Positions 1-64,000 of a stretch of DNA of 64,000 nt are shown one piece after another. Below the pieces are notes generated by a model. That model was not told the DNA's origin, ran no database searches, and worked only from the letters and a program-made list of their open reading frames with translations. How positions within the stretch are numbered: position 1 is the first letter of the stretch; each line of letters opens with the position of its first letter. A program made the position numbers and the translations under genes. The stretch lies in sequence record LC494302.1; one strand, 5' to 3'. This DNA comes from Escherichia phage SP27.

Positions 1-185
1 GTGAGTTGATGTGGCACACCCTATCAAAAAAAGAAGGGACATTACCAGTTGATGATAATGGGCCAGAAGCACTTGATCAGTACATGTTCATTGATGATAC
101 ATTTGGCATTGACTATTCTGCATATCAGTGTATACTAGCTATACACGAAAAATATTACGACCGTCTACGTGACAGATTAATTTAA
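1..185 (+). CDS. 3' end of an upstream gene, 5' truncated by the window edge; hypothetical protein
   Basis: Open frame from the window start (…ELMWHTLSKKEGTLPVDDNGPEALDQYMF…RDRLI) ending at TAA 183-185. Confidence 0.3.
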   Translation, partial: ELMWHTLSKKEGTLPVDDNGPEALDQYMFIDDTFGIDYSAYQCILAIHEKYYDRLRDRLI

Positions 186-196
186 TTGGAGGCATT

Positions 197-319
197 ATGA
201 TTGCTATGTTAGAAGAAGATTGGGGTGTTTCCGAGCAAGGCACTGATGAATATGAATACCCAGAATATAAGCCCAAAGGCTTATGGGAACGTTTGCGTGA
301 TTGGTTGATGGGGGAATAA
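197..319 (+). CDS. Small hypothetical protein (41 aa), not in the ORF track
   Basis: ATG 197 preceded by GGAGG; MIAMLEEDWGVSEQGTDEYEYPEYKPKGLWERLRDWLMGE; stop lies 1 nt before the next gene's ATG. Confidence 0.35.
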   Translation: MIAMLEEDWGVSEQGTDEYEYPEYKPKGLWERLRDWLMGE

Positions 320-320
320 T

Positions 321-1433
321 ATGAAAAAGTATTTGGTTGGTGGCTACGTCCGTGACCGTTTAATGGGTCTTCGTGCAAAAGACAAAGATTATGTCATTGT
401 CGGAGCAACTGAATCTGATATTAAGTACTTGCAAAGTATTGGCTATAAGCAAGTAGGTAAGGATTTCCCTGTATATCTAAGTCCAGAAGGTAATGAACAC
501 GCATTAGCCCGTACTGAGCGTAAAACTGGTACTGGATATGGTGGCTTTGAAGTGGATACAAAAGGCGTAACACTCGAACAAGATTTGTATCGCCGTGACC
601 TAACAATAAATGCAATTTCGTATGATCCAGTACTACAAATTCACATTGATCCATACGGTGGTAAAGCTGATATCAAGAACAAGGTACTACGTCATGTTTC
701 TGACCATTTTAAAGAAGATCCATTACGTGTGTTACGTCTTGCTCGATTTGCTACTCGTTATTCAGACTTTACTATCCATGAAAGCACTGAGGAACTAGCT
801 ATTGGAATGGTCAATAGTGGTGAGCTAAATCATCTTGTTCCTGACCGTGTTTTTGTGGAATTCGAAAAAGCATTTTCCGAAGAAAAGCCTGCAAAGTTCC
901 TTAAGACGCTAAGTAAATTTGGTTATTACGAAAAGGTGTTTAATACATCTTTGACCAAAAAGAATTTAGACCTTATTGATTATATTGCAGAGAACTGTAC
1001 GGATGTATATAAACCATATTTTCTGTGGTCTATTCTTCTTGAAAATGAAGAAGTAAATAATGATTCAGTACTTAACGGTGCTATTAAAGTTCCAGTTAAG
1101 TATGTTAAATTTAGTAATTATATCAAACGTTTCCGTGATGATATCAAAACATTCCGTAAAAAGACCCCTATTGAAATGGGTAATATTTTATTGGATATGA
1201 ATATTAAAAATAACGGAGGTGAAGAATTCCTTTATGAAGTTTTGGAATACTTCATTTTGCGAAAAGAAATTGATTTAGAACTTGAAGATCTAATTATTAA
1301 AGTTTATGATCGTTATACTGATGTTGAATTGCCTGATATTCAGCAAATGGTCAAAGATGGTGAACTTGAAACGTCAGAAATTCGTGATTTTGTTTGTGAA
1401 CTTCGTTACGAAGCAATCAAACAAATGTTCTAA
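321..1433 (+). CDS. cca: tRNA nucleotidyltransferase (CCA-adding enzyme) head/neck/body; no HD phosphohydrolase domain
   Basis: GGYVRD start motif, ARTERKTGTGYGGF, RRDLTINAI, EDPLRVLRLARFATRY; near-collinear with the N-terminal half of E. coli Cca as recalled; RBS before ATG 321. Confidence 0.85.
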   Translation: MKKYLVGGYVRDRLMGLRAKDKDYVIVGATESDIKYLQSIGYKQVGKDFPVYLSPEGNEHALARTERKTGTGYGGFEVDTKGVTLEQDLYRRDLTINAISYDPVLQIHIDPYGGKADIKNKVLRHVSDHFKEDPLRVLRLARFATRYSDFTIHESTEELAIGMVNSGELNHLVPDRVFVEFEKAFSEEKPAKFLKTLSKFGYYEKVFNTSLTKKNLDLIDYIAENCTDVYKPYFLWSILLENEEVNNDSVLNGAIKVPVKYVKFSNYIKRFRDDIKTFRKKTPIEMGNILLDMNIKNNGGEEFLYEVLEYFILRKEIDLELEDLIIKVYDRYTDVELPDIQQMVKDGELETSEIRDFVCELRYEAIKQMF

Positions 1434-1439
1434 AAAATA

Positions 1440-1470
1440 GTGGGACAAAAAACCAATAACTGATATAATT
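1440..1470 (+). promoter_or_regulatory. Sigma70-like promoter (GTGGGACA -35-like, 16-nt spacer, TATAAT)
   Basis: AGTGGGACAA…TGATATAAT; the same motif recurs at 20548-20577. Confidence 0.4.
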
Positions 1471-1510
1471 ATTAGTATCTGAACATCGATTGATGACAAA
1501 GAGATAAGAT

Positions 1511-1943
1511 ATGCGTTATAGTTGTGGTATAATATTTTATCGTGATGGTCAGATACTTATCGGACATACAACACGGACAGAATCATTGGGATTTACCTAA
1601 AGGGAAAGCTGAGGGTAATGAAACTTTCAAAGAAGCTGCTGTACGTGAATGTTTCGAAGAGACAGGATACGAAATCGATGAAGATGATCTTCTGTTTCTT
1701 GGTGATGTATCCTATAGAAAGGGAAAAAGGTTAGTACTTTTCTTTTATACTGCCAAAGACAAACCAATACCAGATGAATTAGTTTGTAAAAGTACTTACA
1801 CTAATAGATATGGTAAGAGTCATCCAGAATTGGATAAGTTCATGTACATTGATGTACGAGAATGTCAAAAGTATTTGACTGAACGAATGTGTAACAGTAT
1901 TATTAAAGCTGTTAAAGCTTTTCAAAGAAATAGAAGGAAATAA
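1511..1943 (+). CDS. NUDIX hydrolase interrupted by an apparent +1 frameshift at about 1583-1590 (pseudogene, programmed frameshift or sequencing indel)
   Basis: ATG 1511 with AAGAGA RBS encodes MRYSCGIIFYRDGQILIGHTTRTES (Nudix first strand) and stops at 1598-1600; the Nudix box GKAEGNETFKEAAVRECFEETGY is in the 1542-1943 frame. Confidence 0.6.
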
Positions 1944-1944
1944 C

Positions 1945-2193
1945 ATGAAAGTTAAAATTTATGGTCGCAAGACTGGTTGTAAATTTTGCGACACTGCAAA
2001 AGCTGTATGTGAACAAAATAAATTTGAAATGGAGTTTGTAGATATTGTTGCTGAAGGTATCGATGGTTCAAAACTGTCTGAAATTTGTGGTGAACCAGTT
2101 CGTCAAGTTCCTCAAATTTTCGTAAATGACATTTATGTACCAGGTGGTTGTACTGGGTTTATTGAAGGTCTTAAAGAAGGTCGTTGGAACTAA
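1945..2193 (+). CDS. Glutaredoxin-like protein (T4 NrdC-like)
   Basis: 82 aa with a CKFC redox motif near the N-terminus and a VPQIFV…GG C-terminal pattern. Confidence 0.6.
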   Translation: MKVKIYGRKTGCKFCDTAKAVCEQNKFEMEFVDIVAEGIDGSKLSEICGEPVRQVPQIFVNDIYVPGGCTGFIEGLKEGRWN

Positions 2194-2435
2194 TGGATAT
2201 TGAAAAAGTATCATCTCGTGCAAAACAACTAGCTGATACGTTGGGAGTAGAGTTCAAAATTCCTGATATTTCAATAGCTAAAGAAAAAGCCCAGATTAAA
2301 ATTAACAAGATGAAAGAATATCTATCTAAACAAGAACAGTATGATTCCGCTGTCGAATTTATTGTAAAATCTTTTAGTAAAGAGGATATTTTGGAATTTA
2401 TCAAATATGTGAAGGTTTCTGGCAACCCTAAATAA
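2193..2435 (+). CDS. Hypothetical protein (80 aa)
   Basis: ATG 2193 overlaps the upstream stop (TAATG); the track's earlier start is a TTG. Confidence 0.5.
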   Translation: MDIEKVSSRAKQLADTLGVEFKIPDISIAKEKAQIKINKMKEYLSKQEQYDSAVEFIVKSFSKEDILEFIKYVKVSGNPK

Positions 2436-2481
2436 ATGTGAAGAACAAAAAGTTCTTCTTAACAATTTGGGAGATACTATT

Positions 2482-2724
2482 ATGCTCAGTTTTCGTGAAC
2501 AATTAGCAAAAGGTCAATTTCAGGCTAAAGCTCAAACTAATATTCCTAAAAAATCTGCATTTTTAGGAACAATTACGGAAGATGGATTTTGTGATTATGA
2601 TGCACCAGAAGATTCATGGTACATTACAAAAGACACAAAACGCAGTAATAGACTTCACAAAAGTACAATAGCTAGAAAGCATCGAAAAGAATTAAAGAAA
2701 ATCCGTTTCGGTGAAGAAGAATAA
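2482..2724 (+). CDS. Hypothetical protein with a basic C-terminus (80 aa)
   Basis: ATG 2482 preceded by GGGAGA; the track start at 2467 is a TTG. Confidence 0.5.
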   Translation: MLSFREQLAKGQFQAKAQTNIPKKSAFLGTITEDGFCDYDAPEDSWYITKDTKRSNRLHKSTIARKHRKELKKIRFGEEE

Positions 2725-2732
2725 TTTAAAAT

Positions 2733-2765
2733 AAGGACTCTGACCACAGAGTCCTTTCTTTTCGG
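2733..2765 (+). terminator. Rho-independent terminator
   Basis: AAGGACTCTG-ACCAC-AGAGTCCTT hairpin followed by a T-rich tract. Confidence 0.55.
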
Positions 2766-2773
2766 AGAATATA

Positions 2774-3250
2774 ATGATTCATGAACACCGAGGTAATCTG
2801 TTTGAATTATTCAGTACTGTAACAGATGATAAAACAGCAATACATATAATTGCTCATGGTTGTAACGCACAGGGTAAAATGGGTTCAGGTTTTGCAAAAG
2901 AGCTAAGAAATCGTTACCCAATGGCATATGATGATTATAAAGCATATGAAAAGGAAATGGGATTTCTTAGAATTGGACAAATTGCATATTCAGCAATTAA
3001 CGATAATTTGATTATTGCAAACTGTATTACCCAAAAAATGTACGGTAATGACGGTGCTAAATATGTCAGTTATGATGCAATCGACGATGTGTTCAAACAT
3101 CTAAATTATTTTTGTAAAGTTGATCGAGATGTTCATGTACACTTCCCGAAAATTGGAGCCGATTTGGGCGGCGGTAACTGGAACGTTATCAAAGAAATCA
3201 TTGATCACCGACTGGTCAATGCAGAAAAACACTTATACATTCTAAAATAA
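2774..3250 (+). CDS. Macrodomain protein of the DarG/TARG1 (OARD1) type; ADP-ribose hydrolase-like
   Basis: IAHGCNAQGKMGSGFAKEL and HFPKIGADLGGGNWNVI match the HCISxDxxMGAGIA / PRIGCGLD pattern of TARG1/DarG macrodomains, from memory. Confidence 0.65.
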   Translation: MIHEHRGNLFELFSTVTDDKTAIHIIAHGCNAQGKMGSGFAKELRNRYPMAYDDYKAYEKEMGFLRIGQIAYSAINDNLIIANCITQKMYGNDGAKYVSYDAIDDVFKHLNYFCKVDRDVHVHFPKIGADLGGGNWNVIKEIIDHRLVNAEKHLYILK

Positions 3251-3269
3251 ACAAAAGGACTTGACAAAA

Positions 3270-3578
3270 ATGACTATGACCGTTAAACTACTAAACATCA
3301 ATAACATTGGCCCAGTACTAGCAGTTCTTCAAACCGATTCTGCTGAAGCTGTTGTAGTTAACTACCCAGCACAACTAGGGACTGACGAAAATGGTGAAAT
3401 CATTCTTCGTGATTATCTAGAGTTTGTTAGTATGGAGAAAAATGTTATTTTTTATAAATCCAACATTATTAGTGTTAGTGATGCAAACCCTGCATTAGTT
3501 GATGCTTATGTTGATGCTATTAAAGCAATCGAAAACACTCCAAAAGTTTTCGTTCCTGAGAATAAAATCATTCTATAA
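3270..3578 (+). CDS. Hypothetical protein (103 aa)
   Basis: ATG 3270 after AAAGGAC; the track start at 3261 is a TTG. Confidence 0.5.
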   Translation: MTMTVKLLNINNIGPVLAVLQTDSAEAVVVNYPAQLGTDENGEIILRDYLEFVSMEKNVIFYKSNIISVSDANPALVDAYVDAIKAIENTPKVFVPENKIIL

Positions 3579-3590
3579 TAGAGGTATATA

Positions 3591-3968
3591 ATGGCTGCTA
3601 ATGACGTTAAAGTAAAAACTATCCAAGCTATCGTAGTACTGAAAGATTCTACACCATCCCCTAAAGAATTAGTAATGGCTGGGATGACTATGTTACATCA
3701 ATACAACCCTGAATCACCTAACTATGTTCAAGAATACGAAGCTAAGAAGTTTAAAGAACATTGGCAGTCATGGATTAAAGATAATGAAATGGAGCAGGTA
3801 GTTTATGCTGCTGATGACATTTTCGAACTGGAACAAATTGAATATCTAGCTGGTCAGCAATCAGTACCATTGAGCATTTTCGGTAATGGTGAAGAAGTTC
3901 TGGTATTGGGACCATTCACTGCTGATGATATCATTCACTTACTGAGTAATTGTAAGAAAATTGAATAA
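3591..3968 (+). CDS. Hypothetical protein; weak resemblance to the PTH2 peptidyl-tRNA hydrolase fold
   Basis: ATG 3591 after AGAGGTA; C-terminal EEVLVLGPFTADDIIHLL resembles the PTH2 TVLGIGPGPADLID segment, by eye only. Confidence 0.5.
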   Translation: MAANDVKVKTIQAIVVLKDSTPSPKELVMAGMTMLHQYNPESPNYVQEYEAKKFKEHWQSWIKDNEMEQVVYAADDIFELEQIEYLAGQQSVPLSIFGNGEEVLVLGPFTADDIIHLLSNCKKIE

Positions 3969-4184
3969 AAATTCGAAACTATCAGGTTACCGTAACAACA
4001 CGTTGAAGTACAATGATATTAAGTACTGGGTTGATCCTTACTTAAATAAATCATTGTTAATGTACAGAGATAAATCACGAGATCTATATGGAATATATGT
4101 TACTCAGTTAATATATATAATAGATTCCGAACATTTTACTCCATTGGTATACCTGTACTGCTTGTATAATTCAAAATAACTATT

Positions 4185-4230
4185 AGCACCTCTAAATAAT
4201 GTATATAAACATTAATGAGGTGCTTTTTTA
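4185..4230 (+). terminator. Rho-independent terminator (long imperfect hairpin plus T6)
   Basis: AGCACCTC…GAGGTGCT stem with an inner AATGT/ACATT stem, followed by TTTTTT. Confidence 0.45.
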
Positions 4231-5021
4231 TGTCTTACGATTATATGGGTGGAAACCCTGATGCTCCTAACTTTGACCATCGTGAAAAACTGAAAGATGT
4301 TATCACTCAAATGTTGGGTGCTGGGGCCGTTGAGGTAGAAATTACTGATGGTCAATTAGAAATTGCAATTGATAATGCGGTATCGAATTACAGAGCGTGG
4401 AGTTCTGCTTCTAAAGAAGAAGCATTTTTAAATATGAAATTTTATGATTCACAATCTGTATATATGCTACCAACTGAAGTTGAAATTGTTAAAAAGATTT
4501 ATCGTTATGGTAATGGTTACTTAAGTTCTGGTAGTGGGAACTCAGTAGATCCGTTTTCTCTAGCATTCACCAACACTTACTTATTGACTTCAGCACGAAA
4601 TGCAGGTGGATATGATCTAACTACATATGATTTTAGTTTTCAGTTCCAAGAACTGGTAGGTCGTATGTTTGGTCGTGATATTATATTTCAATTTAACCCA
4701 ATGACCAAAAAATTAATTATAGATCGTGATATTCGCGGTACTGAAGAAGTACTATTACACGTATATCATAATATTCCTGAACCATTGTTGTTTCAAAGAC
4801 AGCAAAGTTATCCTTGGCTACGTGATTGGGCATTGTCTGAAGCCATGATTATGTTGGGTCGTAACCGTGCCAAATTTGCTTCTCTTCCAGGTCCACAGGG
4901 AACGTTTTCTATGGATGGTGATACATTACGTAATGAAGGATTACAACTTCAGGAACAGCTTAAAGAGCGTTTGAAACGTTATCAAGATGGTGCTGAACCA
5001 CTAGGTATGATTATTGGATAA
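4230..5021 (+). CDS. Hypothetical protein, possibly virion-associated (neck-like?)
   Basis: Second in-frame ATG chosen because the first (4215) lies inside the terminator hairpin; MSYDYMGGNPDAPNF…. Confidence 0.5.
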   Translation: MSYDYMGGNPDAPNFDHREKLKDVITQMLGAGAVEVEITDGQLEIAIDNAVSNYRAWSSASKEEAFLNMKFYDSQSVYMLPTEVEIVKKIYRYGNGYLSSGSGNSVDPFSLAFTNTYLLTSARNAGGYDLTTYDFSFQFQELVGRMFGRDIIFQFNPMTKKLIIDRDIRGTEEVLLHVYHNIPEPLLFQRQQSYPWLRDWALSEAMIMLGRNRAKFASLPGPQGTFSMDGDTLRNEGLQLQEQLKERLKRYQDGAEPLGMIIG

Positions 5022-5025
5022 ATTA

Positions 5026-5053
5026 AAAAAGACTCCTATATGGAGTCTTTTTC
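5026..5053 (+). terminator. Rho-independent terminator
   Basis: AAAGACTCC-TATAT-GGAGTCTTT hairpin then TTT. Confidence 0.5.
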
Positions 5054-5071
5054 ACATTATGTGATATAATG
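5036..5071 (+). promoter_or_regulatory. Early-type promoter with extended -10 (ATGTGATATAAT)
   Basis: TCACAT-T-ATGTGATATAAT about 27 nt upstream of ATG 5098; weak -35. Confidence 0.4.
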
Positions 5072-5097
5072 ATAATATTAATCTTAAGGAACCTAAC

Positions 5098-5367
5098 ATG
5101 AATAACAACATAGATGCAATGTATAACAAATATAGTTGTGGTGCACCTACATTAGATTATGAGTCAACAGAAAAATTCTGGAAATTTTTAAAAGAATCAA
5201 TCGTTGATGTTTTCGGTAGAGAACGAATAAACGCGTGGGCGAGTATATGTCGTGATGATAATGGAGAAACATTCTACATCACTTATGTTACTATATATTA
5301 TGGGAGCGAGTTTATAGTTCAATTACTTGAATGTTTAGTAGGAAAGGATTTAGTGGTACTTATATAA
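5098..5367 (+). CDS. Hypothetical early protein (89 aa)
   Basis: ATG 5098 after AAGGAA; directly downstream of the promoter-like element. Confidence 0.5.
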   Translation: MNNNIDAMYNKYSCGAPTLDYESTEKFWKFLKESIVDVFGRERINAWASICRDDNGETFYITYVTIYYGSEFIVQLLECLVGKDLVVLI

Positions 5368-5385
5368 TATACATGGAGAAGTATT

Positions 5386-6012
5386 ATGGAAAGACAAATA
5401 ATTGCAATTAACGGTACTATTGGAAGTGGTAAAGATACTTTTGGAGAAACTTTTATTAATAATGGTTACACCAGAATGTCATTTGCAACTAATCTTAAAG
5501 ATTCTGTTGCTGCTATTTTTGGATGGGATCGTGAAATGCTTGAAGGTTCAACTAAGGAAAGTCGTAAGATTCGTGAAGAACCGGACCAGTACTGGTGTGA
5601 TAAGTTAGGTCGTAATGATGTATCCCCTCGATGGGTATTGCAGAATTATGGTACTAATATTTTGCGTAAGTATTTTCATAATGATATTTGGGTATTCAGT
5701 TTAGAAAAATCAATGCAAGACATAGATGGAAATATCATCATCACTGATTGCCGTTTTCCAAATGAATTAAAAATGATTAGATCGAATAATGGGACTATTA
5801 TTGAAGTTCAACGTGTTCTACCACATTGGTATGGTTTGGCGGCCTCTTATAATAAAGGGGATATTAATATTAAACCAGTTGAACTAGAATCAGTACACGA
5901 ATCTGAGTGGGCTTGGATTGGCATAAACAATCCTGATATAATTGTACAGAATAACAGTACTATTGATGATTTACATAAAAAAGCAATGGACATTATTTAT
6001 TCTAATACATAA
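5386..6012 (+). CDS. Deoxynucleoside monophosphate kinase (T4 gp1-like)
   Basis: P-loop GTIGSGKDT and ITDCRFPNELKMIRSNNGTIIEVQR, resembling the T4 gp1 DTRQ…ATVIHVVR region from memory. Confidence 0.7.
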   Translation: MERQIIAINGTIGSGKDTFGETFINNGYTRMSFATNLKDSVAAIFGWDREMLEGSTKESRKIREEPDQYWCDKLGRNDVSPRWVLQNYGTNILRKYFHNDIWVFSLEKSMQDIDGNIIITDCRFPNELKMIRSNNGTIIEVQRVLPHWYGLAASYNKGDINIKPVELESVHESEWAWIGINNPDIIVQNNSTIDDLHKKAMDIIYSNT

Positions 6013-6106
6013 ATTATAAACAATAAGGACTGGACAATTAAATCCTTCAATAAATAAGACTATACGAATATATTTCGAATAACCAATTATTTTTGGAGGA
6101 TTTAAT

Positions 6107-8770
6107 ATGGCAGGAGATCTACTCTCACCTGGCGTTTCCATTTCAGTAACTGATGAAAGTATGAGTACCGCTGCTGCTCCTGGCACTGTACCACTATTTG
6201 TAATCGCTACTGCTGAAGACAAACTTGTCCCAGGAAGCAGTGCAATTGCTGCGGGAACTACTAAAGCAAACGCTGGAAAACTACAGCTTCTAACATCACA
6301 AAAAAGCTCACTTGATACCTATGGTACACCAATTTTTCAAATGAATAACGGTTCTGTTGTTCAAGGTGATGAACTAAACGAATATGGCCTACATGCAGTA
6401 TATTCTTATCTAGGCATTACTAACCGTGCATATGTAATTCGTGCTGATATCGATCTAGCACAACTAGCACCAAGTGCTGAAGCACCAACTGGCCCAGTAT
6501 CCAATGGTACTTTGTGGTTTGATACCGCACAATCACAAGTAGAAGCGTATGTAGCGAAGAAAGATAGTCCAAGCAGTTTTTATGATTGGCAACTTAAGCC
6601 AGTAACTATTGTAAGTGCTGAAGAAGTTGAAGATGTAAGTCTAGTAGGTTTAAATGTTGATGATTTAGTTCTACGTTACAAACCAAGCAATGGTCAGATG
6701 CTAATGTATAAACGTTCTGCTTCTGGGCTAGTGCAAATGGAAACTTATCTATCACCAATTAACAAAGTTCCAGTTGGCTCAACTGTAGAAAAAGGTAACA
6801 TTTGGATTCGTGATGGTTACACCCAAAATGGTTCAAACTATTTTGGTACTCGTTTTGTTATTAAACGTTATGCATCCCTAACTCAAGTTTGGAATATTGT
6901 ACCAGCATATACTGGTAATTCATTCCAAGAAATTGAAGCGAAAAGTGGTGTACTAAACAATAGTTATATCGCATCTCGTTTTGATGAAGATAGTAAGAGT
7001 TTCTCTTTCTATATTCAAAGTGCAAAACTAACAACAATTAGTGCTCCTGCTTTGCCACTTGGTGAAACTATTATTGAACAAGCAGGTGCTGATAGTTATA
7101 TGACTTTTGTTTATTTGAATAAATCAGTTAAAGTACTAGCAGTTCCACAAGGCGGTGTTATTAATACCCAAACTATCATCAATAATCTAAATGCAAATGT
7201 TGAAATTATTAACGATGGTTTTAAATTTAAACGTGAAACTAATGGTGGTTTAGTTGTTTCCAATACAAAAGGTTACAGTTTCAAAATCACACAAAGTGGT
7301 GATGATATTTTTGCTGAATCTGAACTACAAAAACTAACAGTAGATAGTAACAACTACTCTCTAATTAACGTGAATAACTTCCGTGTTAGTTATTCAGTAC
7401 CACGTAGTGTAGCAAAAGAAGGAACTCTCTGGTATGATTTCGGGAACTCCGATAATCTAACTGTAACTATGTATGTTGCTGATGTTGCTAATGATGAATG
7501 GGATCTAGTACAAGAAGAAAACAAATATGTACAAGTTGATGAACCAGCGGCTGACCGTTTAATTTGGGTTTGTCCTTTATCCCAAGGCATTGATGGTTAT
7601 GATTTCTATCGTAACGTTGATGGTGAATGGGTTAAACTTGACAGTACTGATCAAAGTACACTAAATGGTATGATTTTCCAAGACTTTAATTTCCCAAGCC
7701 AAGTTCCTGCTGCGGCATTGTATCAAAATGGTATGCTTGCAGTTGACCTAGGTAACACTGAAGGTGTTGTTAAGAAAATGGTTAATGGTCAATGGGAAGT
7801 TGTTAGTGGTGTAAGTCTTGATGGTGCTGGCCTATTTGGTCGTGCTGCACAACGTCAACTAGTAGTTGAAGCACTAGCTGCTGTTATTATTGGTAATGAT
7901 GACATTCGTTCTGAATTTATTGATTTTAACCTAATTTGTGTACCTGGTTACGTTGAAACACTTGATGAATGTGTAACTTTAAACACTGATCGTAAAGAAA
8001 CTGCATTTATTGTTACTGACGTTCCAGCACGTTTGAATCCAACTGGAAACGGTAGTGCTGTACAACAATGGGCTACTAATGCTAACAATGCACCAAGCAA
8101 CGGTTCAGTTGGTCGTACAACTGCTTATGATTATGCTGCTCAGTATATGGGTTGGTGTCTAAGTACTAACGTTGATGGTGAAGAAGTTGCAGTTCCTGGT
8201 AGTACTATTGCAATGCGTACATATGCATACAGTGATAGTGTTAGTTATGTATGGTATCCACCTGCTGGTACAACTCGTGGTGTTGTAACAAACGCTGCAA
8301 GTACTGGTTTTATCAACAGCGAAGGTGAATATCAACCAGTAGTATACAACCAAGGTCAACGTGACGTTATGTATACTAACAACATTAACCCAATTGCAAT
8401 GCGTCCTAACCGTGGTTTGCTTGTTTATGGAGATAAAACTCTATCTGCTAATCAAACTTCTGCACTAAGTCGTGTTAACGTTGCTCGTTTAGTTGTTTAT
8501 ATTCGTCGTCAACTAGAAATTATTTCCGAACCATTCCTATTCCGTTTGAATACTCCAAGTACTCGTCAGGAATTTAGTGGTGTAGTTAATAGCTTCTTGG
8601 CTGAAATTGTTCAACAACAGGGTCTTTATAACTTCGCAGTGGTTTGTGATGAAAGTAACAACACCGCAGAGCGTATTGACCGTAATGAACTTTGGATGGA
8701 TATTGCAATTCAACCAACTAAGAGTATTAACTTCATTTACGTACCAATCCGTATCGAGAAAACTCAATAA
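6107..8770 (+). CDS. Contractile tail sheath protein (T4 gp18 family, extended to 887 aa)
   Basis: C-terminus VARLVVYIRRQLE…FAVVCDESNNTAERIDRNELWMDIAIQPTKSINFIYV parallels the recalled T4 gp18 RVVCDTTNNTPSVIDRNEF…IQPARSINYI. Confidence 0.9.
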   Translation: MAGDLLSPGVSISVTDESMSTAAAPGTVPLFVIATAEDKLVPGSSAIAAGTTKANAGKLQLLTSQKSSLDTYGTPIFQMNNGSVVQGDELNEYGLHAVYSYLGITNRAYVIRADIDLAQLAPSAEAPTGPVSNGTLWFDTAQSQVEAYVAKKDSPSSFYDWQLKPVTIVSAEEVEDVSLVGLNVDDLVLRYKPSNGQMLMYKRSASGLVQMETYLSPINKVPVGSTVEKGNIWIRDGYTQNGSNYFGTRFVIKRYASLTQVWNIVPAYTGNSFQEIEAKSGVLNNSYIASRFDEDSKSFSFYIQSAKLTTISAPALPLGETIIEQAGADSYMTFVYLNKSVKVLAVPQGGVINTQTIINNLNANVEIINDGFKFKRETNGGLVVSNTKGYSFKITQSGDDIFAESELQKLTVDSNNYSLINVNNFRVSYSVPRSVAKEGTLWYDFGNSDNLTVTMYVADVANDEWDLVQEENKYVQVDEPAADRLIWVCPLSQGIDGYDFYRNVDGEWVKLDSTDQSTLNGMIFQDFNFPSQVPAAALYQNGMLAVDLGNTEGVVKKMVNGQWEVVSGVSLDGAGLFGRAAQRQLVVEALAAVIIGNDDIRSEFIDFNLICVPGYVETLDECVTLNTDRKETAFIVTDVPARLNPTGNGSAVQQWATNANNAPSNGSVGRTTAYDYAAQYMGWCLSTNVDGEEVAVPGSTIAMRTYAYSDSVSYVWYPPAGTTRGVVTNAASTGFINSEGEYQPVVYNQGQRDVMYTNNINPIAMRPNRGLLVYGDKTLSANQTSALSRVNVARLVVYIRRQLEIISEPFLFRLNTPSTRQEFSGVVNSFLAEIVQQQGLYNFAVVCDESNNTAERIDRNELWMDIAIQPTKSINFIYVPIRIEKTQ

Positions 8771-8776
8771 AACACT

Positions 8777-8806
8777 AAGGGAACCTTTTGGTTCCCTTTT
8801 TTATTG
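8777..8806 (+). terminator. Rho-independent terminator after the sheath gene
   Basis: AGGGAACC-TTTT-GGTTCCCT followed by TTTTTTATT. Confidence 0.6.
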
Positions 8807-8849
8807 ATTAAAATTAAATACCTTTATATTGATGTTATAAAGGAACATT

Positions 8850-8975
8850 ATGGATATGGAAGAAATACTAAAAAAAACAATACAAGATGTCAGTAAAATA
8901 GTTTTAACTCAGTTGGAATCAGTACACATACTAAATATATTTTTAAAAAATTTGGAAGATTGTCGGTATAATTGA
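8850..8975 (+). CDS. Possible small ORF (41 aa) in the sheath-tube intergenic region
   Basis: ATG 8850 after AAAGGAAC; MDMEEILKKTIQDVSKIVLTQLESVHILNIFLKNLEDCRYN; below the ORF-track cutoff. Confidence 0.2.
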   Translation: MDMEEILKKTIQDVSKIVLTQLESVHILNIFLKNLEDCRYN

Positions 8976-9165
8976 AAAATACGAAGTATACACAAATGGA
9001 AAATGGTCTATATCAGTAAACTATATTGACCACACTAAACGAAAAAGATACTTATATTGTGTTAATATTAATTGGTTCCCTGTTGATGACACTTTAGTTA
9101 ATTAAAAATATACTTCCAGATAGATAAATAATATAAAGATGTCATTCCATAATAGGAGAATATAA

Positions 9166-9852
9166 ATGGCTACAATGCTTGATCGATATGGCGTACCGCT
9201 CGCTGGCGGTGGTCGTATCTCTATGAAACAACCAAAAGCAAAATACAAATTTCGTGTTATTTTCTTTGGTTTTGGTACTAATGATGATGGTAATATGATT
9301 ACACTAGACACCAATACAGTTGGGGCAGTATCTGTATCACATGAAAATGTTACTGTTCATAGTTACAACAGTTCTGCACACTATAAAGGTAAGTACACTT
9401 GGGATACAATTGATGTTGCTTTCCGTGACTCAGTAGGTAATGCTTCTGCTAAAGCACTATACAACCAAATGCGTAAAGAATTCAACTACTACAGTCAAGA
9501 ATCTCGCATGACAGATTCACAATTTAAATTTGAAATGTGGATTCAAGAGCTTGATGGTTCTAATAGTGAAAATACAACAAACTTGTTTGAAGGAACATTG
9601 AGTACTTGGGTATGTCAAGGTTGCTTTATTGAATCCAGCAACTTTGGTGATTGGGATTATTCCTCAAGTGAAGCACAAGTTATTTCAATGACTGTTCAAC
9701 CAGATGGTTGTGCTAAATTGGGTCCAAATGGCGAAGCGTTCGGTGATGAAGTTAGTGGCTTCGGTAATCCATCAACTGCTACCTCTATTTCTGGTGCACA
9801 AACTAATATTAGTAGTACTACTCTACCAGATAGTAACTTCTACGAAAATTAA
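9166..9852 (+). CDS. Tail tube protein (paralog 1)
   Basis: Directly downstream of the sheath gene; YGVPLAGGGRISMKQPKAKYKFRVIFFGFG is shared with the next gene. Confidence 0.55.
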   Translation: MATMLDRYGVPLAGGGRISMKQPKAKYKFRVIFFGFGTNDDGNMITLDTNTVGAVSVSHENVTVHSYNSSAHYKGKYTWDTIDVAFRDSVGNASAKALYNQMRKEFNYYSQESRMTDSQFKFEMWIQELDGSNSENTTNLFEGTLSTWVCQGCFIESSNFGDWDYSSSEAQVISMTVQPDGCAKLGPNGEAFGDEVSGFGNPSTATSISGAQTNISSTTLPDSNFYEN

Positions 9853-9873
9853 TTTTATTTAAACTTAATATAT

Positions 9874-9903
9874 AGCCTCGAATCTATTCGGGGCTTTTTT
9901 TAT
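9874..9903 (+). terminator. Rho-independent terminator
   Basis: AGCCTCGAA-TCTA-TTCGGGGCT hairpin followed by T7. Confidence 0.55.
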
Positions 9904-9946
9904 GCTAAATAAAGTATAATGCCTTATAAAATAAAAAGAGGTTGCT

Positions 9947-10723
9947 ATGGCAAATAACATGATTAATAAATATGGCGTTCCTTTACCATCGGGGCGTAAT
10001 CGTTCAATGCTACAACCGAAAGCAAAATACAAGTTTCGTGTTATTGTGTATAATTTCGGTACTGATATAGATGAACGTGATCACATCGCATTAGATGTTG
10101 ATAAAATTGATAGACCTACTGTAACATTTAGTACTCATAAACTATATCAATTTACTACTAATACTTCCTATATAGGTAGTCATGATTGGGAACCAATTAC
10201 AATATCTATCCGTGATTCAGTTGGTAATGCATCAGCAAAAGCATTATCACGACAATTACAAAAACAACTTGACTTTCAACGTAGAATAACTTCCAGAAAT
10301 GACCAAGATTATGGTTCTTATAAATTTGGTTTGGTTATACAGATGTTGAGTGGACGTAACTCAGATGATACACTAGGAAATCTAGGAAGAGATACTCTAG
10401 TAGATGCTGCAACTGCTGCAACAAATAATTCTGGCTTAGTAAATGCAGTAGATCAATTTATTGGTGGTTCTTCATATAACAGTGCTGGTGTTATGGAATA
10501 CTTTGTTTTAACCGGATGTGTTATTCAAAACATATCATACGATTCATTAGATTATAGCTCAAGTTCTCCAGTTGAAATGGTAGTTACTATCAAACCAGAT
10601 AATTGTATACAATTTGATAATATTGAAGAAATGTATAGTACCAGAATTAATTCACTTTTACCTGAAAATGTCAATCAAGGTTTAGATATCATTGATCGTG
10701 TTTTTGGTAGTGTAGGATTTTAA
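9947..10723 (+). CDS. Tail tube protein (paralog 2)
   Basis: YGVPLPSGRNRSMLQPKAKYKFRVIVYNFG parallels the previous gene; RBS AAGAGG. Confidence 0.55.
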   Translation: MANNMINKYGVPLPSGRNRSMLQPKAKYKFRVIVYNFGTDIDERDHIALDVDKIDRPTVTFSTHKLYQFTTNTSYIGSHDWEPITISIRDSVGNASAKALSRQLQKQLDFQRRITSRNDQDYGSYKFGLVIQMLSGRNSDDTLGNLGRDTLVDAATAATNNSGLVNAVDQFIGGSSYNSAGVMEYFVLTGCVIQNISYDSLDYSSSSPVEMVVTIKPDNCIQFDNIEEMYSTRINSLLPENVNQGLDIIDRVFGSVGF

Positions 10724-10734
10724 GGAGATAATGA

Positions 10735-12842
<2,108 letters not shown>

Positions 12843-12869
12843 CTTAAACGACCTTATGGAGTTATTAAA

Positions 12870-13406
12870 ATGAATAGATTACAACAAATCCTAACTGAAA
12901 AGAAACCAGTTTATGAATACCGAGTTAAGTTTGCAGTTGAACCAACACCTGAGCAACTTAGTAAAGTAACACAGCGACTAATGGATCGCTATGATGCGTT
13001 TGAAATTGGAGCACTAAAGAAAACAATTTTTATGGAAAAACCATTAGATTTCTATGAATTAGATTGTGGTGAAATTTGGATGTTTGACTTTAAATGTCAT
13101 CGTGGCGTTCAATCAAATGTACTAATGTATGAAATTGGCAATTTACTAAGCATGACAGAAGCATTGATTCGTGTTCGTAGTAAAGATGAACCTCGTCAAA
13201 TTGAAATGACTGATTTGGAAGATGATATCGATTTTGATGATGTTGATGAACCAGTTATTGGAGTGGATTTTGGTAAACCAGAAGACAGTTATGACTTAGC
13301 TGGACAACAACGTGCAAACACTGCCGTTGATGATGCAATTGAAGCATCGAAAAAAGACAATAAATACTCTCAATATATGAGTGCTGGTTTTGGTAAAAAG
13401 GATTAA
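12870..13406 (+). CDS. Hypothetical protein (178 aa)
   Basis: ORF with RBS; acidic mid-region (DLEDDIDFDDVDEP). Confidence 0.5.
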   Translation: MNRLQQILTEKKPVYEYRVKFAVEPTPEQLSKVTQRLMDRYDAFEIGALKKTIFMEKPLDFYELDCGEIWMFDFKCHRGVQSNVLMYEIGNLLSMTEALIRVRSKDEPRQIEMTDLEDDIDFDDVDEPVIGVDFGKPEDSYDLAGQQRANTAVDDAIEASKKDNKYSQYMSAGFGKKD

Positions 13407-13409
13407 CAC

Positions 13410-13952
13410 ATGAGTATACTTAATGAAATGTTAGATTATGAAGACAATGAGTTAAATGAAGCTCGTCCTTATAGTCGTTCACAAAGTGCAGTTGATAGTG
13501 CAAAAGGAAAAGTAAAAGGCTTTTTTGGTAGTGGACAGATTGAACAAGGTGCACAAGAAGTTGGTGCTGAAGCCAACCGCTTATGGGCAGAGTTTAAACG
13601 TTATGTTGGACGTAAATATGGTAAAGCTCAACCATCAGTACCTTACGCTGATGTGGCACAGTTTTTTAAAGGTAACAATCTTGATATTAAACATTTAGGG
13701 AACAATCCTCGTCGTTCTTTTACACCAAAAGATGTAGGTACTGCTCTATTAAATGCTGCTCGTGATATAATGAATGACTACCGTGACCAACAAGGTGGCG
13801 AAGAAAGTTCAGAATCACAACCATCACAATCGACCTCAACTGAGCAACCAGCACAACAAGAACAACCAAAAGCACAAGGTTCCAGTATCCCTGATGCTCT
13901 ACAAAAATTAAGTCCAGAGCAACGCGACCAACTGTTACGTATGCTTTCTTAA
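13410..13952 (+). CDS. Hypothetical protein with a Q/S/E-rich tail (180 aa)
   Basis: ORF with AAGGAT RBS. Confidence 0.5.
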   Translation: MSILNEMLDYEDNELNEARPYSRSQSAVDSAKGKVKGFFGSGQIEQGAQEVGAEANRLWAEFKRYVGRKYGKAQPSVPYADVAQFFKGNNLDIKHLGNNPRRSFTPKDVGTALLNAARDIMNDYRDQQGGEESSESQPSQSTSTEQPAQQEQPKAQGSSIPDALQKLSPEQRDQLLRMLS

Positions 13953-13965
13953 GGAGAATCAACAC

Positions 13966-15483
13966 ATGGATAATTTTTTCAGTACTGAAACTACCACAGT
14001 TCCTAATGGATATGTATATACGTCACATACTGGTGCAAAATATGTATTTCTTGAAGGATTCTGGTTCAATGACAATAATATGTTAATGGTAGACCCTAGA
14101 AAATACCCATCCATGTACGCAAGTGCTCGACAACAGATTGTCGAGCACAATCTAGCTTCAAATGAATATAAGATTGGTAACAAATATATTGTTGAAGGTA
14201 AAGAGTGTACATTTATTGGTGAAAACCGTTTCAATTCAAAAGATGGAATTCTATTAACTGAAAGTGAATTCATCACTGAATTAATGGCAGATGATCATCG
14301 AGTATATAATGTTTCTAAAGAAACACTACAAAAAGAATGGAATGCATTAAAATTTTACATTCTTCCACCATATGCTGATGATATATCAATTCCAGCAGGT
14401 ATGGAAGTAAGTGGTTTTAAATTTGTGCCAAAGAATCACCGTTTTGTTGATATGAAATCAGGACGAGCAGTTGATCCAGCAATGACCCGTAAACTATCAG
14501 ATGAAGGTATGCGTATTGCTCGTCAGTTAGCTTCTAAAAATAAACTAATTCCAATCAAATCAACCTTAGTTCAAGGCAATACACGTTGTGAGTGGAATGG
14601 TAAAGAATTTTGTGATAATGATGGTAATGTAGTAATTCCAGAACAAAATGCACATGCAATTATTAATGCATATCAGCAATTTGTTAAGAATAACCCAAGT
14701 GATTTTCCTACATTAACGGGTGAACAAGAACATAGTGAGCAACGTTTTGGTTCAGGTGAAAAGCCACATAAAGCTTCACACCCTGCTAAACAGCCAGTAT
14801 TTGCAACTAAAGAATCAATTAATGAAGCAGATGAAGAAATTGAAGAATTTGAAAGCATTACTGTTCCTGACGGTTATAGAATGACTTCTTCTAAAGGAAA
14901 AACATACGCTAAGAAAAATAACTTGTGGTATGATATCGAAAGTAAAAAGCAACTTAACACAAGTGCTTCTAAAAGTGTTGAACGAGCAGCACAGCGTGAT
15001 ATTTTCCGTCATAACAATTCCGGTGCTATGAAAATCGGTACAAAAGTTAAATCCAAACAAGGCAAAGAATATTCGTATGTTGGTGGTGACAGATTCATTA
15101 GTGCTGATGGTAAGTTTATACCAAAAGCAACTGCTGCTAAATTACTTGCCAAATATGAACAAGATAAAGAAGTTAAAAGTGATGAAACACCTGAAGTAGA
15201 CTCTGGTACTGAGCAAATTCAATCAAAAGAAGAACCTAAGAAAGAACCAGAATCTGAACAAAAACCAGACGAAGTTTCTGAACCAGAAACTAAATCTGAA
15301 ACAATTGCTGGTGATGATGTACAATCATTAGCTTCTAAAATTAAAGAGTCACCTTATGCTAAAAAAATCACAGTACTACTAACTCGTGGTGATGAGGTTT
15401 CTCTACTTGCTGCTGACATTTTACTTTCAGGTAAAAAGGATGAAACAGTGCAAATTTTAAAATCATTAAATAATAATGATTGA
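13966..15483 (+). CDS. Hypothetical protein with two internal repeats (505 aa)
   Basis: TTVPNGYVYTSHTGAKY… repeats as ITVPDGYRMTSSKGKTY…; RBS AAGGAGA. Confidence 0.55.
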   Translation: MDNFFSTETTTVPNGYVYTSHTGAKYVFLEGFWFNDNNMLMVDPRKYPSMYASARQQIVEHNLASNEYKIGNKYIVEGKECTFIGENRFNSKDGILLTESEFITELMADDHRVYNVSKETLQKEWNALKFYILPPYADDISIPAGMEVSGFKFVPKNHRFVDMKSGRAVDPAMTRKLSDEGMRIARQLASKNKLIPIKSTLVQGNTRCEWNGKEFCDNDGNVVIPEQNAHAIINAYQQFVKNNPSDFPTLTGEQEHSEQRFGSGEKPHKASHPAKQPVFATKESINEADEEIEEFESITVPDGYRMTSSKGKTYAKKNNLWYDIESKKQLNTSASKSVERAAQRDIFRHNNSGAMKIGTKVKSKQGKEYSYVGGDRFISADGKFIPKATAAKLLAKYEQDKEVKSDETPEVDSGTEQIQSKEEPKKEPESEQKPDEVSEPETKSETIAGDDVQSLASKIKESPYAKKITVLLTRGDEVSLLAADILLSGKKDETVQILKSLNNND

Positions 15484-15505
15484 TAACTAAAAGGATTTAT
15501 TTAAA

Positions 15506-16486
15506 ATGGCTAAAAAAATTAATGAAGCACAAGTTAAAATCGATATCGCAGGTTTAGAATCTGATGATTTGGAAACTCTATCACGTATGTTAGCTCTTGC
15601 TGGTCAAGCTGAACGTCAAGACCCAGTAGTTGCCGCTCCAGTACCATCTATGGGGTCTATGACTCCATCTCTTCCACCTATTGCTCCACTAGATCTCGAT
15701 TCTATTGGTGCTGAAGAAGAAATTGGTGGAATTGAAACTTCAGTTGAAGACCCACTAGCAGCGGCAGTTGATGATCTTTCCGCTGATGTTGGTGATTTTG
15801 GTGCTGACACAGATGAAGTTAGTATGGATGCTGAATTTTCAGAACCAGGTGTAGAAGGTGAAGAAGATTTTTCTCTTGACCTTAGTGGTCAACCTCAACT
15901 AGAATCAGTTGAAGAAGACGATGAGGAAGAAGAAGAAATTATTGAAGAAGAATTCGATTTTAGTCGTATGCTATCTCTTGCTGGTATTAACGAAGAAGAA
16001 GACGAAGATTTTTCAGTAGAGGGTAATCCTGCTACCGATAAAGAAATGAAAGATACCCAATTTCTACCAGATCTAAGTATCTCTGAAGATGAAGAACCAT
16101 CTAACAGTACTGATTATGGTCCATATGATACAGAAGCTGATGCCGTTCGTGATGGTCAACTAAAGACTAATGGTGTTGAAGGTGACCATTTTGTTGTAAT
16201 TGCAAAAGGCAATCAATTTTATTGGAGACGTGTTGTAGATGAAGATCTTGACAATCGTCCAGAACCTGAGTATTATGATAATGAAGGGAACGAAAATCGT
16301 GTTCATAAATTTGAACCAAAATTCCCAGGCACTGCATTAGGAGATAACCCACTAAATGTTAATGAAAGTGAAGAAGATGATTCACCTGAAGGTAACATTG
16401 ACTTGGAAGATGATTCTGATGAAGAAGTAGAAGATATTTTTGAAAGTCTCCAAGAAAAATACAAGAAATTTTTAGGAGACAAATAA
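15506..16486 (+). CDS. Hyper-acidic protein (D/E-rich; candidate DNA mimic or scaffold/internal protein)
   Basis: Long D/E runs (EEDDEEEEEIIEEEFDF) and a repeated SRMLALAG / SRMLSLAG motif. Confidence 0.55.
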   Translation: MAKKINEAQVKIDIAGLESDDLETLSRMLALAGQAERQDPVVAAPVPSMGSMTPSLPPIAPLDLDSIGAEEEIGGIETSVEDPLAAAVDDLSADVGDFGADTDEVSMDAEFSEPGVEGEEDFSLDLSGQPQLESVEEDDEEEEEIIEEEFDFSRMLSLAGINEEEDEDFSVEGNPATDKEMKDTQFLPDLSISEDEEPSNSTDYGPYDTEADAVRDGQLKTNGVEGDHFVVIAKGNQFYWRRVVDEDLDNRPEPEYYDNEGNENRVHKFEPKFPGTALGDNPLNVNESEEDDSPEGNIDLEDDSDEEVEDIFESLQEKYKKFLGDK

Positions 16487-16487
16487 T

Positions 16488-16883
16488 ATGCAATATAATT
16501 ATCGTGAACTAGTTGAAGCGTTAGACGAAATTACCGGAAGAGATGAAGACGAAAGTTTTTCAGTTGAAGTTGAATCCGATGTTGTAGCAGTTGATGTTCT
16601 TAAGGATATTACCAAATGTCTTATTGATATTGTTGATAAGATTAAATCTGGTGAAGACCAAAAAGAAATTGTAGATAAACTACAAAAAGCCTGTGACATT
16701 TTGTCTGACATTCGATATAATGATGAAAGTACTGAAGTTGCTGATGAAGAAGTGTTGGAAGCCATTGCAGGTTGTTTTGGAACTGAAGGTATGGGACCAA
16801 CAATTGACAAAGAAGGCGTACAACACTATAATGAGCCTGGTGCACCATCATATGCTGCACGTCAAGGTTTTGTTGGAGACTAA
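16488..16883 (+). CDS. Acidic hypothetical protein (131 aa)
   Basis: ORF with RBS GGAGAC; overlaps the upstream stop. Confidence 0.5.
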   Translation: MQYNYRELVEALDEITGRDEDESFSVEVESDVVAVDVLKDITKCLIDIVDKIKSGEDQKEIVDKLQKACDILSDIRYNDESTEVADEEVLEAIAGCFGTEGMGPTIDKEGVQHYNEPGAPSYAARQGFVGD

Positions 16884-16886
16884 TAT

Positions 16887-17267
16887 ATGTTTCCAGAACC
16901 ATCACATAACAGTACTGAATATCAAAATAATGTACTTTCCAAAGTTAGGGAAGTACATGAATCAGATTCAGAAATAACAGACCGTATGCTTCTGATGTCA
17001 ATTTTTGAAAATTTCAGAACTGGCGGTGGTTTACGTCTTAGCAAGTTTGGGTATGGAATTTGTAAAGAAAATAATCTTTATGAATTTACAAAAATCCCCT
17101 TGCAAAGAGAATTTAAAAGTTCTATAATGTTTACATCACTTGACAGAATATGTACTTCACCTTATTATGTTGAAGGTCAGTACATATATCTGACAGATGC
17201 AATGATAATAACTGAATTAACATTGTGTTGTGACGATTTTAAACAGTTATTTTCTATTCATATGTAA
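16887..17267 (+). CDS. Hypothetical protein (126 aa)
   Basis: ORF with RBS GGAGAC. Confidence 0.45.
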   Translation: MFPEPSHNSTEYQNNVLSKVREVHESDSEITDRMLLMSIFENFRTGGGLRLSKFGYGICKENNLYEFTKIPLQREFKSSIMFTSLDRICTSPYYVEGQYIYLTDAMIITELTLCCDDFKQLFSIHM

Positions 17268-17291
17268 GAAAAAATGAATTAAAAATAAATG

Positions 17292-17319
17292 TTGACAAGA
17301 TAGAATGATGTGATACAAT
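17292..17319 (+). promoter_or_regulatory. Sigma70-like promoter (TTGACA-16-TACAAT), diverged first copy of the array
   Basis: TTGACAAGATAGAATGATGTGATACAAT. Confidence 0.5.
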
Positions 17320-17386
17320 AAGCATCAGACATAAAGTTTTCAAGCGACACAAGATGTGAGTTTGAAAAAAAAAAGAAAAAAAGTGA

Positions 17387-17414
17387 TTGACAAGTTGAAA
17401 CGATGTGATATAAT
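17387..17414 (+). promoter_or_regulatory. Strong sigma70-like promoter (repeat copy 1)
   Basis: TTGACA 17387-17392, 16-nt spacer, extended -10 TGATATAAT; upstream A-tract resembles an UP element. Confidence 0.55.
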
Positions 17415-17480
17415 GTTCACATCAAGACAGCAAAGAGATTTACCTTTTAAACACACGGAAAAAAAAAAGAAAAAAAGTGA

Positions 17481-17508
17481 TTGACAAGTTGAAACGATGT
17501 GATATAAT
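17481..17508 (+). promoter_or_regulatory. Strong sigma70-like promoter (repeat copy 2)
   Basis: Identical to copy 1, 94 bp downstream. Confidence 0.55.
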
Positions 17509-17569
17509 GTTCACATCAAGACAGCAAAGAGATTTACCTTTTAAACACACGGATGATTCATGAAGTAAC

Positions 17570-17617
17570 AAAGGAACTGATAAGTTAAATTATTTTAACA
17601 CAGTTCCTTTACTTTTG
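17570..17617 (+). terminator. Hairpin plus U-tract between the promoter array and the proximal promoter (terminator or attenuator-like)
   Basis: AAAGGAACTG-(21-nt loop)-CAGTTCCTTT followed by ACTTTTG. Confidence 0.35.
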
Positions 17618-17636
17618 CCCACGGATTGGCTATAAT
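17608..17636 (+). promoter_or_regulatory. Sigma70-like promoter proximal to the AAA+ gene (TTTACT-17-TATAAT)
   Basis: TTTACTTTTGCCCACGGATTGGCTATAAT about 40 nt upstream of ATG 17678. Confidence 0.45.
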
Positions 17637-17677
17637 AGAAACTTAAACGATTTTATCCAACAAAAGGAAATATATAC

Positions 17678-19003
17678 ATGACTACTCAAAACGATATCCT
17701 GAACGTTAAACTGACTCCAAAGAAAGCTAAAGAAGCAATGGCACTAGCTGACATGATTCAAGATAGCCTGATGATTTGGGGTAGCCCAGGTATCGGTAAG
17801 TCTGCAATCGCTCGTCAATACGCTGATGAAAATTACCCACTGCGTAAAGATAACGTAGCTAAAATCGAGTTCATGAAACAACAAATCGAAGCTGACCCTG
17901 AAAATGCTGATCAGCTACGCCGTGAACTGGCTGCATTTGAAGCAAAACTAATCGACCAAGATACTAACTTTATCGATTTCCGTTTGTCTCAAATCGAACC
18001 AAGTGACCTTCGCGGTATTCCAGTACCAGAGAAGCTTTTCCGTAAAACTGACGGTTCTCTTCTGAAAGAATCTGAGCTTGCCGAAGCAAAAGATTATGTA
18101 GCTGAAACTGCGGTAGTATGGGCTGCACCTAAAGTTCTGAAATTGTCCGAAGATTGGAAAGGTGTTATTCTGTTTGACGAAATTAACTCTGCAATGCCTA
18201 TTGTTCAGGCAGCGTCTTATCAGCTAATCCTCGACCGTTGTGTTGGTGAGATGAAGCTACCTAAGACTGCACTGATTCTTGCAGCAGGTAACCGTGAAAC
18301 TGATGGCGGTGTAACTTTCTCTCTTGCTACACCACTGCGTGACCGTATGACTCACATTGAGATGATTCCTTATCATCAAGATTGGATTAACGATTATGCG
18401 ATTGCAAAACGTTTGAACCCAGCAACTGTTGCGTTCATCAACAACACTGGTTCTAAGTACTTTAACACACTTAGTCCACAAGATCCTTCTCACAGTGGTG
18501 GTACTTCTCCACGTTCATGGGAAGCAGTAGCACGCTACGAAGATCTCAAGAAAACTAAGACAATTGATAAAGAAGTGTTCCGTGCAATGATTGCTGGTCG
18601 TGTTGGTGAAGGTGTTGCAACTGAATACATTGAGTACGTTGAGAACGTTGCTAAACTACCAGATACTATGTCTATTCTGTCTGGTGAAATCAAAGAAATC
18701 GACGCAACGCTGGATATTTCTGCGAACTACTTTATCACTCTGAACTTGGTTTATAAAATTATCGACCTGTTCAATGAGAAGCAAGAACAACGTCTACCAG
18801 TGGAAGAATGGGGTAAACTGTGTAACAACTTCATCACCTTCCTAGACCATAACTTCTCTGCAACTCAAGCAGAACTGGCAGTACTGGCAATTCGTACCAT
18901 CACGCTTCATAAGGTTGCGATTTCCATTAAAGATGTACCAGCGTTTAAAGATTTCATCGCTAAGTACTCTGAACTTGTACGTAAAGCACGCTCTCTTGGC
19001 TAA
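17678..19003 (+). CDS. MoxR-like AAA+ ATPase (CobS-like)
   Basis: Walker A GSPGIGKS, Walker B VILFDEINSA, MoxR-type FRLSQIEPSDLRG segment; CTG/CGT-rich codon usage unlike neighbouring genes. Confidence 0.8.
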   Translation: MTTQNDILNVKLTPKKAKEAMALADMIQDSLMIWGSPGIGKSAIARQYADENYPLRKDNVAKIEFMKQQIEADPENADQLRRELAAFEAKLIDQDTNFIDFRLSQIEPSDLRGIPVPEKLFRKTDGSLLKESELAEAKDYVAETAVVWAAPKVLKLSEDWKGVILFDEINSAMPIVQAASYQLILDRCVGEMKLPKTALILAAGNRETDGGVTFSLATPLRDRMTHIEMIPYHQDWINDYAIAKRLNPATVAFINNTGSKYFNTLSPQDPSHSGGTSPRSWEAVARYEDLKKTKTIDKEVFRAMIAGRVGEGVATEYIEYVENVAKLPDTMSILSGEIKEIDATLDISANYFITLNLVYKIIDLFNEKQEQRLPVEEWGKLCNNFITFLDHNFSATQAELAVLAIRTITLHKVAISIKDVPAFKDFIAKYSELVRKARSLG

Positions 19004-19025
19004 TTAACAAAGAGTTGTTGACAAG

Positions 19026-19056
19026 AAGGATGCCTAATGGTATCCTTCTTTTATCT
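19026..19056 (+). terminator. Rho-independent terminator
   Basis: GAAGGATGCC-TAAT-GGTATCCTTC then TTTTAT. Confidence 0.5.
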
Positions 19057-19077
19057 TAACTAAACGAGGAAATATAC

Positions 19078-20502
19078 ATGTCAGATAACAAATCTACTTC
19101 CAGATTCAATGAAGTATCTCCGGCACTCCAGAAAGAATGTCAAGATCGTCTGGTTCTGGCTCGTACATCTTTGATGTTAACTGCACCATTCTTTGGTGTA
19201 CTCGCTTCACGTTTACGTCCAGTTCCTAATAATACATGGTGTCGTACTCTAGCAGTTGATGGTAAACATCTATTCTACAACGTAGAATTTGTAATGGGTA
19301 TTCAAGACCCATCTAAAAAGAAAGAATATGAAGAAGCTATTCGTGAAAAGCATCCTGAAGTTACAGACGAACAATTAAAAGAAATGACTGAAGGTTTGAC
19401 TGATGAAAACCTTATTGCTGTAATTTGTCATGAAATTCTACACTGTGCTTACGATCACTTCCTTCGTCGTGGTATGCGTGATCCACAACGTTATAACCGT
19501 GCAGCGGATTATGCCATTAACCAAATCATCGTTCGTGAGAAAATTGGAAAAATCCAAAGTTCATGGTTGTATGATAAAAAATATGAAGGTATGACCGCAG
19601 AAGAGATTTACATTCTTCTTGAAGAAGAAGAACAAAAAGAAGATGGTGAAGGTGAAGGTCAACCACAAAGTGGCGGCGGTGAAGGTGAAGGTAAAAATCG
19701 CGGTACTTTTGGTGATATTAAAGATGGTAAGGGTAAACCAAAAGGTACTACCATTGACCAGCATGACGTTCCACAAGAAGGTCAAGAAGGTGGTTCAAGT
19801 GAACAGCAAAAACGTGATTATATGGATGATTTCAAAACAGCAATGATGAATGCTGCACGTGCAGGTGGTACACCAGCAGAAATCGCTCGTATGATTAACA
19901 ACTTTAAAGAACCAAAGATTGACTGGCGTTCAAAACTTCAACGTACACTTCGTAGTTGGTTGAAGTCTGATGCAACGTATCAAAGTCCTTCTCGTCGTTC
20001 ATGGGGTGCTGGTTTTGGTTCTAATGGTTCATTCTATGGTAATCCAATTTACCCAGGGATGAAACCAGATGATGATATTGATATTGCGATTGCACTAGAT
20101 GCTTCTGGGTCTATTTCTGAAGATATGCTTCGTGATTTCATTAGTGAAGTTCTTGGCATCACTAAACAATTCAAACAGTTTAAGATTCGTATCATGACTT
20201 TTGATACTGAAGTTTATACTGTAAAGGATTACAAAACTGGCGAAGAACGTAAGATTCTGGAATATCCAGTAAAAGGTGGTGGTGGTACTGACTTTGAAGC
20301 AGTATGGGTTCATATGAAGAACGACAACTACAAGCCTAAACAGCTTGTAATGTTTACTGATGGTGAACCGTGGCAGTCATGGGGTGATCCAAACTACTGT
20401 AAAACACTGTTCGTGATTCACAGTAACCCAAATAAAGTTGCACCATTTGGTGAGACTGTACACTACGAATATGAAGCTGATAAAAAGCGTCAACGTAGTT
20501 AA
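19078..20502 (+). CDS. vWA-domain protein with an N-terminal HExxH metallopeptidase-like motif (DUF2201/CobT-like partner of the MoxR ATPase)
   Basis: HEILH in ICHEILHCAYDH; vWA MIDAS motif DIAIALDASGSIS; Gly/Glu-rich linker. Confidence 0.75.
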   Translation: MSDNKSTSRFNEVSPALQKECQDRLVLARTSLMLTAPFFGVLASRLRPVPNNTWCRTLAVDGKHLFYNVEFVMGIQDPSKKKEYEEAIREKHPEVTDEQLKEMTEGLTDENLIAVICHEILHCAYDHFLRRGMRDPQRYNRAADYAINQIIVREKIGKIQSSWLYDKKYEGMTAEEIYILLEEEEQKEDGEGEGQPQSGGGEGEGKNRGTFGDIKDGKGKPKGTTIDQHDVPQEGQEGGSSEQQKRDYMDDFKTAMMNAARAGGTPAEIARMINNFKEPKIDWRSKLQRTLRSWLKSDATYQSPSRRSWGAGFGSNGSFYGNPIYPGMKPDDDIDIAIALDASGSISEDMLRDFISEVLGITKQFKQFKIRIMTFDTEVYTVKDYKTGEERKILEYPVKGGGGTDFEAVWVHMKNDNYKPKQLVMFTDGEPWQSWGDPNYCKTLFVIHSNPNKVAPFGETVHYEYEADKKRQRS

Positions 20503-20512
20503 GTACTAAATA

Positions 20513-20545
20513 AAGAGAACGGAATTTTCCGTTCTCTTCTTTTAT
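20513..20545 (+). terminator. Rho-independent terminator
   Basis: AGAGAACGG-AATTTT-CCGTTCTCT then TCTTTTAT. Confidence 0.6.
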
Positions 20546-20547
20546 AA

Positions 20548-20577
20548 GTGGGACAACTTATAAAAATATGATATAAT
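20548..20577 (+). promoter_or_regulatory. Sigma70-like promoter (GTGGGACA-16-TATAAT), second copy of the motif at 1440
   Basis: AAGTGGGACAACTTATAAAAATATGATATAAT. Confidence 0.4.
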
Positions 20578-20611
20578 AGTTAATGTACCAATATACATGG
20601 AGAGTATTAAA

Positions 20612-20857
20612 ATGGAACAAGAAAATAATCAAATTCAACTAACCCTTCTAGACCTAATCAATGCTGCAAAAATCATGGAAGCTGCTGTTGCACGAAACAC
20701 CTTTAAAGTTGAAGAACTTGTTGAGGTTGCTCCAGTTGTATCTAAATTTGTTTCTTTTGCAAATGTAGCTCTTGAAGATATTAAAGCACAAGAAGATGCA
20801 GCTAAAGAAGAAGCTGAATCACAAGATAGTGAAACTCAAGAAGATAAAGGAGAATAA
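20612..20857 (+). CDS. Small acidic early protein (81 aa)
   Basis: ATG 20612 has GGAGAG 8 nt upstream (the track's 20597 ATG lies within the RBS); acidic C-terminus. Confidence 0.5.
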   Translation: MEQENNQIQLTLLDLINAAKIMEAAVARNTFKVEELVEVAPVVSKFVSFANVALEDIKAQEDAAKEEAESQDSETQEDKGE

Positions 20858-20859
20858 TT

Positions 20860-21516
20860 ATGGCAGCTATTCGTCATGTTGGTGTAATGCGTAATACAGG
20901 TTCTCGTGTTTTTGTTGTTTGGCGTTCACTACCAGATGATCCTGAACACTGCCTTATCGTTTATCGTGATTCACTACCAGAAGCATATGTTCACGCAGTA
21001 ACTGATATTGTTATGGGTCATGGTCAATCTAATATTGATTTGTGGGAAGTAATGCATAAAATTGGTTATCTCGATGGACGCAAAATGCTAGATGTTCTAC
21101 ACAACATGCAGCATCTACGTCGCGTTCGTACTTGTGACATTGATATGCACACTGGTGGTAATAATAAAATTTCTCTTGATGTTCTAAACAAAGCATTAGA
21201 TGAAAATCAAGCGAAAGTACAAGAAGATGGTAAAGTAAAAGACTTTAACCCATTCAATCCACAAGAAGCGGACACTAAAGTAGAAGAAGCTACTATTGTA
21301 GAACAACTTCTCACTGATGCACAAAAATATGAAAAACTGGCTAAAGAACATTATGAACGTGCATACAATTTAGAGCCAAGCTTGCGTCCGCAAACACAAG
21401 TTGTTGAACAACCGAAAGATAGTAAAACAATTTATCTAGAAATTCCAGAAGGTATTTCACAGACTAAAGCTATTGAGAAAGTAAAACAACTATTTGCAGA
21501 ACGTAAAGCAAAATAA
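20860..21516 (+). CDS. Hypothetical protein (218 aa)
   Basis: ATG after AAGGAGAA. Confidence 0.55.
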   Translation: MAAIRHVGVMRNTGSRVFVVWRSLPDDPEHCLIVYRDSLPEAYVHAVTDIVMGHGQSNIDLWEVMHKIGYLDGRKMLDVLHNMQHLRRVRTCDIDMHTGGNNKISLDVLNKALDENQAKVQEDGKVKDFNPFNPQEADTKVEEATIVEQLLTDAQKYEKLAKEHYERAYNLEPSLRPQTQVVEQPKDSKTIYLEIPEGISQTKAIEKVKQLFAERKAK

Positions 21517-21519
21517 AAT

Positions 21520-22113
21520 ATGAAAAAGAATGAATTAGATGAAGCAATTAAAGGTTTATCTAATGTATGTTTTAGTGGCGGGGCAGCAGGTGCTGACCGC
21601 CTTTTTTCTATCTATGCAAAAAATAATGGATTTGAAGTTATTAATTTTTCATTCAAAGGTCATGAGCATAGTGTAGATGAAAGTACTATATTAGAAATAC
21701 CATCCAATATTCTATCTGATATTTCTATATTAAATCAACTAAACATTGCATGTTACTCGTTGCAGCGAAAAGTACCAAAACCTGGTTCTTATGTTTACAA
21801 CTTACTTGCAAGGAATAGTTATCAGATACTTAATACAGAAAGAATATATTGTATTGCAAATATCACATCACCAACTAAGGTAAGTGGTGGTACTGCATGG
21901 GCAGTACAGATGTATATGGATTCAGTTGAAAATCCTGAAATTTATTGTTATGATATGAATTCACGTTCAGTATTTTATTTCGATACAGTACTGAAAGAGT
22001 TCACACAAACATTCGTCGTTCCAGCACCACATGGTAACTGGACTGGTATTGGTTCACGCAATGCCACCGAAAAACATATGGAACATTTTATTACATTTTT
22101 CAAGGAAGAATAA
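21520..22113 (+). CDS. Rossmann-like protein with an SLOG/DprA/LOG-type glycine motif
   Basis: FSGGAAGADRL and GGTAWAVQM resemble SLOG-superfamily nucleotide-binding loops; stop overlaps the thyA start. Confidence 0.4.
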   Translation: MKKNELDEAIKGLSNVCFSGGAAGADRLFSIYAKNNGFEVINFSFKGHEHSVDESTILEIPSNILSDISILNQLNIACYSLQRKVPKPGSYVYNLLARNSYQILNTERIYCIANITSPTKVSGGTAWAVQMYMDSVENPEIYCYDMNSRSVFYFDTVLKEFTQTFVVPAPHGNWTGIGSRNATEKHMEHFITFFKEE

Positions 22114-23042
22114 TGAAACAACTACAAGAACTATATCAAAAAATTCTAGATGAAGGCGTAGAAAGCGTTGACCGTACTGGTGTTGGAACAATCAAACTTA
22201 TCGGTCAACAAATGCGTTTTGACCTTAAAGATGGTTTCCCAGCAGTGACGACAAAACGTCTAGCTTGGAAAGCAATGACTTCAGAATTACTATGGTTTAT
22301 TGAAGGTTCCCATGATGAGCGTCGCCTTTGTGAAATTTTGCATGGAACTCGTGATACAGAAAAGAAAACTATTTGGACAGATAATTACCTAAATCAAGGC
22401 GTTGCTCTTGGTTATACTGATGGTGAGTTAGGTCCAGTGTATGGTAAGCAATGGCGTGAATGGGAAGATTATAAATTTAGTTCCAGTACTGAAGAAATTC
22501 AAGAATTAAAAGATAAAGGATACAAAGTTATCGATTATACTGGTTCACATGGTGTTGTTATGAAACGTACAACTGACCAATTACAAGAACTAATCAAAGG
22601 TATAAAGTCCGATCCATATGGCCGTCGCCACATTCTAAGTGCATGGAACGTTGGTGAGCTTGATGATATGACGTTACCACCTTGTCATAGCTTTGTGCAA
22701 TTTTGTGTAGTGCAAGGAAAACTAAGCTGTATTCTGCATCAACGCTCCGCTGATCTATTTTTAGGAGTTCCATTTAATATCAGTAGTTACTCACTACTAA
22801 CTCATATGATTGCACAAATTACTGGTTTAGATGTTGGTGAATTTATTTGGAATGGTGGTGATTGTCACATTTATAAAAACCACGTTGAACAAGTAAAAGA
22901 GCAACTACAGCGAAAACCTCGTGAATTACCTGAATTGTGGCTTGATCCTACAATTACTAATATTGAAGATTTCACTATGGATTCTTTTAAATTAGTGAAT
23001 TACAACCCAATGCCAACAATTAAAGCACCTATGGCTGTATAA
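22113..23042 (+). CDS. thyA: Thymidylate synthase (ThyA / T4 td-like), uninterrupted
   Basis: DRTGVGT, catalytic PPCH, QRSADLFLGVPFNISSYSLL, C-terminal IKAPMAV; collinear with E. coli ThyA plus one insertion. Confidence 0.9.
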   Translation: MKQLQELYQKILDEGVESVDRTGVGTIKLIGQQMRFDLKDGFPAVTTKRLAWKAMTSELLWFIEGSHDERRLCEILHGTRDTEKKTIWTDNYLNQGVALGYTDGELGPVYGKQWREWEDYKFSSSTEEIQELKDKGYKVIDYTGSHGVVMKRTTDQLQELIKGIKSDPYGRRHILSAWNVGELDDMTLPPCHSFVQFCVVQGKLSCILHQRSADLFLGVPFNISSYSLLTHMIAQITGLDVGEFIWNGGDCHIYKNHVEQVKEQLQRKPRELPELWLDPTITNIEDFTMDSFKLVNYNPMPTIKAPMAV

Positions 23043-23047
23043 ACGAA

Positions 23048-23078
23048 AAGGGAGAACATCAGTTCTCCCTTTTTTATT
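23048..23078. terminator. Bidirectional rho-independent terminator between convergent thyA and the fiber gene
   Basis: GGGAGAAC-ATCA-GTTCTCCC flanked by A-rich upstream and T6 downstream. Confidence 0.65.
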
Positions 23079-25041
23079 ATCTAATTGTTACCAATGTTCT
23101 TCCGTCGAAACGTACATCAGGAGTTGAAGGTATACTAAACACTACGTTAGTGCCGTTAAACGTAACGCTATCGACCTCAACACGAGTATAGACACCAGGA
23201 CTAACCTGTTCCTGTATCTCTGCTGTGACGATGTTTGAGGCTGTTACAGTAAGGGTGTAGTAGTTACCACTTAATACCCAAGATGAAATTGTAAAAGCAT
23301 CGGTTCTCACTGAACCTGAACCAATTGGAACCCATTGACCTTGAACTTTTTGCATTGAAGTACGCTCGGTATTGGAGTATGCAATCATACCATCAACGCC
23401 AACAGAGTTATCAATAGTAGCTAGTACTGGTAATTGGATACCATATCTATTAAAACGTGTTCTTATAGTTCCATTATCATAGATACTTACATCAGCATAA
23501 TTACCCATTGATAGTTTTAAATCAGAACTAACTAATTGGATTGTACTTTGATTAGTAGTACTTTCTAATGTAATTATACCATTAGCTAATAGATTTATAT
23601 TTTTAAATTTATTAGTTGTTCCATTGAAATTAGTGTTTGCTGTAAACGTACTAACTCCATTAACTGTAATTGTATCAGATGCAGCATCGCCTAATGTAGT
23701 ATTACCTTGAATGTTCAAATTACCACTAGCAGTGATATTACTAGCTGATGTATCACCAGTCAATGTACTTGTACCATCAACCACAATATTACCATGAAAC
23801 GCACTTTCACCATTTTTAAATTCAACTTGTACTTTATTCATTGAACTAAATGAAATAATATTACTACTAGCACTTAGTCCAACATTAGTATTGGTTGCAT
23901 TATCAAATCTTAGTACTGGGGTTGATGCTGGGGTTGAAGTTGTTTGGTATAATGTTAATGTTGAATTATTAATTCTAATACGTTCAGTTCCAGCAGTACT
24001 GAAACCAATTGCATCATCTGCTGGATGAAACATACCAGTATTAGCGTCTGACCATTTTGCAGGATCATTACCTGGGTTATTGGTTGGATCAAATGGATTG
24101 TTATTAAATGTCAATGCTGGTGCTGCTGCACTACCATAGACCACACCAAAACGCCCTGAGCCGCTTGTTCCATCATTATACATGGAATCACCAGTTCTAC
24201 GTAAACATTCAATCACAACGTTATCTATGGATGTTTGTACGGTTCCTGCGTTTGTTCTAAATTGACGATGGTTTGCAATCATTACTGTATTGTCATATAA
24301 TACAGAAGCAGCAGAAATGCTTGTTCTTGACTGGCGTAGACGTATGTTTTTATCTTCAGTTATAATGATCCAATCACCATCTGATAGTGCGGTTTGGTTC
24401 ATTGGAACGCCTGAAGCAAATGGTTTGGTTAAGTCAGCATCTGTTGCTAAATTTTTAAGACCATCATGACCAGTACTAGGAATAGATGCAGTAATAATTC
24501 TTGCAAAAGCGTATGTTACAAGTTTAGCACCAGATATATTTGGATTGGAGTCAACATAATATAAAATTTCAATCCAATTACCTTGACCAGTTGGGTTCGT
24601 AGGTGTAAATGTAACCGGACTTGTTTGTGGGTTATTTGCTTCAAAGTGTGCTTGTGCTGCATCCATAATACCACGAACAACATAATAATCACCATTTAGT
24701 GATGCTGCTGGTGCTGGTAGTGGTGTTTGTGCTAAAGGTGGATCAATATCATCTGGGATAGGATTGTATGTACCAACAAACTGTAAACCACTAGTTACTG
24801 AATCTGGTAATTGGGAAGTAAGAAGTTTACCATTTGCATCTAAGTTTGCAAAGCGGCGATATGCCATAGTACCATCTTCAAAATCCAGAACACCTTCAAA
24901 TGATTTCCATTCCTTATTGTATCTAATCATCCCTGATCTTATTACATCAGCGGTTTCTTTTGATGGTGCTTTCGGTAACTCTAAAAAAGATTTACTATCA
25001 ATAATTACACCACCATCACCTCTAATTCGATTTATACTCAT
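23077..25041 (-). CDS. Tail fiber protein (654 aa)
   Basis: N-terminal SGMIRYNKEWKSFEGVLDFEDGT fiber-type motif; G/S/T/N-rich C-terminal part; RBS GAGGAAA. Confidence 0.6.
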   Translation of the reverse strand: MSINRIRGDGGVIIDSKSFLELPKAPSKETADVIRSGMIRYNKEWKSFEGVLDFEDGTMAYRRFANLDANGKLLTSQLPDSVTSGLQFVGTYNPIPDDIDPPLAQTPLPAPAASLNGDYYVVRGIMDAAQAHFEANNPQTSPVTFTPTNPTGQGNWIEILYYVDSNPNISGAKLVTYAFARIITASIPSTGHDGLKNLATDADLTKPFASGVPMNQTALSDGDWIIITEDKNIRLRQSRTSISAASVLYDNTVMIANHRQFRTNAGTVQTSIDNVVIECLRRTGDSMYNDGTSGSGRFGVVYGSAAAPALTFNNNPFDPTNNPGNDPAKWSDANTGMFHPADDAIGFSTAGTERIRINNSTLTLYQTTSTPASTPVLRFDNATNTNVGLSASSNIISFSSMNKVQVEFKNGESAFHGNIVVDGTSTLTGDTSASNITASGNLNIQGNTTLGDAASDTITVNGVSTFTANTNFNGTTNKFKNINLLANGIITLESTTNQSTIQLVSSDLKLSMGNYADVSIYDNGTIRTRFNRYGIQLPVLATIDNSVGVDGMIAYSNTERTSMQKVQGQWVPIGSGSVRTDAFTISSWVLSGNYYTLTVTASNIVTAEIQEQVSPGVYTRVEVDSVTFNGTNVVFSIPSTPDVRFDGRTLVTIR

Positions 25042-25085
25042 TTAAATATTTCCTCAGAATAGATTTATATGATGTATTTATTTTA

Positions 25086-25122
25086 GTTAAAAGAAAAGGC
25101 CAAGCATAGGCTTGACCTTAAA
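25086..25122 (-). terminator. Rho-independent terminator (minus strand)
   Basis: AAGGCCAAGC-ATAG-GCTTGACCTT hairpin with an A-run on the plus strand upstream. Confidence 0.5.
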
Positions 25123-25125
25123 AAA

Positions 25126-25905
25126 TTAACGTATACGTTCAGGAATATCAACACCTTCATATACCCAAGTTGCAGCTTGTTGTGCCTTATAAATTGCATC
25201 AGGATCTAAATCATCAACTGCATCAATTGCTGCACACTGATTGTCACATTCTGTAAACAATTGCTCAATCATAGCAAAGGCTCCAGTGTATAGTTGTGTC
25301 ATTTCAGTAGCAGATAATTTTACAATTGCGTCATCAAGAAAAATAGAAACACTTTCAGAACCTGAAGTGACTTGTGTATAGTAATTAAGAAGCATTTGAC
25401 GACCAGACATATCAGTACTGTAACGATGACCATTGAACATATAACCAGAATTCATACGATTTGTACGTTCTGATATAGTTCTTGCTTTTAAATCAACTTT
25501 AACATCTGCTATTGGCATATCAATATAATGATATGTTTTAAGAACAGTTAGTGCTTTATATTCTTCGGTAGCGTCTTCTAAAAATTCAACAATAGGTTGA
25601 TTTTCATCTTTTAATTTAATAAACTCCAACGGTTGTTCAATAGCATTAACATTTCCAACATTTTTATACACTAACCACCAAAAACCTTCTTCTTTTCTAA
25701 CAGCATCATTAGGTTCTACTGGGGAACCATCTTTACTTGAAATACCATAAAGAGTTCTAATATCACTATAAAGATAACGATAGGTTTGTGGATCTTCTGG
25801 TGTTGCACCAGGACGTTCTTTAAGTCCTTTTACACCAATTGGATTGGAAATAATGTTTCCCAATTCATAATTTTCTTTTGAATTTCCTTTCACATATGTG
25901 AACAT
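25126..25905 (-). CDS. Hypothetical protein in the fiber cluster (possible fiber accessory protein)
   Basis: 259 aa; RBS GTGAGGTAG. Confidence 0.5.
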   Translation of the reverse strand: MFTYVKGNSKENYELGNIISNPIGVKGLKERPGATPEDPQTYRYLYSDIRTLYGISSKDGSPVEPNDAVRKEEGFWWLVYKNVGNVNAIEQPLEFIKLKDENQPIVEFLEDATEEYKALTVLKTYHYIDMPIADVKVDLKARTISERTNRMNSGYMFNGHRYSTDMSGRQMLLNYYTQVTSGSESVSIFLDDAIVKLSATEMTQLYTGAFAMIEQLFTECDNQCAAIDAVDDLDPDAIYKAQQAATWVYEGVDIPERIR

Positions 25906-25969
25906 ATAACTACCTCACTTGTTATGATGGTGTCACCCAAAATGAGTGACACCTTTATTATTATAATTA

Positions 25970-28900
25970 TTAAGCAGTACGTTGTGCAATAAACATATCT
26001 GTTACTGGACTCACACCGTCATAAATGACTTGGTAGATAGTTACAGAGTTTGCAGTTTTGTTCAGTGTGCCATCAACAACCGCATAAGTACCATCAGTAG
26101 TAAAGTTTCTATTACCTGTTGCATCTTGTTTCACATAAATGTATACTGAAGATGCTTTACCACCACCGATTAGACCAGTGATTGGTGCTAGAGTGGTATC
26201 TTGATCTAGAGTGATAAAGTATACGTTGCTAGTACCGTCTGGGGTCCAAGTACCAGTTGGTGCGATAACAGAAGAAGTTACTTGATTAGGAATAACATCA
26301 TATTTTTTAGTAGTTACTGTTGTTGTAGTTAGGTCAGCATTAGTAGTTGTCAATTGACCAGTTACAGTTACATCTTTATCAAATACTGCATTTTCTTTGA
26401 AAGAAGATGTTGCATTGACAGTTAATGTATCAGCAGCAGCGTCACCTAAAACAACACTACCATTTGCAGTCATTAAACCAGTAACAGTTAAAGTACCACC
26501 GATTGTTGCTGCTCCAGTAACAGATGCACTAGCAAGTGTTGCTGCACCAGAAGTAGTAATGGTAGTTACTGAAGTTGCTGCTAGGGTTGCAGTACCTGTT
26601 GCAGAAATATCACCACCAACAGTTAGGTTACCAGAAGTAATTCCAACGGTTCCAGTAATGTTAGCACCACTTGACATCGTTACTGCACCACCAAATGAAC
26701 CAGTAGTAGTTACTTCAAGGGTGTTCCCTTTTAGTAGACCAGTTGCAGTAATACTTGTACCTGCGGTAATACTAGTACCAGCAGCAACACTGTTGGTTGC
26801 AGTTAATGATTTAACAGCTACATCAGAGTTTGCTTGGTTTAGTGTTGCGTTTAGTAGACCAGTTACTGTAAAGTTACCGTTGTTAACTACGTTACCATTG
26901 ATTGTTAAGTTGTTGTTTTGTGAACCAACATCACCAATAGTTGCTGATTTGGAAATCAACTCTGCACCAGAAGTAATGTTACCCGCTGCACTAATAGTGT
27001 CAGCCGCAACAACTGCATAAGGTTCAATTGTTTGACCACTAACGTCAATATCAGCGTTGATACCACCATCTACACGCAAGGAGCCTGCAATGTAAGTATT
27101 AGGGAAAATCTGAACTGTCTCTGGTTGATCACCAATTTTAGTACCGATAATAACATCAGAACCAGTTTTAACTGCACCAGAGGTTGTTAGAGAACCTAAA
27201 GTTGTAGCACCAGTTACACCTAATGTTCCACCAATTGTTGCGTTATTGGTAACTGCTAATGCAGCACCTTCACCATTAAGAGCGATTGATGGAGCAGATA
27301 CTGCACCAGTTACGCCTAATGTGCCACCAATTGTTGCGTTGCCATCTGAATGTAGAGTTGTAGCTACAGAAAGACTGTTAGCAACTACATCAGTACTAGC
27401 TAAATCCAATGCACCTGGGGTTAATGTACCAGTAATGTTAACATTATTACCAAAGGTTGCTGCACCAGTCACATCTAGTGTAGTACTAAATGTACCAGAG
27501 GTTGCAGAGATTGCACCTGAATCTAGTGATCCAACAGTTGCTTTACCAGTTACACCTAAAGTTCCACCAACAGTTCCATTTGTGGTTACATCCAATGTAC
27601 CAGTACTTAGTTCTTGTGCGGTTACCTTACCGGATGCAGTAACAGTTGAAGTGGAAACGCCACCAGTTAGAGTACTAGCACCAGTAACACTTAATGTGGT
27701 TGCAGCAGTTACGCTATTTACGCTAAGATCAGCACCGGATAAGTCCAAACCACCTTCAGGAACAAATACACCCTTAACAGTTAGTTTTTGTACTGTACTA
27801 TCACCTGTTACATCCAAGGTAGAAGCAGTTAAACCACCATTCATACTTGCTGCACCAGTAACACCTAGTGTAGTGGTTACAGTAGCACTATTAAGTGTTG
27901 AACTACCAGAAATATTAGCACTAGGAGCAGTAATAGTTCCAGAATCAACTTGTATACCACCAGCAACAACCTGAATTCCACCAGCATTAACTGTTAGTTT
28001 ACCAGCAGTATTCAATGTATTTGAAACTGTTGTTGCACCAGTTAAAGTTGTAGTACCAGTTACACCTAAGTTACCAGAAATAGATGGACTACCTGTAATA
28101 TTACCAGTAGTTAGTATCAAATCAGTACCTACGGTAGTGGAGCCAGTACTTTCTAGTGTCACACCAACGATGTTTGCAGAACTTAGGTTAATAGTACCAT
28201 CAACAGTTAAGTTACCTTGAACGGTTGCATCACCTAGAGAAGTTAATGTCTTCACAGACACATCAGTTGTGCTAAGATCAATAACACCCGCAGTTAGTGT
28301 TCCAGATACTGCTAAATTACCAGTAATCGCGGTATTTTTAGTAATGGATACATTTTCTGCCGCTGAAGTAATAGAACCAACAGTAAGTACACCACCAACA
28401 GTTGCGTTATTAGTTACATTTAGAGCAGTTCCAACACCAGATAGTGTTGCTGACCCACCAGTAATTGCACCTGAGATTGAAGCTGTTGCTGCTGAAACAT
28501 CACCAGAAACTACTGCATTTGTTGCATTTAGAGCAGACACTGTAACTTCAGTACTTTGAACTTTAGGTAGAACGTTGATACCTTCTGCACTACTAACTGT
28601 AATAATACCAGTACTTGTTAGAGATTTAACAGATACATCAGCACCACTTAAATCAACTGTACCAGAAACAACAAGATCTCCACCAATATTTGCTCCAGCG
28701 GTAGTAGTAATGGATTTTGCACTTACATCAGTTGTGCTCAAATCAATTGCACCTGGTGTTACTGTACCAGAAACTGTTAGGTCACCAGTAATAGATGTAT
28801 TATTGGAAATAGATACACCATCAACGTTACTAATTGTTGGGGTTTCTACAGAAACTGCTTTAACTTTACCTGAAGAAGTTACGTCAGCTACGGTAGATGC

Positions 28901-31495
28901 ACCAGTAACATTCAAATTAGTAATATTTGCAGTTGTTGAACCAAGGGTTGCAATAGTTGCATCAGTACTTTGAAGTTTAGGTAGAACACTACTAATTGTG
29001 GATTCATTACTAACAATTGCACCAGTACTAGTTAAAGATTTGACAGTAACATCAGCCGTAGTAAGATCTACTGTACCATTAACAGTTAGGTTACCACCAA
29101 TAGTTGCACCAGCAGTAGTAGTAATGGATTTAGCATTAACATCAGTTGTTGCTAGATCGATAGAGCCTGGAATAACTGCACCAGTAACGGTTAGGTCACC
29201 AGTTACATTTGTATTATTGGAAATAGTGACACCACTTGCATTTGAAATGGTTGGGGTAACCAACGATGCAGTTGTAGTTTCACCAGTTACAGTTAAAGTT
29301 GACCCAACTAGAACAGATGAGCTTGAGTAAATTGTACCCAAATTAGCAGATCCGGTAACAGTTATATCATCAGCATTAACAGTAGGAGCCGTTATGGTAG
29401 TACTATTAAGTACTGGAAGTACGTTAGCATTAACAAGATCATTACTTTTAACAATACCAGAAGTAGTTAATGATTTAACATTAAGGTCGGCTGCTGATAA
29501 ATCAAAAGAGCCTTGAACTACTAAATCACCACCAATAGTTGCACCAGCAGTAGTAGTGATTGATTTAGCATTAATATCGGTAGTGCTCAAGTCTAGAGAA
29601 CCAACAGTTAAGCTACCAGTAATATCAACATTTTCTGTAAAGTTAGTATTACCACTAATAGTTGGTGCAGTCAGAGTTGTTGCACTAATATTAGTACCGT
29701 TAATTGTTTGTCCACTTACAGTCCCACTCGCAGTGATAGTAGGAGCCGTTACTTCAGTAGATGCACTAATTGTTGGTGCAGATACAGAAGTTGTACCAGT
29801 AATAGAACCAGAACTTACTGAACCAGCGGATAATGCACCAGAAAGAGTTGCAGTTGTACCAGCAATATCACCAGTAACAGTTAGTTTAGCACCCACGGTA
29901 GTGTTACCAGTACTTTCAAGTGTTGCACCTTTAATATTTGCTGCCGCGACAACAGAATTAGGTGTTAGATCCTGCCCACTAACATCAACAGTTAGCCCAG
30001 TTACTGTTCCAGTAAATTCAACATCATTAAGAATTGCTTTACCACCAACTTGTAGGAATGGTGTACCTGGAGCTTGTGTTTCGTTACCAGTAATAGTTAG
30101 GTAATCTAGTTTGTTTAGACCGTTACCAGTAATACCATAAGTGGAAAGAGAAGCGTTACCGAAAGTTGCTGTTTTAAGAACGTTCAATGTAGAAGGAGAA
30201 ACGACTTCTGATTGAACTTCGTTAGGTAGAATAACTGTTGGGCGTTGACCTGGTGCAGTATATCCAAAACCTAGTTTCACTGCCGCATCTTGACTATTTT
30301 GACCTAAGCTGATAGCTTTAAAGGATGCAGTACTGTTATAACCAGTAATATTAGAACCAAGAGTAACACCACCAACTAATGAAGTTACACCAGTAACGTT
30401 CAAAGATACTGCATTAATATCGTCTAGTTGGAACGTTCCACCAAGAAGACCAGAAACATTAATGTTATTAAAATTAGCAGTACCAGTACTTTCGATATTT
30501 GGAATAGTTGCAGTTCCGGTTACTTCAAAGTCAGCAACTTTAGTTTTTCCTTTTTGAACTTCTAATAGTGGTGTGTCTGGTGATTGTGTATTGTTACCAG
30601 AAACTGTTAGATAATCTAATTTGTTTAGACCATTACCAGTAATACCATAAGAAGATAATGACGCATTACCAAAAGAAGCAGAGGTCAATACTGTCAAGTT
30701 TGCAGGTGACATTAGCTCGGACTGAATTTCGTTTTGTAGAATAACAGTTGGGCGTTTACCAGGAGCAGTGTAAGGGAAGCTTAATCTGAAGGTTTGTGAT
30801 TCAGAGTTAGAACCAATACGAATGTCTTTAAAAGTAGCAGTACTGTTAATACCAGTTACGTTAGCACCGAAAGTTACTGCACCTTGTTGGTTAGATGCAC
30901 CAGTAACGTTCAATGTTACTGCATTTAAGTCAGATAGATTAAACTCACCACCAAGTGTACCACTAATTGTCACATCGTTAAATGTAGCAGTACCAGTACT
31001 ACTAATATCTGTTGTACTTACATTAGTAATTTCTGCGGTATTAGCATTAATTTTATCAAATGCAGCAGTAGTCCCAACATCAGCAGTAATATTACCTTTA
31101 AATGCTGTTGTTTCAGCAACTTCTAAGTTTTTAACTTTAGTTGCTTGTAGAGTGGTTGTACCAGCAGTTTGTGTAAAATCAGAACCAACTGATACAGTAC
31201 CGTTAAAGGTAGCGTTTGAATTAATTGTTGCTGTATCAGACCCGACAACTGCACTACCGATTGTAGTATTACCCTCAACACCAAGACCACCAGAAAGTGT
31301 TGCTTTGCCACCTACATCTAAAGTAGATGTAATGTTGGCAGTTGATGATTCAATGGCAGTAAAAGTTGCATTTGCAAAAGTTACAGTACCATTTACAGTT
31401 AGGTTATTGTTGAAAACAGCATTTCCTTTGACTAAAAGATCCTTACCAACCGTACCAGCACCAGTAATATCTAAGTCAGTTTTTATTGAGTACAT
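25970..31495 (-). CDS. Very large tail fiber / surface fiber protein (1841 aa) with tandem repeats
   Basis: T/G/S/A/V-rich; about 140-aa units (IDLSTTDVxAKSITTTAGAxIGGxLxVxG…VKSLTxxG) repeated at least 4 times, plus a 2-copy N-terminal duplication; RBS GGAGGG. Confidence 0.65.
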   Translation of the reverse strand: MYSIKTDLDITGAGTVGKDLLVKGNAVFNNNLTVNGTVTFANATFTAIESSTANITSTLDVGGKATLSGGLGVEGNTTIGSAVVGSDTATINSNATFNGTVSVGSDFTQTAGTTTLQATKVKNLEVAETTAFKGNITADVGTTAAFDKINANTAEITNVSTTDISSTGTATFNDVTISGTLGGEFNLSDLNAVTLNVTGASNQQGAVTFGANVTGINSTATFKDIRIGSNSESQTFRLSFPYTAPGKRPTVILQNEIQSELMSPANLTVLTSASFGNASLSSYGITGNGLNKLDYLTVSGNNTQSPDTPLLEVQKGKTKVADFEVTGTATIPNIESTGTANFNNINVSGLLGGTFQLDDINAVSLNVTGVTSLVGGVTLGSNITGYNSTASFKAISLGQNSQDAAVKLGFGYTAPGQRPTVILPNEVQSEVVSPSTLNVLKTATFGNASLSTYGITGNGLNKLDYLTITGNETQAPGTPFLQVGGKAILNDVEFTGTVTGLTVDVSGQDLTPNSVVAAANIKGATLESTGNTTVGAKLTVTGDIAGTTATLSGALSAGSVSSGSITGTTSVSAPTISASTEVTAPTITASGTVSGQTINGTNISATTLTAPTISGNTNFTENVDITGSLTVGSLDLSTTDINAKSITTTAGATIGGDLVVQGSFDLSAADLNVKSLTTSGIVKSNDLVNANVLPVLNSTTITAPTVNADDITVTGSANLGTIYSSSSVLVGSTLTVTGETTTASLVTPTISNASGVTISNNTNVTGDLTVTGAVIPGSIDLATTDVNAKSITTTAGATIGGNLTVNGTVDLTTADVTVKSLTSTGAIVSNESTISSVLPKLQSTDATIATLGSTTANITNLNVTGASTVADVTSSGKVKAVSVETPTISNVDGVSISNNTSITGDLTVSGTVTPGAIDLSTTDVSAKSITTTAGANIGGDLVVSGTVDLSGADVSVKSLTSTGIITVSSAEGINVLPKVQSTEVTVSALNATNAVVSGDVSAATASISGAITGGSATLSGVGTALNVTNNATVGGVLTVGSITSAAENVSITKNTAITGNLAVSGTLTAGVIDLSTTDVSVKTLTSLGDATVQGNLTVDGTINLSSANIVGVTLESTGSTTVGTDLILTTGNITGSPSISGNLGVTGTTTLTGATTVSNTLNTAGKLTVNAGGIQVVAGGIQVDSGTITAPSANISGSSTLNSATVTTTLGVTGAASMNGGLTASTLDVTGDSTVQKLTVKGVFVPEGGLDLSGADLSVNSVTAATTLSVTGASTLTGGVSTSTVTASGKVTAQELSTGTLDVTTNGTVGGTLGVTGKATVGSLDSGAISATSGTFSTTLDVTGAATFGNNVNITGTLTPGALDLASTDVVANSLSVATTLHSDGNATIGGTLGVTGAVSAPSIALNGEGAALAVTNNATIGGTLGVTGATTLGSLTTSGAVKTGSDVIIGTKIGDQPETVQIFPNTYIAGSLRVDGGINADIDVSGQTIEPYAVVAADTISAAGNITSGAELISKSATIGDVGSQNNNLTINGNVVNNGNFTVTGLLNATLNQANSDVAVKSLTATNSVAAGTSITAGTSITATGLLKGNTLEVTTTGSFGGAVTMSSGANITGTVGITSGNLTVGGDISATGTATLAATSVTTITTSGAATLASASVTGAATIGGTLTVTGLMTANGSVVLGDAAADTLTVNATSSFKENAVFDKDVTVTGQLTTTNADLTTTTVTTKKYDVIPNQVTSSVIAPTGTWTPDGTSNVYFITLDQDTTLAPITGLIGGGKASSVYIYVKQDATGNRNFTTDGTYAVVDGTLNKTANSVTIYQVIYDGVSPVTDMFIAQRTA
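28200..29700 (-). repeat. In-frame tandem DNA repeats (about 420-430 bp period, 3-4 imperfect copies) inside the fiber gene
   Basis: Recurring block ccaccaatagttgcaccagcagtagtagtaatggatttagca… near 28690, 29100 and 29530; boundaries approximate. Confidence 0.6.
30050..30820 (-). repeat. Two-copy segmental duplication (about 480 bp apart) inside the fiber gene
   Basis: ttgtttagaccgttaccagtaataccataag… at about 30110 and 30600 (protein GNASLSxYGITGNGLNKLDYLT twice); boundaries approximate. Confidence 0.55.
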
Positions 31496-31588
31496 TTATA
31501 CCCTCCATTATAACCTTGTTAATATGTATATATTTAGTTTTATTATGCTGTTATCCAACAATTAATATGTTATTTGACAAAAGCAAAT

Positions 31589-31628
31589 ATAATAAAAACC
31601 AGACTTATTTAGAACAAGTCTGGTTAAT
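31589..31628. terminator. Hairpin terminator with T-runs on both sides
   Basis: CCAGACTT-(9-nt loop)-AAGTCTGG flanked by AAAAA upstream and TTAATTTTTTTT downstream. Confidence 0.45.
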
Positions 31629-31633
31629 TTTTT

Positions 31634-32530
31634 TTACTTACCAGAGATGACAATCTTACCACTGAAAGAAATATCAGAAGTGAAGATTACATCACCAGTA
31701 CTACTAATTTGTGTATCAGTCACTACCAATTCAAATGGAGATGACGAAACACTCCCAGGTGTTTTATTTGCATAAATTGAAATATACAAATTATCTGGTG
31801 TTTGATTGTGTTCAGATGCAGGAATAGTGATTGTAAAATCACCATCACTAGAAACCCAATCTGCTTGGTTTACCAATTTACTATAAGGTACTGTCATTGT
31901 TGTTGCTCCTATAATGTTTACTTTAACACTTGCATAATCTGTGATTTGACCAATCACATCAATTGTTATATCCCCAATACCACTAACTGTTACTGTGGTT
32001 TGGAATACTGATTCCAATGCAACATTACCTGGGTCACCTTGTAGTTGGATCATAATATCAGAACCTCTACCATGAACTGATTCTGGTAGTGTGTAAGTAT
32101 AATGATCAGTAGTATCTGGCACTAATGTAAATGCAGAAACAGGAACTATTTCAGTAGTTACATATGAGCTATCAGTCCCAGGTGAGCTACCTTTAAATGG
32201 TTTCCAAATACCAAGATCTTTAATATAAATTTGAAGAACATTAGTACTATCAACCAAAAAGTAAACGTCACCATCTAGACCGATCGAATCGGATGGTGCT
32301 GTTGTTCCACGTAAGATACCAGAACTACCACCACCACTGTGTGCGTTTAAATATCCTAATGTAACCAAGTGTGTGTTTGCAGTTGGTTCACCTGCTGAAA
32401 TTGGAAGAAGTTGTGTTCCTGAGTAGTTTTGAATTTGCACAACACTACCATTTGTGGTAATCTGTGCACCATTCTTCCCAAGAATGAAGGACTTCTTCAT
32501 GGTTCCTTCTAAATTAGAAAAAACTGCCAT
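31634..32530 (-). CDS. Tail fiber/spike protein with the conserved N-terminal MAVFSNxEGTM module (298 aa)
   Basis: N-terminus MAVFSNLEGTMKKSFILGKNGAQI nearly identical to the next gene; divergent C-terminus; RBS AAGGAG. Confidence 0.55.
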   Translation of the reverse strand: MAVFSNLEGTMKKSFILGKNGAQITTNGSVVQIQNYSGTQLLPISAGEPTANTHLVTLGYLNAHSGGGSSGILRGTTAPSDSIGLDGDVYFLVDSTNVLQIYIKDLGIWKPFKGSSPGTDSSYVTTEIVPVSAFTLVPDTTDHYTYTLPESVHGRGSDIMIQLQGDPGNVALESVFQTTVTVSGIGDITIDVIGQITDYASVKVNIIGATTMTVPYSKLVNQADWVSSDGDFTITIPASEHNQTPDNLYISIYANKTPGSVSSSPFELVVTDTQISSTGDVIFTSDISFSGKIVISGK

Positions 32531-32546
32531 TTTAATATAATCTCCT

Positions 32547-34688
32547 TTATGGTAGGGTTATGTAAGTTACGGGTTGGGCAGCTTTTAATGCTGCACCAGC
32601 GGCAGTTGCTGTTATGATAGGATCTGCAATATCAATTCTATATACGTTGTTTACAACATACACTGCACGAGTTATATACGTTCTCAAATCACCACCATTT
32701 TCACCAGCACCGGATATAATGATCTCAGTACCAGCAGCTTTTGCATATTGGTTTTCACCCCATGACACACCCAATGCTTCTATGTATGTTTGTCCTGCTA
32801 CCGTTTGTCTAATTGTGTCATATTTTCCGAAAAAAGAACCACCAACAGTTACAATATATTTTCCACCCGATTGTTTATGAATAATCGTGCCTTCAGAGAA
32901 ATAGCGTCCCCCAGGAAAAGTATCGTATGGAATATAATATTGCTCAACTACAGGTATCAGTACTGGGCCACGGTGTCCTGTACCATCGATTGCAGTTGTA
33001 ACTTTAAAGTTATTAGATGATTGGTCTATTCTGTCTACATACATTTTAGAAAAACTATATTTTGAAACATTACAATCATCTTGAACAACACAGTTAGTCC
33101 AATTAGTATAAGTATATTTAGAGCGAGTATAGATACCACCACCTTCGCCTTCGGTAGAGAGGTGTTGACCAATTACATCTAATTCTTTAGTTCTAATATC
33201 ACTAAATTTAGATGATGATGGCAAACCACGCCAAAGGATTTTAGAACAGGTGATATTGCTCAATTCTGTATTATTTAACCAATTATCAGAACCGGAAGTA
33301 TAAACAAGTATAGAAGACTCTGGAATATAGAGATTAGAAATTTTAAAGTTTCTAGGTGGTCCAGCAAAACGACCAGAAGTTACACCCCAGTTTATTGAAA
33401 CCATTCTATTTGTGATAGAAGGATCATTAAGCAAATGACCAGTCAACCCATCAATAATGAATTCTTTCGAACCATAAGTTATAACACCAGCAGTGGTTAA
33501 TCCAGTACCAACAGAAACTAAAGATGATGGATAAACTTCATTATTAAGTATTTTAAAGTCCATTCCTAATTCAACGTGGATACATTGTCTAACATTATAT
33601 AGTCTGTTATTTTTAATAACAAAGTTTCTGACATATTGTGTATCTGGTGCATCTAAACCATAAGGACCAGAACCAGCAACGCCAATACCAATGCCCCAGT
33701 TTGAAAGTGGGATTGGAGCGTTAGAACCATCAACGTTTTCAATTACGTTTCCTTCAATCACAAAACCATCAGGATAATGTGAGTTAATTACGTTTAGTTC
33801 AATTGCATCACCATATATATCATGTATGTGGTTATATGAATATCTACCAACCTTCATTTTCTCACCAGTACCTTGTTGAAGAACACCATACTTACATTGG
33901 GTCATTTCATTAAAGCAAAAATCTATTGTTCCTGGTTGTGTCATACCTTGCATTAAAAATGCAGCAGTACTTGTGATGTTTATAAATTTATTAAAATAAA
34001 ACTTACCATCGCCACCGAAGAATTTTAAATAACATCCAGTAAGTGTTGCAAATTGTATTTGGGAATTAATAACGGATACCATAGTACCACCATTACCAGT
34101 AATAGTTCCCCCAAACCAAGTTACATCTTCCAGGTATATTGCAGTTTTGATACGGTAATTACCACCAGCCTGAATTTGGATTTTATTTTCTTTAGCATAA
34201 GCAGCACATAAATTTACAGCAGCAGTGTCATCAGTTTCGCCATCACCTTTAGCACCAAATTCTTCTGGTGTTATATAAAACTGGGCCTGTTGAACTGTAC
34301 CTCCAGTAATAAGTCCGATGAAATCGCCACCATTTTTACTGGATAGAACTTTTTTATTAATGTATAATGATTTTACCCATGTACCATTACTTTTTGCAAA
34401 AATATCAACAATACCATCTTCATCAATTTGAAAATACGTATTATTGTTCTTTCCTACATCATCGGTAGGGGGTACAACACCAAATAATGCATTAGGGTTA
34501 TCTTCAAGATATTTTACGTTAACTGCTGAATTAGGGTCAGATGAAGTTCCTACCTTCAGTGGTAGGAACTGTTCTCCTAGATAATCTTTTATAGAAACTG
34601 AATCATTGATAAAATTTATTGAAGCACCTTTTTTCCCCAATATGAATTTGGGCTGCATAGTTCCTTCAAAATTAGAAAATACTGCCAT
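32547..34688 (-). CDS. Tailspike-like protein with the shared N-terminal module and a beta-helix-like body (candidate depolymerase)
   Basis: N-terminus MAVFSNFEGTMQPKFILGKKGASI; body has repeated N/G-rich short strands; RBS GGGAGG. Confidence 0.55.
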   Translation of the reverse strand: MAVFSNFEGTMQPKFILGKKGASINFINDSVSIKDYLGEQFLPLKVGTSSDPNSAVNVKYLEDNPNALFGVVPPTDDVGKNNNTYFQIDEDGIVDIFAKSNGTWVKSLYINKKVLSSKNGGDFIGLITGGTVQQAQFYITPEEFGAKGDGETDDTAAVNLCAAYAKENKIQIQAGGNYRIKTAIYLEDVTWFGGTITGNGGTMVSVINSQIQFATLTGCYLKFFGGDGKFYFNKFINITSTAAFLMQGMTQPGTIDFCFNEMTQCKYGVLQQGTGEKMKVGRYSYNHIHDIYGDAIELNVINSHYPDGFVIEGNVIENVDGSNAPIPLSNWGIGIGVAGSGPYGLDAPDTQYVRNFVIKNNRLYNVRQCIHVELGMDFKILNNEVYPSSLVSVGTGLTTAGVITYGSKEFIIDGLTGHLLNDPSITNRMVSINWGVTSGRFAGPPRNFKISNLYIPESSILVYTSGSDNWLNNTELSNITCSKILWRGLPSSSKFSDIRTKELDVIGQHLSTEGEGGGIYTRSKYTYTNWTNCVVQDDCNVSKYSFSKMYVDRIDQSSNNFKVTTAIDGTGHRGPVLIPVVEQYYIPYDTFPGGRYFSEGTIIHKQSGGKYIVTVGGSFFGKYDTIRQTVAGQTYIEALGVSWGENQYAKAAGTEIIISGAGENGGDLRTYITRAVYVVNNVYRIDIADPIITATAAGAALKAAQPVTYITLP

Positions 34689-34702
34689 TATGACATCCTC
34701 CC

Positions 34703-35830
34703 TTAAATATTATCTTGAATCGGTTGGATAGGAGCTTGCCATGAAAGAGTACAAATAATTTCCATTTTTCCATAAGGACTGTTGTTAACAGAATCGTTGA
34801 ATACACATGAAATAATTTCATCAACATCGGATGCTGCATGATTAGTTTCATTAACAATAAAACGCATCTGACGATTGATATCAAAGTAGGAAGTTGGTGC
34901 AATTACAGTCCCACCAATATCTTCTTGTGCTTCACCACCAAAACGTACAAACATATCAGTTACAGGAAGAGAATAAGGTTGTATAACGTTTACATCAATA
35001 TTAGAAACTACATATCCAGCAGGACACGTACCAATAACTAATAGTGCGTTAGTCCATGAGCTATCTATTGTATTTCTAATAGAAATTGTATCTTTACCTG
35101 GTGCACCTGGTTCGCCTTGTATACCTTGAATACCTTGCTGACCTTCTTTACCACGGAATAGAATACCCTCACTCCACTCTTTTGAAGGAGGGGTAGTTGT
35201 AGTTACTTCATCAACATAATATAGTTTTCCATCAGTGTTGTTATAAAAACAATAATCAACTGGAAGATTTTCAATACTTGGAAATTGATCACCACTGCTA
35301 TCAATATGGAAACGACCACGCGGACCTTGTTCACCACGGAAAGGTATACCATCACTCCAAGTAGCAGTTACACTTTGATAGAAATAAAGTTTACCATCTT
35401 GAGTATTATAAAATGTATAGTTATCAAAAAGACCAGTTGTTGGGAAAGTAGTTCCAGCACTATCAATGTGGAACGGCTTACCCGCTTCACCCGTATCACC
35501 TTTACCAAACTCAACACTAATCCATGTACTTGTCGGATCTTGTGCATCATTTGATTTAAAGTATAGAGTACTGGTATTGTTAGCCAAGCTTAAGTAGCAC
35601 CACCCAAGTGGTTCACCAACTTTAAATTGTTCGGAAGGAATTTCAAAACCAATCTCATTAGGATAAAAGTTTTTACCATTCTCGCCATTCTGTCCTACAA
35701 CAAGACCTAAATCTTGAATTGTGTTATCTGCATAGGTTACAATTAAATGCCCAGCACCATTAATAACTAGACTTTTGATGCCGGAGTTATTACATGAACC
35801 ACTGGACCCATTGTTAAATGAAATTGTCAT
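34703..35830 (-). CDS. Tail fiber-like protein with a collagen-like G-X-Y stretch and an internal duplication
   Basis: GKEGQQGIQGIQGEPGAPGKD; FHIDSAGTTFP…YNTQDGKLYFY repeated as FHIDSSGDQFP…YNNTDGKLYYV; ATG 35830 with AAGGGA RBS. Confidence 0.55.
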   Translation of the reverse strand: MTISFNNGSSGSCNNSGIKSLVINGAGHLIVTYADNTIQDLGLVVGQNGENGKNFYPNEIGFEIPSEQFKVGEPLGWCYLSLANNTSTLYFKSNDAQDPTSTWISVEFGKGDTGEAGKPFHIDSAGTTFPTTGLFDNYTFYNTQDGKLYFYQSVTATWSDGIPFRGEQGPRGRFHIDSSGDQFPSIENLPVDYCFYNNTDGKLYYVDEVTTTTPPSKEWSEGILFRGKEGQQGIQGIQGEPGAPGKDTISIRNTIDSSWTNALLVIGTCPAGYVVSNIDVNVIQPYSLPVTDMFVRFGGEAQEDIGGTVIAPTSYFDINRQMRFIVNETNHAASDVDEIISCVFNDSVNNSPYGKMEIICTLSWQAPIQPIQDNI

Positions 35831-35940
35831 AATATTTCCCTTGTATGAGTTAATGTCATATACCAATATTTATCAGTACAAAATACATTTCGTTATCATT
35901 AATAAATAAATGAAAGTTCACTACTAAAAGGGCTTAAACA

Positions 35941-36438
35941 ATGGCATTAAGATCAAAAGACTTTCTCTTCAGAAGAAAAACAAAAGATGGTTCATGGCAA
36001 GATTTTCCTGAATCTGATAGCTGGTATCCAGCTAACTTGGATTATCACTGGAATGAACAAACGTTACCACTCGCAAGTGGTGGCTACTATGGCTGTACTA
36101 CAGGTTTACATACTATTTCATTTACACTACGTAATTTTATTGGTAGAATTTATGTGTTAGCTACATTAGCTAGTAATCCTACTGATGATGATTGGTTTCC
36201 AATTAAATTCACTGAAAGTTGTAATTATTATCTTGAATTTACTGATATGGTTATTTTAAATCCAAATGGTGGGGATTTAATTAGACAACAAGGAACTACC
36301 GGAACATTTGCTGAAACAGTAACTGGTAATTTTACTTACCTTAAAGTTGGTATAGACCGTGATTATATTAGTAAGTATCCATCAGATGTCCAAAAAAGTT
36401 TAGCTGGGAAGTTAGAACAAATTTTAATTAACTACTAA
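35941..36438 (+). CDS. Hypothetical protein (165 aa)
   Basis: ATG with AAAGGG RBS. Confidence 0.45.
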   Translation: MALRSKDFLFRRKTKDGSWQDFPESDSWYPANLDYHWNEQTLPLASGGYYGCTTGLHTISFTLRNFIGRIYVLATLASNPTDDDWFPIKFTESCNYYLEFTDMVILNPNGGDLIRQQGTTGTFAETVTGNFTYLKVGIDRDYISKYPSDVQKSLAGKLEQILINY

Positions 36439-36447
36439 GGATTAGAA

Positions 36448-37056
36448 ATGAAATTAGAAACAGAACAACCAAAACTATTTGTTAAAGGTCATGTCCTAAT
36501 TACTGACGTTACTGATCCATCAAATCAAAAAATCGTTTTAGATAAATCTAACGCTATTCACCCTGAAAATATGAGTACTGCCATTGCTAATGCGTTAGCA
36601 TATAATCAAGACAGTACTGGTATTCCTATTGGTTCTATTAGCGAGATGCGTTTTGGTAATGGTGGTACAGTAGTTTTAAGTACTGGTCGTGTTACTTATA
36701 AAAAACCACGTGTTACATCATTCGGTGGTTTGTATTCACAAACATATTTGAAAAAAATCAACCCACGAATTACGGCAGGTATTGATTCACAATACAATAA
36801 TATTACAACTGTACATATACCAGGACAGTCCTATACTGATATTGTATGTATTTGTACTCTAGGGTTAGGTGAACCATCCGACCAAGGTGTAAGCTCAGGG
36901 ACAAGCATGGATGGAACTTATGTATTTGATGAATTGGGATTGTACACGGATGGCGATAGTGGTATTCCTTTAACCCATATCATTTTTCACCCAGTTGAGA
37001 AAAGTGCAAACCGTGTCTTACAAATTAAATACACAGTTCGTGTACAATTACAATAA
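36448..37056 (+). CDS. Hypothetical, probably structural, protein (202 aa)
   Basis: ATG with AAGGA RBS; lies inside the fiber/baseplate region. Confidence 0.45.
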   Translation: MKLETEQPKLFVKGHVLITDVTDPSNQKIVLDKSNAIHPENMSTAIANALAYNQDSTGIPIGSISEMRFGNGGTVVLSTGRVTYKKPRVTSFGGLYSQTYLKKINPRITAGIDSQYNNITTVHIPGQSYTDIVCICTLGLGEPSDQGVSSGTSMDGTYVFDELGLYTDGDSGIPLTHIIFHPVEKSANRVLQIKYTVRVQLQ

Positions 37057-37068
37057 TGGGGACATATA

Positions 37069-38169
37069 ATGAGTGTTAATTATACAATTTATAGAAGTAA
37101 TGGTAGTGTTTATGCTACCATTCCAAATAATGTTATTTTAGGACCAAACCAGCCCGGAAGTAACCCAGTTCCGTTAAATTTAGTTGGTAGAAATAAAGTA
37201 AGTTACGGTCAAGCATGGAATGAAAACTTTTTACATTTAGTTGAAAATTTCAGTTCAGCATCTGCACCACGTGGCAACGTCAATGGTCAACTTTGGTATA
37301 GAAACACTGGTAGTACTGGTGAGTTATTGATATCATTAGTTGATAATGCTAGACAACCTGCTGATATGGTAAGTGAAGCTGAATGGGCGTCTATCCCTAT
37401 GATTACTGTTTTTAACACAGTACCTGATGGTGAAAATAGTGTTATGGGTCGTATGGTATTAACTAGTAACGGTGATTCTCTTCGTGTGTTAATGAAAAAC
37501 AAAGAATGGCGTGAAATTCAAACATCTAGACCAGAAAACAAAGAGTATTCATCATTATTAGATATTAACTATGATAATGGTAAAAAATATATAGAGTTCA
37601 CACAAAGTAATAGTACTAAACCAATTGCGTATTTTAACTTAGGTGGTACTTCACAAGTAGATACAAATAACTGGACAACATTAACTAATGGTACTGGTGT
37701 CTTTGAATTTGGTAGCAACTATTTCTATGAATTAAAAATTATGATTAGAGAAGTAAATGATTCTTCTGGTGAGATAGTTTCTCTTCCATACAATTCAAAA
37801 ACCTTTTTTATAAAAGGGCAATTTTATGTAGATAATCAAGGAACTTTTGTTCCTGGTTCGGTGGGGGCAAGTCAAATGCCAGACCCACGTAGGATTACAC
37901 AATTAGAATCCATAAAAGATGTTATTACCAGTAGTCGCCCAAACTGGGACGTAAATATTGTTATTAATGGTGTAGATCCATCTATCCCAAATCCTAATGG
38001 AACATCTAAAGCTGATTATGAAAATTGGGTTATCAATTCTCTAAACTCAAATAAAAATTTAGGTTTTCGAGTTGATGGTAGCATTAGTAATCTAACTGCT
38101 GGTGAATCCGTTAAACTACAAGCATCCGTGTTGTTAAATATTACAGGTATTCCGATTATTGGAGTATAA
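37069..38169 (+). CDS. Hypothetical, probably structural, protein (366 aa)
   Basis: N/S/T/G-rich ORF; followed by a terminator. Confidence 0.45.
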   Translation: MSVNYTIYRSNGSVYATIPNNVILGPNQPGSNPVPLNLVGRNKVSYGQAWNENFLHLVENFSSASAPRGNVNGQLWYRNTGSTGELLISLVDNARQPADMVSEAEWASIPMITVFNTVPDGENSVMGRMVLTSNGDSLRVLMKNKEWREIQTSRPENKEYSSLLDINYDNGKKYIEFTQSNSTKPIAYFNLGGTSQVDTNNWTTLTNGTGVFEFGSNYFYELKIMIREVNDSSGEIVSLPYNSKTFFIKGQFYVDNQGTFVPGSVGASQMPDPRRITQLESIKDVITSSRPNWDVNIVINGVDPSIPNPNGTSKADYENWVINSLNSNKNLGFRVDGSISNLTAGESVKLQASVLLNITGIPIIGV

Positions 38170-38200
38170 AAAAAGGAGCCACACGGCTCCTTTTTGTTTT
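38168..38200. terminator. Bidirectional rho-independent terminator between convergent genes
   Basis: A7-GGAGCC-ACAC-GGCTCC-TTTTTGTTTT. Confidence 0.65.
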
Positions 38201-38663
38201 AATATCTATATGGTAAACTGTTGACAAACTGTGTACCTTCACGTATACTTTCCCATAGTGAGTAAAAATCTTTCATTAAGTTTGTGTTAAGTAAAGTATT
38301 TTTAGCACCAGGGTGTAATGGTTTAGGCCAAGAACCAATTCTAACCCAAGCATAACCAGAGCTTTCATGATTTAAAGTTGGTACAAATTCATTCTCAACT
38401 ACAATAACAAATGAATAATATTTAAATTTACCATTTTTTGTACAAAATACATCAAACGGTATAATATCAATAATGTTAGGTATTGAGTTGCCCAACTCTT
38501 CTTTAATTTCTCTCATCAGACCTTGTAGTGGTGTTTCGTTATGTTCAAGCTTTCCACCAACAAATGCCCAGTTGTTAGAATAGGTACTTCTTTCAGAACG
38601 CAAGTTTAACATCATATGTCCAGTACTTTTTGATAAAAATATAGCACCAACCGCTTCATTCAT
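38199..38663 (-). CDS. NUDIX hydrolase (second, intact copy)
   Basis: Nudix box GGKLEHNETPLQGLMREIKEELG; RBS AAGGAGG. Confidence 0.7.
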   Translation of the reverse strand: MNEAVGAIFLSKSTGHMMLNLRSERSTYSNNWAFVGGKLEHNETPLQGLMREIKEELGNSIPNIIDIIPFDVFCTKNGKFKYYSFVIVVENEFVPTLNHESSGYAWVRIGSWPKPLHPGAKNTLLNTNLMKDFYSLWESIREGTQFVNSLPYRY

Positions 38664-38676
38664 AACAACACCTCCT

Positions 38677-40020
38677 TTATTTGTCAGTGAAAGTTATTTT
38701 CCAATATCCCTGACGATACACAGGCATGATACTTTTATGCCATTTAAATTTGTCATTATATCTATAATAACCATTGTCTTCTTTATTATAAATGTAATTT
38801 CGTACAGTAGATGGATCAATTAATTGTGCACCATCATTTGTAATTTTAAACAAATAATTTGATGGGATTTCGGTTTCTTTATAAATGATGTTATGTATAC
38901 TGTTATTTACATAATATTGTTCAGGTAATGCACTTGAAAGTACTGAATCTTTCTGCACAAACCCATGTATAGTGTAATCAACAGTATAATTGGTATTATC
39001 AAGCTGTACTATAATTTTGTTGGCATCTTCATTTTCACCATACGACGCTATATGACCTTTTAGTGGGTTGTCTTCTTCAATAGATTGTTGAAATTTAATC
39101 CCTACTTTTTTGTCATCAAAATTTGGTTCTAGATATTTAAGATATTTTTCCCATGAATATATTCCACCGTTGGGAGAAACCGCAGATAGCGATTGGCTAA
39201 CCAAGGTAAGTTGGTATGTATCAGGTAAATTATACTTGGAATTAGTAATTTCTTCAACTTTAATGCATAAATTCTTGGGTGTAAAAACATCTGTTATTAT
39301 ATCTGAATAATTTCCCATTTCAAAATCAAATTCGTCACGAGCACCTTTAATATTTGTAGTAATCTGTTGGATTAATTTTGGTTTTTCAACAATAGCTGGT
39401 AAAGAAAACCATATTGTCGTTTCAAATGTTAAAACCATTATATCCAAATCTGGGTCAGTTCCTTGTGGAAAACCACGAGTAGAAAACTGACAATCTATTA
39501 GTTCAACATCACTAAGCGATGTCCAATCTAACGGGTTATCAGATAATTGAAGTTGTATACTAGGTGCAAACAAAGTTGAGATTTGTTCGAATAATTCCAT
39601 TTTAGTTTGAGTTTGAGTTACCCAAATATTCAAATCAAACGTAAAAGTCCAAGGTACTGGGTTATGTCTTACAATTTTGTATTGTGTGTCAAGATCTTTT
39701 GTGTACTCATTAATAGCAGGGGACTTGTTAGACCCCATTACTATAGTTTCGTTGGCATTAGAACGAATATTTTTACGATCCAACTTTAGTTGATTAACAC
39801 TTATGGTCATTATAGGTGCTGATGGGAGAACATTTTCACTATTCCCATTTATAATTGCTGCTGCCATTCTTGAAATATCGGCATAGCGACATGGAACCTT
39901 TTTGTATTTTGGGTTTCCATTAGCATCAATACCATTTTGTACTTGAAATTCACCAAAAACTCTGATAAGATGTTTCAGTACTCTGCGAAATTGACCGTCA
40001 TAATAATAATCTATTTTCAT
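38677..40020 (-). CDS. Hypothetical structural protein (baseplate/tail?)
   Basis: 447 aa; start overlaps the upstream stop (ATGA); co-oriented with the next structural gene. Confidence 0.45.
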   Translation of the reverse strand: MKIDYYYDGQFRRVLKHLIRVFGEFQVQNGIDANGNPKYKKVPCRYADISRMAAAIINGNSENVLPSAPIMTISVNQLKLDRKNIRSNANETIVMGSNKSPAINEYTKDLDTQYKIVRHNPVPWTFTFDLNIWVTQTQTKMELFEQISTLFAPSIQLQLSDNPLDWTSLSDVELIDCQFSTRGFPQGTDPDLDIMVLTFETTIWFSLPAIVEKPKLIQQITTNIKGARDEFDFEMGNYSDIITDVFTPKNLCIKVEEITNSKYNLPDTYQLTLVSQSLSAVSPNGGIYSWEKYLKYLEPNFDDKKVGIKFQQSIEEDNPLKGHIASYGENEDANKIIVQLDNTNYTVDYTIHGFVQKDSVLSSALPEQYYVNNSIHNIIYKETEIPSNYLFKITNDGAQLIDPSTVRNYIYNKEDNGYYRYNDKFKWHKSIMPVYRQGYWKITFTDK

Positions 40021-41510
40021 TCTGTGTCCTTATGTATGCGATAAACAGTATTAGGTTTAACTGCGTCATGTAATGGAACTTTGTTATCACTATTTACAAA
40101 CTGTGTAAGTGCTAAGTCTGCACCTTCCCACGGTTTTCTTCCACCATAATCAAAAATAACCCATGAATTCTTAGTTGCATTGAATTCCCATAACGTAACT
40201 GGAGTATAATCGGTGCGATAGAAATAGTCACCATCTACTGCATCAGTTGGGAACATATTTCCTTCAGGGACTGTACCTCGTGCTGGTGGAATTTTAGGAC
40301 GATAATCTTGTTGCGAATCAATATTACCATATACACAATTGGACGTGAATGGTTCATTGACATAAGTTACCTTTGGTTCCCCCCACTTGTCATCATTATA
40401 CTGATAAATGTGTGGTTCTTTATAAAAAATACAAAAATCTTCCACATCTTCTGGTGGAACATCACTGGTAGTATATTCTACATCACAATTTAACCATTTT
40501 TTAGCACTTTTATCATATTGATACAACGTATAACCTGTCACATCTGCGTCATTTTCTTTAAAGAAGAAGTCACCATCCATTGGTTTTCTGGGAAAGATGG
40601 TTCCACGCTTGACTTCCACAGAAATCCATGTATCATTAACAAACTCTTTGAGTACTGGGTATGTTTTTTTCAAAAAATACATTCCATCGGCAGGTTCTTC
40701 TGGAAAATCATAACCGTTAAGCATATATTTTGATAAATCTACTGTATCAGGTCGATCATCATACAAATGTTCATTTGTATAATGAATATAGGGTACTTCA
40801 TCATCAGCTTGCATGATGATACGGTTCATGATATCCATTTCATTGCCATAGTTACTGTTTTCCGACGAACCATCATCGGTATTTCCATTACCATTATTAG
40901 GGTCATCTGGATTATCAGGATAATTATTGTTACCGAGTAAATCGGAGTACTCAGGTGAGTCGGTTAGCGGTTTAACTCTAAGTTTATAAATGTGATGTTG
41001 CCACGTAACCGAGTATCCCTCAGATGTACGAAATGCATCTTGGACGACATAGAAGCGGTTTAGACCTGTATCTTTACCCAATACATCAAAATCACGTAAA
41101 TTTGGTAGTTCTATCACATCCCCTGGCATGATTTTTCTACCTAAACGCTGCATCATTGTATTATAATGGATTGTGATGTCCATAGTGTTGAAATTAAAGA
41201 ACAATCCTGGGATTTTCAAGTCTGGAGTTGCTTCTTGAACTTGATAGACACAACTAAGTGTGATAGCTTCAAGGTTGTAGTTTCTGTTTGGTGTGTCACC
41301 AAAAATTAAATCGCCAATACTTGACACAACTGATCCTGAAGATGTATAATCACCTCCATAGGATAAGTCAGTGTTGTCAGCAACTTGTTTTGGACCGACA
41401 TATGCATAAAGCCACATGTCAACTCCACCAATGTTGTATTGTTCAGCAATGGCAGAATCAATGAACTTGTAATCATTGGTTCTACCTTTTTTCCACATTC
41501 TATATGTCAT
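40017..41510 (-). CDS. Structural protein with C-terminal DGxYF(F/Y) repeats
   Basis: ATG 41510 with GGAGAC RBS (the track's 41522 start is a TTG); PADGMYFLKK / PMDGDFFFKEN / AVDGDYFYRTD repeats; N-rich linker. Confidence 0.45.
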   Translation of the reverse strand: MTYRMWKKGRTNDYKFIDSAIAEQYNIGGVDMWLYAYVGPKQVADNTDLSYGGDYTSSGSVVSSIGDLIFGDTPNRNYNLEAITLSCVYQVQEATPDLKIPGLFFNFNTMDITIHYNTMMQRLGRKIMPGDVIELPNLRDFDVLGKDTGLNRFYVVQDAFRTSEGYSVTWQHHIYKLRVKPLTDSPEYSDLLGNNNYPDNPDDPNNGNGNTDDGSSENSNYGNEMDIMNRIIMQADDEVPYIHYTNEHLYDDRPDTVDLSKYMLNGYDFPEEPADGMYFLKKTYPVLKEFVNDTWISVEVKRGTIFPRKPMDGDFFFKENDADVTGYTLYQYDKSAKKWLNCDVEYTTSDVPPEDVEDFCIFYKEPHIYQYNDDKWGEPKVTYVNEPFTSNCVYGNIDSQQDYRPKIPPARGTVPEGNMFPTDAVDGDYFYRTDYTPVTLWEFNATKNSWVIFDYGGRKPWEGADLALTQFVNSDNKVPLHDAVKPNTVYRIHKDTE

Positions 41511-41552
41511 GATTGTCTCCAAAATAAATCGGGTATATCTTTATTTACCTTG

Positions 41553-41580
41553 TAGACAAACCGTAAGAATGTGATATAAT
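41553..41580 (+). promoter_or_regulatory. Sigma70-like promoter with extended -10 upstream of the ClpA-like gene
   Basis: TAGACA-16-TGTGATATAAT; the ATGTGATATAATG core is shared with the promoters at 5060 and 17400. Confidence 0.5.
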
Positions 41581-41620
41581 GTTTATTAATTAGAGTGACG
41601 TGAATCACATAGGAGAATAC

Positions 41621-43909
41621 ATGAATCTTACTCAATTGTTCAAAAAAAGCGACGAACTGGCAACATCTCTAGGTCATACATTCTTGACTATTGACCACGT
41701 AAGTGCCACAGTACTGACTATTGATAGCATCAAGAACGTATTTGAAGATATGAACATTGATGCAGACAAACTGCACAACCGCCTGATGAACTATCTTAAA
41801 AATACAACAGTTCCACATGCACCAAAAAGTGTTAAAGATGAAGACGCGAATCGAACTTCACTTCTAGTGAATCGCGTTGTACATGAGCTTTCTAAAAAAT
41901 CAGTTATTGAACAACTAAAAAGTGATGATTTTTCGATTGATGCATATTTTGTTCTATTCGAATGTCTGTCTTTCCCTAACACAGCACTAGAAGCTGCGTT
42001 AAAAGAAGAAGGTGTTAGCTGTACTGAAGCTGCACGTGCATTACAGAAACACGTTGAGTCACTTGATAAAGGTATCAACTTACAAAGTATTAATGACGAA
42101 CCGATTGGAGATAAAAAAGTGGCCCAACAGCAGCAATCATCTAAACAAAAAGGTTTGGAAGACTATACAACGAATCTAACTGCTCTTGCAAAAGAAGGCA
42201 AACTAGATCCTATGATTGGTCGCCAGAAAGAATTGTCTGCATTGATTGAGACTCTTGCTCGCAAAACCAAAAAGAATGCTATTCTCACTGGTGAAGCTGG
42301 TGTAGGTAAAACACAAATCATCGACGGGCTTGCACAAGCTATTGCTGATGGTAACGTACCTGAACACCTGAAAGACGTTGAAATTCTTTCACTAAATGTT
42401 GGTGCATTGACTGCTGGTACTAAGTATCGTGGTGAATTTGAAGAACGCATCGACAATTTGCTAAAAGAACTAAAGAAACGTGAAAATACTATTGTTTTCA
42501 TTGATGAAATTCATATTATGGTTGGGGCTGGTTCCGCAAGTAATGGTTCTATGGACATGAGCAATATGCTTAAGCCAGCACTTTCACGTGGTGAGATTCG
42601 TGTAATTGGTGCAACAACATATGATGAATATCGTAAAAATATCGAGAAAGATAGTGCATTAACTCGTCGTTTTATGAAAATTGACGTAGTTGAGCCGACA
42701 ATTGATGAAACTCGTGCAATTGTTAATGGTTTGAAACCAACGTATGAAAAATTCCATAATGTTGAGTTCACATCTGATGCAATGGATGCTGTAATTTCTC
42801 TCAGTGATAAATTCCTGAAGAATAAGCACTTCCCAGATAAAGCAATTGATCTAATGGATGCTGCTGCGGCTAAAGTTCGTTCACGTGACAACAATAGTAA
42901 GCTAATTACTGCCAATTTGATTCAAGAAGTTGTTGCTGGTATTGCCAATTTGGATATCAACGTGGTTGCATGTACTGAAAGTGATCGTATGCGTAATCTA
43001 CCAGATGCACTACGCTCACGTGTATACGGTCAAGAGGAAGCTATTCAAAAATTAGTTGATAACGTGATGGTAGCTCGTGCAGGACTGCGTGACAAATCTA
43101 GTGTTCAGGGTGCATTTATGTTTGTTGGACCATCTGGTACTGGTAAAACAGAAATTACCAAAGCATTAGCAGACGCAACTGGTGCGGAACTCATTCGCTT
43201 TGATATGTCAGAATTTTCTCAAGAACATACTGTTTCTAAACTAATTGGTTCACCTCCAGGTTATGTTGGTCATGATTCTGGTAACGGTTTACTGTTGGAT
43301 AAAATTGAGCAGTTCCCTAATGCAGTACTGTTACTTGATGAAATTGAAAAAGCAGATCGTAAAGTACTACTAACCTTCCTACAGGTTTTGGATGAAGGTC
43401 GTCTGACTGGTTCTCAAGGTAAAACTGTATATTTTAATAACGTAACTGTTATTATGACTACAAACCTTGGTGCGGCTGATTCAACAAAGCGTAGCATTGG
43501 TATGAGCGGTAGTGACACTGCACAGGACAAGGCAATTAAAGCATTCTTGCCACCAGAGTTTATTAACCGTATTGATAGTATCGTTACGTTTAAAGACCTA
43601 AGCAGTGAAGCTATTGACAGCATCATTGATAAGTTCATGGGTGGTTTGAATGAACAAGTCAAAGACCGTAATGTTAAAGTTACATTAACAAAAGCTGCAC
43701 GTGAATGGCTTGCGAAAAATGGGGTAAAAGTTGGTATGGGTGCACGTCCAATGAAACGTACCATTGAACAAAACATTCGTGTGCCACTAGCTAAAGAAAT
43801 GTTGTGTGGTTCACTTGTGAATGGTGGTAACATTACATTTGATGTTATTGATGGTAAAATCGGTATTAAGCCGAAACGTACCAAAGCTGTAGATAAAGCA
43901 CTAGTATAA
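41621..43909 (+). CDS. clpA: ClpA-like AAA+ unfoldase (Clp protease ATP-binding subunit homolog)
   Basis: Two AAA+ modules ([24 protein letters not shown]), [17 protein letters not shown] loop at the ClpA IGL position; ATG 41621 with AGGAGA RBS. Confidence 0.85.
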
Positions 43910-43911
43910 AA

Positions 43912-43947
43912 AAAGAAAAGGAGAGCATAATGCTCTCCTTTTTTTAT
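43912..43947. terminator. Bidirectional rho-independent terminator between clpA-like and the giant gene
   Basis: A-rich-GGAGAGCA-TAA-TGCTCTCC-TTTTTTTATT. Confidence 0.65.
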
Positions 43948-46900
43948 TACTTAACTAATAATATATTTTTAATATCATTACCACTAACTTGTAGACTATC
44001 AGTGTATACTGAAAGATCTATAGTGTAACTATTTTGTGTGTAACGTTTTAACATATCATAATTACCTAAATTAATTCCATTGAAAGAATATGTAGTATTA
44101 AGTTTAAAATCATGTTCTGCACTATACATTACACCACGGAGTAAATTATTTGCATTTCTAACTTCAACTTTTTCATATCCAATCGATATAATATCATTCA
44201 TGTTTGCGGCTGAACCGGATAAAACATTATTTCTAATACTATAAGGACTTATTGATTTAGGTTGAGAAACATAGGTTGTATTTTCTTCACTAATGGTTGT
44301 GATGTTAGTAACAGTACCACCAACAACACCGATATACATACCGTCAACCATTGGGAATCCATAAACCCATATCCCTTCATTATTTCTAAACGGTTGAATA
44401 ACACTTGAATCATATTCGATAACGTTGATTTCTAAACTATCAGTCATTTTAGTTCTTGCCAATTCACTAAGAACTCCCGCACCCGTAATTGGTAAGTTAT
44501 AACCGTTATCGATAGTAATTCCATCAACATCAAATATTTCATTAGAGATTATCCAAACGTCAACGTCATCTGGTGTTATTCCGTCATTGTACTTACCACC
44601 ATTTAAAGTAGTATCGTAGAAAACATCATAATTAATTACATCAATGGTGTAATTTCTATTTTGTTCATACAATTTAATACCATTCTTGACAAATTCAGGG
44701 TCAGCAAATGTTCTAACACGAACAATGTTCAATGCTAGAGGCTGTACTGGCTCATTTTGTTGTGCAAGAGTGATGTTATCATAACGGAGAACTGCACCAG
44801 TACTCTCATCAATCAATTCAATCGTTTCCTTACCTGTATTTCTTACAGTGAATAGGATCGGAGTTGTATTGTTTTTGATGTTAGATACACGCAAGATTGT
44901 TTCCCATGTGTGATTTTGATATCTCACAAAATCTTCACCATCAGGAGTGAAAATCATCACCTTATCACCATCAGATAGGTCATTGTCAACTATTTCTGCT
45001 TCAGTTAAGCTATTAATAGATCTCACACGATAGAAATATTTTTCATCAAACTTCGATGTTGTTTTATTAATATCATTTTCAATCTTAGCATATGAAGGAA
45101 TACTTACAATTGCTTCTGTATGTTTATATGGATTGATAATTGCCATACCTTCAGTTTGATATCTGCTGTTATCACGTAATTGTACAAGAGATACATTGTC
45201 AAACCCATATCCATCAACTGTAAATCTAATTTGACCTACATCACGCCCAGAAGGGTTTATGTCAGATATATCCACAATATAAGGATCAACTTCATCATCT
45301 TTAACTTCCCATTTTATTGAAGAAGTTTGAGATTCCAATGCTAGGTTATCAAATGCATTCATATCATTGAAGTACTTAGCTTCAGTAATACTATCAAGTA
45401 TATATTGATAATCAGAATACATTGGATTATTTTGATCTAGTGGTAAATCATCAAGATTTATTTCAGCTAGTTCAACCATTTCACCATTTGTGATAAAATA
45501 ATCTTCCATGAAATCATCAATACTTTGTTCATCAGGTATACTTTGATATACACCGTTAACATTTAAGTAAACATATTTTCGTGGAATCATTGTAATTGCA
45601 TAGATATCAATTGGGGTCTTACTAAGAATCTCTTCAGCTTTTTCGTACTTATCAGTAGCGTCTTTGTCGAATAACCCTCTCATACCTGCTAATACGTGAA
45701 TAGCATCAGTATAGAAACGGGTATCACCACCTACTTCATCATAACGATAAACATATACACCATACTCAACTTCAAGTTTAACTTTTACTTCATAGTCTGA
45801 TGCGTCAGGATTTTTATCTTTAATTAATGAAATGTATTTTTGATACAATTCACTGCTTATTTCAAAATATCCATAGTTATAATCATTACTAGAAGAAAAG
45901 CCTAATGGAAGTCTAGTACTAGGATTGTCATTATAAGTAAGTCCACTAAATCCACATCCAACTTCATCGTGAATTTTCTCATCACTTATATCTTTATAAA
46001 GTTTCAAACGGTTTGCCAATGTGTTATACTGAACATATTGTCTAAGGTCAGTAAACATATCGTTATGCGTTGATTCTTTATAAACACGTTCCAATGTAGC
46101 AGTGAATTCATCAGTTGCTTCTAAATCTTCCGCATGGTCTTTATACCACTGGTTAACGCCATATGCTGTTCCTAGTGTTACATCCAATTCTGGATAGTAG
46201 ATTTGCATTTGATAAGCAATAAGAAGATCGAAAGTTTCTTCACTATATTCTGGGAAAGAATATATATAACGTTGTAATTCATAGTTACTAACAGCATCCT
46301 TTTCATTGGATTGATATTTGTTATTAACACTTACTAATTCATTTATGCTTGCCAAATCTTCATTTGGTTTACACTGAATATTATCATAATGCATAATAAT
46401 ATCAATTTCTTGGAATCTTCTATTTGGTGTAACGAAATCACTTGGTAGTGAACCTACCTGTTCCCATTTTTGGGTAATTTCATTAAATTGAGCGTACTCA
46501 TAATCCCAAATATCTTTTTCAGTTTTGATCCAAGAACCGTCAACGAAAATATATCCATTAGGATCTAAATCATTACATAGACCTTTTATTAAATCATCAT
46601 CAGATGTCTTTTGCTCTATTTGTGAACGAATTTTAGTTCTATAAGGTTTAACTTCTTCAAAATATTCAACAATTTGATTAATCAAATTATCGTTTGAATA
46701 GTTTTGAACTAATGATTGTTCCAAACCAACAATATAGATATATGATGTTTTAAATACCCAATCCACAACACTTTGTTCAACATGTACATATTTGACCATA
46801 TCAAAAACAATTTCGCTTTGATGTAAATCGAAAGAATTTTTGAGTAAAGCTAGTGCTTTACGAACGTTGATTTCACGATTGCTTAGTGAACCATTATCAT

Positions 46901-49900
46901 TATGAACACTATAATCTGCGTAAAGCATATCATTGAGTTCAACTGTACTGTTTTCACGACCAATCGCTTTCCAATAAATTGAATCGCGTGATTGTGATTT
47001 AATATACAATGTCCAAATGTTTTCACTATCGGTAACTCTGATAATATCGCCAACTTGGTAGTTTTTAGTATTAGCATCTTCTAAGCTTGACTCTTGAGTA
47101 TAAGTCGTGTTACTATCATATCCAACATCATACCAATCAGCATATGACCAGTACTGAGTCATGTCTAATGAGGTTCCTAGTGATTCAACATAATCAGATT
47201 GTTTAATCATTTTATGTTGTCCCTCACCTTTGTTTTCTAACGTTATAGTAACAACACTACCCGCGTTTGCTGGACTATTCATTAACTGAATATATCCATT
47301 TTCGTCGAAGTGAATAAAATAAACAGCACTAGAAGTTAATGGATTTGGTAGATATCCACTAGTACTTAAAATAACAGCGTCATTTTCTTTAAATTTATCA
47401 CTTTCAACTGCAATAACTAATTCATTATTGTAAGACAACACACGGAAAGAAACTTCATTAGGGTTAACTTCAGTGGTTTTAACATTAAACACATCTTCCA
47501 TAACAACACTATTAGTGGTTATGTTTTGTGACCTATAATAATTATTAGCACTTTCTACAAAGTTTCTACGAGCTTCTATAACATTTTGGAACCAAGTTTT
47601 GTTTGATCCTAAACCGTTATCAACATCTGGATATAATAAATTAATCACAGAACCTGATTCAGTTGTTTCTTGACCAATTAGTGAGTTCCACATTGAATCC
47701 CAAATTAGTGGGTTAAAGTTATAGCTGTCACCTTCTTTACATAGTTGATACTGGTCATGTTTAACAACTTCAGTACTATCCATGTAATAAGAAACAGTTA
47801 AAATACTGGTATCATCATTCACTTTAAATTGCATATTACTAAGAATAAACGAGTTTTCATTTATTGGAGCGAACCAAGGAATGTTTAGCTGTGTTGGATC
47901 TTTAATAATACGAGCAATGTCAGTACATGATTTCGTTCTGGTATGTAGTGGTGGTACATAAATTGTATCACGTACCCAGAAATAGTATTTTGTTACATAA
48001 CTATCAGTTGAACTATCATATTCCAAAAATGTACTATAATTATCTTCAAGTGCAGTTCCACTTGGTAGATACATAGTATTATTTTTGTTTTTCTTAGCAA
48101 CATCTTTACAGTATTTGTCCCAGTTATATGGCTCAACTGGTGAACAAACCCACTCTAACACATCAATGGTACTATGTGGTAACAAACGGCCCCAGTTGTA
48201 ACGTTTGTATTCATTGGTTGCATCAATATCAACATTACCGTCTGCGTCATAAATTGCACGAGTATAATCCAAATAAAATGCAGTGCTAGTGTTCCACCAT
48301 ACTTGACCAACTTTATCAGCACCCCAAGCCTGGATTAACTCTCCATTACTATTATACTGTGCAGGATCAACTGGTGAAGTATATGTTACGTTTTGCATAG
48401 CCGCACCTGGAATAACACCATTAATTGGGTCATAAACGTTTAGATATAGCTCAGTAATGTTAGTACGTTCATCATATGTCGTTGGACGATCAAATAAAGT
48501 ACTTTGTGGTGCTTTAAAACTATATTTCTTGTCAATGTAAGCTTGACGATCATCAGTACTGGCAAAACGTGATACATAACGATACAAACGTGGACGTGTA
48601 TCTGGATCAGTAAATTCAATATCAATAGAAGTGTCAAATGGAACTACCATAACTTTAGGATCAGAACCAGCAGTATAATATTGACTTTCTACTGTTAAAG
48701 TATCTGGCATAAAGTTAGTTTCATCAACAAAATAATAATAATCACCATCTTCAAGTGGTACATTATCAGTTAAAGTTACTTTACAAAATTGTTCAGCATA
48801 CACATCGGTATTTTCAATAGGTGTTATAGAAACCATTTGTACATTAGTATCAACCAATTCAAAAATGTTCCACAAACCATTACCGTCTTTAAACATCCAC
48901 ACAGATTCAGGATTTTCACCTTTACCATTAGTATAAGTTATGCGGTCATTATATGCAGTACTGAAATCTTTTGTTGTGTACGATACTTCATCCAATGTTA
49001 CTGGACCAATATCTGGAAGTTGGATGTTTTCACTTCTTCCACTACGCATTGGGAATGAGAACTTACCATTTGGACGTGTAATCCAACGAGGATCTTTACC
49101 TTGCTCACCGAAGTATACAATATGATTACCATTACCATTTGAAGTTGCATTTACATCAAAAGAAACCATTTGAGGTTGTTGTTTAAATTGGTCATTGATT
49201 AGTTTAAATTGAAGGTTTTTCTTACCATCAATATTACCATATGTACCAATTTTAAATGCCCATTCTTGTAATGCTTTATATTCATCAGTGTCATATGATT
49301 TAGAAACACGAAGTACACGTTCTAAAACTTGGTTAGTACCTTTATCGTGAATGAATCCTTTATAGAAATCAACACGACTAACATCACTACTAATCATACG
49401 CTGTAGATAATCACGAGATTGATAACCAATCAAATGGTTTGACAACTCTTGTAATTGTACATCACTTACTGGAGTTTCACTATCATAATAATGTTGGAAA
49501 TCCGACACTAATTTTTCAAATGATGGTAGTGTTCCAGCTTCCAAGATAATAAATCCAGGAGCTTGTAGGCGACCAGTCCATGAACCAGTAATATATCCAT
49601 ACATTTTAATTAGTTCTTGAATAGAACCATATGTTGGCTGATAAATGTAATCACCAAAAATAGTTTTATCATCAAAAATAACAGCATGTTCATATGAACA
49701 CAAACTTAAACGAATCAATGCAATGCGTTTATTAGATTCTAAAGTTCTAACAGTGAAGATATTTCCAATACGAGAAGTTTCAATTTCATATTGGCGAATA
49801 CCTTGGTTATTATCATCAAGTAATGACCATACACCACCATTATTTTGCGTAATAGATTGTACTGAACCAAAGTCTGCCCCAAATTTAGCGTTTGCAGCAC

Positions 49901-52900
49901 TTGGGGTACAAGAAATAAATTCACCAGTTACTAGAGAATTCTGACTCCAGATCACGAAATCTTTAGCAATAGTGTTCCAATCTTGTTGAGCACCACTATC
50001 ATTTACATCTTCAAAAATCCAACCATGTTCTTTAAGATATTCACCATATCCACAAATAAAAGTATAAACTTCTTGGTAACTATTGAAAACTTTACCATAT
50101 TCAATTGAAGCTTCAGACTTCCATTCATTATAATGAACAACATTACGGTTTTCCAATTTAAGAGTTACTTTTCTACCATTTTTTACTGGAAGTTTATATT
50201 TAAATTTAGCACCAACTAGATCATATCCATCAATCTGATATGCACTACCATTCCAAGTAATTTTGATCGCACTCATTTGCTCATCACGGATATTATTAGA
50301 ACGAACAAGACCAATGGTTTGGTTTTCTTGTGAAATAAGACCGAAAGATTTAGCATTGAATGTTAGCTGATCTGCTTTAGTAAATCCTCCAATTTTATGA
50401 CCAACATTTATATAAGAAGAACGAACTACATCCCCATACTTGGTGGTAATATTTTTATTTTGATACATCAAATGGTCACTTACAAACATTTGATAACCAA
50501 TTGTTCTTGTGCTATTTTCACCATGAACTACTGTATTTTTATCAAAATTAATACGCTTACGTGTATCACCATAAAGGAATTGTGAACCATCAGTGAATAC
50601 TTCTTTTAAGTTATCGTTGCGGGTATCCCAGAAATAGTTAGCAAATTGTGCTGGTTTAGCTTTATACAAAAGCATCATTTGGTCATATGCAAACAATGTA
50701 GTGTTCATGTATGTAAATTCCATGTCACCCATATCACCATATGTCCAAGGTTCTGCTCTATGATTTAAAGATCCAGACACTAAACCTAAAATTTCAGGTG
50801 CAATATATTCAACCACACAAATATCAATACCAGAAGATGTTTTATTTCCAGTTTTTGTAATTTTGAATGGCTGTACACCAAATCTTTTATATTTGTCATA
50901 TTGACCACGACGATCACCAAATAAAATAGTTCCAGTACTGCTATCTCCAATAGTTCCGTCAATATCCCAAAGACCACTAGGAACTAAATCACCTTGCTCA
51001 TTCATAACAAGTGCTTCATATACATATACAACATCACTATCACGTTCACCAACTTGAACAGCCGTTGGTTCGTATTCTTGGTTCCACCAAGTTGGACGTT
51101 GTGTAAAGCCAAACATTTCCCACGGATGGGTAGCTGGGCGATATGTACCATATTGGTCAGTGTAAATGGCACGCCATGAACCACGTGCAGGAATTTCAGT
51201 ACTTTGACCATTAACTACATAATAAGTGCCAGTATAGTTCCAAGTTCTCCAATTGTTAGGATCATAATCATGTGTACTATTACTGATACCATTAGTTGCG
51301 GTGAAGTTAATGTATCCACGTAGTAATAATGTTTGTTTCTCTTCAGCACTATATTCAGTTTTAGTGAAATATGGTGTAGGGAAAAGGTCATCACTATTCA
51401 ATACTGGTACGTAATCAACATCTTTGAATTTATTATCAATACTATTAAAAATTCTATTTTCTAATTCATATACAACATCATCCATTTTATCAACACCATT
51501 GATAACACGGTATGCTTTGGAAATAATACCAGTATGACTGATGTTATAACAGCTTGGTTTACTACCAGCAGTGAGGAATGTCGCTTTTTCTGGTACATAT
51601 GCTTGAAGAATACCTAAGAACTGTGGTGTTGGTGGTATAAATGCACGAATGAATCCAGAAGTACTTCCAACATTATCATAATAGAATGGGAATGAACTAT
51701 CACGTCCCATATTAATAGTAGTTAAAATTGCATCAACAATGTTTGCAGCACTATTTTGTAAAAAGTCTGATGGATTTTCATCATACATACGAAGCATTTG
51801 TGTATTAAATTTATTAATGAATCTAAAATATTCAGATTGCATAAACATAGTTGCTTCAAACAAATCAATATCTTCATTTGCAGTATGTGCCATCAATGGA
51901 AGCATAGATGCTTCATTTTGGATAATTTTAGTACCTACGCCATTATTAACCAATCCTTTAGCCAAACGTTCTTCATAGTCATTGAAATCATCAGAAGAAC
52001 CACGTGTAATGTTCTTTTGAATAATATCCTGAAAATGTAAAGTGTAGTCACCTTGGTTAATGTATATAATATTAGAATTATATGGGTTATTTTGTAGGTT
52101 GATTGGAACTTCATATGCACCTAATTCTTTATTAGGAGTTACAGTACTGCTATAAGTTCTAATTTGAATAACAGAATCTTCATCCAATTCTACAGTACTA
52201 TCTAGAGTGATGCTTTGTACTTGACCTTTTGAAACATTTTTGGTATATTTGGACACATCAACACCATCAACCACAACTTCAATAATATCAGAATCATTAT
52301 CTAAAACTTTTTGTGCCAATTCGAATGTATGGTCATATTTTACAATCTGAACACCATCACCAGTAATTGGATGCCAATCTAGATAAGTTTCACGGTCAGC
52401 TTTATAGTACTGATATGTTCTATCAACTTCAATAACATATGCATACATACCATCAACTGGTTCTTTAAAAACTTCCATATCATAAACAGTACTGAATACA
52501 CGATACATATCAGTACGTTGGACTTGTGGAGTTTGTTTTACAAATTGTTTAGAGTACTCTTCTGAACGAACCCAATCGGTTTGAAGATTCATTTCATTAT
52601 TTTCATCAATAATGTTATAATAGTATAAACCATCAATTTCAACTTCTTTTCCAAGATGGTCATAGGTATAACGTTGGGATTGTAAAAAGTTTTCATAAAT
52701 GTAATAATTATAATCACCAAGTTCAATGTTATATCCATATACACTATCAGTTGCATAGTTGTAATTTATTTTAAAACCAAACAACTCTGAACCTTTAAAG
52801 TTACTTGATGGATATGTAGTACTGTTGTCAAGTTTGATACCATTACGATCATAAAGTTGGAATTTAGGGAATACGTTAACACTAGTTTTTGATTGTGCAC

Positions 52901-53948
52901 GAACCCACAAAGATCCATTCCAGTACATAGAACTATTACCATACTCATTACCTTTAGTGATTAGAACAACATCACCATCTTGAGGTTCACCACTTGGGCG
53001 TGATTCGGTTTCTTCTTCTGGATCTAGTGCTAAACCATAAACACGAGTACCATCTTGCATTTTTTTCACATATACATTATAAATTCTATTGTTTTCACCA
53101 TTGTTACCAATACTGGTGAATAGAATACGCATTCCATCTTGCGGAATAATACCATCAATACGTATACCACTATTAATATCTTTTTGAACGATATCTTCAG
53201 GTTTAATAATATCAGAGAACAGATCAACAGTTCCACGGAATTTTGTACCGTAGTTAATTAGCTCAATATTTTTATTATATTCAATAATTGGTGCACGTGC
53301 ACGAATAAAACGTGAATCTTGCATTAATTCTTCAGTTAATATTGAGCCATCTTCTAATGTTTCACCTAAAGTATACCAAAAGTTTTGTAGTGACCATGTA
53401 TTACCATTAAGTGCTCCACGTTCCATTACAATGTAATCAGGTGAAGTAATATTATAAGAGTTTTTAGTATCCCAAAGATATGAGCTAAAATTGTTCATTT
53501 TATTTGGGTTAATAGCTGGAGTCCATGCATAAAACTTACCGTTGAACAAACGGCTTTCATTATCGGTTAGTGCTCCATAATGATTCATGTATCCAACTAG
53601 ATCATCATAAAATTGAATTGAACGAATTGTCGAATCATCATTTTTTGAGACGTAAGCAGTGGACAACTGATAAAGTTGACGTGCTACAGTACTTTCATGT
53701 AAGAAGATATTACCAGCAGCGGCAGGAGAACCCATATCACCAATATAGCCGTCAACTAATTCGTTTTCAGCCGGATTAAACCATTGTTGAATAACATCAT
53801 CACTGACTTTTTGAATATCTTCTAAGCCTTGCATCCACTCAGGCAATCTTTTAATAAAAAGCTTCTTCTGTACTGCTTCAGCCATCTGTGTAGGTTGAAA
53901 CTTAAAATTATTAGTCATTTTTGGACTCCATATAATTCGTTCATTCAT
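43947..53948 (-). CDS. Giant structural protein (about 3330 aa), probably an expanded baseplate wedge/fiber-network protein
   Basis: Single uninterrupted frame immediately downstream of the gp6-like gene; likely start is the second Met (plus 53918, GGAG 8 nt upstream). Confidence 0.7.
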   Translation of the reverse strand: MNERIIWSPKMTNNFKFQPTQMAEAVQKKLFIKRLPEWMQGLEDIQKVSDDVIQQWFNPAENELVDGYIGDMGSPAAAGNIFLHESTVARQLYQLSTAYVSKNDDSTIRSIQFYDDLVGYMNHYGALTDNESRLFNGKFYAWTPAINPNKMNNFSSYLWDTKNSYNITSPDYIVMERGALNGNTWSLQNFWYTLGETLEDGSILTEELMQDSRFIRARAPIIEYNKNIELINYGTKFRGTVDLFSDIIKPEDIVQKDINSGIRIDGIIPQDGMRILFTSIGNNGENNRIYNVYVKKMQDGTRVYGLALDPEEETESRPSGEPQDGDVVLITKGNEYGNSSMYWNGSLWVRAQSKTSVNVFPKFQLYDRNGIKLDNSTTYPSSNFKGSELFGFKINYNYATDSVYGYNIELGDYNYYIYENFLQSQRYTYDHLGKEVEIDGLYYYNIIDENNEMNLQTDWVRSEEYSKQFVKQTPQVQRTDMYRVFSTVYDMEVFKEPVDGMYAYVIEVDRTYQYYKADRETYLDWHPITGDGVQIVKYDHTFELAQKVLDNDSDIIEVVVDGVDVSKYTKNVSKGQVQSITLDSTVELDEDSVIQIRTYSSTVTPNKELGAYEVPINLQNNPYNSNIIYINQGDYTLHFQDIIQKNITRGSSDDFNDYEERLAKGLVNNGVGTKIIQNEASMLPLMAHTANEDIDLFEATMFMQSEYFRFINKFNTQMLRMYDENPSDFLQNSAANIVDAILTTINMGRDSSFPFYYDNVGSTSGFIRAFIPPTPQFLGILQAYVPEKATFLTAGSKPSCYNISHTGIISKAYRVINGVDKMDDVVYELENRIFNSIDNKFKDVDYVPVLNSDDLFPTPYFTKTEYSAEEKQTLLLRGYINFTATNGISNSTHDYDPNNWRTWNYTGTYYVVNGQSTEIPARGSWRAIYTDQYGTYRPATHPWEMFGFTQRPTWWNQEYEPTAVQVGERDSDVVYVYEALVMNEQGDLVPSGLWDIDGTIGDSSTGTILFGDRRGQYDKYKRFGVQPFKITKTGNKTSSGIDICVVEYIAPEILGLVSGSLNHRAEPWTYGDMGDMEFTYMNTTLFAYDQMMLLYKAKPAQFANYFWDTRNDNLKEVFTDGSQFLYGDTRKRINFDKNTVVHGENSTRTIGYQMFVSDHLMYQNKNITTKYGDVVRSSYINVGHKIGGFTKADQLTFNAKSFGLISQENQTIGLVRSNNIRDEQMSAIKITWNGSAYQIDGYDLVGAKFKYKLPVKNGRKVTLKLENRNVVHYNEWKSEASIEYGKVFNSYQEVYTFICGYGEYLKEHGWIFEDVNDSGAQQDWNTIAKDFVIWSQNSLVTGEFISCTPSAANAKFGADFGSVQSITQNNGGVWSLLDDNNQGIRQYEIETSRIGNIFTVRTLESNKRIALIRLSLCSYEHAVIFDDKTIFGDYIYQPTYGSIQELIKMYGYITGSWTGRLQAPGFIILEAGTLPSFEKLVSDFQHYYDSETPVSDVQLQELSNHLIGYQSRDYLQRMISSDVSRVDFYKGFIHDKGTNQVLERVLRVSKSYDTDEYKALQEWAFKIGTYGNIDGKKNLQFKLINDQFKQQPQMVSFDVNATSNGNGNHIVYFGEQGKDPRWITRPNGKFSFPMRSGRSENIQLPDIGPVTLDEVSYTTKDFSTAYNDRITYTNGKGENPESVWMFKDGNGLWNIFELVDTNVQMVSITPIENTDVYAEQFCKVTLTDNVPLEDGDYYYFVDETNFMPDTLTVESQYYTAGSDPKVMVVPFDTSIDIEFTDPDTRPRLYRYVSRFASTDDRQAYIDKKYSFKAPQSTLFDRPTTYDERTNITELYLNVYDPINGVIPGAAMQNVTYTSPVDPAQYNSNGELIQAWGADKVGQVWWNTSTAFYLDYTRAIYDADGNVDIDATNEYKRYNWGRLLPHSTIDVLEWVCSPVEPYNWDKYCKDVAKKNKNNTMYLPSGTALEDNYSTFLEYDSSTDSYVTKYYFWVRDTIYVPPLHTRTKSCTDIARIIKDPTQLNIPWFAPINENSFILSNMQFKVNDDTSILTVSYYMDSTEVVKHDQYQLCKEGDSYNFNPLIWDSMWNSLIGQETTESGSVINLLYPDVDNGLGSNKTWFQNVIEARRNFVESANNYYRSQNITTNSVVMEDVFNVKTTEVNPNEVSFRVLSYNNELVIAVESDKFKENDAVILSTSGYLPNPLTSSAVYFIHFDENGYIQLMNSPANAGSVVTITLENKGEGQHKMIKQSDYVESLGTSLDMTQYWSYADWYDVGYDSNTTYTQESSLEDANTKNYQVGDIIRVTDSENIWTLYIKSQSRDSIYWKAIGRENSTVELNDMLYADYSVHNDNGSLSNREINVRKALALLKNSFDLHQSEIVFDMVKYVHVEQSVVDWVFKTSYIYIVGLEQSLVQNYSNDNLINQIVEYFEEVKPYRTKIRSQIEQKTSDDDLIKGLCNDLDPNGYIFVDGSWIKTEKDIWDYEYAQFNEITQKWEQVGSLPSDFVTPNRRFQEIDIIMHYDNIQCKPNEDLASINELVSVNNKYQSNEKDAVSNYELQRYIYSFPEYSEETFDLLIAYQMQIYYPELDVTLGTAYGVNQWYKDHAEDLEATDEFTATLERVYKESTHNDMFTDLRQYVQYNTLANRLKLYKDISDEKIHDEVGCGFSGLTYNDNPSTRLPLGFSSSNDYNYGYFEISSELYQKYISLIKDKNPDASDYEVKVKLEVEYGVYVYRYDEVGGDTRFYTDAIHVLAGMRGLFDKDATDKYEKAEEILSKTPIDIYAITMIPRKYVYLNVNGVYQSIPDEQSIDDFMEDYFITNGEMVELAEINLDDLPLDQNNPMYSDYQYILDSITEAKYFNDMNAFDNLALESQTSSIKWEVKDDEVDPYIVDISDINPSGRDVGQIRFTVDGYGFDNVSLVQLRDNSRYQTEGMAIINPYKHTEAIVSIPSYAKIENDINKTTSKFDEKYFYRVRSINSLTEAEIVDNDLSDGDKVMIFTPDGEDFVRYQNHTWETILRVSNIKNNTTPILFTVRNTGKETIELIDESTGAVLRYDNITLAQQNEPVQPLALNIVRVRTFADPEFVKNGIKLYEQNRNYTIDVINYDVFYDTTLNGGKYNDGITPDDVDVWIISNEIFDVDGITIDNGYNLPITGAGVLSELARTKMTDSLEINVIEYDSSVIQPFRNNEGIWVYGFPMVDGMYIGVVGGTVTNITTISEENTTYVSQPKSISPYSIRNNVLSGSAANMNDIISIGYEKVEVRNANNLLRGVMYSAEHDFKLNTTYSFNGINLGNYDMLKRYTQNSYTIDLSVYTDSLQVSGNDIKNILLVK

Positions 53949-53963
53949 TTGATTTATTTATGA

Positions 53964-53991
53964 TATAAAAAAGGCGTTCCGAAGAACGCCC
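53964..53991 (-). terminator. Rho-independent terminator (minus strand) between the gp6-like and giant genes
   Basis: GGCGTTC-CGAA-GAACGCC with AAAAAA on the plus strand upstream. Confidence 0.5.
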
Positions 53992-53997
53992 GTTATA

Positions 53998-56900
53998 TTA
54001 AGAACCGATATTAATATTACTTTTAGCTAGTGAGTTAACAATTTGAACATTTTCAACAGATGCAGTACTCAAAAATATTTGGTCTGAACGTGAAGGGATT
54101 TCAAATAGAGAGCCAAATTTTGAATTTGGATTTTGTGCAACTATAACAATGGTACTAATATGTCTACCTAACTGTGAGTGTATGTAAGTACACAAATCAG
54201 TATAATAGAAACTTTCACCGAAATCCCAGTTGTCAACATTGAAGTATTCATTAGTTAATGCTATAACATTTTGACGAATTTCATCGTCACTCATTGTGCT
54301 GTTTGGTAATTTCACTACTTTAAAATCAGCTTTGTAATCTTCAGCAGCACTGTTGCCAAATAAAGGTAAGTACTCAGCACTATGCCAAATAATACTATCA
54401 CTAATGACTATTTTTTGTTCAACATCTTTGAACATATCTTTCAATTCAACCGATGTAGGTGGTTTAGGAATACTACCAACAGCATTATTTTTCAACCAAA
54501 CGTCAACTTCAGTTTTATATGAATTGGTTAATACATACATATCAATTAAGTTTGTTCTACTAGGATCAATGCGATTGTCGTCAGGTGCATAGTGTTTCCA
54601 ATGGAAGTCTATACTAGTACGTGCATTAGTTTTAACAGTGTACTGTGAAGTAACATCTTTGTATCCATAATAATCTAGCTTCTGATTCTCGTCAGCATTA
54701 GTTCCCATGTTATTAATTGCACGATAAAAAGCCAATTCAGGACTAACAGTGCCAGTATCATCGGAATAAGTTAAATTACTAATTAGCTGTCCTAAACGAT
54801 CATTGTTGTTACCAACTGTTTGTTCAATAAAATAATATTTACCATCATAGTTAAAACCAACTAAAAATCCAGAACCTTTACTATATAATCCACTCAATGT
54901 GGTTGAACGAATTGCGTTATTTCTAACAAATTCAGTTCTTTTATATGCATTCGGCTCTGCCAAGGCTTGTTCCATTGTATAAGACCACGATGAATCAAGA
55001 AGTGTGAAGGTATCATTTGGTAACGACAGTACTGATATAGTGAAATCACTATTTTCCTGAAATACCAAAATACCACCATATTTTAATGCATCGGTTCCAG
55101 TCCAAGTAGGAACAATTTCTTTAAATTGGTTTGGTTCCAATGGTATACCATTACTATCTACTTTCCTAGATGTAACAATAACACGAGAACCATCTAGATA
55201 GCCATTCTCTTGTTGAATTGTGTCATAAATTTGAAAATCTATATTACTTGTCAATCCTGAATTACTACTACTAGTAGTGTTAGATGATAAAATTTCAATC
55301 TTATCACTTTGAACTGTACCAGTACTAATATCAGTAATTTTTTTAGATGATACAAAGTAAAATCTTACTTTTTCTCCACCCACAAAAATATATTCAATAC
55401 CGTTAGCATCAAATTCCCAAGTTTCTGCTGTATATTTTACATTAATTATAATTAAAACTTCATTACCATTATATACAATAGTATCATCATTGGTACTTAC
55501 TTCAATAGGAACCCATGATGTCGTTTCTTTGTCATGTACAATAACAAAATCAGTTTTTTTATCTAGCATAGCAGAAATTGCTTGAACTTCAACCGAGTTA
55601 AATCTAGTTCTATATGGTAAAATGTACTCTATGGCTTGCATTCCACTTGGAACCGATGTACTCAGTACATAAAATCCATTATCCAATACACTAACTACAC
55701 TAGCCCATATAGTAGTTCCAGAATTAGAAAATTTAATTAGAGTACCAACCTGATATGAACCATAAACTGTACCAGATGAACCCAAAATTCTACCATATGT
55801 GTTAGTTGTATAATTTGAATTGTATACCGGAGTCCATGCTTGTTGTATTTCAATACCAATTGTATTTGATGGAAACGCTTGGTAACGTTGTATTACCGCA
55901 TTTTCACCAATCAATGGTTGAATATTGTCAATAACAATACTAGCATTTGTTTTTGTAGTTGGTAGCAATAATGATCTATTAAATTGTGTGTTTTCTTGAT
56001 ATAATGCACCATCATCACTAAAAACATCGGTATTTTGATACTTACCAGTAGGATCATTAATATCAATAAATCTTGATTGTCCACTATAAATTCTATTAAT
56101 AGCTTTAGATTTAAGTACAGTATTGCCTAAACTAAGTGGTGCAATATTATAATCTTCACCATTGACAAAACGGTTTTGTGTATAGTACATTTGTGGTGCA
56201 CGTGCTTTAATCTGCTCAATAGTCTCTGCACTTTGTGCACGGTCGGACTCATATTGTAATGAAAAACGTATATCCAATGTACTAGATTCATAACTTGACT
56301 GTGTTTTTGTACGATATGTATATTTTACGCTTTTGTTTTGAATTTCAGAAGTTTTAATGTTATATGTTTTACCATTACTAACACGATACCATACGCGGAA
56401 CGTCCCACGGGGAACAACACCACTTCTTGAGTCTGGATACTTAATTGTTATTTGATCTTTATCACGAGTAGTAACAGCAAAAATTGTTTTTAATTGACGA
56501 TTAACAGTGTTATATGCAATACTTTCCATTGATGGAACTTTTGTCCATTTGGTACGAACAATACCATCTTCATTTATTTCTTGAACCCATACATCAGTTT
56601 CGTTGATATTATCAACGTTAATATCTTGTATACGGTTCTCTTCACGGATAGCATATTGATAATCTTGATATGTCAATGTACCTTGTACGAAATATACAAA
56701 AAAACCAGTATTTGGTGAACTAAATCCATTACCATCATTTTGATAAACAATATATTTTTGCTCTTGTGGTTCTGGATGTCGTTCTTCAACACCAACAGAC
56801 GTAATATCAGGATTCACTACTTCAAATGTCATAGATTCACCATTGACAGTTGCAATAAATGGAATACTGGGTGCTGTCATTGGGATGGTGTTCATTCGAT

Positions 56901-57459
56901 ATAGTTGACGAGAGACACCATTAACATCAATACGCTTGACTGGATTACCAAATTGGTTAGTACTGACAAATGAACTGTTCATTACTAGAATGAAGTTTTC
57001 ATACCAGTTAGCATCCATCGGGTCATTCCAACGAATGATTTTATCTTTTAATGATTCATTAAAACTATTACGAACATCTTGGTTTGTTTTAATTTCGGTT
57101 AATTTAGCAACTGCACGACCTGGATATGAGCGGCGTGGTGAGTAAGAAATCATTTTAGCTAGTTTTAGTACTGATGCACGACGAGTTGCAGTATCTAAAA
57201 AGTTTTCACGTGTGTTCAAATCCATACGAAATGCCAAGTTCTGCCCTAGCATAGAAATCGTATCTAAAATAAAAATAAACTGGTCGTTTTCGATCCAGTC
57301 GTTGAATGAGTCTGGGTAAGTTGCACGTAGATAATCAATCATACTCTGACGGATAGTATCGAAGTCATAAGCTGTAAGATTGATTTTATAAAAACTTTCA
57401 TATACTTGAGTCCAATCCTCACCAGCGTATAAATTTGATTGCCTTTTTTGTTGTGACAT
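53998..57459 (-). CDS. Baseplate wedge protein, gp6 / Baseplate_J-like (1153 aa)
   Basis: N-terminal FIFILDTISMLGQNLAFRMDLNTRENFLDTATRRASVLKLAKMISYSPR resembles the Baseplate_J pattern; RBS AAAGGAA. Confidence 0.6.
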   Translation of the reverse strand: MSQQKRQSNLYAGEDWTQVYESFYKINLTAYDFDTIRQSMIDYLRATYPDSFNDWIENDQFIFILDTISMLGQNLAFRMDLNTRENFLDTATRRASVLKLAKMISYSPRRSYPGRAVAKLTEIKTNQDVRNSFNESLKDKIIRWNDPMDANWYENFILVMNSSFVSTNQFGNPVKRIDVNGVSRQLYRMNTIPMTAPSIPFIATVNGESMTFEVVNPDITSVGVEERHPEPQEQKYIVYQNDGNGFSSPNTGFFVYFVQGTLTYQDYQYAIREENRIQDINVDNINETDVWVQEINEDGIVRTKWTKVPSMESIAYNTVNRQLKTIFAVTTRDKDQITIKYPDSRSGVVPRGTFRVWYRVSNGKTYNIKTSEIQNKSVKYTYRTKTQSSYESSTLDIRFSLQYESDRAQSAETIEQIKARAPQMYYTQNRFVNGEDYNIAPLSLGNTVLKSKAINRIYSGQSRFIDINDPTGKYQNTDVFSDDGALYQENTQFNRSLLLPTTKTNASIVIDNIQPLIGENAVIQRYQAFPSNTIGIEIQQAWTPVYNSNYTTNTYGRILGSSGTVYGSYQVGTLIKFSNSGTTIWASVVSVLDNGFYVLSTSVPSGMQAIEYILPYRTRFNSVEVQAISAMLDKKTDFVIVHDKETTSWVPIEVSTNDDTIVYNGNEVLIIINVKYTAETWEFDANGIEYIFVGGEKVRFYFVSSKKITDISTGTVQSDKIEILSSNTTSSSNSGLTSNIDFQIYDTIQQENGYLDGSRVIVTSRKVDSNGIPLEPNQFKEIVPTWTGTDALKYGGILVFQENSDFTISVLSLPNDTFTLLDSSWSYTMEQALAEPNAYKRTEFVRNNAIRSTTLSGLYSKGSGFLVGFNYDGKYYFIEQTVGNNNDRLGQLISNLTYSDDTGTVSPELAFYRAINNMGTNADENQKLDYYGYKDVTSQYTVKTNARTSIDFHWKHYAPDDNRIDPSRTNLIDMYVLTNSYKTEVDVWLKNNAVGSIPKPPTSVELKDMFKDVEQKIVISDSIIWHSAEYLPLFGNSAAEDYKADFKVVKLPNSTMSDDEIRQNVIALTNEYFNVDNWDFGESFYYTDLCTYIHSQLGRHISTIVIVAQNPNSKFGSLFEIPSRSDQIFLSTASVENVQIVNSLAKSNINIGS

Positions 57460-57525
57460 AATTTATTCCTTTAAATCAGTAAAGTACTAGTTCAGTACTG
57501 GGAATTATATATAGAAATATTTATT

Positions 57526-57557
57526 CAAAAAGAAAAGCACTCCGAAGAGTGCTTTTG
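57526..57557 (-). terminator. Rho-independent terminator (minus strand) after the gp25-like gene
   Basis: AAAGCACTC-CGAA-GAGTGCTTT with an A-rich plus-strand tract upstream. Confidence 0.5.
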
Positions 57558-57560
57558 TAA

Positions 57561-57956
57561 TTATAAAGACGATACTGAATATGTTGCCATTCTGTTATTA
57601 CTTCTTGCATCGAATACAATAGTAAGTTCTTCTAATGTATCCAATACTACGTACTGTAATACAATATTCATTTGGTATCCATATTCTATTCTTGAAATTT
57701 GCAATTTCTTAAGATTTAAGCGTGGATCTAAGCTAATTATTCTACGGGCATCTGCTTCCAAAAGGTTGATAGTATTATAACCTTCCAATTCAAACAGCAA
57801 ATCCCATGCAATAAAACCATAGTCAGCATCAAATGCTCTTTCGCCTTTTTTTGTATTGAAATGATTCATTAAATCTTGGCGAACCAATTCACTATCATAC
57901 AATGTTTCAGTTCTACCCACTACTGGGGTAGAAAAACCTTTAAAAACAACTGCCAT
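57561..57956 (-). CDS. Baseplate wedge protein, gp25 / GPW family
   Basis: 131 aa; GERAFDADYGFIAWDLLFE…ADARRIISLDPR matches the gp25-type G-R-F-P-FG core; RBS AAAGGAAA. Confidence 0.75.
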   Translation of the reverse strand: MAVVFKGFSTPVVGRTETLYDSELVRQDLMNHFNTKKGERAFDADYGFIAWDLLFELEGYNTINLLEADARRIISLDPRLNLKKLQISRIEYGYQMNIVLQYVVLDTLEELTIVFDARSNNRMATYSVSSL

Positions 57957-57971
57957 TGACTATTTCCTTTA

Positions 57972-58460
57972 TTATACGGATTCAACAATACGTGCCATCT
58001 TTTCCGCTCTTGAAGTGGTTTGTTTATACCATGTACTATCACGCAATTCCTTACCAGCAGTTTTATAATCAGCCTTACCTAATGCGGTCATTGCTTTTTT
58101 AAATTTTAAAACTTTGGTTTTGCCCATCTGGAATACCATCAACCATAATACACGTTGAACCTGTATAGGTGCGGTCATACCAAATTGTTCATAAATTGAT
58201 TTTGCATCATTGTACGCAGTTTGAGCATCTTTAAGAAGAAGTTGGTCAGCTTGTGCTTCTGTTAAACCATTCTTGAAATTTTCACCAGGTAAAACTAGGT
58301 GACCATAGCCAATTGTATCAAGACCTAAGCTGTCTTTATATACCCAAAACTTATCATTTTTAAAATAACCAAGTTTTTTCTGATAAGCAATAGTTCCTTC
58401 AAATTCTTTAATTTCCTTAAAAAATTGCTCATCTGTATTTTTAATTTCCCATTTACTCAT
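57972..58460 (-). CDS. T4-type lysozyme (GH24), stand-alone
   Basis: FEGTIAYQ…YKDSLGLDTIGYGH catalytic E/D/T triad, MVFQMG, STWYKQTTSRAEKMARIV. Confidence 0.85.
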   Translation of the reverse strand: MSKWEIKNTDEQFFKEIKEFEGTIAYQKKLGYFKNDKFWVYKDSLGLDTIGYGHLVLPGENFKNGLTEAQADQLLLKDAQTAYNDAKSIYEQFGMTAPIQVQRVLWLMVFQMGKTKVLKFKKAMTALGKADYKTAGKELRDSTWYKQTTSRAEKMARIVESV

Positions 58461-58496
58461 AAAGATATCCTCGTTTTATTTATAGTACTAAAATAT

Positions 58497-61160
58497 TTAT
58501 TGACATGCCTCTAAACGACGAGCCATTAACTCAGCACGGCGAGTAGTTTGGCGATACCAAGCTGAATTACGTATTTGAGCAGCAGCTTGTTTATAATTAC
58601 CTTTAGCTAATTCAGACAACATAGTTTTAAATTTAAGTACCCCACCTTTACCCATCTGGAATACCATTTGGCATAGTACTTGTTGAGCCAAATAAGGTGT
58701 TTTCATGTTATATGAAGCATAAATTGATTTAGCATCATATATAGCTTTACTACTATCACGAACTAACATATCGTTGGCTTGCTGTTCAGTTATTCCATCT
58801 GAAAAGTTTTCACCACTAATAATCAAGTGACCATAACCAATAGTTGGATACCCACGACTATCCAAATAACGCCAGAATTTACCATTACGATAATATCCTT
58901 TTGCTTGTTGGTATTGTAATGTACCTTCATATTCTTTTAATTCAGAAATAAATTGTGCATCACCTGGAACAACTTTCCAATCGATTGCAGTTTTATCAAC
59001 ATTTCCAATATTATAGGTAGGTTGCTCCACCGGAGTTGTTGAAGCTCCACTTCTCTGTGTTCTTCTCCTACGAGGCACATGACGAGAACCACGTTGAGAA
59101 TATCCAGTACCTATCGTTTTGATTTTTGTTGTAACTACCAATTCATCACTATCAACTGAAGGTTGTACAACTGCTTTTGGAGCAGATTGATTAGTTGCTT
59201 GACCACCAATTAATGTTTTATTCGCCGCATCAGACCCTGTTCCTGTTTGTGAAGCATAAAATAATCCTGGGTCAACAGAACCACTGAATCCAAGAACATT
59301 TGCTGATGTAACACGAATTTCAAACTGTATGACACCATTTGCTTTTCCAACAACTTGACCTTTTTGAACAACATCTTTGTTTAATAAATCAGATTGAATA
59401 TTATAAAAAATAGATTTATATCCAGACTTATGTTGTATTAAAAGAGCACCATTAGTAATTACTACCACACCACCATCTGGTGCAACTACATCACCTTTAC
59501 ATTGTATTTCCCAACCTGAACGGTCTGCCTTTCCTCCACTTTGTGTTGGAACACCTTTCCCCCAGTAACCATATTGTCGAATAGTACCGCTACATGGCAT
59601 TAACATATGTAAACCTTCATATGTAATACTATATCCAGTCATCCCAGGATCAGATGTCATCAAATCTTGTGATTGAACTTGTTCAGTTTCTGATGTATAG
59701 TTAACAAACTGAACAGCTTCAGTGTCTTGTGCTACGGGTAATTCTGGTGATACATCATTTGCTGGTTGTGGTTGTACTGGTGATTCACTAGAACCACTTC
59801 CACCACCTTGTCTTGGTGGTTCAACATAACTACCATGATTTTCAGCGTTAACCCATGCAGCGATATCATGAATGTGTTCATTAAGACCAGCAGATGGTGT
59901 TCTAAAGTTTGGTGCAGTAAATTCAGCAGTACCGCTATTACCACCACTATTAACTGTTAATGTTTGACCACCACCACTAATAATTGCTGATGATGATCCA
60001 ATTAGGTTTGCAGATGTTGCGGCAGAAATAGAAGCATTTGAACCAGCCGTAATATCAGTACTGCTACCACTTTGCATACGTAATGATGCAGCCGTAACTA
60101 AACGAAGGTCTGCCCCAGAATTAACAACAACTTGTCCACCAACTTTTGCATCAAGAGCACCAATTAGATCTAATTTAGTATTTGCACCAACTCGTGCATT
60201 GAAATCTTGTCCGGTTTCAATATTATATGAACGTCCAGCAGTAATATTAATATCTTGACCAGCACGAATATTAATATTCTTATCACAGTGCATGTCAATA
60301 TCACCTTCACCAGTGAATTTTATACGTGCAGTGCCATCACGGTTAATTAAAAGAACATCACCAGTAGCTTCTGATAAAAGAAGTTGTGCACCACTACGTG
60401 TTTTTATTACGACACCTTCATTTTTACGAGAACCAACACGTGTATCGTTTACTGGGTTATTAAATTGTGTATCTTGATATCCATCTGGGTCTTGATCCCA
60501 CGTTGGTGCTGTTAATTCCTCTTCAGTATATCCATCATCAATAATAAAACTATTACCACGTGGCGAAGACATACCATATACAGTACTGGTGGTTTGTCGA
60601 GTACTACTACGATTCGCCAACCCAGCTTCTTCGTCATATAAAAGGTTTTGCTTTTTAAGACCTGCGATAATTGGAACGTTAGCATATTTGTCTTGCATAT
60701 CGGTAGTGATAGTGTTACGATCATAGTCAGTAACAGGAAGTGGCATATCAGTTCCACCATAATTACTTACTTCAGTTGCCATACCTGGAACCATAGTATT
60801 CATACGCTGGTCATATACACAACCAATCCAATATGCTTGGAATGTACGGGCTTGTGCAAAAATTACAACAACTGTACACCCTACGTCTGGTGGTACTGCC
60901 CAAAAACCGTATCCTTTTGGATATTGACCATATGCATCAGCACTTGGAATACCTGGTGTTTTACCAGCAAAAGGAGACATGTAAGATGCTTCTATCCATG
61001 ATTCTTTTGAGTTTTTATCACTTTGAGAACCTTGTATCCAAACTTTCAGTTTTCCTGATTTAGTTGGATCTCTGTTATCCATAACAGTTGCTAACTGCGG
61101 ATAAGATGGGTCAAAACGACCCAACTGCTGTTGTGCATACTTTTTACTTGTATCTGCCAT
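58497..61160 (-). CDS. Baseplate central spike (gp5/VgrG-like) with OB-fold, beta-helix, degenerate LytM/M23-like domain and C-terminal lysozyme domain
   Basis: OB-fold LKVWIQ…SPFAG…GFWAVPPDVGCTVVVIFA; V-x-G beta-helix repeats; M23-like segment with IQFEIR in place of HLHFE; C-terminal lysozyme paralogous to 57972-58460. Confidence 0.8.
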   Translation of the reverse strand: MADTSKKYAQQQLGRFDPSYPQLATVMDNRDPTKSGKLKVWIQGSQSDKNSKESWIEASYMSPFAGKTPGIPSADAYGQYPKGYGFWAVPPDVGCTVVVIFAQARTFQAYWIGCVYDQRMNTMVPGMATEVSNYGGTDMPLPVTDYDRNTITTDMQDKYANVPIIAGLKKQNLLYDEEAGLANRSSTRQTTSTVYGMSSPRGNSFIIDDGYTEEELTAPTWDQDPDGYQDTQFNNPVNDTRVGSRKNEGVVIKTRSGAQLLLSEATGDVLLINRDGTARIKFTGEGDIDMHCDKNINIRAGQDINITAGRSYNIETGQDFNARVGANTKLDLIGALDAKVGGQVVVNSGADLRLVTAASLRMQSGSSTDITAGSNASISAATSANLIGSSSAIISGGGQTLTVNSGGNSGTAEFTAPNFRTPSAGLNEHIHDIAAWVNAENHGSYVEPPRQGGGSGSSESPVQPQPANDVSPELPVAQDTEAVQFVNYTSETEQVQSQDLMTSDPGMTGYSITYEGLHMLMPCSGTIRQYGYWGKGVPTQSGGKADRSGWEIQCKGDVVAPDGGVVVITNGALLIQHKSGYKSIFYNIQSDLLNKDVVQKGQVVGKANGVIQFEIRVTSANVLGFSGSVDPGLFYASQTGTGSDAANKTLIGGQATNQSAPKAVVQPSVDSDELVVTTKIKTIGTGYSQRGSRHVPRRRRTQRSGASTTPVEQPTYNIGNVDKTAIDWKVVPGDAQFISELKEYEGTLQYQQAKGYYRNGKFWRYLDSRGYPTIGYGHLIISGENFSDGITEQQANDMLVRDSSKAIYDAKSIYASYNMKTPYLAQQVLCQMVFQMGKGGVLKFKTMLSELAKGNYKQAAAQIRNSAWYRQTTRRAELMARRLEACQ

Positions 61161-61173
61161 AATATTTTATTCC

Positions 61174-63423
61174 TTAATCAACTATACTATCGTGACGTTT
61201 GAGTGCACGAATTACAATTGCAGCTTGAATTTGTTGTGTAAAAGAACCACCTGCACCAAAATCATGAACAATTTTATTAACACGATAAATTGTTTGGTTA
61301 AATGTGGTTGGTGTATTAATATCCAAAACACCAGTGTTATCATTTATTGATATTACTGGTTGTAATTTTAGTAATAGATACGCTTCAGATGTTATATAAT
61401 TTGCTACATGATAATCATCTGGGTTAATTTCCATATCTTCACCATTAATTACTTGTTCTAGATATTGTAAGTAAGAGTAATCACTCCACCCTAACCAGTA
61501 CGGGTCGCCTACTACACGCATATCGAGTTTACACAAAAAAGGTCTATTGTAATAGTTGTCACGTATTTTACGTCTATCCATTTCATATGTGCTGCTGTTA
61601 TCGTTTAACGAAGCGGATAAAGTTGTTTCATTGTTAGTTGCTTCGGTTGGCATTGTGAACACTTCACCATAACGGTGACCAACACCATCAGTGCCACCAT
61701 CGTTTTCTTCATAAGTGGTTACATAATCTTCAATATATTGAGGTAAAACATTGACTTGATAGTTATTATAACGGTCTTGTTCTTCTGCGTTACCAACCTG
61801 CATTTGATTTTTTGCTAAAGTTTCAACTTCAGTTAACAATTGTTGTTGGGCTTGTGTTAACATCCCTCCTAAATCACGAGTTACACGTAAATCACTTGTT
61901 TTTGCCCATGCGTCTGGTATACTATTGTATTGTACACCTTGAATATTGAGTTCTTGGGATGTATGTGTACCTGCATGGTTCGCTACATCTTGTATCGGAC
62001 CAGGGTTACGTGTAGTGGCTACGAAAAATTGCTGATCAAATTTCAAATCCAAATCAAGTATCTCACTATTAAGTCCACTAAATTGATAATTATAAGTTTT
62101 CATGTTTATTTTTGGTTTTTGATCATTAGGATCTACGTATTTTTCTGCGTTCTCAAAAAAGTACTCAAATGTGAAATTTTCAGGTTGTAAATCCGATTCA
62201 TGAACAATATCACCTATTTTAAATCTAACAATATAAAAAATTACTTTATAAACAGAAGTATTACGATAATTATCAAAACCAACGTATTGTTTAACTGGTA
62301 TAATGTTTACAAATTGACGCACACTAGTACTATCATCGGCTTGTACAGTACATGTATCAATAACGTCATCAATAATTCGAGATATAGGAGTACTTGGGTT
62401 CCATGAAAAGTTTTTAGAACCTTGTGCACCACTTTTAGTTGTTCCGGCCTCTGCCATTTGTTTAGAATCATAGTTTATAAACAAATCTTGCAAATCTGGT
62501 GCTACTTTAAATTCGAAAAATTTACCTTCGGATAATTCACCAAATTTATATCTAAGATAACCATATTGTTGGTCAGCCATCTGATTTAATTTATCTTCTA
62601 AATCAAAACAGAAGTCACCAAAGTTTTCAGCAGTACAATTGAATGGTTCTTTTAAGGTCCATTCAATGTTATCAACTAAAGCTGCTCTATTATGAACTAA
62701 GTTCATAGTATACATCATAGTACTACCACTTTGTGAAGCACTTGCAGTAACACTATTAATTTTAACTGACCAGCGTCTTGTTGTTTCTGGGATAATTTCA
62801 GGTATTCCATTTTTATTAAAGCCAATAAACTTTAATTCCAAGATCAATGGCAAGTCCATAAATTTATGATATCTAAGTTTGTTACTTAACGAAATTAATT
62901 CATCATATAGACTCATACTATTATTTTCAGACATATTAAGTACTGCTGTATTAAAACAATAGTTTGTTGTCATTCCTGGTGTTGAAGGTCCAGCTTGTGT
63001 CATTTGTACACTAGTGATATTATATTTGCCAGTAACACCACTTTCTGATATCACATGTCGTTGCACTTCTGCATCTGGGTAAAGCCAAAAGTTTTTAAAA
63101 TCATCTTTATCTAAGGCAAATAAACAAAAGTGCCAAGTTGGGTTATCATATTTCAATAATTTATTGTCATACGGTATTACAAACTGACTTAAATCGAGAT
63201 CTTCATAAACTTGATCAACACTAGCACTTTGTTTTGGTAATGATACTACATTACTTACATTTGCTTTGTAATTATTTTTTGTAATAGTTTTTACATCATT
63301 TTGTAATGTATTTGCTGTAGCTTTCAAACTATCAAGTGCATTAGATGTGGTGGTTTTAGCCTTACCAGTAATACTTGTAATATCATTTTGAAAATTATCA
63401 ACTGTACTTCGTAAATCTGCCAT
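61174..63423 (-). CDS. Hub-associated structural protein (gp27-like position; function unassigned)
   Basis: 749 aa directly upstream of the spike gene; RBS GGAGTAA. Confidence 0.45.
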   Translation of the reverse strand: MADLRSTVDNFQNDITSITGKAKTTTSNALDSLKATANTLQNDVKTITKNNYKANVSNVVSLPKQSASVDQVYEDLDLSQFVIPYDNKLLKYDNPTWHFCLFALDKDDFKNFWLYPDAEVQRHVISESGVTGKYNITSVQMTQAGPSTPGMTTNYCFNTAVLNMSENNSMSLYDELISLSNKLRYHKFMDLPLILELKFIGFNKNGIPEIIPETTRRWSVKINSVTASASQSGSTMMYTMNLVHNRAALVDNIEWTLKEPFNCTAENFGDFCFDLEDKLNQMADQQYGYLRYKFGELSEGKFFEFKVAPDLQDLFINYDSKQMAEAGTTKSGAQGSKNFSWNPSTPISRIIDDVIDTCTVQADDSTSVRQFVNIIPVKQYVGFDNYRNTSVYKVIFYIVRFKIGDIVHESDLQPENFTFEYFFENAEKYVDPNDQKPKINMKTYNYQFSGLNSEILDLDLKFDQQFFVATTRNPGPIQDVANHAGTHTSQELNIQGVQYNSIPDAWAKTSDLRVTRDLGGMLTQAQQQLLTEVETLAKNQMQVGNAEEQDRYNNYQVNVLPQYIEDYVTTYEENDGGTDGVGHRYGEVFTMPTEATNNETTLSASLNDNSSTYEMDRRKIRDNYYNRPFLCKLDMRVVGDPYWLGWSDYSYLQYLEQVINGEDMEINPDDYHVANYITSEAYLLLKLQPVISINDNTGVLDINTPTTFNQTIYRVNKIVHDFGAGGSFTQQIQAAIVIRALKRHDSIVD

Positions 63424-63434
63424 ACGTTACTCCA

Positions 63435-63749
63435 TTAGCCTATGTTTCGAGTACCATTAAGATAATTCTGTACTCTTTGATTTGCTGGTATTCTAATTGT
63501 TACTCCACTTTTAAAATTATATATAGGATCTTCTCCTAGTATGTCTGGATTTAACAATGCGAAAATATAATATAAGCGTTCATTACCATACATTTCGTAT
63601 GCTAAACGCCAAGGTTGATATTCATATTTCAATGGGATCTCATAAAAATCATCAGTATCAGCCGGAACAATATCACGTGGTAAAGTATACCCAAGATACC
63701 ATGTTTGTTTCACCTTAGCGTAAGGTGAGTATTGACTATAGTTGGACAT
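63435..63749 (-). CDS. Small baseplate protein with a gpX-like LysM-type motif
   Basis: WRLAYEMYGNERLYYIFALLNPDILGEDPIYNFKSGVTIRIP resembles the P2 gpX pattern; RBS AAAGGAGG. Confidence 0.5.
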   Translation of the reverse strand: MSNYSQYSPYAKVKQTWYLGYTLPRDIVPADTDDFYEIPLKYEYQPWRLAYEMYGNERLYYIFALLNPDILGEDPIYNFKSGVTIRIPANQRVQNYLNGTRNIG

Positions 63750-64000
63750 TAAATGAATCCTCCTTTACGTAATAGTTCACCACGTTTGAATGCATTGAGG
63801 TTGAACGTTTTAGTCATATAATCCGATGTTGGTTGTTCTTCAAGTTGTAACATAACTGAGATTTTTTGTGGAACCCAAACTTCATCTTGTGGGTTCATAT
63901 ATCCAGTACTTCTAAGTTGTTCGAAGAATTTTCTACTATCCATGTCGGATAAATTAAAAGTACTATCGCTACTATTCAACGGAACTTGAATATAAGAAAC
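63749..64000 (-). CDS. 3' part of a minus-strand gene whose start lies beyond the window end; hypothetical
   Basis: Open frame runs to the window edge with no in-frame stop; stop overlaps the next gene's start. Confidence 0.4.
   Translation of the reverse strand, partial: VSYIQVPLNSSDSTFNLSDMDSRKFFEQLRSTGYMNPQDEVWVPQKISVMLQLEEQPTSDYMTKTFNLNAFKRGELLRKGGFI

What the first reader, a model, noticed from the sequence alone, without database searches (positions are those of the whole stretch)
1..6012. Early/accessory island enriched in candidate counter-defence and nucleotide-handling genes
Within 6 kb, separated by terminators and sigma70-like promoters, lie the CCA enzyme, a NUDIX, a glutaredoxin, a DarG-like macrodomain, a PTH2-like candidate, several 80-105-aa unknowns and a dNMP kinase. 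This mix (tRNA repair, ADP-ribose and nucleotide-diphosphate hydrolysis) is what is expected of an anti-defence island, and the small unknown ORFs are candidates for uncharacterised inhibitors.
Basis: inference. Interest (0 to 1): 0.5.

Follow-up and report, generated by a model that had tools for sequence, protein, structure and literature searches.

The report
Conserved auxiliary gene block, jumbo coliphage
The first 6 kb of the window is a known gene block of the giant RaK2/121Q-like coliphages, holding tRNA, ADP-ribose and nucleotide enzymes beside the neck and tail-sheath genes; it is conserved across the whole phage clade rather than being a variable anti-defence island, so it is largely ordinary.

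Summary
The window is an Asteriusvirus jumbo coliphage, 99.5% identical to phAPEC6. The 'early/accessory anti-defence island' reading is only partly supported. The same genes in the same order occur in about 70 RaK2-like phage records from at least five genera. The 'unknown' ORFs o80b, o102 and the Pth2-like gene are present in 69-70 of these records, so they are clade-core genes. A late structural neck gene, detected in phAPEC6 virions, sits inside the block. Only o72 and the fast-evolving o89 behave as accessory genes. o102 has an Sm/LSm-like fold. The Pth2-like protein lacks the catalytic loop. The macrodomain keeps the catalytic Asn/Gln/Gly of SCO6735, an enzyme that reverses DarT. A conserved non-late promoter and two conserved terminators are real. 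Neck and sheath each carry a T4-late-like motif inside a hairpin that sequesters the ribosome-binding site. By-product: the Nudix gene is split by a conserved 1-nt insertion at the phage's rarest codon (CGG), a candidate +1 programmed frameshift.

The parts
6..319 (+). Two small ORFs: the tail of a gp289-like ORF at 6-185, and o40 at 197-319, which is translationally coupled to CCA
   Evidence: Annotated in 121Q and phAPEC6. Conserved only within part of Asteriusvirus, so accessory.
321..1433 (+). Class II tRNA nucleotidyltransferase (CCA-adding type) with no HD phosphohydrolase domain
   Evidence: PF01743 and PF12627. phrog_2244 4e-116. NCBIfam CCA equivalogs match only residues 1-207 and score below their cutoffs. 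59-97% identical in all relatives.
1441..1469 (+). Conserved sigma-70-like promoter TGGGACA-N13-TGATATAAT in front of the Nudix operon; a conserved GTATCTGA follows at 1475-1482
   Evidence: The same architecture is present in all genera. The orthologous CBB site is listed as Porf_193. The motif occurs 3 times in the window against 0.5 expected. It scored 10/12 with a TG extension in the promoter scan.
1511..1943 (+). NudE-like Nudix hydrolase gene in two frames: 1511-1573 in frame 0, then 1575-1943 in frame +1
   Evidence: PF00293. 35-40% identity to T4-type NudE. Relatives outside the E. coli Asteriusvirus group have a single ORF.
1568..1580 (+). Candidate +1 frameshift site ACA ACA C|GG ACA G
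   Evidence: Identical in 9 Asteriusvirus loci. Upstream variable sites fall 1/0/6 by frame-0 codon position. CGG is the rarest codon, 1 in 19,515.
1945..2193 (+). GrxA-like glutaredoxin with a CKFC active site
   Evidence: PF00462. NF008401 1e-18, below the curated cutoff. Fused in frame to the Nudix gene in EJP2.
2193..2435 (+). o80, a helical protein of unknown function
   Evidence: phrog_34640. 30-45% identical in most other genera, though no hit was found in GAP32.
2440..2458 (+). Conserved hairpin between o80 and o80b, without a T-run
   Evidence: The arms differ between genera in a complementary way (GAAGAAC/GTTCTTC against GAAGGAA/TTCCTTC). Fold z-score is only -1.5.
2482..2724 (+). 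o80b, a small protein with a basic C-terminus; the most conserved small ORF
   Evidence: 68-72% identical across genera and present in 70 records. Only 8 clusters in 1.84 billion representatives. No PDB or Pfam match.
2733..2765 (+). Intrinsic terminator between o80b and the macrodomain gene
   Evidence: 10-bp stem followed by a T-run. z-score -4.1. Conserved in all genera with compensatory stem changes.
2774..3250 (+). Stand-alone ALC1/TARG1-class macrodomain of the SCO6735/BT1257 subtype
   Evidence: N31, Q87 and G132-134 are invariant and align with identical residues of SCO6735.
3270..3578 (+). o102, an Sm/LSm-like fold protein
3591..3968 (+). Pth2-fold protein lacking the canonical catalytic loop
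3961..4179 (+). o72, a small accessory ORF with a TTG start
   Evidence: Present in the PBECO4, Turkey3, UE-S1 and A4 types; absent in Turkey5 and in the other genera. Variable sites fall 19/10/31 by codon position.
4185..4224 (+). Hairpin that sequesters the neck gene's Shine-Dalgarno sequence: arms 4185-4192 and 4217-4224, with the late-like motif TCTAAATA at 4191-4198 at its 5' edge
   Evidence: -17 kcal/mol, z-score -5.05. Invariant in Asteriusvirus and Alcyoneusvirus. The arms co-vary with the Shine-Dalgarno sequence in other genera.
4230..5021 (+). Neck protein (T4 gp13/gp14-like head-tail adaptor), a late structural gene
   Evidence: phrog_211 1e-41. phAPEC6 gp280 was found in virions by mass spectrometry.
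5025..5052 (+). Intrinsic terminator after the neck gene
   Evidence: -14.7 kcal/mol, z-score -5.98. Terminator hairpins occupy the same position in other genera.
5060..5070 (+). Extended -10 promoter-like element TGTGATATAAT in front of o89 and the dNMP kinase gene
   Evidence: Conserved in Turkey3 and Turkey5. Overlaps promoter-scan hits at 5051-5079.
5098..5367 (+). o89, a fast-evolving accessory ORF in a variable slot
   Evidence: 73% identical to the 121Q copy while neighbouring genes are 97-100%; 36% to Turkey5. The slot holds an unrelated ORF, a homing endonuclease or nothing in other genera.
5386..6012 (+). dNMP kinase (T4 gp1 / T5 type)
   Evidence: PF21448 1e-11. The neck-kinase-sheath order is kept in PA5oct at 37% identity.
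6040..6103 (+). Hairpin that sequesters the tail-sheath Shine-Dalgarno sequence, with the late-like motif AATAAATA at 6049-6056. The sheath gene at 6107-8770 follows.
   Evidence: -21 kcal/mol, z-score -5.94. The same arrangement is present in all genera.

Best explanation
Positions 1-6012 are a clade-conserved block of auxiliary genes of a RaK2/121Q-like (Asteriusvirus) jumbo myovirus. The block abuts the late neck and tail-sheath genes and interleaves with them. It is not a variable anti-defence island.

Proposed working (inferred unless marked shown). CCA is read together with the small ORFs upstream of it. A conserved sigma-70-like promoter at 1441-1469 drives Nudix, Grx, o80 and o80b. A conserved terminator at 2733-2765 attenuates transcription. 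Read-through then expresses the macrodomain, the Sm-like protein and the Pth2-fold protein. Transcripts that run on into the neck gene are translationally silent, because the neck Shine-Dalgarno sequence is paired in a hairpin. A T4-late-type promoter placed at the 5' edge of that hairpin would give late mRNAs that lack the 5' arm and can be translated. The same device precedes the sheath gene, after the terminator/promoter pair that brackets o89 and the dNMP kinase gene.

Proposed enzyme roles. The nucleotidyltransferase rebuilds tRNA 3' ends. The NudE-like Nudix hydrolyses ADP-ribose, NAD and NAD-capped RNA. The SCO6735-type macrodomain removes ADP-ribose from DNA, and possibly from protein or RNA. 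The glutaredoxin and the dNMP kinase feed dNTP synthesis.

These are fixed core functions of the clade. Some of them, the macrodomain above all, may well serve counter-defence. The only genes here that behave as arms-race accessories are o89 and o72.
For: Identity and synteny (shown). The region is 99.5% identical to phAPEC6 and CRJP21, and 33 records cover at least 80% at nucleotide level. 69 records cover at least 80% of the concatenated proteins in one place, down to 55-63% identity. The gene tables of Muenster, GAP32, fHe-Yen9-04, Munch, XbC2 and EJP2 show the same order, as does the identity matrix. o80b, o102 and the Pth2-like gene are found in 70, 69 and 70 records, against 70 records with a neck homologue of at least 60% identity.

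Structural and late genes. Neck and sheath are the only proteins of the block found in phAPEC6 virions. The late-like motif lies upstream of 6 of 12 genes from neck onward, but of only 1 of 30 non-structural genes upstream.

Hairpins. Fold z-scores are -5.05 and -5.94. For the neck hairpin, 86% of cells are paired against 39-56% in slid controls, and 3 pairs change on both sides.

Promoter and terminators are conserved across genera.

Enzyme assignments. Literature: SCO6735 reverses DarT (PMC9411070). T4 NudE.1 hydrolyses NAD and NAD-RNA in vitro (bioRxiv 10.1101/2024.04.04.588121).
Against: There are no transcript, protein or phenotype data for this clade; a literature search found no RNA-seq. 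The timing and the hairpin mechanism are inferred from sequence and from the T4 precedent (own knowledge: gene e, soc, gene 49). Conservation across a clade does not exclude a counter-defence role. The macrodomain's nearest characterised relative does neutralise DarT. Four conserved ORFs (o80, o80b, the Sm-like and the Pth2-like) have no assigned activity. The Nudix gene needs recoding to be functional. The 70 records include duplicate RefSeq/GenBank copies.
Confidence: 0.7

Rival explanations
1. One reading: the block is an early anti-defence island. Its enzymes counter tRNA-cleaving, ADP-ribosylating and NAD/nucleotide-signalling defences, and its small ORFs are uncharacterised inhibitors.
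For: The macrodomain matches the DarG models and keeps the catalytic residues of the DarT-reversing enzyme SCO6735 (PMC9411070). A phage macrodomain, AdfM, counters DarTG2 (PMC13309987). Iyer et al. proposed such roles for jumbo-phage Macro, Nudix and CCA enzymes. The promoter is of a non-late class and these proteins are absent from virions. o89 is hypervariable and sits in a slot with gene turnover.
Against: The block shows almost no presence/absence variation across about 70 records from at least 5 genera and 9 host genera. It contains a late structural gene, and a dNMP kinase that is linked to neck and sheath even in PA5oct. o102 has an Sm-like fold that is widespread in large myoviruses. 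The Pth2-like protein lacks the catalytic loop. No small ORF matches anything in the defence-related libraries.
Confidence: 0.17
2. A purely housekeeping module. The genes only support translation and nucleotide supply for a 350-kb genome: phage tRNA maturation, RNR reduction, dNTP synthesis and removal of ADP-ribose by-products. They have no role in conflict with host immunity, and their co-location is inherited gene order.
For: A ribosome hibernation factor (HPF/RaiA) and a lysozyme lie just upstream in all genera, and a YqeY-like gene is inserted in Mimasvirus and Eneladusvirus. The phages carry their own tRNAs and other translation factors. The Grx is GrxA-like. Order is strictly conserved. 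T4 has counterparts, NudE.1, Tk.4, NrdC and gp1, that are auxiliary genes.
Against: The macrodomain subtype is one shown to act on DarT-modified DNA. E. coli already has Cca, Pth and Grx, so duplicating them suggests a need that arises during conflict. The Pth2-fold protein cannot be a canonical hydrolase.
Confidence: 0.13

Closest known systems
The homologous annotated block in Asteriusvirus phages phAPEC6 (gp278-gp287), 121Q (gp539-gp550) and PBECO4
   Same: 97-99.5% nucleotide identity with the same genes in the same order. Neck and sheath were identified in virions.
   Different: Nothing of substance; the window is a member of this genus. The deposited annotations miss the Nudix frameshift, and most call the small ORFs hypothetical.
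T4 auxiliary genes (NudE.1, macrodomain Tk.4, NrdC/Grx, gp1 dNMP kinase beside structural genes) and T4 late-gene control by hairpins that sequester the ribosome-binding site (gene e, soc, gene 49; own knowledge)
   Same: The Nudix is 35-40% identical to the T4-type NudE. GAP32 annotators linked the macrodomain to Tk.4. A dNMP kinase is embedded among morphogenesis genes. A TATAAATA-like motif sits inside a hairpin that pairs the Shine-Dalgarno sequence.
   Different: In T4 these genes are scattered; here they form one syntenic block with CCA, an Sm-like gene and a Pth2-like gene. The late motif is C/A-TAAATA. No transcript mapping exists for this clade.
SCO6735/BT1257, DarG, TARG1 and phage AdfM macrodomains (ALC1-like class)
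   Same: Profile E-values are 2e-21 (BT1257), 1e-14 (SCO6735) and 1e-4 (DarG). Asn, Gln and Gly-Gly are invariant where SCO6735 has N27, Q85 and G128 (PMC9411070).
   Different: The catalytic Lys of DarG and TARG1 is absent (Gln instead). There is no DarT-binding C-terminal domain and no adjacent DarT. The protein is not orthologous to the chimallivirus AdfM. Its activity is untested.
Archaeal/eukaryotic peptidyl-tRNA hydrolase Pth2 (PF01981) and the Atu0240-type Pth2-like proteins
   Different: A 9-residue deletion removes the D-x-G-x-T...PGT loop. The position I take, from memory of Pth2, to be its N-terminal catalytic Lys is Lys/Arg in most homologues but Ala in EJP2; this correspondence was not tested by any alignment here. 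The window protein gets no Pfam hit.
Phage anti-defence islands, such as anti-CRISPR/anti-defence loci and variable regions of T-even phages (own knowledge)
   Same: A cluster of small non-structural genes, a non-late promoter, and one enzyme class with proven counter-defence members.
   Different: Such islands are defined by rapid gene turnover between close relatives. Here turnover is confined to o72, o89 and the ORFs upstream of CCA.
Programmed +1 ribosomal frameshifting at a slow codon (prfB CUU UGA C; yeast Ty1/Ty3; tandem rare Arg codons; own knowledge)
   Same: Two overlapping frames are each under purifying selection. The site is invariant, and its zero-frame A-site codon is the rarest codon in the phage.
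   Different: The P-site ACA cannot re-pair in the +1 frame, so the site is Ty3-like rather than prfB-like. No evident Shine-Dalgarno-like stimulator is present. The product has not been observed.

Membership tests
Anti-defence island (variable accessory locus) | Presence/absence turnover of genes between close relatives | tested here: not met
   The same 11 genes in the same order occur in 69-70 records. Only o72, o89 and the ORFs upstream of CCA vary.
Anti-defence island (variable accessory locus) | Contains a homologue of an experimentally proven anti-defence gene | tested here: inconclusive
   The macrodomain is of the class of SCO6735, DarG and AdfM (PMC9411070, PMC13309987), but it is not an orthologue of AdfM. 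Nothing was found for the small ORFs.
Anti-defence island (variable accessory locus) | Early expression | tested here: inconclusive
   A conserved sigma-70-like promoter and the absence of the late motif point to pre-late expression. No transcript data exist.
DarG antitoxin | Macrodomain of the ALC1/TARG1 class | tested here: met
   PADLOC DarG 1.4e-10, NCBIfam DarG 3.9e-8, PDB 5m31 1e-4.
DarG antitoxin | Catalytic lysine (K80 of T. aquaticus DarG) | tested here: not met
   An invariant Gln87 occupies the position of SCO6735 Gln85, which the authors equate with DarG K80 (PMC9411070).
DarG antitoxin | C-terminal DarT-binding domain and an adjacent darT gene | tested here: not met
   The protein is 158 aa and matches only positions 16-136 of the 329-position model. 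The neighbouring genes are o80b and the Sm-like gene.
SCO6735/BT1257-type macrodomain hydrolase | Sequence membership, plus the Asn, Gln and Gly that mutagenesis showed to be required | tested here: met
   E-values 2e-21 and 1e-14. Identical N, Q and GG appear in the match line and are invariant in 8 phage homologues.
SCO6735/BT1257-type macrodomain hydrolase | Hydrolysis of thymidine-linked ADP-ribose / rescue from DarT | not testable with these tools
   Needs an enzyme assay or a toxicity-rescue assay.
Peptidyl-tRNA hydrolase 2 (PF01981) | Pth2 alpha/beta fold | tested here: met
Peptidyl-tRNA hydrolase 2 (PF01981) | Conserved catalytic D-x-G-x-T...PGT loop | tested here: not met
   A 9-residue gap lies opposite this loop in alignments to 2zv3, 1wn2 and 1rlk. 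The aligned residues vary between homologues.
Peptidyl-tRNA hydrolase 2 (PF01981) | Pfam model above threshold | tested here: not met
   The window protein has no PF01981 hit at E <= 0.1. Three of 36 homologues have precomputed hits.
Class II CCA-adding enzyme | Pol-beta head domain and adjacent RNA-binding domain | tested here: met
   PF01743 3e-18 and PF12627 4e-8.
Class II CCA-adding enzyme | Equivalog-level match / HD domain of the 'multifunctional' E. coli Cca | tested here: not met
   272.6 bits against a cutoff of 451, with the match confined to residues 1-207. No HD-domain hit.
Class II CCA-adding enzyme | CCA-adding specificity, as opposed to A-adding or poly(A) | not testable with these tools
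   Needs biochemistry.
Nudix hydrolase (T4 NudE.1-like) | Nudix box GX5EX7REUXEEXGU | tested here: met
   GKAEGNETFKEAAVRECFEETGY is present in the translation. PF00293 1e-12.
Nudix hydrolase (T4 NudE.1-like) | Uninterrupted ORF that encodes the N-terminal strands of the fold | tested here: not met
   A 1-nt insertion after codon 21 is present in all 9 E. coli Asteriusvirus loci.
Sm/LSm/Hfq-like proteins | Sm-type bent beta-barrel fold | tested here: met
Sm/LSm/Hfq-like proteins | Ring oligomer and RNA binding | not tested
   No multimer prediction or assay was run.
T4-type late promoter inside a hairpin that sequesters the ribosome-binding site | TATAAATA-like motif, hairpin pairing the Shine-Dalgarno sequence, and conservation or covariation | tested here: met
   
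T4-type late promoter inside a hairpin that sequesters the ribosome-binding site | Late transcription start inside the hairpin | not testable with these tools
   Needs 5'-end mapping.
Programmed +1 ribosomal frameshift | Both frames under purifying selection, with an invariant shift site at a slow codon | tested here: met
   Variable sites fall 1/0/6 upstream (frame 0) and 22/13/76 downstream (frame +1). CGG occurs once in 19,515 codons. The site is identical in 9 loci.
Programmed +1 ribosomal frameshift | Trans-frame protein product | not testable with these tools
   Needs mass spectrometry or a reporter assay.

The most novel reading that the evidence does not exclude
The NudE-like Nudix gene of the E. 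coli Asteriusvirus phages is expressed through a conserved programmed +1 ribosomal frameshift at ACA-CGG-A (1571-1577). The zero-frame A-site codon CGG is the rarest codon in the phage, so synthesis of the full 143-aa enzyme would depend on a pause at a tRNA-Arg(CCG)-limited codon. That could act as a translational dosage control or tRNA sensor inside an RNA/ADP-ribose operon.

A second, weaker reading: the Sm-like protein encoded two genes upstream of the neck gene may be a phage-made substitute for host Hfq, which T4 borrows as a transient second genome gate on the gp13/gp14 neck (PMC12929587).
Probability: 0.4. Interest if true: 0.55.

Novelty: already known. Interest (0 to 1): 0.3.

Why it matters
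The block as such adds little. It is annotated in dozens of genomes, and its possible counter-defence and RNA-repair roles were proposed in 2021.

Its value is practical, because it shows where to look:
- o89 and o72 are the accessory, fast-evolving ORFs worth screening against defence systems. The conserved small ORFs are not.
- The macrodomain is a concrete, testable anti-DarT2 candidate of the Gln-type (SCO6735) mechanism.
- The Pth2-like annotation should not be read as a hydrolase.
- The conserved Nudix frameshift and the late-gene control by ribosome-binding-site-sequestering hairpins give testable examples of recoding and T4-style temporal control in a poorly studied jumbo-phage clade.

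Tried and rejected
- Rfam scan of 1-6200: only a sub-threshold GcvB match, E 0.93.
- tRNA scan of the whole window: no tRNA genes.
- Apparent 'deletions' in Salmonella phages SD-1/2/6/15 and in CMSTMSU were considered as natural knock-outs and rejected. In these records even the tail-sheath and CCA genes are fragmented, and CMSTMSU is marked UNVERIFIED, so they are error-laden assemblies.
- PA5oct EST35_0189 as an o80b homologue: rejected, hhalign probability 7%.
- Sm-like, Pth2-like, macrodomain or o80b genes near the neck gene of PA5oct or Atu_ph07: none found with profile HMMs. The Sm-like/neck adjacency is therefore not conserved beyond the clade, which lowers the Hfq-substitute idea.
- Distant relatives of o102 in viral contigs: only RaK2-like loci were returned.
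- o80b against 1.84 billion representatives: 8 hits, two of which (P0117 and P0119) are long internally repetitive proteins that I judged spurious by eye. The profile gave no PDB hit.
- Global sigma-70 promoter count: at chance level, so only promoters conserved across genera were accepted.
- Literature search for transcriptomes of this clade: nothing relevant.
- The fEgEco12 and Sharanji papers add nothing on this block beyond listing CCA and HPF as translation factors.

Full report
WHAT THE SEQUENCE IS. The window has 32-41% G+C. Positions 1-6100 are 99.5% identical to Escherichia phages vB_EcoM_phAPEC6 and CRJP21, and 97% identical to 121Q. 33 phage records cover at least 80% of the stretch at nucleotide level. 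It is therefore part of an Asteriusvirus, a RaK2-like jumbo myovirus of about 350 kb. The deposited annotations of 121Q and phAPEC6 list the same genes at the same places.

CHECK OF THE OBSERVATION.
- 321-1433 is a class II tRNA nucleotidyltransferase (PF01743, PF12627, phrog_2244).
- 1542-1943 is a Nudix hydrolase (PF00293).
- 1945-2193 is a GrxA-like glutaredoxin.
- 2774-3250 is a macrodomain.
- 3591-3968 is the 'PTH2-like candidate'.
- 5386-6012 is a dNMP kinase (PF21448).
- The small unknown ORFs lie at 2193-2435 (o80), 2482-2724 (o80b), 3270-3578 (o102) and 5098-5367 (o89).

Its phAPEC6 orthologue gp280 was found in virions by mass spectrometry, together with the sheath protein gp277. None of gp278-279 or gp281-287 appears in that list (PMC7247149).

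As a whole, sigma-70-like matches are at chance level: 35 found against 36.6 +/- 6.0 expected. Some individual signals are nevertheless real, as shown below.

IS IT AN ACCESSORY ISLAND? I concatenated the twelve proteins and searched all phage records with tblastn. 69 records carry at least 80% of the concatenate in one place. They come from Asteriusvirus, Alcyoneusvirus (RaK2, K64-1, Muenster), Mimasvirus (GAP32, CBB, XbC2), Eneladusvirus (fHe-Yen9-04, Serratia BF, Erwinia phages), the Munch/7t3 group and EJP2, and identity goes down to 55-63%.

Gene tables of six distant members show the same order: lysozyme, HPF/RaiA, a few small ORFs, CCA, Nudix, Grx, o80, o80b, macrodomain, o102, Pth2-like, neck, a variable slot, dNMP kinase, sheath. 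The local identity matrix agrees.

Taken singly, o80b, o102 and the Pth2-like gene are found in 70, 69 and 70 records and in no other phage. The neck protein has exactly 70 records at 60% identity or more. Some of these records are duplicate RefSeq/GenBank copies. These three 'unknowns' are therefore clade-core genes. o80b is 68-72% identical across genera, about as conserved as the sheath protein.

Real variation is limited to four places:
- the ORFs upstream of CCA;
- an insertion of a YqeY-like gene plus one ORF after Grx in Mimasvirus and Eneladusvirus;
- o72 (3961-4179), present in only part of Asteriusvirus, with third-position-biased substitutions of 19/10/31;
- the slot between neck and dNMP kinase.

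That slot holds o89 in Asteriusvirus. It holds an unrelated ORF in Mimasvirus and Eneladusvirus, a 660-aa homing-endonuclease-like gene in Alcyoneusvirus and UE-S1, and nothing in Munch and EJP2. o89 is also by far the fastest-evolving gene. It is 73% identical to its 121Q copy, where the neighbouring genes are 97-100% identical, and 36% identical to the Turkey5 copy.

The apparent deletions in the Salmonella SD-* records and in CMSTMSU are assembly errors, because even the sheath gene is fragmented there.

In the distant phage PA5oct only the trio neck, dNMP-kinase homologue and sheath is kept. The kinase homologue is listed there as a protein detected in virions.

WHAT THE INDIVIDUAL PROTEINS ARE.

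Macrodomain. A profile of eight homologues hits BT1257 (2fg1, 2e-21), SCO6735 (5e3b, 1e-14), yeast-type ADP-ribose-1''-phosphatase (6lfu, 5e-10), DarG (5m31, 1e-4) and, weakly, TARG1. The PADLOC and NCBIfam DarG models match the macro part only. N31, Q87 and G132-134 are invariant in the phage family and are identical in the SCO6735 alignment. In SCO6735 the residues Asn27, Gln85 (in place of the DarG/TARG1 lysine) and Gly128 are required. That enzyme removes DarT-made thymidine ADP-ribose and rescues E. coli from DarT (PMC9411070). 'DarG-like' is thus right at class level. The protein is nevertheless not a DarG: it has no catalytic Lys, no DarT-binding domain and no darT neighbour. A different phage macrodomain, chimallivirus AdfM, is a proven anti-DarT2 factor (PMC13309987).

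CCA enzyme. It matches the CCA equivalog models only over residues 1-207, scores below their cutoffs, and has no HD domain. The label 'multifunctional CCA protein' therefore overstates what is known.

Nudix. It is 35-40% identical to the T4-type NudE. T4 NudE.1 hydrolyses ADP-ribose, NAD and NAD-capped RNA in vitro (bioRxiv 10.1101/2024.04.04.588121).

o80, o80b, o72 and o89. These remain without any assignment.

TRANSCRIPTION SIGNALS.

The CCA-Nudix spacer carries TGGGACA-N13-TGATATAAT at 1441-1469. The same architecture (TGAAACG, TGGAACG or TGGGACA, then about 13 nt, then TGnTATAnT, followed by GTATCTGA) is present in every genus. In CBB the authors listed the orthologous site as Porf_193. 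They assigned it to a promoter class found mostly upstream of DNA-synthesis genes and of the gp55-like gene. The motif occurs 3 times in the window against 0.5 expected.

The terminators after o80b (2733-2765) and after neck (5025-5052) fold with z-scores of -4.1 and -6.0. They are present in all genera, with different but complementary stems. An extended -10 element at 5060-5070 follows the second terminator in Asteriusvirus.

In front of both structural genes the Shine-Dalgarno sequence is paired in a hairpin. For neck the arms are 4185-4192 and 4217-4224 (-17 kcal/mol, z -5.05). For sheath the region is 6040-6103 (-21 kcal/mol, z -5.94). The 46 nt upstream of the neck start codon are invariant between Asteriusvirus and Alcyoneusvirus, while the flanks diverge. 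In other genera the Shine-Dalgarno sequence differs and the 5' arm changes with it. 86% of cells are paired against 39-56% in slid controls, and three pairs change on both sides.

A T4-late-like motif (TCTAAATA for neck, AATAAATA for sheath) sits at the 5' edge of each hairpin. In the 121Q locus this motif is found within 65 nt upstream of 6 of the 12 genes from neck onward, but of only 1 of 30 non-structural genes upstream. This is the arrangement known from T4 genes e, soc and 49 (own knowledge). There, read-through early transcripts are not translated, and late transcripts that start inside the hairpin are.

I infer that the non-structural genes are transcribed before the late phase and that neck and sheath are late. 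No transcript data exist for this clade.

A BY-PRODUCT: THE NUDIX GENE IS SPLIT. Outside the E. coli Asteriusvirus group the gene is one ORF (...GHTTGQxHWDLPKGK...). In the window and in all nine E. coli Asteriusvirus loci examined, one extra base gives ACA ACA C GG ACA. The first 21 codons (from ATG 1511) are then in frame 0 and the rest (1575-1943) is in frame +1.

Among lineages that differ by up to about 20% in protein sequence, the seven variable sites upstream fall 1/0/6 by frame-0 codon position. All of them would be non-synonymous in the annotated frame. Downstream the 111 variable sites fall 22/13/76 in frame +1. Both pieces are therefore under purifying selection in their own frame. 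The zero-frame codon at the junction, CGG, is the rarest codon in the phage: 1 in 19,515.

This fits a programmed +1 frameshift at a slow codon. The P-site codon cannot re-pair in the new frame, no stimulator is evident, and the product has not been seen.

VERDICT. The block is nevertheless a fixed, clade-wide module that includes late structural and nucleotide-supply genes. It is not a variable island, and most of its 'unknown' ORFs are core genes.

The idea that jumbo-phage Macro, Nudix and CCA enzymes serve NAD/ADP-ribose conflicts and RNA repair is already in the literature (PMC7824862). The NAD-salvage genes of these phages lie elsewhere in the genome (CBB_113 and CBB_115).

The finding is already known and of modest interest. 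The most useful leads are o89 and o72 as true accessory genes, the Gln-type macrodomain as an anti-DarT2 candidate, and the conserved Nudix frameshift.

Noticed in passing
window 1511-1943 (site 1568-1580): The Nudix gene is split by a 1-nt insertion that is conserved in all 9 E. coli Asteriusvirus loci. Both frames are under purifying selection, and the junction codon CGG is the rarest codon in the phage (1 in 19,515). This is a candidate programmed +1 frameshift. The deposited annotations start the CDS at 1545, which is probably wrong.
   Followed up: yes
window 4185-4224 and 6040-6103: Hairpins pair the Shine-Dalgarno sequences of the neck and sheath genes, and a T4-late-like motif sits at the 5' edge of each. 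They are conserved, and for neck co-varying, across genera. The arrangement resembles T4 gene e/soc/49 control.
   Followed up: yes
window 5098-5367: o89 is the fastest-evolving gene of the block: 73% identical to the 121Q copy, where neighbouring genes are 97-100%. Its slot holds an unrelated ORF, a homing endonuclease or nothing in other genera.
   Followed up: partly
window 3961-4179: An indel of about 200 bp carries a 72-codon TTG-start ORF. It is present in most Asteriusvirus lineages but absent in Turkey5 and in other genera. Its substitution pattern suggests that it is coding.
   Followed up: partly
L009 (EJP2) 4174-4851: In EJP2 the Nudix and glutaredoxin genes form one uninterrupted 225-codon ORF. 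This is either a possible fusion, which would hint at a functional link, or a lost stop codon.
   Followed up: partly
L011 (UE-S1) 5736-7730; L004 (Muenster) 7539-9542: A roughly 660-aa endonuclease-like gene is inserted between neck and the next gene in some lineages: DUF7487 in UE-S1, and annotated as endonuclease-domain protein in Muenster.
   Followed up: no
L016 (PA5oct) 8740-9381: The PA5oct homologue of the dNMP kinase (37% identical, in the same position between neck and sheath) is annotated as a structural protein detected by ESI-MS/MS. This raises the question of whether the kinase is packaged.
   Followed up: no
window 2440-2458: A hairpin between o80 and o80b is conserved in all genera with complementary arm changes, but it has no T-run. 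It may be a processing or stability element rather than a terminator.
   Followed up: no
L005 (GAP32) 4876-5635; L006 4868-5621: Mimasvirus and Eneladusvirus carry an extra YqeY-like gene, annotated 'tRNA amidotransferase', plus one ORF after Grx. This adds to the translation-related flavour of the block. HPF/RaiA lies just upstream in all genera.
   Followed up: partly
window 20549-20577 and 63684-63712 (-): Two further copies of the TGRRACR-N13-TGNTATANT promoter motif occur elsewhere in the window.
   Followed up: no
L010 (SD-1_S14), L012 (CMSTMSU): These public records have many frameshifted or fragmented genes, including the tail sheath. They should not be used as evidence of gene loss.
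   Followed up: partly
L001 (121Q) upstream of 6446: The LysM/lysozyme gene upstream of the window also has 11 of 12 Shine-Dalgarno-region bases paired in the predicted fold (-17.5 kcal/mol). This is reminiscent of T4 gene e, although my late-motif pattern did not match there.
   Followed up: no

Follow-up and report, generated by a model that had tools for sequence, protein, structure and literature searches.

The window analysed here is a stretch of 64,000 nt from Escherichia phage SP27 (LC494302.1). Its first 6 kb is 99.5% identical to Escherichia phages vB_EcoM_phAPEC6 and CRJP21 and matches PBECO4, 121Q, and further jumbo coliphages of Asteriusvirus (~350 kb) at 97–99%. On the plus strand, positions 321–1433 hold a cca-like gene for a 370-aa class II tRNA nucleotidyltransferase without an HD motif, with an ATG start and a stop codon at 1431–1433. 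A Shine-Dalgarno-like GGGGA, read directly from the sequence, lies 5 nt ahead of the ATG (311–315, plus strand), and the ORF list places the stop codon of an upstream 40-aa ORF at 317–319, suggesting that the cca-like gene is tightly packed behind this ORF or translationally coupled to it. The G+C content of the gene (34.9%) matches that of the window (35.0%) and not that of E. coli cca (56.3%), and its GC3 is 24.6% compared with 57.5% for E. coli cca, in agreement with an initial description of its codon usage as phage-like. Directly downstream lies a Nudix hydrolase gene (1542–1943, plus strand; Pfam NUDIX, 1.1e-12), followed by genes for a glutaredoxin (1945–2193), a DarG-antitoxin-like macro-domain protein (2774–3250, plus strand; NCBIfam NF048014, 3.9e-08; Pfam Macro, 0.0092; phrog_335), and a 125-aa protein with a PTH2 fold (3591–3968, plus strand).

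The catalytic head of the cca-like product, a pol-beta nucleotidyltransferase domain, spans residues 4–124 (330–692, plus strand; Pfam PF01743 PolyA_pol, 3.1e-18), and the neck spans residues 149–207 (765–941, plus strand; Pfam PF12627 PolyA_pol_RNAbd, 4.3e-08). Conservation was read from a family alignment of 26 full-length relatives that are 38–81% identical. Motif A, GGYVRDRLMGLRAKDKD (G7–D23; 339–389, plus strand), carries the catalytic carboxylates D21 and D23; G7, G8, R11, D12, and D23 are invariant across the 26 family members, with D21 conserved in at least 90% of them. Motif B, RRD (R91, R92, D93; 591–599, plus strand), occupies invariant columns and aligns with the RRD of E. coli, while motif C, DPYGGKAD (D110–D117; 648–671, plus strand), has invariant D110, P111, G114, and D117. 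Motif D, EDPLR (E132–R136; 714–728, plus strand), the amino-acid template that selects CTP or ATP, also falls in invariant columns, and its extended form EDPLRVLR is identical in E. coli Cca. In motif E, which follows motif D, R139, R142, and F143 are all invariant columns, as is the whole of ALARTERK between motifs A and B.

Through head and neck, the protein is collinear with E. coli Cca, and motifs A–E are identical in the two. BLASTP against the K-12 enzyme (b3056) gave 52% identity over residues 1–207 of both (E = 3e-65) and no significant similarity beyond residue 207. Likewise, the NCBIfam model of the E. coli-type enzyme, NF008137, matched at 4.9e-81 with residues 1–207 aligned to profile positions 1–207 of 409 only, and the score of 272.6 bits lies under the curated cutoff of 451 bits, which places the protein outside the E. 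coli-type family as that model draws it. The NCBIfam Cca models scored 196–273 bits, compared with 95.4 bits for PcnB and 60.4 bits for the A-adding enzyme, and both PcnB models stayed below their cutoffs (TIGR01942, 95.4 bits against 305.65; NF008634, 49.7 bits against 702). Between motifs A and B, the alignment of the phage protein with E. coli Cca is interrupted only by two gaps of one residue each and one of three residues near residue 37; according to work by Neuenfeldt in 2008, this region is reportedly shortened in CC-adding enzymes, its full length being needed for the addition of A76. The first-pass annotation had named the gene product a CCA-adding enzyme, and the Pfam head and neck, the NF008137 match, and the invariance of motifs A–E uphold its assignment as a Cca-type class II nucleotidyltransferase with intact catalytic motifs, both carboxylates of the head being present and conserved. 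The structurally solved class II enzymes of T. maritima (3H37), B. stearothermophilus (1MIV), and A. aeolicus (4WBY) are 21–27% identical to the phage protein, and their body and tail bear no sequence-level relation to it.

The first-pass annotation had also described the protein as nearly collinear with the polymerase half of E. coli Cca and as ending before the HD domain. The collinearity holds for residues 1–207, but the protein does not end there: a further 163 residues, identified by profile and structure alignments as a helical body and tail (residues 208–370; 942–1430, plus strand), stand where E. coli Cca has its HD-containing region and are conserved in the family alignment, with the motifs NNGGEEFLY and KVYDRY. 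Comparison with the orthologous protein of phage BF17 (86.5% amino acid identity) gave a dN/dS of 0.087 for residues 1–207 and 0.105 for residues 208–370, indicating that both halves are under strong purifying selection. An AF2 model of the 370-aa protein, built on the alignment of 26 relatives, reached a mean pLDDT of 92.5, and Foldseek aligned it over nearly its full length to class II enzymes (TMq 0.72 to T. maritima 3H38), the helical neck, body, and tail of this class being recognizable in the predicted structure. Given the conserved C-terminus, the purifying selection, the confident model, and the near-full-length structural alignment, the cca-like gene encodes a complete head–neck–body–tail enzyme with all four domains. 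A protein truncated ahead of the HD domain is ruled out by the structural and profile alignments.

Alignment to bacterial Cca did confirm the loss of HD itself that had been proposed at first pass. The HD segment is absent from the phage protein, Pfam HD (PF01966) has no match in it whereas E. coli Cca matches at 2.4e-14 (residues 229–328), and beyond residue 171 the phage protein lacks histidine altogether, compared with eight histidines in that region of E. coli Cca. The E. coli enzyme is 42 residues longer and has the H...HD...D metal-binding segment that the phage protein lacks, and with this segment lost neither phosphatase nor 2',3'-cyclic phosphodiesterase activity would be expected of the phage enzyme. 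Loss of HD also presupposes that the domain is not simply encoded in a neighbouring ORF, and Pfam found none in the 9 downstream ORFs or in 10 upstream ORFs, the latter taken from PBECO4 because the window begins only 320 nt ahead of the gene. When a near-identical whole genome was divided into 1,940 stop-to-stop segments, a profile of the Cca-type HD region matched none of them; an HD domain supplied in trans is thus ruled out for the neighbours by Pfam and genome-wide for the Cca-type HD profile. The near-identical genome contains one class II nucleotidyltransferase gene.

Shortened enzymes of this kind also occur in bacteria. In a sample of 80 GTDB relatives, most proteins are 400–430 aa long with a strong match to the E. 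coli C-terminal region, and ~14 of the 80 are short (360–405 aa) and match this region only weakly. The C-termini of the short bacterial type align with the HD-type region in profile–profile comparison (99.95%, E = 1.6e-38), with the HDLGK...HHGH segment deleted. For the phage C-terminal profile, the short bacterial type was the best-matching group (hhalign 84%, E = 7.6e-6, 146 columns), compared with 72% and E = 3.4e-5 over 115 columns for the HD type. The alignment of phage and HD type begins just past the HD motif, where E. coli RLRVPN stands opposite phage IKVPVK, and a bridging sequence matches both the phage C-terminal profile (8.7e-27) and the HD-type profile (4.4e-7). These comparisons indicate a remote homology between the phage C-terminus and that of proteobacterial Cca, with the HD catalytic site lost by internal deletion or degeneration and not by truncation. 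In architecture and length, the phage protein resembles the short (~355–390 aa) HD-less gamma/beta-proteobacterial Ccas (for example NF009811, NF009812, and seven individual sequences), but the phage family forms a separate clade with a very diverged C-terminal sequence. The short bacterial forms are scattered across a neighbour-joining tree (204 N-terminal columns, 200 bootstraps), suggesting that HD loss occurred several times in bacteria. Among the 80 best viral-contig relatives, 18 have a RaK2-like C-terminus, only 10 show both HD[LIVMF]G and a strong match to the HD type, and the rest are HD-less and mostly ~355–390 aa long. In all, ~70 of the 80 lack the HD motif; the HD-less form is the usual state among phage Ccas of the SP27 type.

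The gene had initially been attributed to an old, host-derived acquisition on account of close similarity to an enterobacterial Cca combined with phage-like, AT-rich codons. That similarity is not specific: every gamma/beta-proteobacterial Cca in the sample shares 52–58% N-terminal identity with the phage protein (E. coli 52.7%, Klebsiella 55.7%, a genome of the Lysobacterales 58.1%, one of the Methylophilaceae 55.7%), and the highest values, reaching 61%, came from uncultured HD-less proteins of 366 aa. In the tree, an Enterobacterales clade excluding the phage was recovered in 200/200 bootstraps and a clade of phage plus Enterobacterales in 0/200, with the phage family monophyletic in 150/200. 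An enterobacterial (host) origin is not supported by the identity values and the 0/200 bootstraps, while the attribution to an old event stands. Judged by its sequence, the gene is of gamma/beta-proteobacterial type and would be an old acquisition, and the loss of HD may have taken place before or after its capture.

No tRNA genes were found within the 64-kb window, and the evidence on phage tRNAs comes from the whole genome of OR844650.1, a 99.2% identical phage, and not from the SP27 window. ARAGORN predicted seven tRNA genes in one cluster of that genome, all but Gly(UCC) being confirmed by Rfam. CCA is encoded after the discriminator in Met(CAU), Arg(UCU), and Ser(UGA) but not in Thr(UGU), Asn(GUU), Ser(ACU), and Gly(UCC), that is, in four of the seven predicted genes and three of the six Rfam-confirmed ones. 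These four read discriminator-C-A-A/T, and their tRNAs would therefore need CCA addition after 3' trimming; the phage thus carries tRNA genes that call for post-transcriptional completion. When the tRNA cluster was used as a blastn query, it returned mostly single tRNA matches in T4-like phages and one usable RaK2-like locus. A RaK2-like Klebsiella phage has two of six tRNA genes without CCA, all five tRNAs of the homologous region in Asteriusvirus EJP2 encode CCA, Ser(ACU) included, and in other Cca-encoding viral contigs the share of tRNAs with encoded CCA ranges from 19/20 to 1/12. A rule that a phage with a Cca has CCA-less tRNAs is ruled out by this spread and by EJP2, and possession of the enzyme may relax selection for an encoded CCA.

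We consider it likely that SP27 encodes a complete, active, HD-less CCA-adding enzyme, for which the phage tRNAs are probably the most direct substrates and which also tops up shortened tRNA 3' ends. The fold, the catalytic motifs, the missing HD motif, the purifying selection, and the CCA-less tRNA genes are observed directly in the data; the activity of the enzyme, its substrate range, and its benefit to the phage are what we infer from them. The enzyme would add or restore C74-C75-A76 on tRNAs with a free 3'-OH, using CTP and ATP and no template as E. coli Cca does, and with the HD site missing it would act on 3'-OH ends only. Phage tRNA-Thr(UGU), Asn(GUU), Ser(ACU), and Gly(UCC) would be completed with CCA in this way, and the enzyme would also rebuild tRNA 3' ends that exonucleases have trimmed back during infection. 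With four of the seven phage tRNA genes CCA-less, maturation is at least as well supported as the repair of nuclease damage that the first-pass annotation had in mind, but it cannot be the sole reason for retention of the gene, because the CCA-less state is not conserved (EJP2, and the contig with 19/20). Deutscher, Foulds and McClain are reported to have found in 1974 that T4 depends on the Cca of its host for a subset of its tRNAs. The host Cca could, as for T4, do the same job for SP27, a point that counts against our reading. For the host itself, all tRNA genes of E. coli encode CCA (PMC10435456), and so the host needs its Cca for repair only.

The genes around cca bear on how far repair may matter. 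Upstream of it in PBECO4 are an HPF/RaiA homologue, a lysozyme, and a 137-aa 2H phosphoesterase in which HVS and HIT supply both HxS/T motifs. The order Cca–Nudix–glutaredoxin–macro is kept in GAP32 and in a metagenome contig, whose Ccas are 51–60% identical, and the block in these relatives reads RNA ligase, DUF2828, 2H phosphoesterase, lysozyme, HPF, Cca, Nudix, glutaredoxin, macro, a ~120–125-aa ORF, and neck. By tblastn, the ~120–125-aa ORF of GAP32 at the PTH2-like position matches the Asteriusvirus one. RNA ligase and DUF2828 are additions in GAP32 and the metagenomic relative compared with Asteriusvirus, and tblastn of the relatives' RNA ligase, DUF2828, HPF, and YqeY found no match in the Asteriusvirus genome at E<1e-3. 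Pfam does detect HPF in PBECO4, despite this tblastn miss.

For the 125-aa protein itself, the first-pass suggestion of a PTH2-like candidate is supported at the level of fold, any functional link to the cca-like gene being conjectural. Its own match to PF01981 is weak (E = 0.18; 12.5 bits, below the cutoff of 23 bits), but nine of 11 family members match PF01981 (best 5.6e-7), and a Foldseek search of the PDB with its AF2 model (pLDDT 76) returned Pth2 structures as all 12 of the best matches (E to 2.7e-6, TMq 0.56–0.73). Plain phmmer against the PDB did not find Pth2, and the relation is visible only by family-wide Pfam scanning and fold search. SIFGN of the phage protein aligns with SIIRD of M. 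jannaschii Pth2 MJ0051, the Asp of which we take to be catalytic in Pth2; because an invariant Asn (N99) stands at this position, peptidyl-tRNA hydrolase activity of the phage protein is uncertain.

Taken as a whole, this neighbourhood fits, if loosely, a region for RNA-end and translation maintenance, and one could propose that the enzyme serves mainly in counter-defence, rebuilding tRNA 3' ends damaged by host nucleases or toxins alongside neighbouring RNA-end-healing genes. We regard this as possible but unlikely to be its main role. Consistent with it are the gene block conserved in relatives with a 51–60% identical Cca, the PTH2-fold neighbour, and the 2H phosphoesterase with both its motifs ~3 kb upstream in PBECO4. 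Some Cca-encoding phages have CCA in all of their tRNA genes, a pattern that fits maintenance or repair. Toxins that attack tRNA 3' ends do exist, for example HEPN and MenT (PMC10435456), and Iyer et al. (2021), writing on jumbo phages, classed the CCA-adding enzyme of phages with RNA repair. However, an enzyme without HD could not act on RNA ends that metal-independent RNases leave as 2',3'-cyclic phosphate or 3'-phosphate, nor can a CCA-adding enzyme restore bases upstream of position 74. Moreover, Asteriusvirus has no tblastn-detectable homologue of the relatives' RNA ligase or DUF2828, and gene order is conserved among related phages for many reasons, which makes it weak evidence that the genes work together.

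A broader and distinctly more speculative version, which we think improbable, is that in RaK2-like jumbo phages the HD-less Cca is part of a conserved 'tRNA-end and translation maintenance' island together with the 2H phosphoesterase, HPF, Nudix, macro, and PTH2-fold proteins, and in some genera RNA ligase. The 2H enzyme would supply the HD-type phosphoesterase chemistry in trans, and the products would jointly counter host toxins, both those damaging tRNA 3' ends and those blocking aminoacyl-tRNAs. Were this so, the lack of HD in ~70 of 80 viral Ccas would stem from a general strategy by which phages divide the two activities between proteins.

It is also conceivable, though very improbable, that the specificity of the enzyme is narrower or different, so that it adds A only or CC only, or polyadenylates host or phage RNAs in the manner of a poly(A) polymerase. 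Its C-terminus is strongly unlike that of E. coli Cca, and a C follows the discriminator in all four CCA-less phage tRNA genes. Studies by Betat in 2004 and Tretbar in 2011 are said to show that C-terminal regions influence specificity in this enzyme family, and for that reason full rather than partial CCA addition is not proven by sequence. Against an altered specificity, the NCBIfam Cca score of 272.6 bits lies far above those of PcnB and the A-adding enzyme, and the region between motifs A and B, reportedly the part shortened in CC-adding enzymes, is of nearly E. coli Cca length. In addition, tRNAs ending in N73-C require both C75 and A76, and the near-identical genome has only one class II nucleotidyltransferase gene. 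That a bacterial cca was captured and survives here only as a decaying or non-catalytic remnant, as the lost HD motif and the absence of plain BLAST similarity between the phage C-terminal half and E. coli Cca might suggest, is scarcely credible given the dN/dS of ~0.1 in both halves, catalytic motifs that are invariant across relatives down to 38% identity, the confident full-length structural model, and retention of the gene in several jumbo-phage genera.

The cca-like gene is ordinary and previously annotated, and its product belongs to a phage enzyme family that is already known. The 370-aa protein matches phrog_2244, 'tRNA nucleotidyltransferase', over its full length (3.8e-116), and the RaK2-like jumbo phage enzymes of that group (RaK2 gp031, PBECO4 gp033, GAP32, 121Q gp539) are the SP27 protein's own family, with full-length identities of 48–92%, the same neighbourhood, and no difference of substance. 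The RaK2 homologue was discussed in 2013 in a paper that proposed maturation of the phage's own tRNAs and also noted Pth2 (PMC3622015), and our literature search turned up no biochemical work on this phage Cca family. Should phage tRNA maturation, or resistance to toxins aimed at tRNA 3' ends, turn out to require the enzyme, it would be one more case of a phage securing its translation supply, a notion already in the literature. Apart from the prevalence of HD-less phage Ccas and the phage tRNA genes in need of CCA addition, the meaning of our analysis lies mainly in annotation hygiene. The RefSeq name of the PBECO4 orthologue gp033 (YP_009150347.1) is tRNA nucleotidyltransferase, and other phage records use CCA-adding enzyme, 'multifunctional CCA protein', or 'phosphatase'; with the HD motif missing, the latter two labels are unsupported and amount to over-annotation in several phage records.

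Several GenBank records (121Q gp539, slurp01, Sharanji and phAPEC6) name the phage cca product a "phosphatase" or a "multifunctional CCA protein", labels that are taken over from E. coli Cca and are ill-suited to a protein that lacks the HD site. Bacteria also encode an HD-less Cca: in the region L095:6001-7532, from an uncultured bacterium, a 366-aa enzyme (P0082) is preceded by TatD and followed directly by HAD_SAK_2, a "Swiss army knife" HAD phosphatase, a neighborhood which hints that, where the HD motif has been lost, phosphatase activity may come from a separate protein.

Some 3 kb before cca, in a part of the phage PBECO4 genome that the window does not reach, lies the gene for gp041 (L001:2869-3279), a minimal 2H phosphoesterase of 137 aa. 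Currently annotated as hypothetical, gp041 contains both HxS/T motifs (HVS and HIT), shares 55% identity with its GAP32 homologue and matches the Pfam 2H-SAK model at 6.9e-06, slightly short of the cutoff. It is a candidate in-trans source of cyclic phosphodiesterase activity. Also upstream of the window and near cca is PBECO4 gp039 (L001:4391-4723), a homologue of HPF/RaiA-type ribosome hibernation factors (Pfam Ribosomal_S30AE, 2.3e-09).

Directly 3' of cca, a Nudix hydrolase and a glutaredoxin are encoded on the plus strand (window 1542-2193), and this Cca-Nudix-glutaredoxin order is conserved in relatives whose Cca is just 51-60% identical. Farther downstream on the same strand, the top NCBIfam match of a macro-domain protein (2774-3250) is the DarG antitoxin, a DNA ADP-ribosyl glycohydrolase (3.9e-08); this protein could counter DarT-type ADP-ribosylation or process ADP-ribose-phosphate products. 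The 125-aa product of the plus-strand ORF at 3591-3968, annotated as hypothetical and assigned to phrog_14786 (unknown function), shows the fold of PTH2 peptidyl-tRNA hydrolases. Whereas M. jannaschii Pth2 has an Asp at the aligned site, the phage family has an Asn that is invariant family-wide (FGNGE).

The tRNA genes of OR844650.1, the genome of a phage with 99.2% identity, form a minus-strand cluster (L004:31069-34895) with unusual members: a tRNA-Ser with anticodon ACU, a tRNA-Met of 90 nt whose extra arm is long, and a tRNA-Gly(UCC) that was not confirmed by Rfam. In all four CCA-less tRNA genes of this genome, the discriminator is followed by C and then A. On two viral contigs (L127, 184 kb; L128, 93 kb), an array of 20 tRNA genes adjoins an HD-less cca homologue; CCA is encoded in 19 of the 20, and the phage Cca is therefore retained even when unnecessary for maturation. 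On two larger viral contigs (L156, 345 kb; L162, 389 kb), at most 10 kb from the cca homologue, ARAGORN predicts a tRNA with anticodon CUA, which it calls Pyl, i.e. an amber suppressor; this is a possible sign that these phages recode a stop codon.

Follow-up and report, generated by a model that had tools for sequence, protein, structure and literature searches.

The Nudix gene at positions 1511–1943 of the DNA analysed here poses a question of decoding: its coding sequence is divided between two reading frames, so how, if at all, is the intact enzyme made? The DNA (hereafter "the window") is a 64,000-nt stretch of Escherichia phage SP27 (LC494302.1), and all features described below lie on its plus strand. 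Over positions 1400–2000 the DNA matches Escherichia phages PBECO4, SHEFM2K, JP4 and others at 100% identity, and 121Q and Sharanji at 99.8%; by its sequence, the window is that of an Asteriusvirus jumbo myovirus. A preliminary description of this DNA recognized the split and offered three readings of it: a pseudogene, a programmed +1 frameshift, or a 1-nt sequencing insertion. The split itself is borne out, with a 29-codon ORF from the ATG at 1511 and the Nudix box in the +1 frame, and the comparative data presented here best support the second of the three readings, a programmed or corrective +1 frameshift.

Layout of the split gene and position of the junction

Frame A begins at the ATG at 1511 and runs for 29 codons (MRYSCGIIFYRDGQILIGHTTRTESLGFT; 1511–1600) to a TAA at 1598–1600, which would end the unshifted 29-aa product and whose position is not conserved, lying two codons later in phage A4. 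Frame B, the +1 frame relative to frame A, is open from 1533 to 1943 and contains HWDLPKGKAEGNETFKEAAVRECFEETGY, the canonical Nudix box (G31–Y53, GKAEGNETFKEAAVRECFEETGY; 1602–1670). No single reading frame runs through the gene. Specifically, codons 1–21 (MRYSCGIIFYRDGQILIGHTT; 1511–1573, ATG to ACA), as delimited by the reading frame and the orthologues, are in frame A, and codons 22–143 plus the stop (1575–1943, GGA to the TAA at 1941–1943), which specify GQNHWDLPKG, the Nudix box and then the C-terminal helices, are in frame B. The two ORFs stand in a 0/+1 relation and together match homologues that are single ORFs.

Two start codons are candidates for initiation. The ribosome-binding site that the preliminary description placed before ATG 1511 is present as AAGAG, but it is a weak one (−2.9 kcal/mol against the anti-Shine–Dalgarno, in the bottom 20% of the window's ORF starts by strength), nearly equal to the similarly weak site (−2.8 kcal/mol) of an internal frame-B ATG at 1545–1547. 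The internal ATG, which arises from the Asp-Gly codons GAT GGT of frame A, is the GenBank start of a 132-aa "nudix hydrolase." All annotated Asteriusvirus records inspected use this ORF (136 aa in Ecwhy_1 and BF17), none of them annotates a frameshift, and we found no mention in the literature of a frameshift in the Asteriusvirus Nudix gene. A consensus scan returned a promoter-like site with an extended −10 (GGGACA, 16-nt spacer, TG-TATAAT) at 1442–1469, ~40 nt upstream of ATG 1511, which we regard as tentative; the scan gave 5 sites vs. 4.2 expected, and a second promoter-like match, at 1493–1522, is at chance level. In Yersinia phage fHe-Yen9-03, a −10/−35 signal is annotated for the same gene.

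A CCA-adding tRNA nucleotidyltransferase precedes the gene, which is followed by a glutaredoxin, a pair of small ORFs and a macro-domain protein. In the window the Nudix and glutaredoxin genes are separated by TAA-C-ATG alone (1941–1947), and natural Nudix–glutaredoxin fusions of 225–227 aa (PF00293 + PF00462) occur in several relatives (P0011, P0013, P0015, P0016, P0020, and P0023; L027 1516–2199). Together, fusions and tight spacing suggest a functional link between the two proteins.

Alignment with relatives locates the frame change. The window reads GGA CAT ACA ACA C GGA CAG AAT CAT TGG, and the DNA of in-frame relatives reads GGN CAY ACN ACN GGN CAR NNN CAY TGG, which leaves one extra nucleotide, C1574, between the Thr21 codon ACA (1571–1573) and the Gly22 codon GGA (1575–1577). 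In the zero frame this nucleotide, missing from all relatives outside the genus, begins a CGG (Arg) codon at 1574–1576; the shift cassette ACA ACA C GGA CAG spans 1568–1580, with ACA as both the proposed E-site and the proposed P-site codon. Because the in-frame orthologues read ...GHTT-GQxH-WDLPKG, homology places the junction at C1574, ~10 nt further upstream than the shift near 1583–1590 suggested previously. The earlier proposal to join TRTES directly to WDLPKG gave the correct length at the cost of G22, Q23, and H25, conserved in the family, in whose place it puts R-T-E-S. Ortholog alignment, proposed as a check in the preliminary description, shows that the orthologues are encoded in one frame and share the MRY(S/T)CGIIF N-terminus, none of them starting at the internal Met. 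Nor is the match of frame A to the orthologues due to chance, since its 21 residues differ from those of the nearest in-frame orthologue, P0001 of an uncultured phage, at a single position (I17V).

Origin of the insertion and selection since

All Asteriusvirus records examined, which range from 81.6 to 100% nt identity, carry the extra C, as do independent ENA/Logan metagenome contigs. We compared 10 distinct Asteriusvirus sequences, from isolates and metagenomes, that share 81–100% nt identity (records compared include PBECO4, 121Q, ph0011, UE-S1, Ecwhy_1, BF17, TH47, JNE01, and A4), and ACA ACA C GGA CAG occurs in 10/10. With the same C in >30 independently sequenced GenBank genomes and several of the ENA/Logan contigs, a 1-nt sequencing insertion is ruled out. 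Outside the genus, all relatives carry the gene in a single frame, with the N-terminal pattern M-R-Y/H-T/S-C-G-I-I-F-Y-R-D-G-Q-I-L-I/V-G-H-T-T-G-Q-x-H-W-D-L-P-K-G; those checked were Eneladusvirus (Yersinia fHe-Yen9-04, Erwinia pEa_SNUABM_47, and Serratia BF), Salmonella Munch, Klebsiella RaK2 and K64-1, Cronobacter GAP32, Pectobacterium CBB, Xanthomonas XaC1, Erwinia Hallingskeid, and IMG/VR contigs. The closest in-frame outgroups, uncultured phages with the orthologues P0001 and P0002, are collinear with Asteriusvirus at 72–74% nt identity over 3 kb and are without the extra C. As the insertion is genus-wide and missing from the closest outgroups, it is a shared derived character of Asteriusvirus: the sequences indicate that one C was inserted between the Thr21 and Gly22 codons in the common ancestor of the genus.

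Two cases bear separate comment. A 1-nt length difference of 121Q-type genomes was considered as a repair of the frame and rejected, because it lies upstream of the annotated CDS, before 1545, and the gene at 1511–1943 is identical to that of the window. Escherichia phage CMSTMSU (MH494197.1, L022, "UNVERIFIED_ORG") was left out of the selection analysis; further frameshifts fragment both its CCA-enzyme and its Nudix genes, and the assembly looks low-quality.

Variation among Asteriusvirus lineages postdates the insertion and thus reports how the region has since been read. Across the 10 sequences, the N-terminal part (1511–1573) read in frame A has 9 synonymous and 1 non-synonymous changes (dN/dS proxy 0.03; binomial P = 7.7e-6), and the counts in frame B are 1 and 9, respectively. 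Seven of its eight variable sites are at frame-A third positions, and the eighth is a conservative Ile-to-Val change. The C-terminal part (1575–1940) has the opposite bias, its changes being 89 synonymous vs. 50 non-synonymous when read in frame B (dN/dS proxy 0.14) and 13 vs. 125 in frame A. The frame-A tail beyond the junction (1574–1597, RTESLGFT) has a synonymous to non-synonymous ratio of 1:4 in frame A and 4:2 in frame B. At the other end of the overlap, MVRYLSDIQH, the N-terminus of the 132-aa ORF, is not conserved (a ratio of 1:9 in frame B), and by this measure it is not a selected protein sequence.

These patterns indicate that both halves are kept as protein, each in its own frame, with the switch between frames coinciding with C1574. 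Selection on both halves in their own frames, which is strong, purifying and later than the insertion, excludes the decaying pseudogene that had been proposed; consistent with this, the further stops or indels that a pseudogene would be expected to gather were found in no good Asteriusvirus assembly. The cassette itself (ACAACACGGACAG) is invariant at 13/13 nt in all 10 sequences. Its four synonymous third positions are unchanged, vs. 59% of third positions variable gene-wide (P about 0.03), which suggests modestly that the nucleotides of the shift site are conserved beyond coding need.

What the two halves would form is a complete Nudix hydrolase. The signature GX5EX7REUXEEXGU is present as G31-KAEGN-E37-TFKEAAV-R45-E46-C-F-E49-E50-T-G52-Y, and Pfam recognizes NUDIX (PF00293; E = 7.5e-14), with the match beginning at profile position 7 in the fused 143 aa vs. 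26 in the 132-aa ORF. Alignment of the fused sequence with the Aquifex Ap4A hydrolase 3i7u has no gap across the junction. Among 44 family members, C5 and H19 are invariant and G6, L16, T21, G22, Q23, and H25 are at least 90% conserved. C92 (1785–1787) is also invariant in the 44, like C5 (1523–1525) and H19 (1565–1567), and H25 is nearly so; these four residues may form a metal-binding or structural site beyond the standard Nudix motif.

The AlphaFold model of the in-frame orthologue P0001 (82% identical; pLDDT 94.4) has strands at residues 2–8 and 14–20, ahead of the Nudix helix at 39–51, and the solved folds nearest to it are those of E. coli RppH, Ap4A hydrolases, and Dcp2. On this model, the frame-A segment is the β1–β2 hairpin of the Nudix fold, and the complete α/β/α fold is predicted solely when frames A and B are joined. 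T4-like nudE genes match the query in tblastn from residue 4 to about 119–139 (E about 1e-12, 33–37% identity). By both sequence and model, then, the gene is predicted to encode a T4 NudE.1-like Nudix hydrolase of the RppH/Ap4A-hydrolase/Dcp2 structural branch. T4 NudE.1 strips NAD caps in vitro.

Decoding of the junction and competing explanations

We propose that the 143-aa Nudix enzyme is probably produced by corrective or programmed +1 ribosomal frameshifting. Translation would start at ATG 1511 and proceed for 21 codons in frame A, until the ribosome paused with ACA occupied by peptidyl-tRNA-Thr and the A site presenting CGG, a codon expected to be read solely by the scarce tRNA-Arg(CCG) and one that the phage avoids almost completely. 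A fraction of the paused ribosomes would accept Gly-tRNA(UCC) on the +1 codon GGA at 1575–1577, skipping C1574, and would then run in frame B to the TAA at 1943, yielding a 143-aa product whose junction, GHTT-GQNHWDLPKG, would be that of the single-frame orthologues. Ribosomes that did not shift would release a 29-aa peptide at the TAA at 1598. The event would be of the type described for Ty3 and glass-sponge mitochondria—out-of-frame binding of an aminoacyl-tRNA at a hungry A-site codon—and not prfB-type slippage, as P-site ACA cannot re-pair as CAC with the anticodon UGU; the A-site codon is, moreover, a sense codon.

The codon data are consistent with slow decoding at this site. No codon is rarer than CGG in the window's 42 long ORFs (1/19,557 codons and 1/693 Arg codons), and the +1-frame codon that overlaps it at the junction is GGA. 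The sole in-frame CGG of the 42 ORFs is at ~12242, in an ORF at 11829–12257 (+), five codons before the stop (AAC CGG ATT GGA GTT TAA). No tRNAs were found in the 64-kb window. In the near-identical phage Sharanji, ARAGORN reports seven ordinary tRNAs, which include tRNA-Thr(UGU), tRNA-Gly(UCC) and tRNA-Arg(UCU) and none that reads CGG. The host tRNA-Arg(CCG) is scarce in E. coli, at 639 molecules per cell (PMC2790909). Codon rarity, the lack of a phage-encoded reader among these tRNAs and the scarcity of the host tRNA together predict a slow zero-frame A-site codon. Published tRNA counts vary between Asteriusvirus members, and on the minus strand of Sharanji (OR545507.1, L030) two members of the tRNA cluster, a 90-nt "tRNA-Met(CAT)" at 13374–13463 and a 92-nt "tRNA-Ser(ACT)" at 13471–13562, have long-variable-arm length and unusual anticodons.

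A phage-encoded tRNA-Gly(UCC) would favor decoding of GGA. By blastn against 22 phage records, this tRNA (L030 15882–15954) is confined to the PBECO4/121Q/UE-S1 subclade; a role as the required partner of the shift was rejected, because the tRNA is missing from other lineages that keep the frameshift. Searches for stimulatory elements were negative. RNA folds of 1568–1660 and 1500–1620 were no better than shuffled sequences (z = −0.72 and −0.14), no Rfam family matched, and no SD-like stimulator is conserved, the sole nearby candidate (GGA at 1562–1564) varying among GGA, GGG, and GGT. No other CGG- or AGG-linked +1 transition between frames in the 64-kb window was convincing, which points to a single-gene event and not to a genome-wide peculiarity of decoding.

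Shift efficiency may be low, as +1 re-pairing of the P-site tRNA is not possible. In E. coli, single-base deletion mutants show an aggregate suppression of 1–10% by −1 slippage, and a +1 shift at CCC_AGG, with an efficiency of 5%, rescues a single-base insertion in rpoB (PMC10861913). The alternative products would be told apart by their peptides: a +1 shift at C1574 predicts the tryptic junction peptide DGQILIGHTTGQNHWDLPK, the unshifted product DGQILIGHTTR, and an internal start the N-terminal peptides (M)VR / YLSDIQHGQNHWDLPK of the 132-aa protein.

The main rival to +1 frameshifting, though in our judgment an unlikely one, is a split enzyme, in which the 29-aa frame-A peptide (the β1–β2 hairpin plus a junk tail) and the 132-aa frame-B protein (from ATG 1545 or GTG 1542) would associate non-covalently into an active Nudix fold. 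The selection data on both halves fit it equally well, ATG 1545 is present in all Asteriusvirus sequences with an SD score matching that of ATG 1511, and the chance-level promoter-like match at 1493–1522 could give a short-leader transcript. However, ATG 1545 is incidental to GAT GGT of frame A and is found in the in-frame outgroups too, the 10 residues that its use would add are not conserved, and a hairpin peptide of 29 aa would need to be both stable and made in matching amounts. A split enzyme would also leave the invariance of ACA ACA CGG ACA G unexplained, and it counts further against it that we know of no precedent for a two-piece Nudix.

We consider it quite improbable that the 132-aa frame-B protein is the only product that matters, with frame A conserved as an upstream peptide of unrelated role or for some other reason. 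The GenBank annotations inspected all follow this reading, and Pfam still detects NUDIX in the 132-aa ORF alone (E = 1.2e-12). Such a protein would, however, be without two core β-strands and the family-invariant C5 and H19, and it is hard to see why the frame-A peptide should stay nearly identical to the orthologous in-frame N-terminus if it no longer acts as one.

Very improbable, in turn, is recoding by other means: a tRNA with an expanded anticodon loop (reading ACAC or CGGA), or loss of a nucleotide from the mRNA through polymerase slippage or editing. Either would be expected to give the same protein and the same pattern of selection, and the phage encodes its own tRNA-Thr(UGU) and tRNA-Gly(UCC). 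Against a quadruplet-decoding tRNA, however, Sharanji's seven tRNAs are ordinary, its tRNA-Thr and tRNA-Gly having normal 7-nt loops with no expanded anticodon loop found in either, and tRNA-Gly(UCC) is missing from several lineages with the frameshift. RNA polymerase slippage was rejected because the frame overlap (1533–1597) contains no homopolymer run of at least 5 nt. Finally, a non-functional remnant or an assembly or sequencing artefact is scarcely credible: the ORF is indeed interrupted, and the poor CMSTMSU assembly has more frameshifts here, but the C recurs in data from different laboratories and platforms, and the dN/dS proxies of the two halves are as low as those given above.

Known frameshifts and what the phage case would mean

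Known systems share parts of the proposed +1 shift. The bacterial +1 shift of prfB (RF2; CUU UGA C) involves a stop codon, re-pairing from CUU to UUU and an upstream SD. The phage shift would resemble it in being a bacterial +1 shift needed for a full-length protein and dependent on a slow A-site event, but it has none of the three features: stop codon, slippery re-pairing or upstream SD. In yeast Ty3 (GCG AGU U), the P-site tRNA does not re-pair, and a slow A-site codon admits the +1 aminoacyl-tRNA. The mechanism proposed for the phage is alike in lacking P-site re-pairing and in its slow zero-frame A-site codon; Ty3, in contrast, is eukaryotic and has a defined downstream stimulator, and none was found in the phage.

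The closest architectural parallel comes from the mitochondria of glass sponges (Hexactinellida), where T, or rarely C, is inserted directly 5' of GGA in cox3, nad6, and other genes, so that the zero frame acquires a very rare UGG or CGG codon, overlapping the common GGA of the +1 frame, within conserved flanks; the sponge shift is interpreted as Ty3-like because no slippery P-site is needed (PMC5009743; PMC2267718). The phage site, with C before GGA and CGG as its rarest codon, is strikingly similar in architecture. The settings differ, however: mitochondrial ribosomes with a reduced tRNA set and several sites per genome in the sponges, vs. a phage mRNA on E. coli ribosomes and one site in the 64-kb window.

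Within the same host translation system, an A-site CGG_C is predicted to be a +1 hotspot (FSscan), and the +1 product of E. coli yehP has been confirmed by mass spectrometry (PMC2790909). The yehP shift yields an alternative, truncated product and is accompanied by SD-like and E-site features, whereas the phage shift would be needed for the only full-length enzyme and has no conserved SD-like element. Indels fixed in a needed gene and rescued by few-per-cent frameshifting at a rare Arg codon are documented for herpesvirus thymidine kinase (PMC5009743) and E. coli rpoB (PMC10861913). The phage case as proposed shares the fixed indel, the needed gene and the rare Arg codon, but those are recent drug-selected mutants, whereas the phage indel has persisted while an entire genus diversified. 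As for the enzyme itself, the protein is homologous to T4 NudE.1 (gene e.1); T4 e.1, however, is a single ORF, and the activity of the Asteriusvirus enzyme is a prediction.

Might the frameshift have been kept as a regulatory device, a translational sensor dosing an NAD-cap or ADP-ribose hydrolase? We regard this as rather doubtful. If it were so, dependence of the shift on slow reading of CGG would tie enzyme output to charged tRNA-Arg(CCG) during infection, which could vary with infection stage or with host tRNA-targeting defences; the gene has a CCA-adding tRNA repair enzyme on one side and a cluster with glutaredoxin and macro-domain genes on the other.

The best-supported reading is that the Asteriusvirus Nudix gene is a new, unannotated case of hungry-codon +1 frameshifting, taking place on E. 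coli ribosomes. We know of very few +1 frameshifts that bacterial ribosomes are required to make, prfB being the textbook case. If the reading is true, there would be a genus-wide required +1 frameshift in an easily grown E. coli phage and, should the regulatory interpretation also apply, a natural Ty3-like, non-slippery +1 programmed frameshift on bacterial ribosomes. The base-before-GGA architecture common to the phage and sponge mitochondria suggests a mechanism shared by ribosomes generally, rather than a peculiarity of organelles. Public annotation of the gene is likely incomplete throughout the genus, the 132-aa ORF being without two core strands and two invariant residues. As the NudE.1 group is linked to NAD-cap removal, the level at which this enzyme is expressed may matter for the conflict between phage and host over NAD.

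What the first reader, a model, noticed from the sequence alone, without database searches (positions are those of the whole stretch)
2774..3250. DarG/TARG1-type macrodomain in the early region (candidate counter-defence against ADP-ribosylation)
The HGCNAQGKMGSGFA and PKIGADLGGGNW motifs match the TARG1/DarG macrodomain class, which removes ADP-ribose from protein and DNA. DarT-type toxins of defence systems ADP-ribosylate DNA, so a phage-encoded DarG-like hydrolase is a plausible reversal enzyme.
Basis: partly seen in the sequence, partly recalled or inferred. Interest (0 to 1): 0.6.

Follow-up and report, generated by a model that had tools for sequence, protein, structure and literature searches.

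The report
Phage macrodomain, Gln-type ADP-ribose remover
This gene of a jumbo E. coli phage encodes a small macrodomain enzyme, related to proteins that strip ADP-ribose off DNA, so it probably protects the phage from the bacterial DarTG2 defence; it belongs to a widespread phage family and is not a new kind of system.

Summary
The ORF (2774-3250, +, 158 aa) and both quoted motifs are real. The window is an Asteriusvirus jumbo coliphage (99.5% identical to phAPEC6). RefSeq already calls the PBECO4 orthologue a "macro domain-containing protein".

A high-confidence model (pLDDT 95.9) and profile searches put the protein in the ALC1-like macrodomain class, which holds TARG1, DarG, SCO6735 and Poa1p.

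It is not TARG1/DarG-type in its active site. The catalytic Lys (DarG K80, TARG1 K84) is an invariant Gln (Q87), and TARG1 Asp125 is Gly. Its nearest solved relatives are Bt_1257 and SCO6735.

Two Gln-type members have been tested. SCO6735 cleaves thymidine-linked ADP-ribose from DarT-modified DNA. T4 Tk.4 ("AdfM"; 30% identical) is needed for T4 to grow on DarTG2 hosts.

The counter-defence idea is therefore plausible (about 0.55) but already established for homologues. "Early region" is not supported: the gene sits beside neck and tail genes, directly after a terminator-like hairpin, with no promoter of its own.

One oddity remains. A Gly-to-Asp change (D130) in the second glycine-rich loop is nearly fixed in this phage clade.

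This is a new member of a known kind, of modest interest.

The parts
2774..3250 (+). Macrodomain gene (158 aa plus stop). It is the orthologue of PBECO4 gp028 and phAPEC6 gp283c.
2855..2896 (+). First motif, HGCNAQGKMGSGFA (residues 28-41). This is glycine-rich loop 1, with invariant H28, G29, N31 and G39. N31 aligns with DarG N22, PhiKZ AdfM N23 and SCO6735 N27.
   Evidence: Column counts in the 70-sequence family alignment and the reference alignment. N22/N23 are named as active-site residues in PMC13309987.
3032..3034 (+). Codon CAA for Gln87, in the column of the catalytic Lys of DarG (K80), PhiKZ AdfM (K78) and TARG1 (K84). It is equivalent to SCO6735 Gln85.
   Evidence: Gln in 70/70 relatives. 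SCO6735 Q85A abolishes activity (PMC9411070).
3035..3070 (+). Loop after Gln87 (residues 88-99, KMYGNDGAKYVS). It is 3 residues longer than in DarG/TARG1 and carries the conserved K96. It corresponds to the 'mobile loop' of SCO6735.
   Evidence: Reference alignment. K96 is Lys in 60/70 relatives. The long, Lys-bearing mobile loop is described for SCO6735 in PMC9411070.
3146..3181 (+). Second motif, PKIGADLGGGNW (residues 125-136), glycine-rich loop 2. D130 (nt 3161-3163) replaces a Gly found in all solved relatives. G132 occupies the column of TARG1 Asp125.
2762..2765 (+). GGAG ribosome-binding site, 8 nt upstream of the ATG.
   Evidence: Read directly from the sequence.
2733..2756 (+). Terminator-like hairpin (10-bp stem, 5 G-C pairs, 4-nt loop) followed by TCTTTTC. 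It separates the upstream Nudix-glutaredoxin unit from the macrodomain gene.
   Evidence: Terminator scan and intergenic sequence.
1442..1522 (+). Nearest upstream sigma-70-like promoter candidates, including the extended -10 TGATATAAT at 1461-1469. Reaching the macrodomain gene from here would require read-through of the hairpin.
   Evidence: Promoter scan. TGATATAAT is enriched five-fold in the window, 10 of 11 copies on the + strand. That these drive the gene is inference only.

Best explanation
[quoted passage not shown] The two glycine-rich loops (residues 28-41 and 125-136) bind the ADP-ribose diphosphate and distal ribose. N31 and the invariant Q87 position the distal ribose, and hydrolysis proceeds by a lysine-independent, water-mediated route as proposed for SCO6735. 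The most likely physiological substrate is ADP-ribose attached to thymidine in single-stranded phage DNA by the host toxin DarT2. Removing it would restore replication and let the phage escape DarTG2 defence, as an orphan-antitoxin counter-defence of the 'AdfM' type. Shown here: the fold, the class, the active-site composition, conservation and genomic context. Inferred: the substrate, the catalytic route and the counter-defence role.
Against: No experiment exists for this protein or its genus. Identity to the tested homologues is only 28-30%, and macrodomain substrate range shifts within classes: SCO6735 also acts on Glu-linked protein ADPr and on U-ADPr RNA. Two SCO6735 residues tied to DNA activity are not conserved (Val25 is Gly29, Lys34 is Ser38). 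D130 replaces a Gly that is universal in the solved relatives, with unknown effect. The gene is a conserved syntenic core gene of this jumbo-phage lineage, present even in a Xanthomonas phage and flanked by tRNA- and translation-related genes. That pattern is less typical of an accessory anti-defence gene. Aravind and colleagues argue that phage macrodomains mainly target soluble ADPr derivatives (PMC9503650).
Confidence: 0.55

Rival explanations
1. The protein processes soluble ADP-ribose derivatives. In this reading it hydrolyses ADP-ribose-1''-phosphate (the Poa1p activity behind the 'phosphatase' and 'Appr-1-p processing' annotations), O-acetyl-ADP-ribose, or ADPr-based immune signals or toxins, and the neighbouring Nudix enzyme then degrades the released ADP-ribose.
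Against: Poa1p has Ser, not Gln, in the Q87 column (alignment). The protein is closer to Bt_1257 and SCO6735 than to Poa1p. The Nudix next door shows no specific similarity to ADP-ribose pyrophosphatases; its best PDB hits are generic MutT or Ap4A hydrolases at E of about 1e-5. No Tpt1/KptA or 2H enzyme was seen among the annotated neighbours.
Confidence: 0.17
2. The protein reverses ADP-ribosylation of RNA or protein. Candidate substrates are uracil-linked ADPr on RNA, Glu/Asp-linked ADPr on proteins modified by host defence ADP-ribosyltransferases, or modifications made by the phage's own ADP-ribosyltransferases.
For: SCO6735 hydrolyses PARP-type protein ADPr and U-ADPr on ssRNA. The translation-related neighbourhood would fit an RNA or ribosome target.
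Against: No ADP-ribosyltransferase is annotated in the roughly 85 kb examined around the gene. SCO6735 is inactive on 2'-OH RNA ADPr, and the results section of PMC11833690 reports it inactive on 5'-phosphate-linked ADPr of RNA and DNA, although that paper's discussion calls it active on RNA phosphate ends. CmdT-type adenine RNA modification is described as irreversible. No bacterial defence that uses U-ADPr or Glu-ADPr against coliphages came up in the papers read.
Confidence: 0.15
3. The protein is a non-catalytic ADP-ribose binder (a reader or sponge), or it neutralises an ADP-ribosyltransferase by direct binding. The loss of the catalytic Lys and the Gly-to-Asp change in loop 2 would then mark loss of hydrolase activity.
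For: K80/K84 and D125 are absent. D130 sits in a loop whose backbone normally contacts the diphosphate. ALC1, which also carries Gln in that column, is a binder (stated in PMC9411070). SCO6735 and DarG also inhibit DarT by interaction.
Against: Gln-type SCO6735 is the most active T-ADPr hydrolase of those compared. N31, Q87 and both Gly-rich loops are under strict conservation. T4 Tk.4, also Gln-type, confers protection.
Confidence: 0.08

Closest known systems
T4 Tk.4 = AdfM (anti-DarT factor Macrodomain), bioRxiv 10.1101/2025.11.20.689424
   Same: Both are stand-alone phage macrodomains of about 155 aa. They are 30% identical (E=2e-12). They share H-G-C-N in loop 1, the N-x-x-T-Q motif with Gln in the catalytic-Lys column, and IGAG/IGAD...GNW in loop 2. 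They score almost equally against DarG models (32.9 vs 30.3 bits NCBIfam; 39.2 vs 36 bits PADLOC). Both come from E. coli myoviruses.
   Different: Tk.4 has a short loop after the Gln (1 residue shorter than DarG, 4 shorter than here) and Gly where this protein has D130. Tk.4 sits among T4 prereplicative genes (tk, vs, regB), whereas this gene abuts the neck and tail module. Only Tk.4 has a demonstrated DarTG2 phenotype.
SCO6735 (Streptomyces coelicolor) and Bt_1257 (Bacteroides thetaiotaomicron), the Gln-type subclass of ALC1-like macrodomains (PDB 5E3B, 2FG1/2AFC)
   Same: These are the closest solved structures by sequence and fold. They share Gln at the catalytic column, Asn in loop 1, and an extended Lys-bearing loop after the Gln. 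SCO6735 cleaves T-linked ADPr-DNA and protects against DarT.
   Different: They are cellular proteins, not phage proteins, and only 27-29% identical. SCO6735 Val25 is Gly29 here, Lys34 is Ser38, and the loop is 1-2 residues shorter here. Loop 2 reads GCGLAGG in them and GADLGGG here. They are basic (pI 9-9.6) while this protein is near neutral (pI 6.7).
DarG antitoxin macrodomain (T. aquaticus 5M31/5M3E, M. tuberculosis 5M3I) and PhiKZ gp104 AdfM
   Different: The catalytic Lys (K80/K78, motif FPTK) is Gln here (CITQ). There is no C-terminal DarT-binding domain and no adjacent darT gene. The NCBIfam DarG score is 32.9 bits here against 137.8 for PhiKZ gp104.
Human TARG1/OARD1 (4J5R/4J5S)
   Different: The Lys84/Asp125 dyad is Gln87/Gly132 here. 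The single-sequence search against PDB did not find TARG1 at E<=10, and pairwise BLAST gives 20% identity.
Yeast Poa1p (6LFQ-6LFU), ADP-ribose-1''-phosphate phosphatase
   Different: Poa1p has Ser in the Q87 column, and in the single-sequence search only its N-terminal half aligns significantly (residues 5-92).

Membership tests
Macrodomain superfamily (Pfam PF01661 Macro) | Three-layer alpha/beta/alpha fold with a central mixed sheet and an ADP-ribose cleft lined by two Gly-rich loops. | tested here: met
ALC1-like macrodomain class (TARG1, DarG, SCO6735, Poa1p, ALC1) | Closest sequence and structure relatives fall within this class, not among MacroD, PARG or viral Mac1 types. | tested here: met
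DarG antitoxin | Catalytic lysine (T. aquaticus K80) in the F-P-T-K motif. | tested here: not met
   Gln87 occupies the column and is invariant in 70/70 relatives.
DarG antitoxin | Two-domain protein (macrodomain plus C-terminal DarT-binding domain) encoded next to darT, scoring above the NCBIfam NF048014 equivalog cut-off. | tested here: not met
   The protein is 158 aa with a single domain. It scores 32.9 bits against a cut-off of 250, matching only model positions 18-139 of 338. Its neighbours are Nudix, glutaredoxin, small ORFs and a neck protein, with no ADP-ribosyltransferase.
TARG1/OARD1 | Lys84-Asp125 catalytic dyad. | tested here: not met
   The corresponding residues are Gln87 and Gly132. 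The TARG1 sequence used was verified against PDB 2LGR.
SCO6735/Bt_1257 Gln-type subclass | Gln in place of the catalytic Lys (SCO6735 Gln85), held in position by the loop-1 Asn. | tested here: met
   Q87 and N31 are invariant and align to Gln85 and Asn27.
SCO6735/Bt_1257 Gln-type subclass | Mobile loop about 5 residues longer than in DarG/TARG1, carrying Lys residues. | tested here: inconclusive
   The loop is 3 residues longer than in DarG/TARG1, against +4 for SCO6735 and +5 for Bt_1257 in the same alignment. K96 is conserved in 60/70 relatives, but K88 is variable.
SCO6735/Bt_1257 Gln-type subclass | Val/Ile25 (backbone positions the proposed catalytic water) and Lys34 (DNA positioning). 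| tested here: not met
   Gly29 (invariant) and Ser38 (62/70) occupy those columns, and the neighbouring K35 is variable among K, R and V. The Val25 role is backbone-mediated, so the effect of this change is unclear.
AdfM-type phage anti-DarTG2 factor (T4 Tk.4) | Homology to T4 Tk.4 with the same active-site composition. | tested here: met
   30% identity, E=2e-12, and a shared N-x-x-T-Q motif. Both fall in phrog_335. That PHROG also contains Lys-type PhiKZ gp104, so co-membership alone does not discriminate.
AdfM-type phage anti-DarTG2 factor (T4 Tk.4) | Required for phage growth on DarTG2 hosts, and removes DarT2-made ADP-ribose from DNA. | not testable with these tools
   This needs plaque assays and in vitro de-ADP-ribosylation. 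No data for Asteriusvirus were found in the papers searched.
Poa1p-type ADP-ribose-1''-phosphate phosphatase | Appr-1''-p phosphatase activity with the Poa1p active-site composition. | tested here: inconclusive
   The fold and profile similarity is strong, but Poa1p has Ser where this family has the invariant Gln. The activity is not testable here.

The most novel reading that the evidence does not exclude
The enterobacterial Rak2-like jumbo-phage clade has a derived active site, combining Gln87 with a nearly fixed Gly-to-Asp change (D130) in the diphosphate/distal-ribose loop. It also has conserved synteny with tRNA- and translation-related genes (HPF, CCA-adding enzyme, Nudix, YqeY, PTH2-like). 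Together these could mark a macrodomain with a new catalytic arrangement, in which Asp130 acts as the general base that the Gln-type enzymes otherwise lack. Alternatively they could mark a substrate other than DarT2-modified DNA, such as ADP-ribosylated tRNA, mRNA or ribosomal components.
Probability: 0.12. Interest if true: 0.55.

Novelty: new member of a known kind. Interest (0 to 1): 0.3.

Why it matters
If the inference holds, Asteriusvirus phages, which are being characterised as therapeutic candidates, carry a built-in escape from DarTG2. DarTG2 is a defence found in E. coli and clinical P. aeruginosa strains, so this bears on host-range prediction.

More generally, the comparison shows that the phage macrodomains now being named "AdfM" are of two mechanistically different kinds. 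The Lys-type is DarG-like (PhiKZ gp104). The Gln-type is SCO6735-like (T4 Tk.4, this protein, and every other phage homologue sampled here). I did not find that distinction made in the AdfM papers read. It matters for choosing catalytic-dead mutants: Q87A or N31A would be appropriate, not a Lys mutant.

Tried and rejected
- Pfam alone gave a sub-threshold Macro hit. I rejected it as a sufficient test, and structure and profile searches were decisive instead.
- I first took PHROG 335 co-membership with T4 Tk.4 as evidence of orthology. I downgraded this after PhiKZ gp104 (Lys-type) also scored 8e-43 in the same PHROG.
- K88, next to Q87, was considered as a displaced catalytic lysine. I rejected it because the column is mostly Glu in relatives (31/70) and Lys in only 7/70.
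- Net charge and pI were tried as a proxy for DNA binding. This is uninformative, because the proven DNA-ADPr hydrolase PhiKZ AdfM has pI 5.05.
- A virion-delivered enzyme was considered. phAPEC6 gp283c is absent from the part of the published virion mass-spectrometry table that I saw, which lists the neighbours gp277c and gp280c.
- The adjacent Nudix was considered as a dedicated ADP-ribose pyrophosphatase partner. It has no specific similarity, only generic MutT/Ap4A-hydrolase hits.
- Three Asteriusvirus genome papers were searched for macro, NADAR, ADP-ribosylation or timing data, and nothing was found.
- I did not scan the remaining roughly 280 kb of the phage genome for NADAR or ADP-ribosyltransferase genes.

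Full report
**1. What is there**

The window encodes an ORF at 2774-3250 on the + strand (158 aa). It has an ATG start, and GGAG lies 8 nt upstream. HGCNAQGKMGSGFA is residues 28-41 and PKIGADLGGGNW is residues 125-136.

The first 8 kb of the window are 99.5% identical to the jumbo coliphages phAPEC6, CRJP21 and JP4. They are 99.2% identical to PBECO4, the type of the genus Asteriusvirus.

The gene is PBECO4 gp028, already annotated in RefSeq as "macro domain-containing protein". In phAPEC6 it is gp283c, "hypothetical protein". Other records call it "Appr-1-p processing domain protein" or "phosphatase".

**2. Is it a macrodomain, and of which kind?**

Pfam's Macro model is only marginal: 16.4 bits against a cut-off of 22, E=0.009. 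Everything else is clear.

- The single sequence finds Bt_1257 (E=7.9e-16), SCO6735 (7.9e-12), Poa1p (8.6e-7) and weakly DarG (2e-3, 2e-2) among solved structures.
- A 70-sequence family alignment used as a profile gives Bt_1257 1.6e-26, SCO6735 1.5e-20, Poa1p 2e-16, DarG 4-6e-14, TARG1 3e-12 and ALC1 0.018.
- An AlphaFold2 model built from that alignment is very confident: pLDDT 95.9, pTM 0.91.

The protein therefore belongs to the ALC1-like class that contains TARG1 and DarG.

**3. The active site is not DarG/TARG1-type**

I assembled reference sequences as follows.

- TARG1 came from a recalled sequence that proved identical to PDB 2LGR.
- The DarG macrodomains came from the alignments printed.
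- Bt_1257 and SCO6735 came.
- T4 Tk.4 came from NC_000866.
- PhiKZ gp104 came from NC_004629.

In the MAFFT alignment, the catalytic lysine of T. aquaticus DarG (K80), Mtb DarG, PhiKZ AdfM (K78) and TARG1 (K84) falls in the motif T-K. This protein has T86-Q87 there, as do Bt_1257, SCO6735 (Gln85) and T4 Tk.4 (N-L-Y-T-Q).

Q87 is invariant in 70/70 relatives. The adjacent K88 is mostly Glu, so it is not a displaced catalytic lysine. TARG1's Asp125 column is Gly132.

The models agree. The NCBIfam DarG equivalog gives 32.9 bits (cut-off 250) and PADLOC DarG gives 39.2 bits. These are nearly the same as T4 Tk.4 (30.3 and 36), whereas PhiKZ gp104 scores 137.8 and 132.9.

**4.

The Gln-type branch has been studied. 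SCO6735 lacks both TARG1/DarG catalytic residues, yet it efficiently removes thymidine-linked ADP-ribose from DarT-modified ssDNA. It rescues E. coli and S. coelicolor from DarT, and Q85A inactivates it. A backbone- and water-mediated mechanism was proposed (PMC9411070).

In phages, a transposon screen of T4 on a DarTG2 host gave tk.4 as the single significant hit. A clean knockout sensitised T4, and the authors named the gene adfM (10.1101/2025.11.20.689424).

PhiKZ gp104, also named AdfM, removes DarT2-made ADP-ribose from DNA, and N23 is required (PMC13309987).

This protein is 30% identical to T4 Tk.4 (E=2e-12). In a common BLAST comparison it is somewhat closer to Bt_1257 (74 bits) and SCO6735 (63 bits) than to Tk.4 (48 bits), DarG (36-42 bits) or TARG1 (23 bits).

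I sampled seven further phage homologues: Mooglevirus, Pakpunavirus, Barbavirus, a Bacillus phage, rV5, Kuttervirus and Xanthomonas jumbo phage XaC1. All have Gln in that column.

Phage "AdfM" proteins are therefore of two kinds, Lys-type (PhiKZ) and Gln-type (T4 and this protein). PHROG 335 lumps both together.

**5. Differences from the characterised Gln-type enzymes**

- SCO6735 Val25 and Lys34 correspond to Gly29 (invariant) and Ser38 here.
- The loop after the Gln is 3 residues longer than in DarG/TARG1. This compares with +4 for SCO6735, +5 for Bt_1257 and -1 for T4 Tk.4. It carries a conserved K96.
- In loop 2, the Gly present in every solved relative and in Tk.4 (G-x-G-L) is Asp130 here (IGADLGGGNW).
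- This Asp is present in nearly all relatives that are at least 55% identical. More distant relatives mostly have Gly (a few have Ala or Val).
- It recurs in the Rheinheimera and Bacillus phage homologues. I cannot explain it.

**6. Context**

Upstream on the same strand lie a CCA-adding enzyme (321-1433), a Nudix hydrolase (1542-1943), a glutaredoxin (1945-2193) and two small ORFs. Downstream lie two small ORFs, the gp13-like neck protein, dNMP kinase, tail sheath and tail tubes. The remainder of the window is dominated by tail-fibre and baseplate genes.

A strong terminator-like hairpin (2733-2756, then TCTTTTC) ends 17 nt before the start codon, and no sigma-70-like promoter lies between them. 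The nearest promoter candidates are upstream of the Nudix gene at 1442-1522. "Early region" is therefore unsupported, and timing is unknown.

The protein is absent from the part of the phAPEC6 virion mass-spectrometry table that I saw, which includes its neighbours gp277c and gp280c.

The block HPF, CCA enzyme, Nudix, Grx, (YqeY), macro, (PTH2-like), neck, dNMP kinase, sheath is conserved in Xanthomonas phage XaC1, whose macro protein is 47% identical. The 8-kb block aligns over at least 80% of its length in 35 phage records from six host genera. So this is a lineage-core gene, not a recent accessory acquisition.

**7. Rivals**

(a) Processing of soluble ADPr derivatives (Poa1p-like Appr-1''-p phosphatase, OAADPr, immune signals). 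This is favoured by the Poa1p similarity, the tRNA-related neighbourhood and the argument in PMC9503650. It is weakened because Poa1p has Ser in the Gln column and because the Nudix neighbour shows no ADPR-specific similarity.

(b) Reversal of RNA or protein ADP-ribosylation. SCO6735 also acts on Glu-ADPr protein and U-ADPr RNA. However, no ADP-ribosyltransferase is annotated nearby, and no matching coliphage defence came up in the papers read.

(c) A non-catalytic binder. Strict conservation of the catalytic-site residues and the activity of SCO6735 and Tk.4 make this unlikely.

**8. Verdict**

The class assignment is right and the sub-type assignment is wrong. The functional hypothesis is plausible and has already been demonstrated for homologues, but it is untested for this phage.

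This is a new member of a known kind, from a family found in about 1,800-2,800 phage records. Its modest interest comes from two points. One is the Lys-type versus Gln-type split among phage anti-DarT macrodomains. The other is the clade-specific Asp130.

Noticed in passing
window 1461-1469, 5062-5070, 5934-5942, 11661-11669, 13763-13771, 17406-17414, 17500-17508, 20569-20577, 41572-41580, 55997-56005 (+ strand); 1117-1125 (- strand): The extended -10-like nonamer TGATATAAT occurs 11 times against 2.2 expected, with 10 copies on the coding (+) strand. The copies at 1461 and 5062 are intergenic, and the latter sits just after a hairpin. They look like sigma-70-type promoters scattered among structural genes.
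   Followed up: partly
window 3161-3163 (codon GAT, Asp130 of the macrodomain): A Gly-to-Asp substitution in the second glycine-rich loop is present in nearly all relatives at least 55% identical. It is absent from all solved ALC1-like structures and from T4 Tk.4. It recurs in the Rheinheimera and Bacillus phage homologues. Its functional meaning is unknown.
   Followed up: partly
window 321-6012; L006 (Xanthomonas phage XaC1) 70-7360; L001 (PBECO4) 4391-12011: The gene order HPF/RaiA, CCA-adding enzyme, Nudix, glutaredoxin, (YqeY in XaC1), macrodomain, (weak PTH2 in XaC1), neck protein, dNMP kinase, tail sheath is conserved between jumbo phages of E. coli and Xanthomonas. A tRNA- and translation-flavoured cluster is embedded next to the tail module.
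   Followed up: partly
L003 (PhiKZ) 22518-23003 compared with window 2774-3250: PHROG 335 ('phosphatase') contains both Lys-type (PhiKZ gp104) and Gln-type (T4 Tk.4 and this protein) macrodomains. Its 'phosphatase' label and its membership therefore say little about mechanism.
   Followed up: yes
window 1542-1943: The Nudix hydrolase two genes upstream of the macrodomain (phrog_1185) is annotated 'NudE' in phAPEC6. It has only generic MutT/Ap4A-hydrolase similarity to solved structures, so its substrate is undetermined. By the JP4 annotation, a second Nudix gene lies further along the window.
   Followed up: partly
window 5028-5050 and 8777-8798: Further strong hairpin-plus-T-run terminator-like sites lie after the neck gene and after the tail-sheath gene. 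Across 1-9500, 9 such sites were found against 3.7 expected, which suggests many short transcription units.
   Followed up: no
L005 (JP4) 9277-9888 and 39340-40764; L013 28055-28819: Several HNH endonuclease genes are interspersed in the structural region of the closely related phage JP4. I did not check whether all are present in this window.
   Followed up: no
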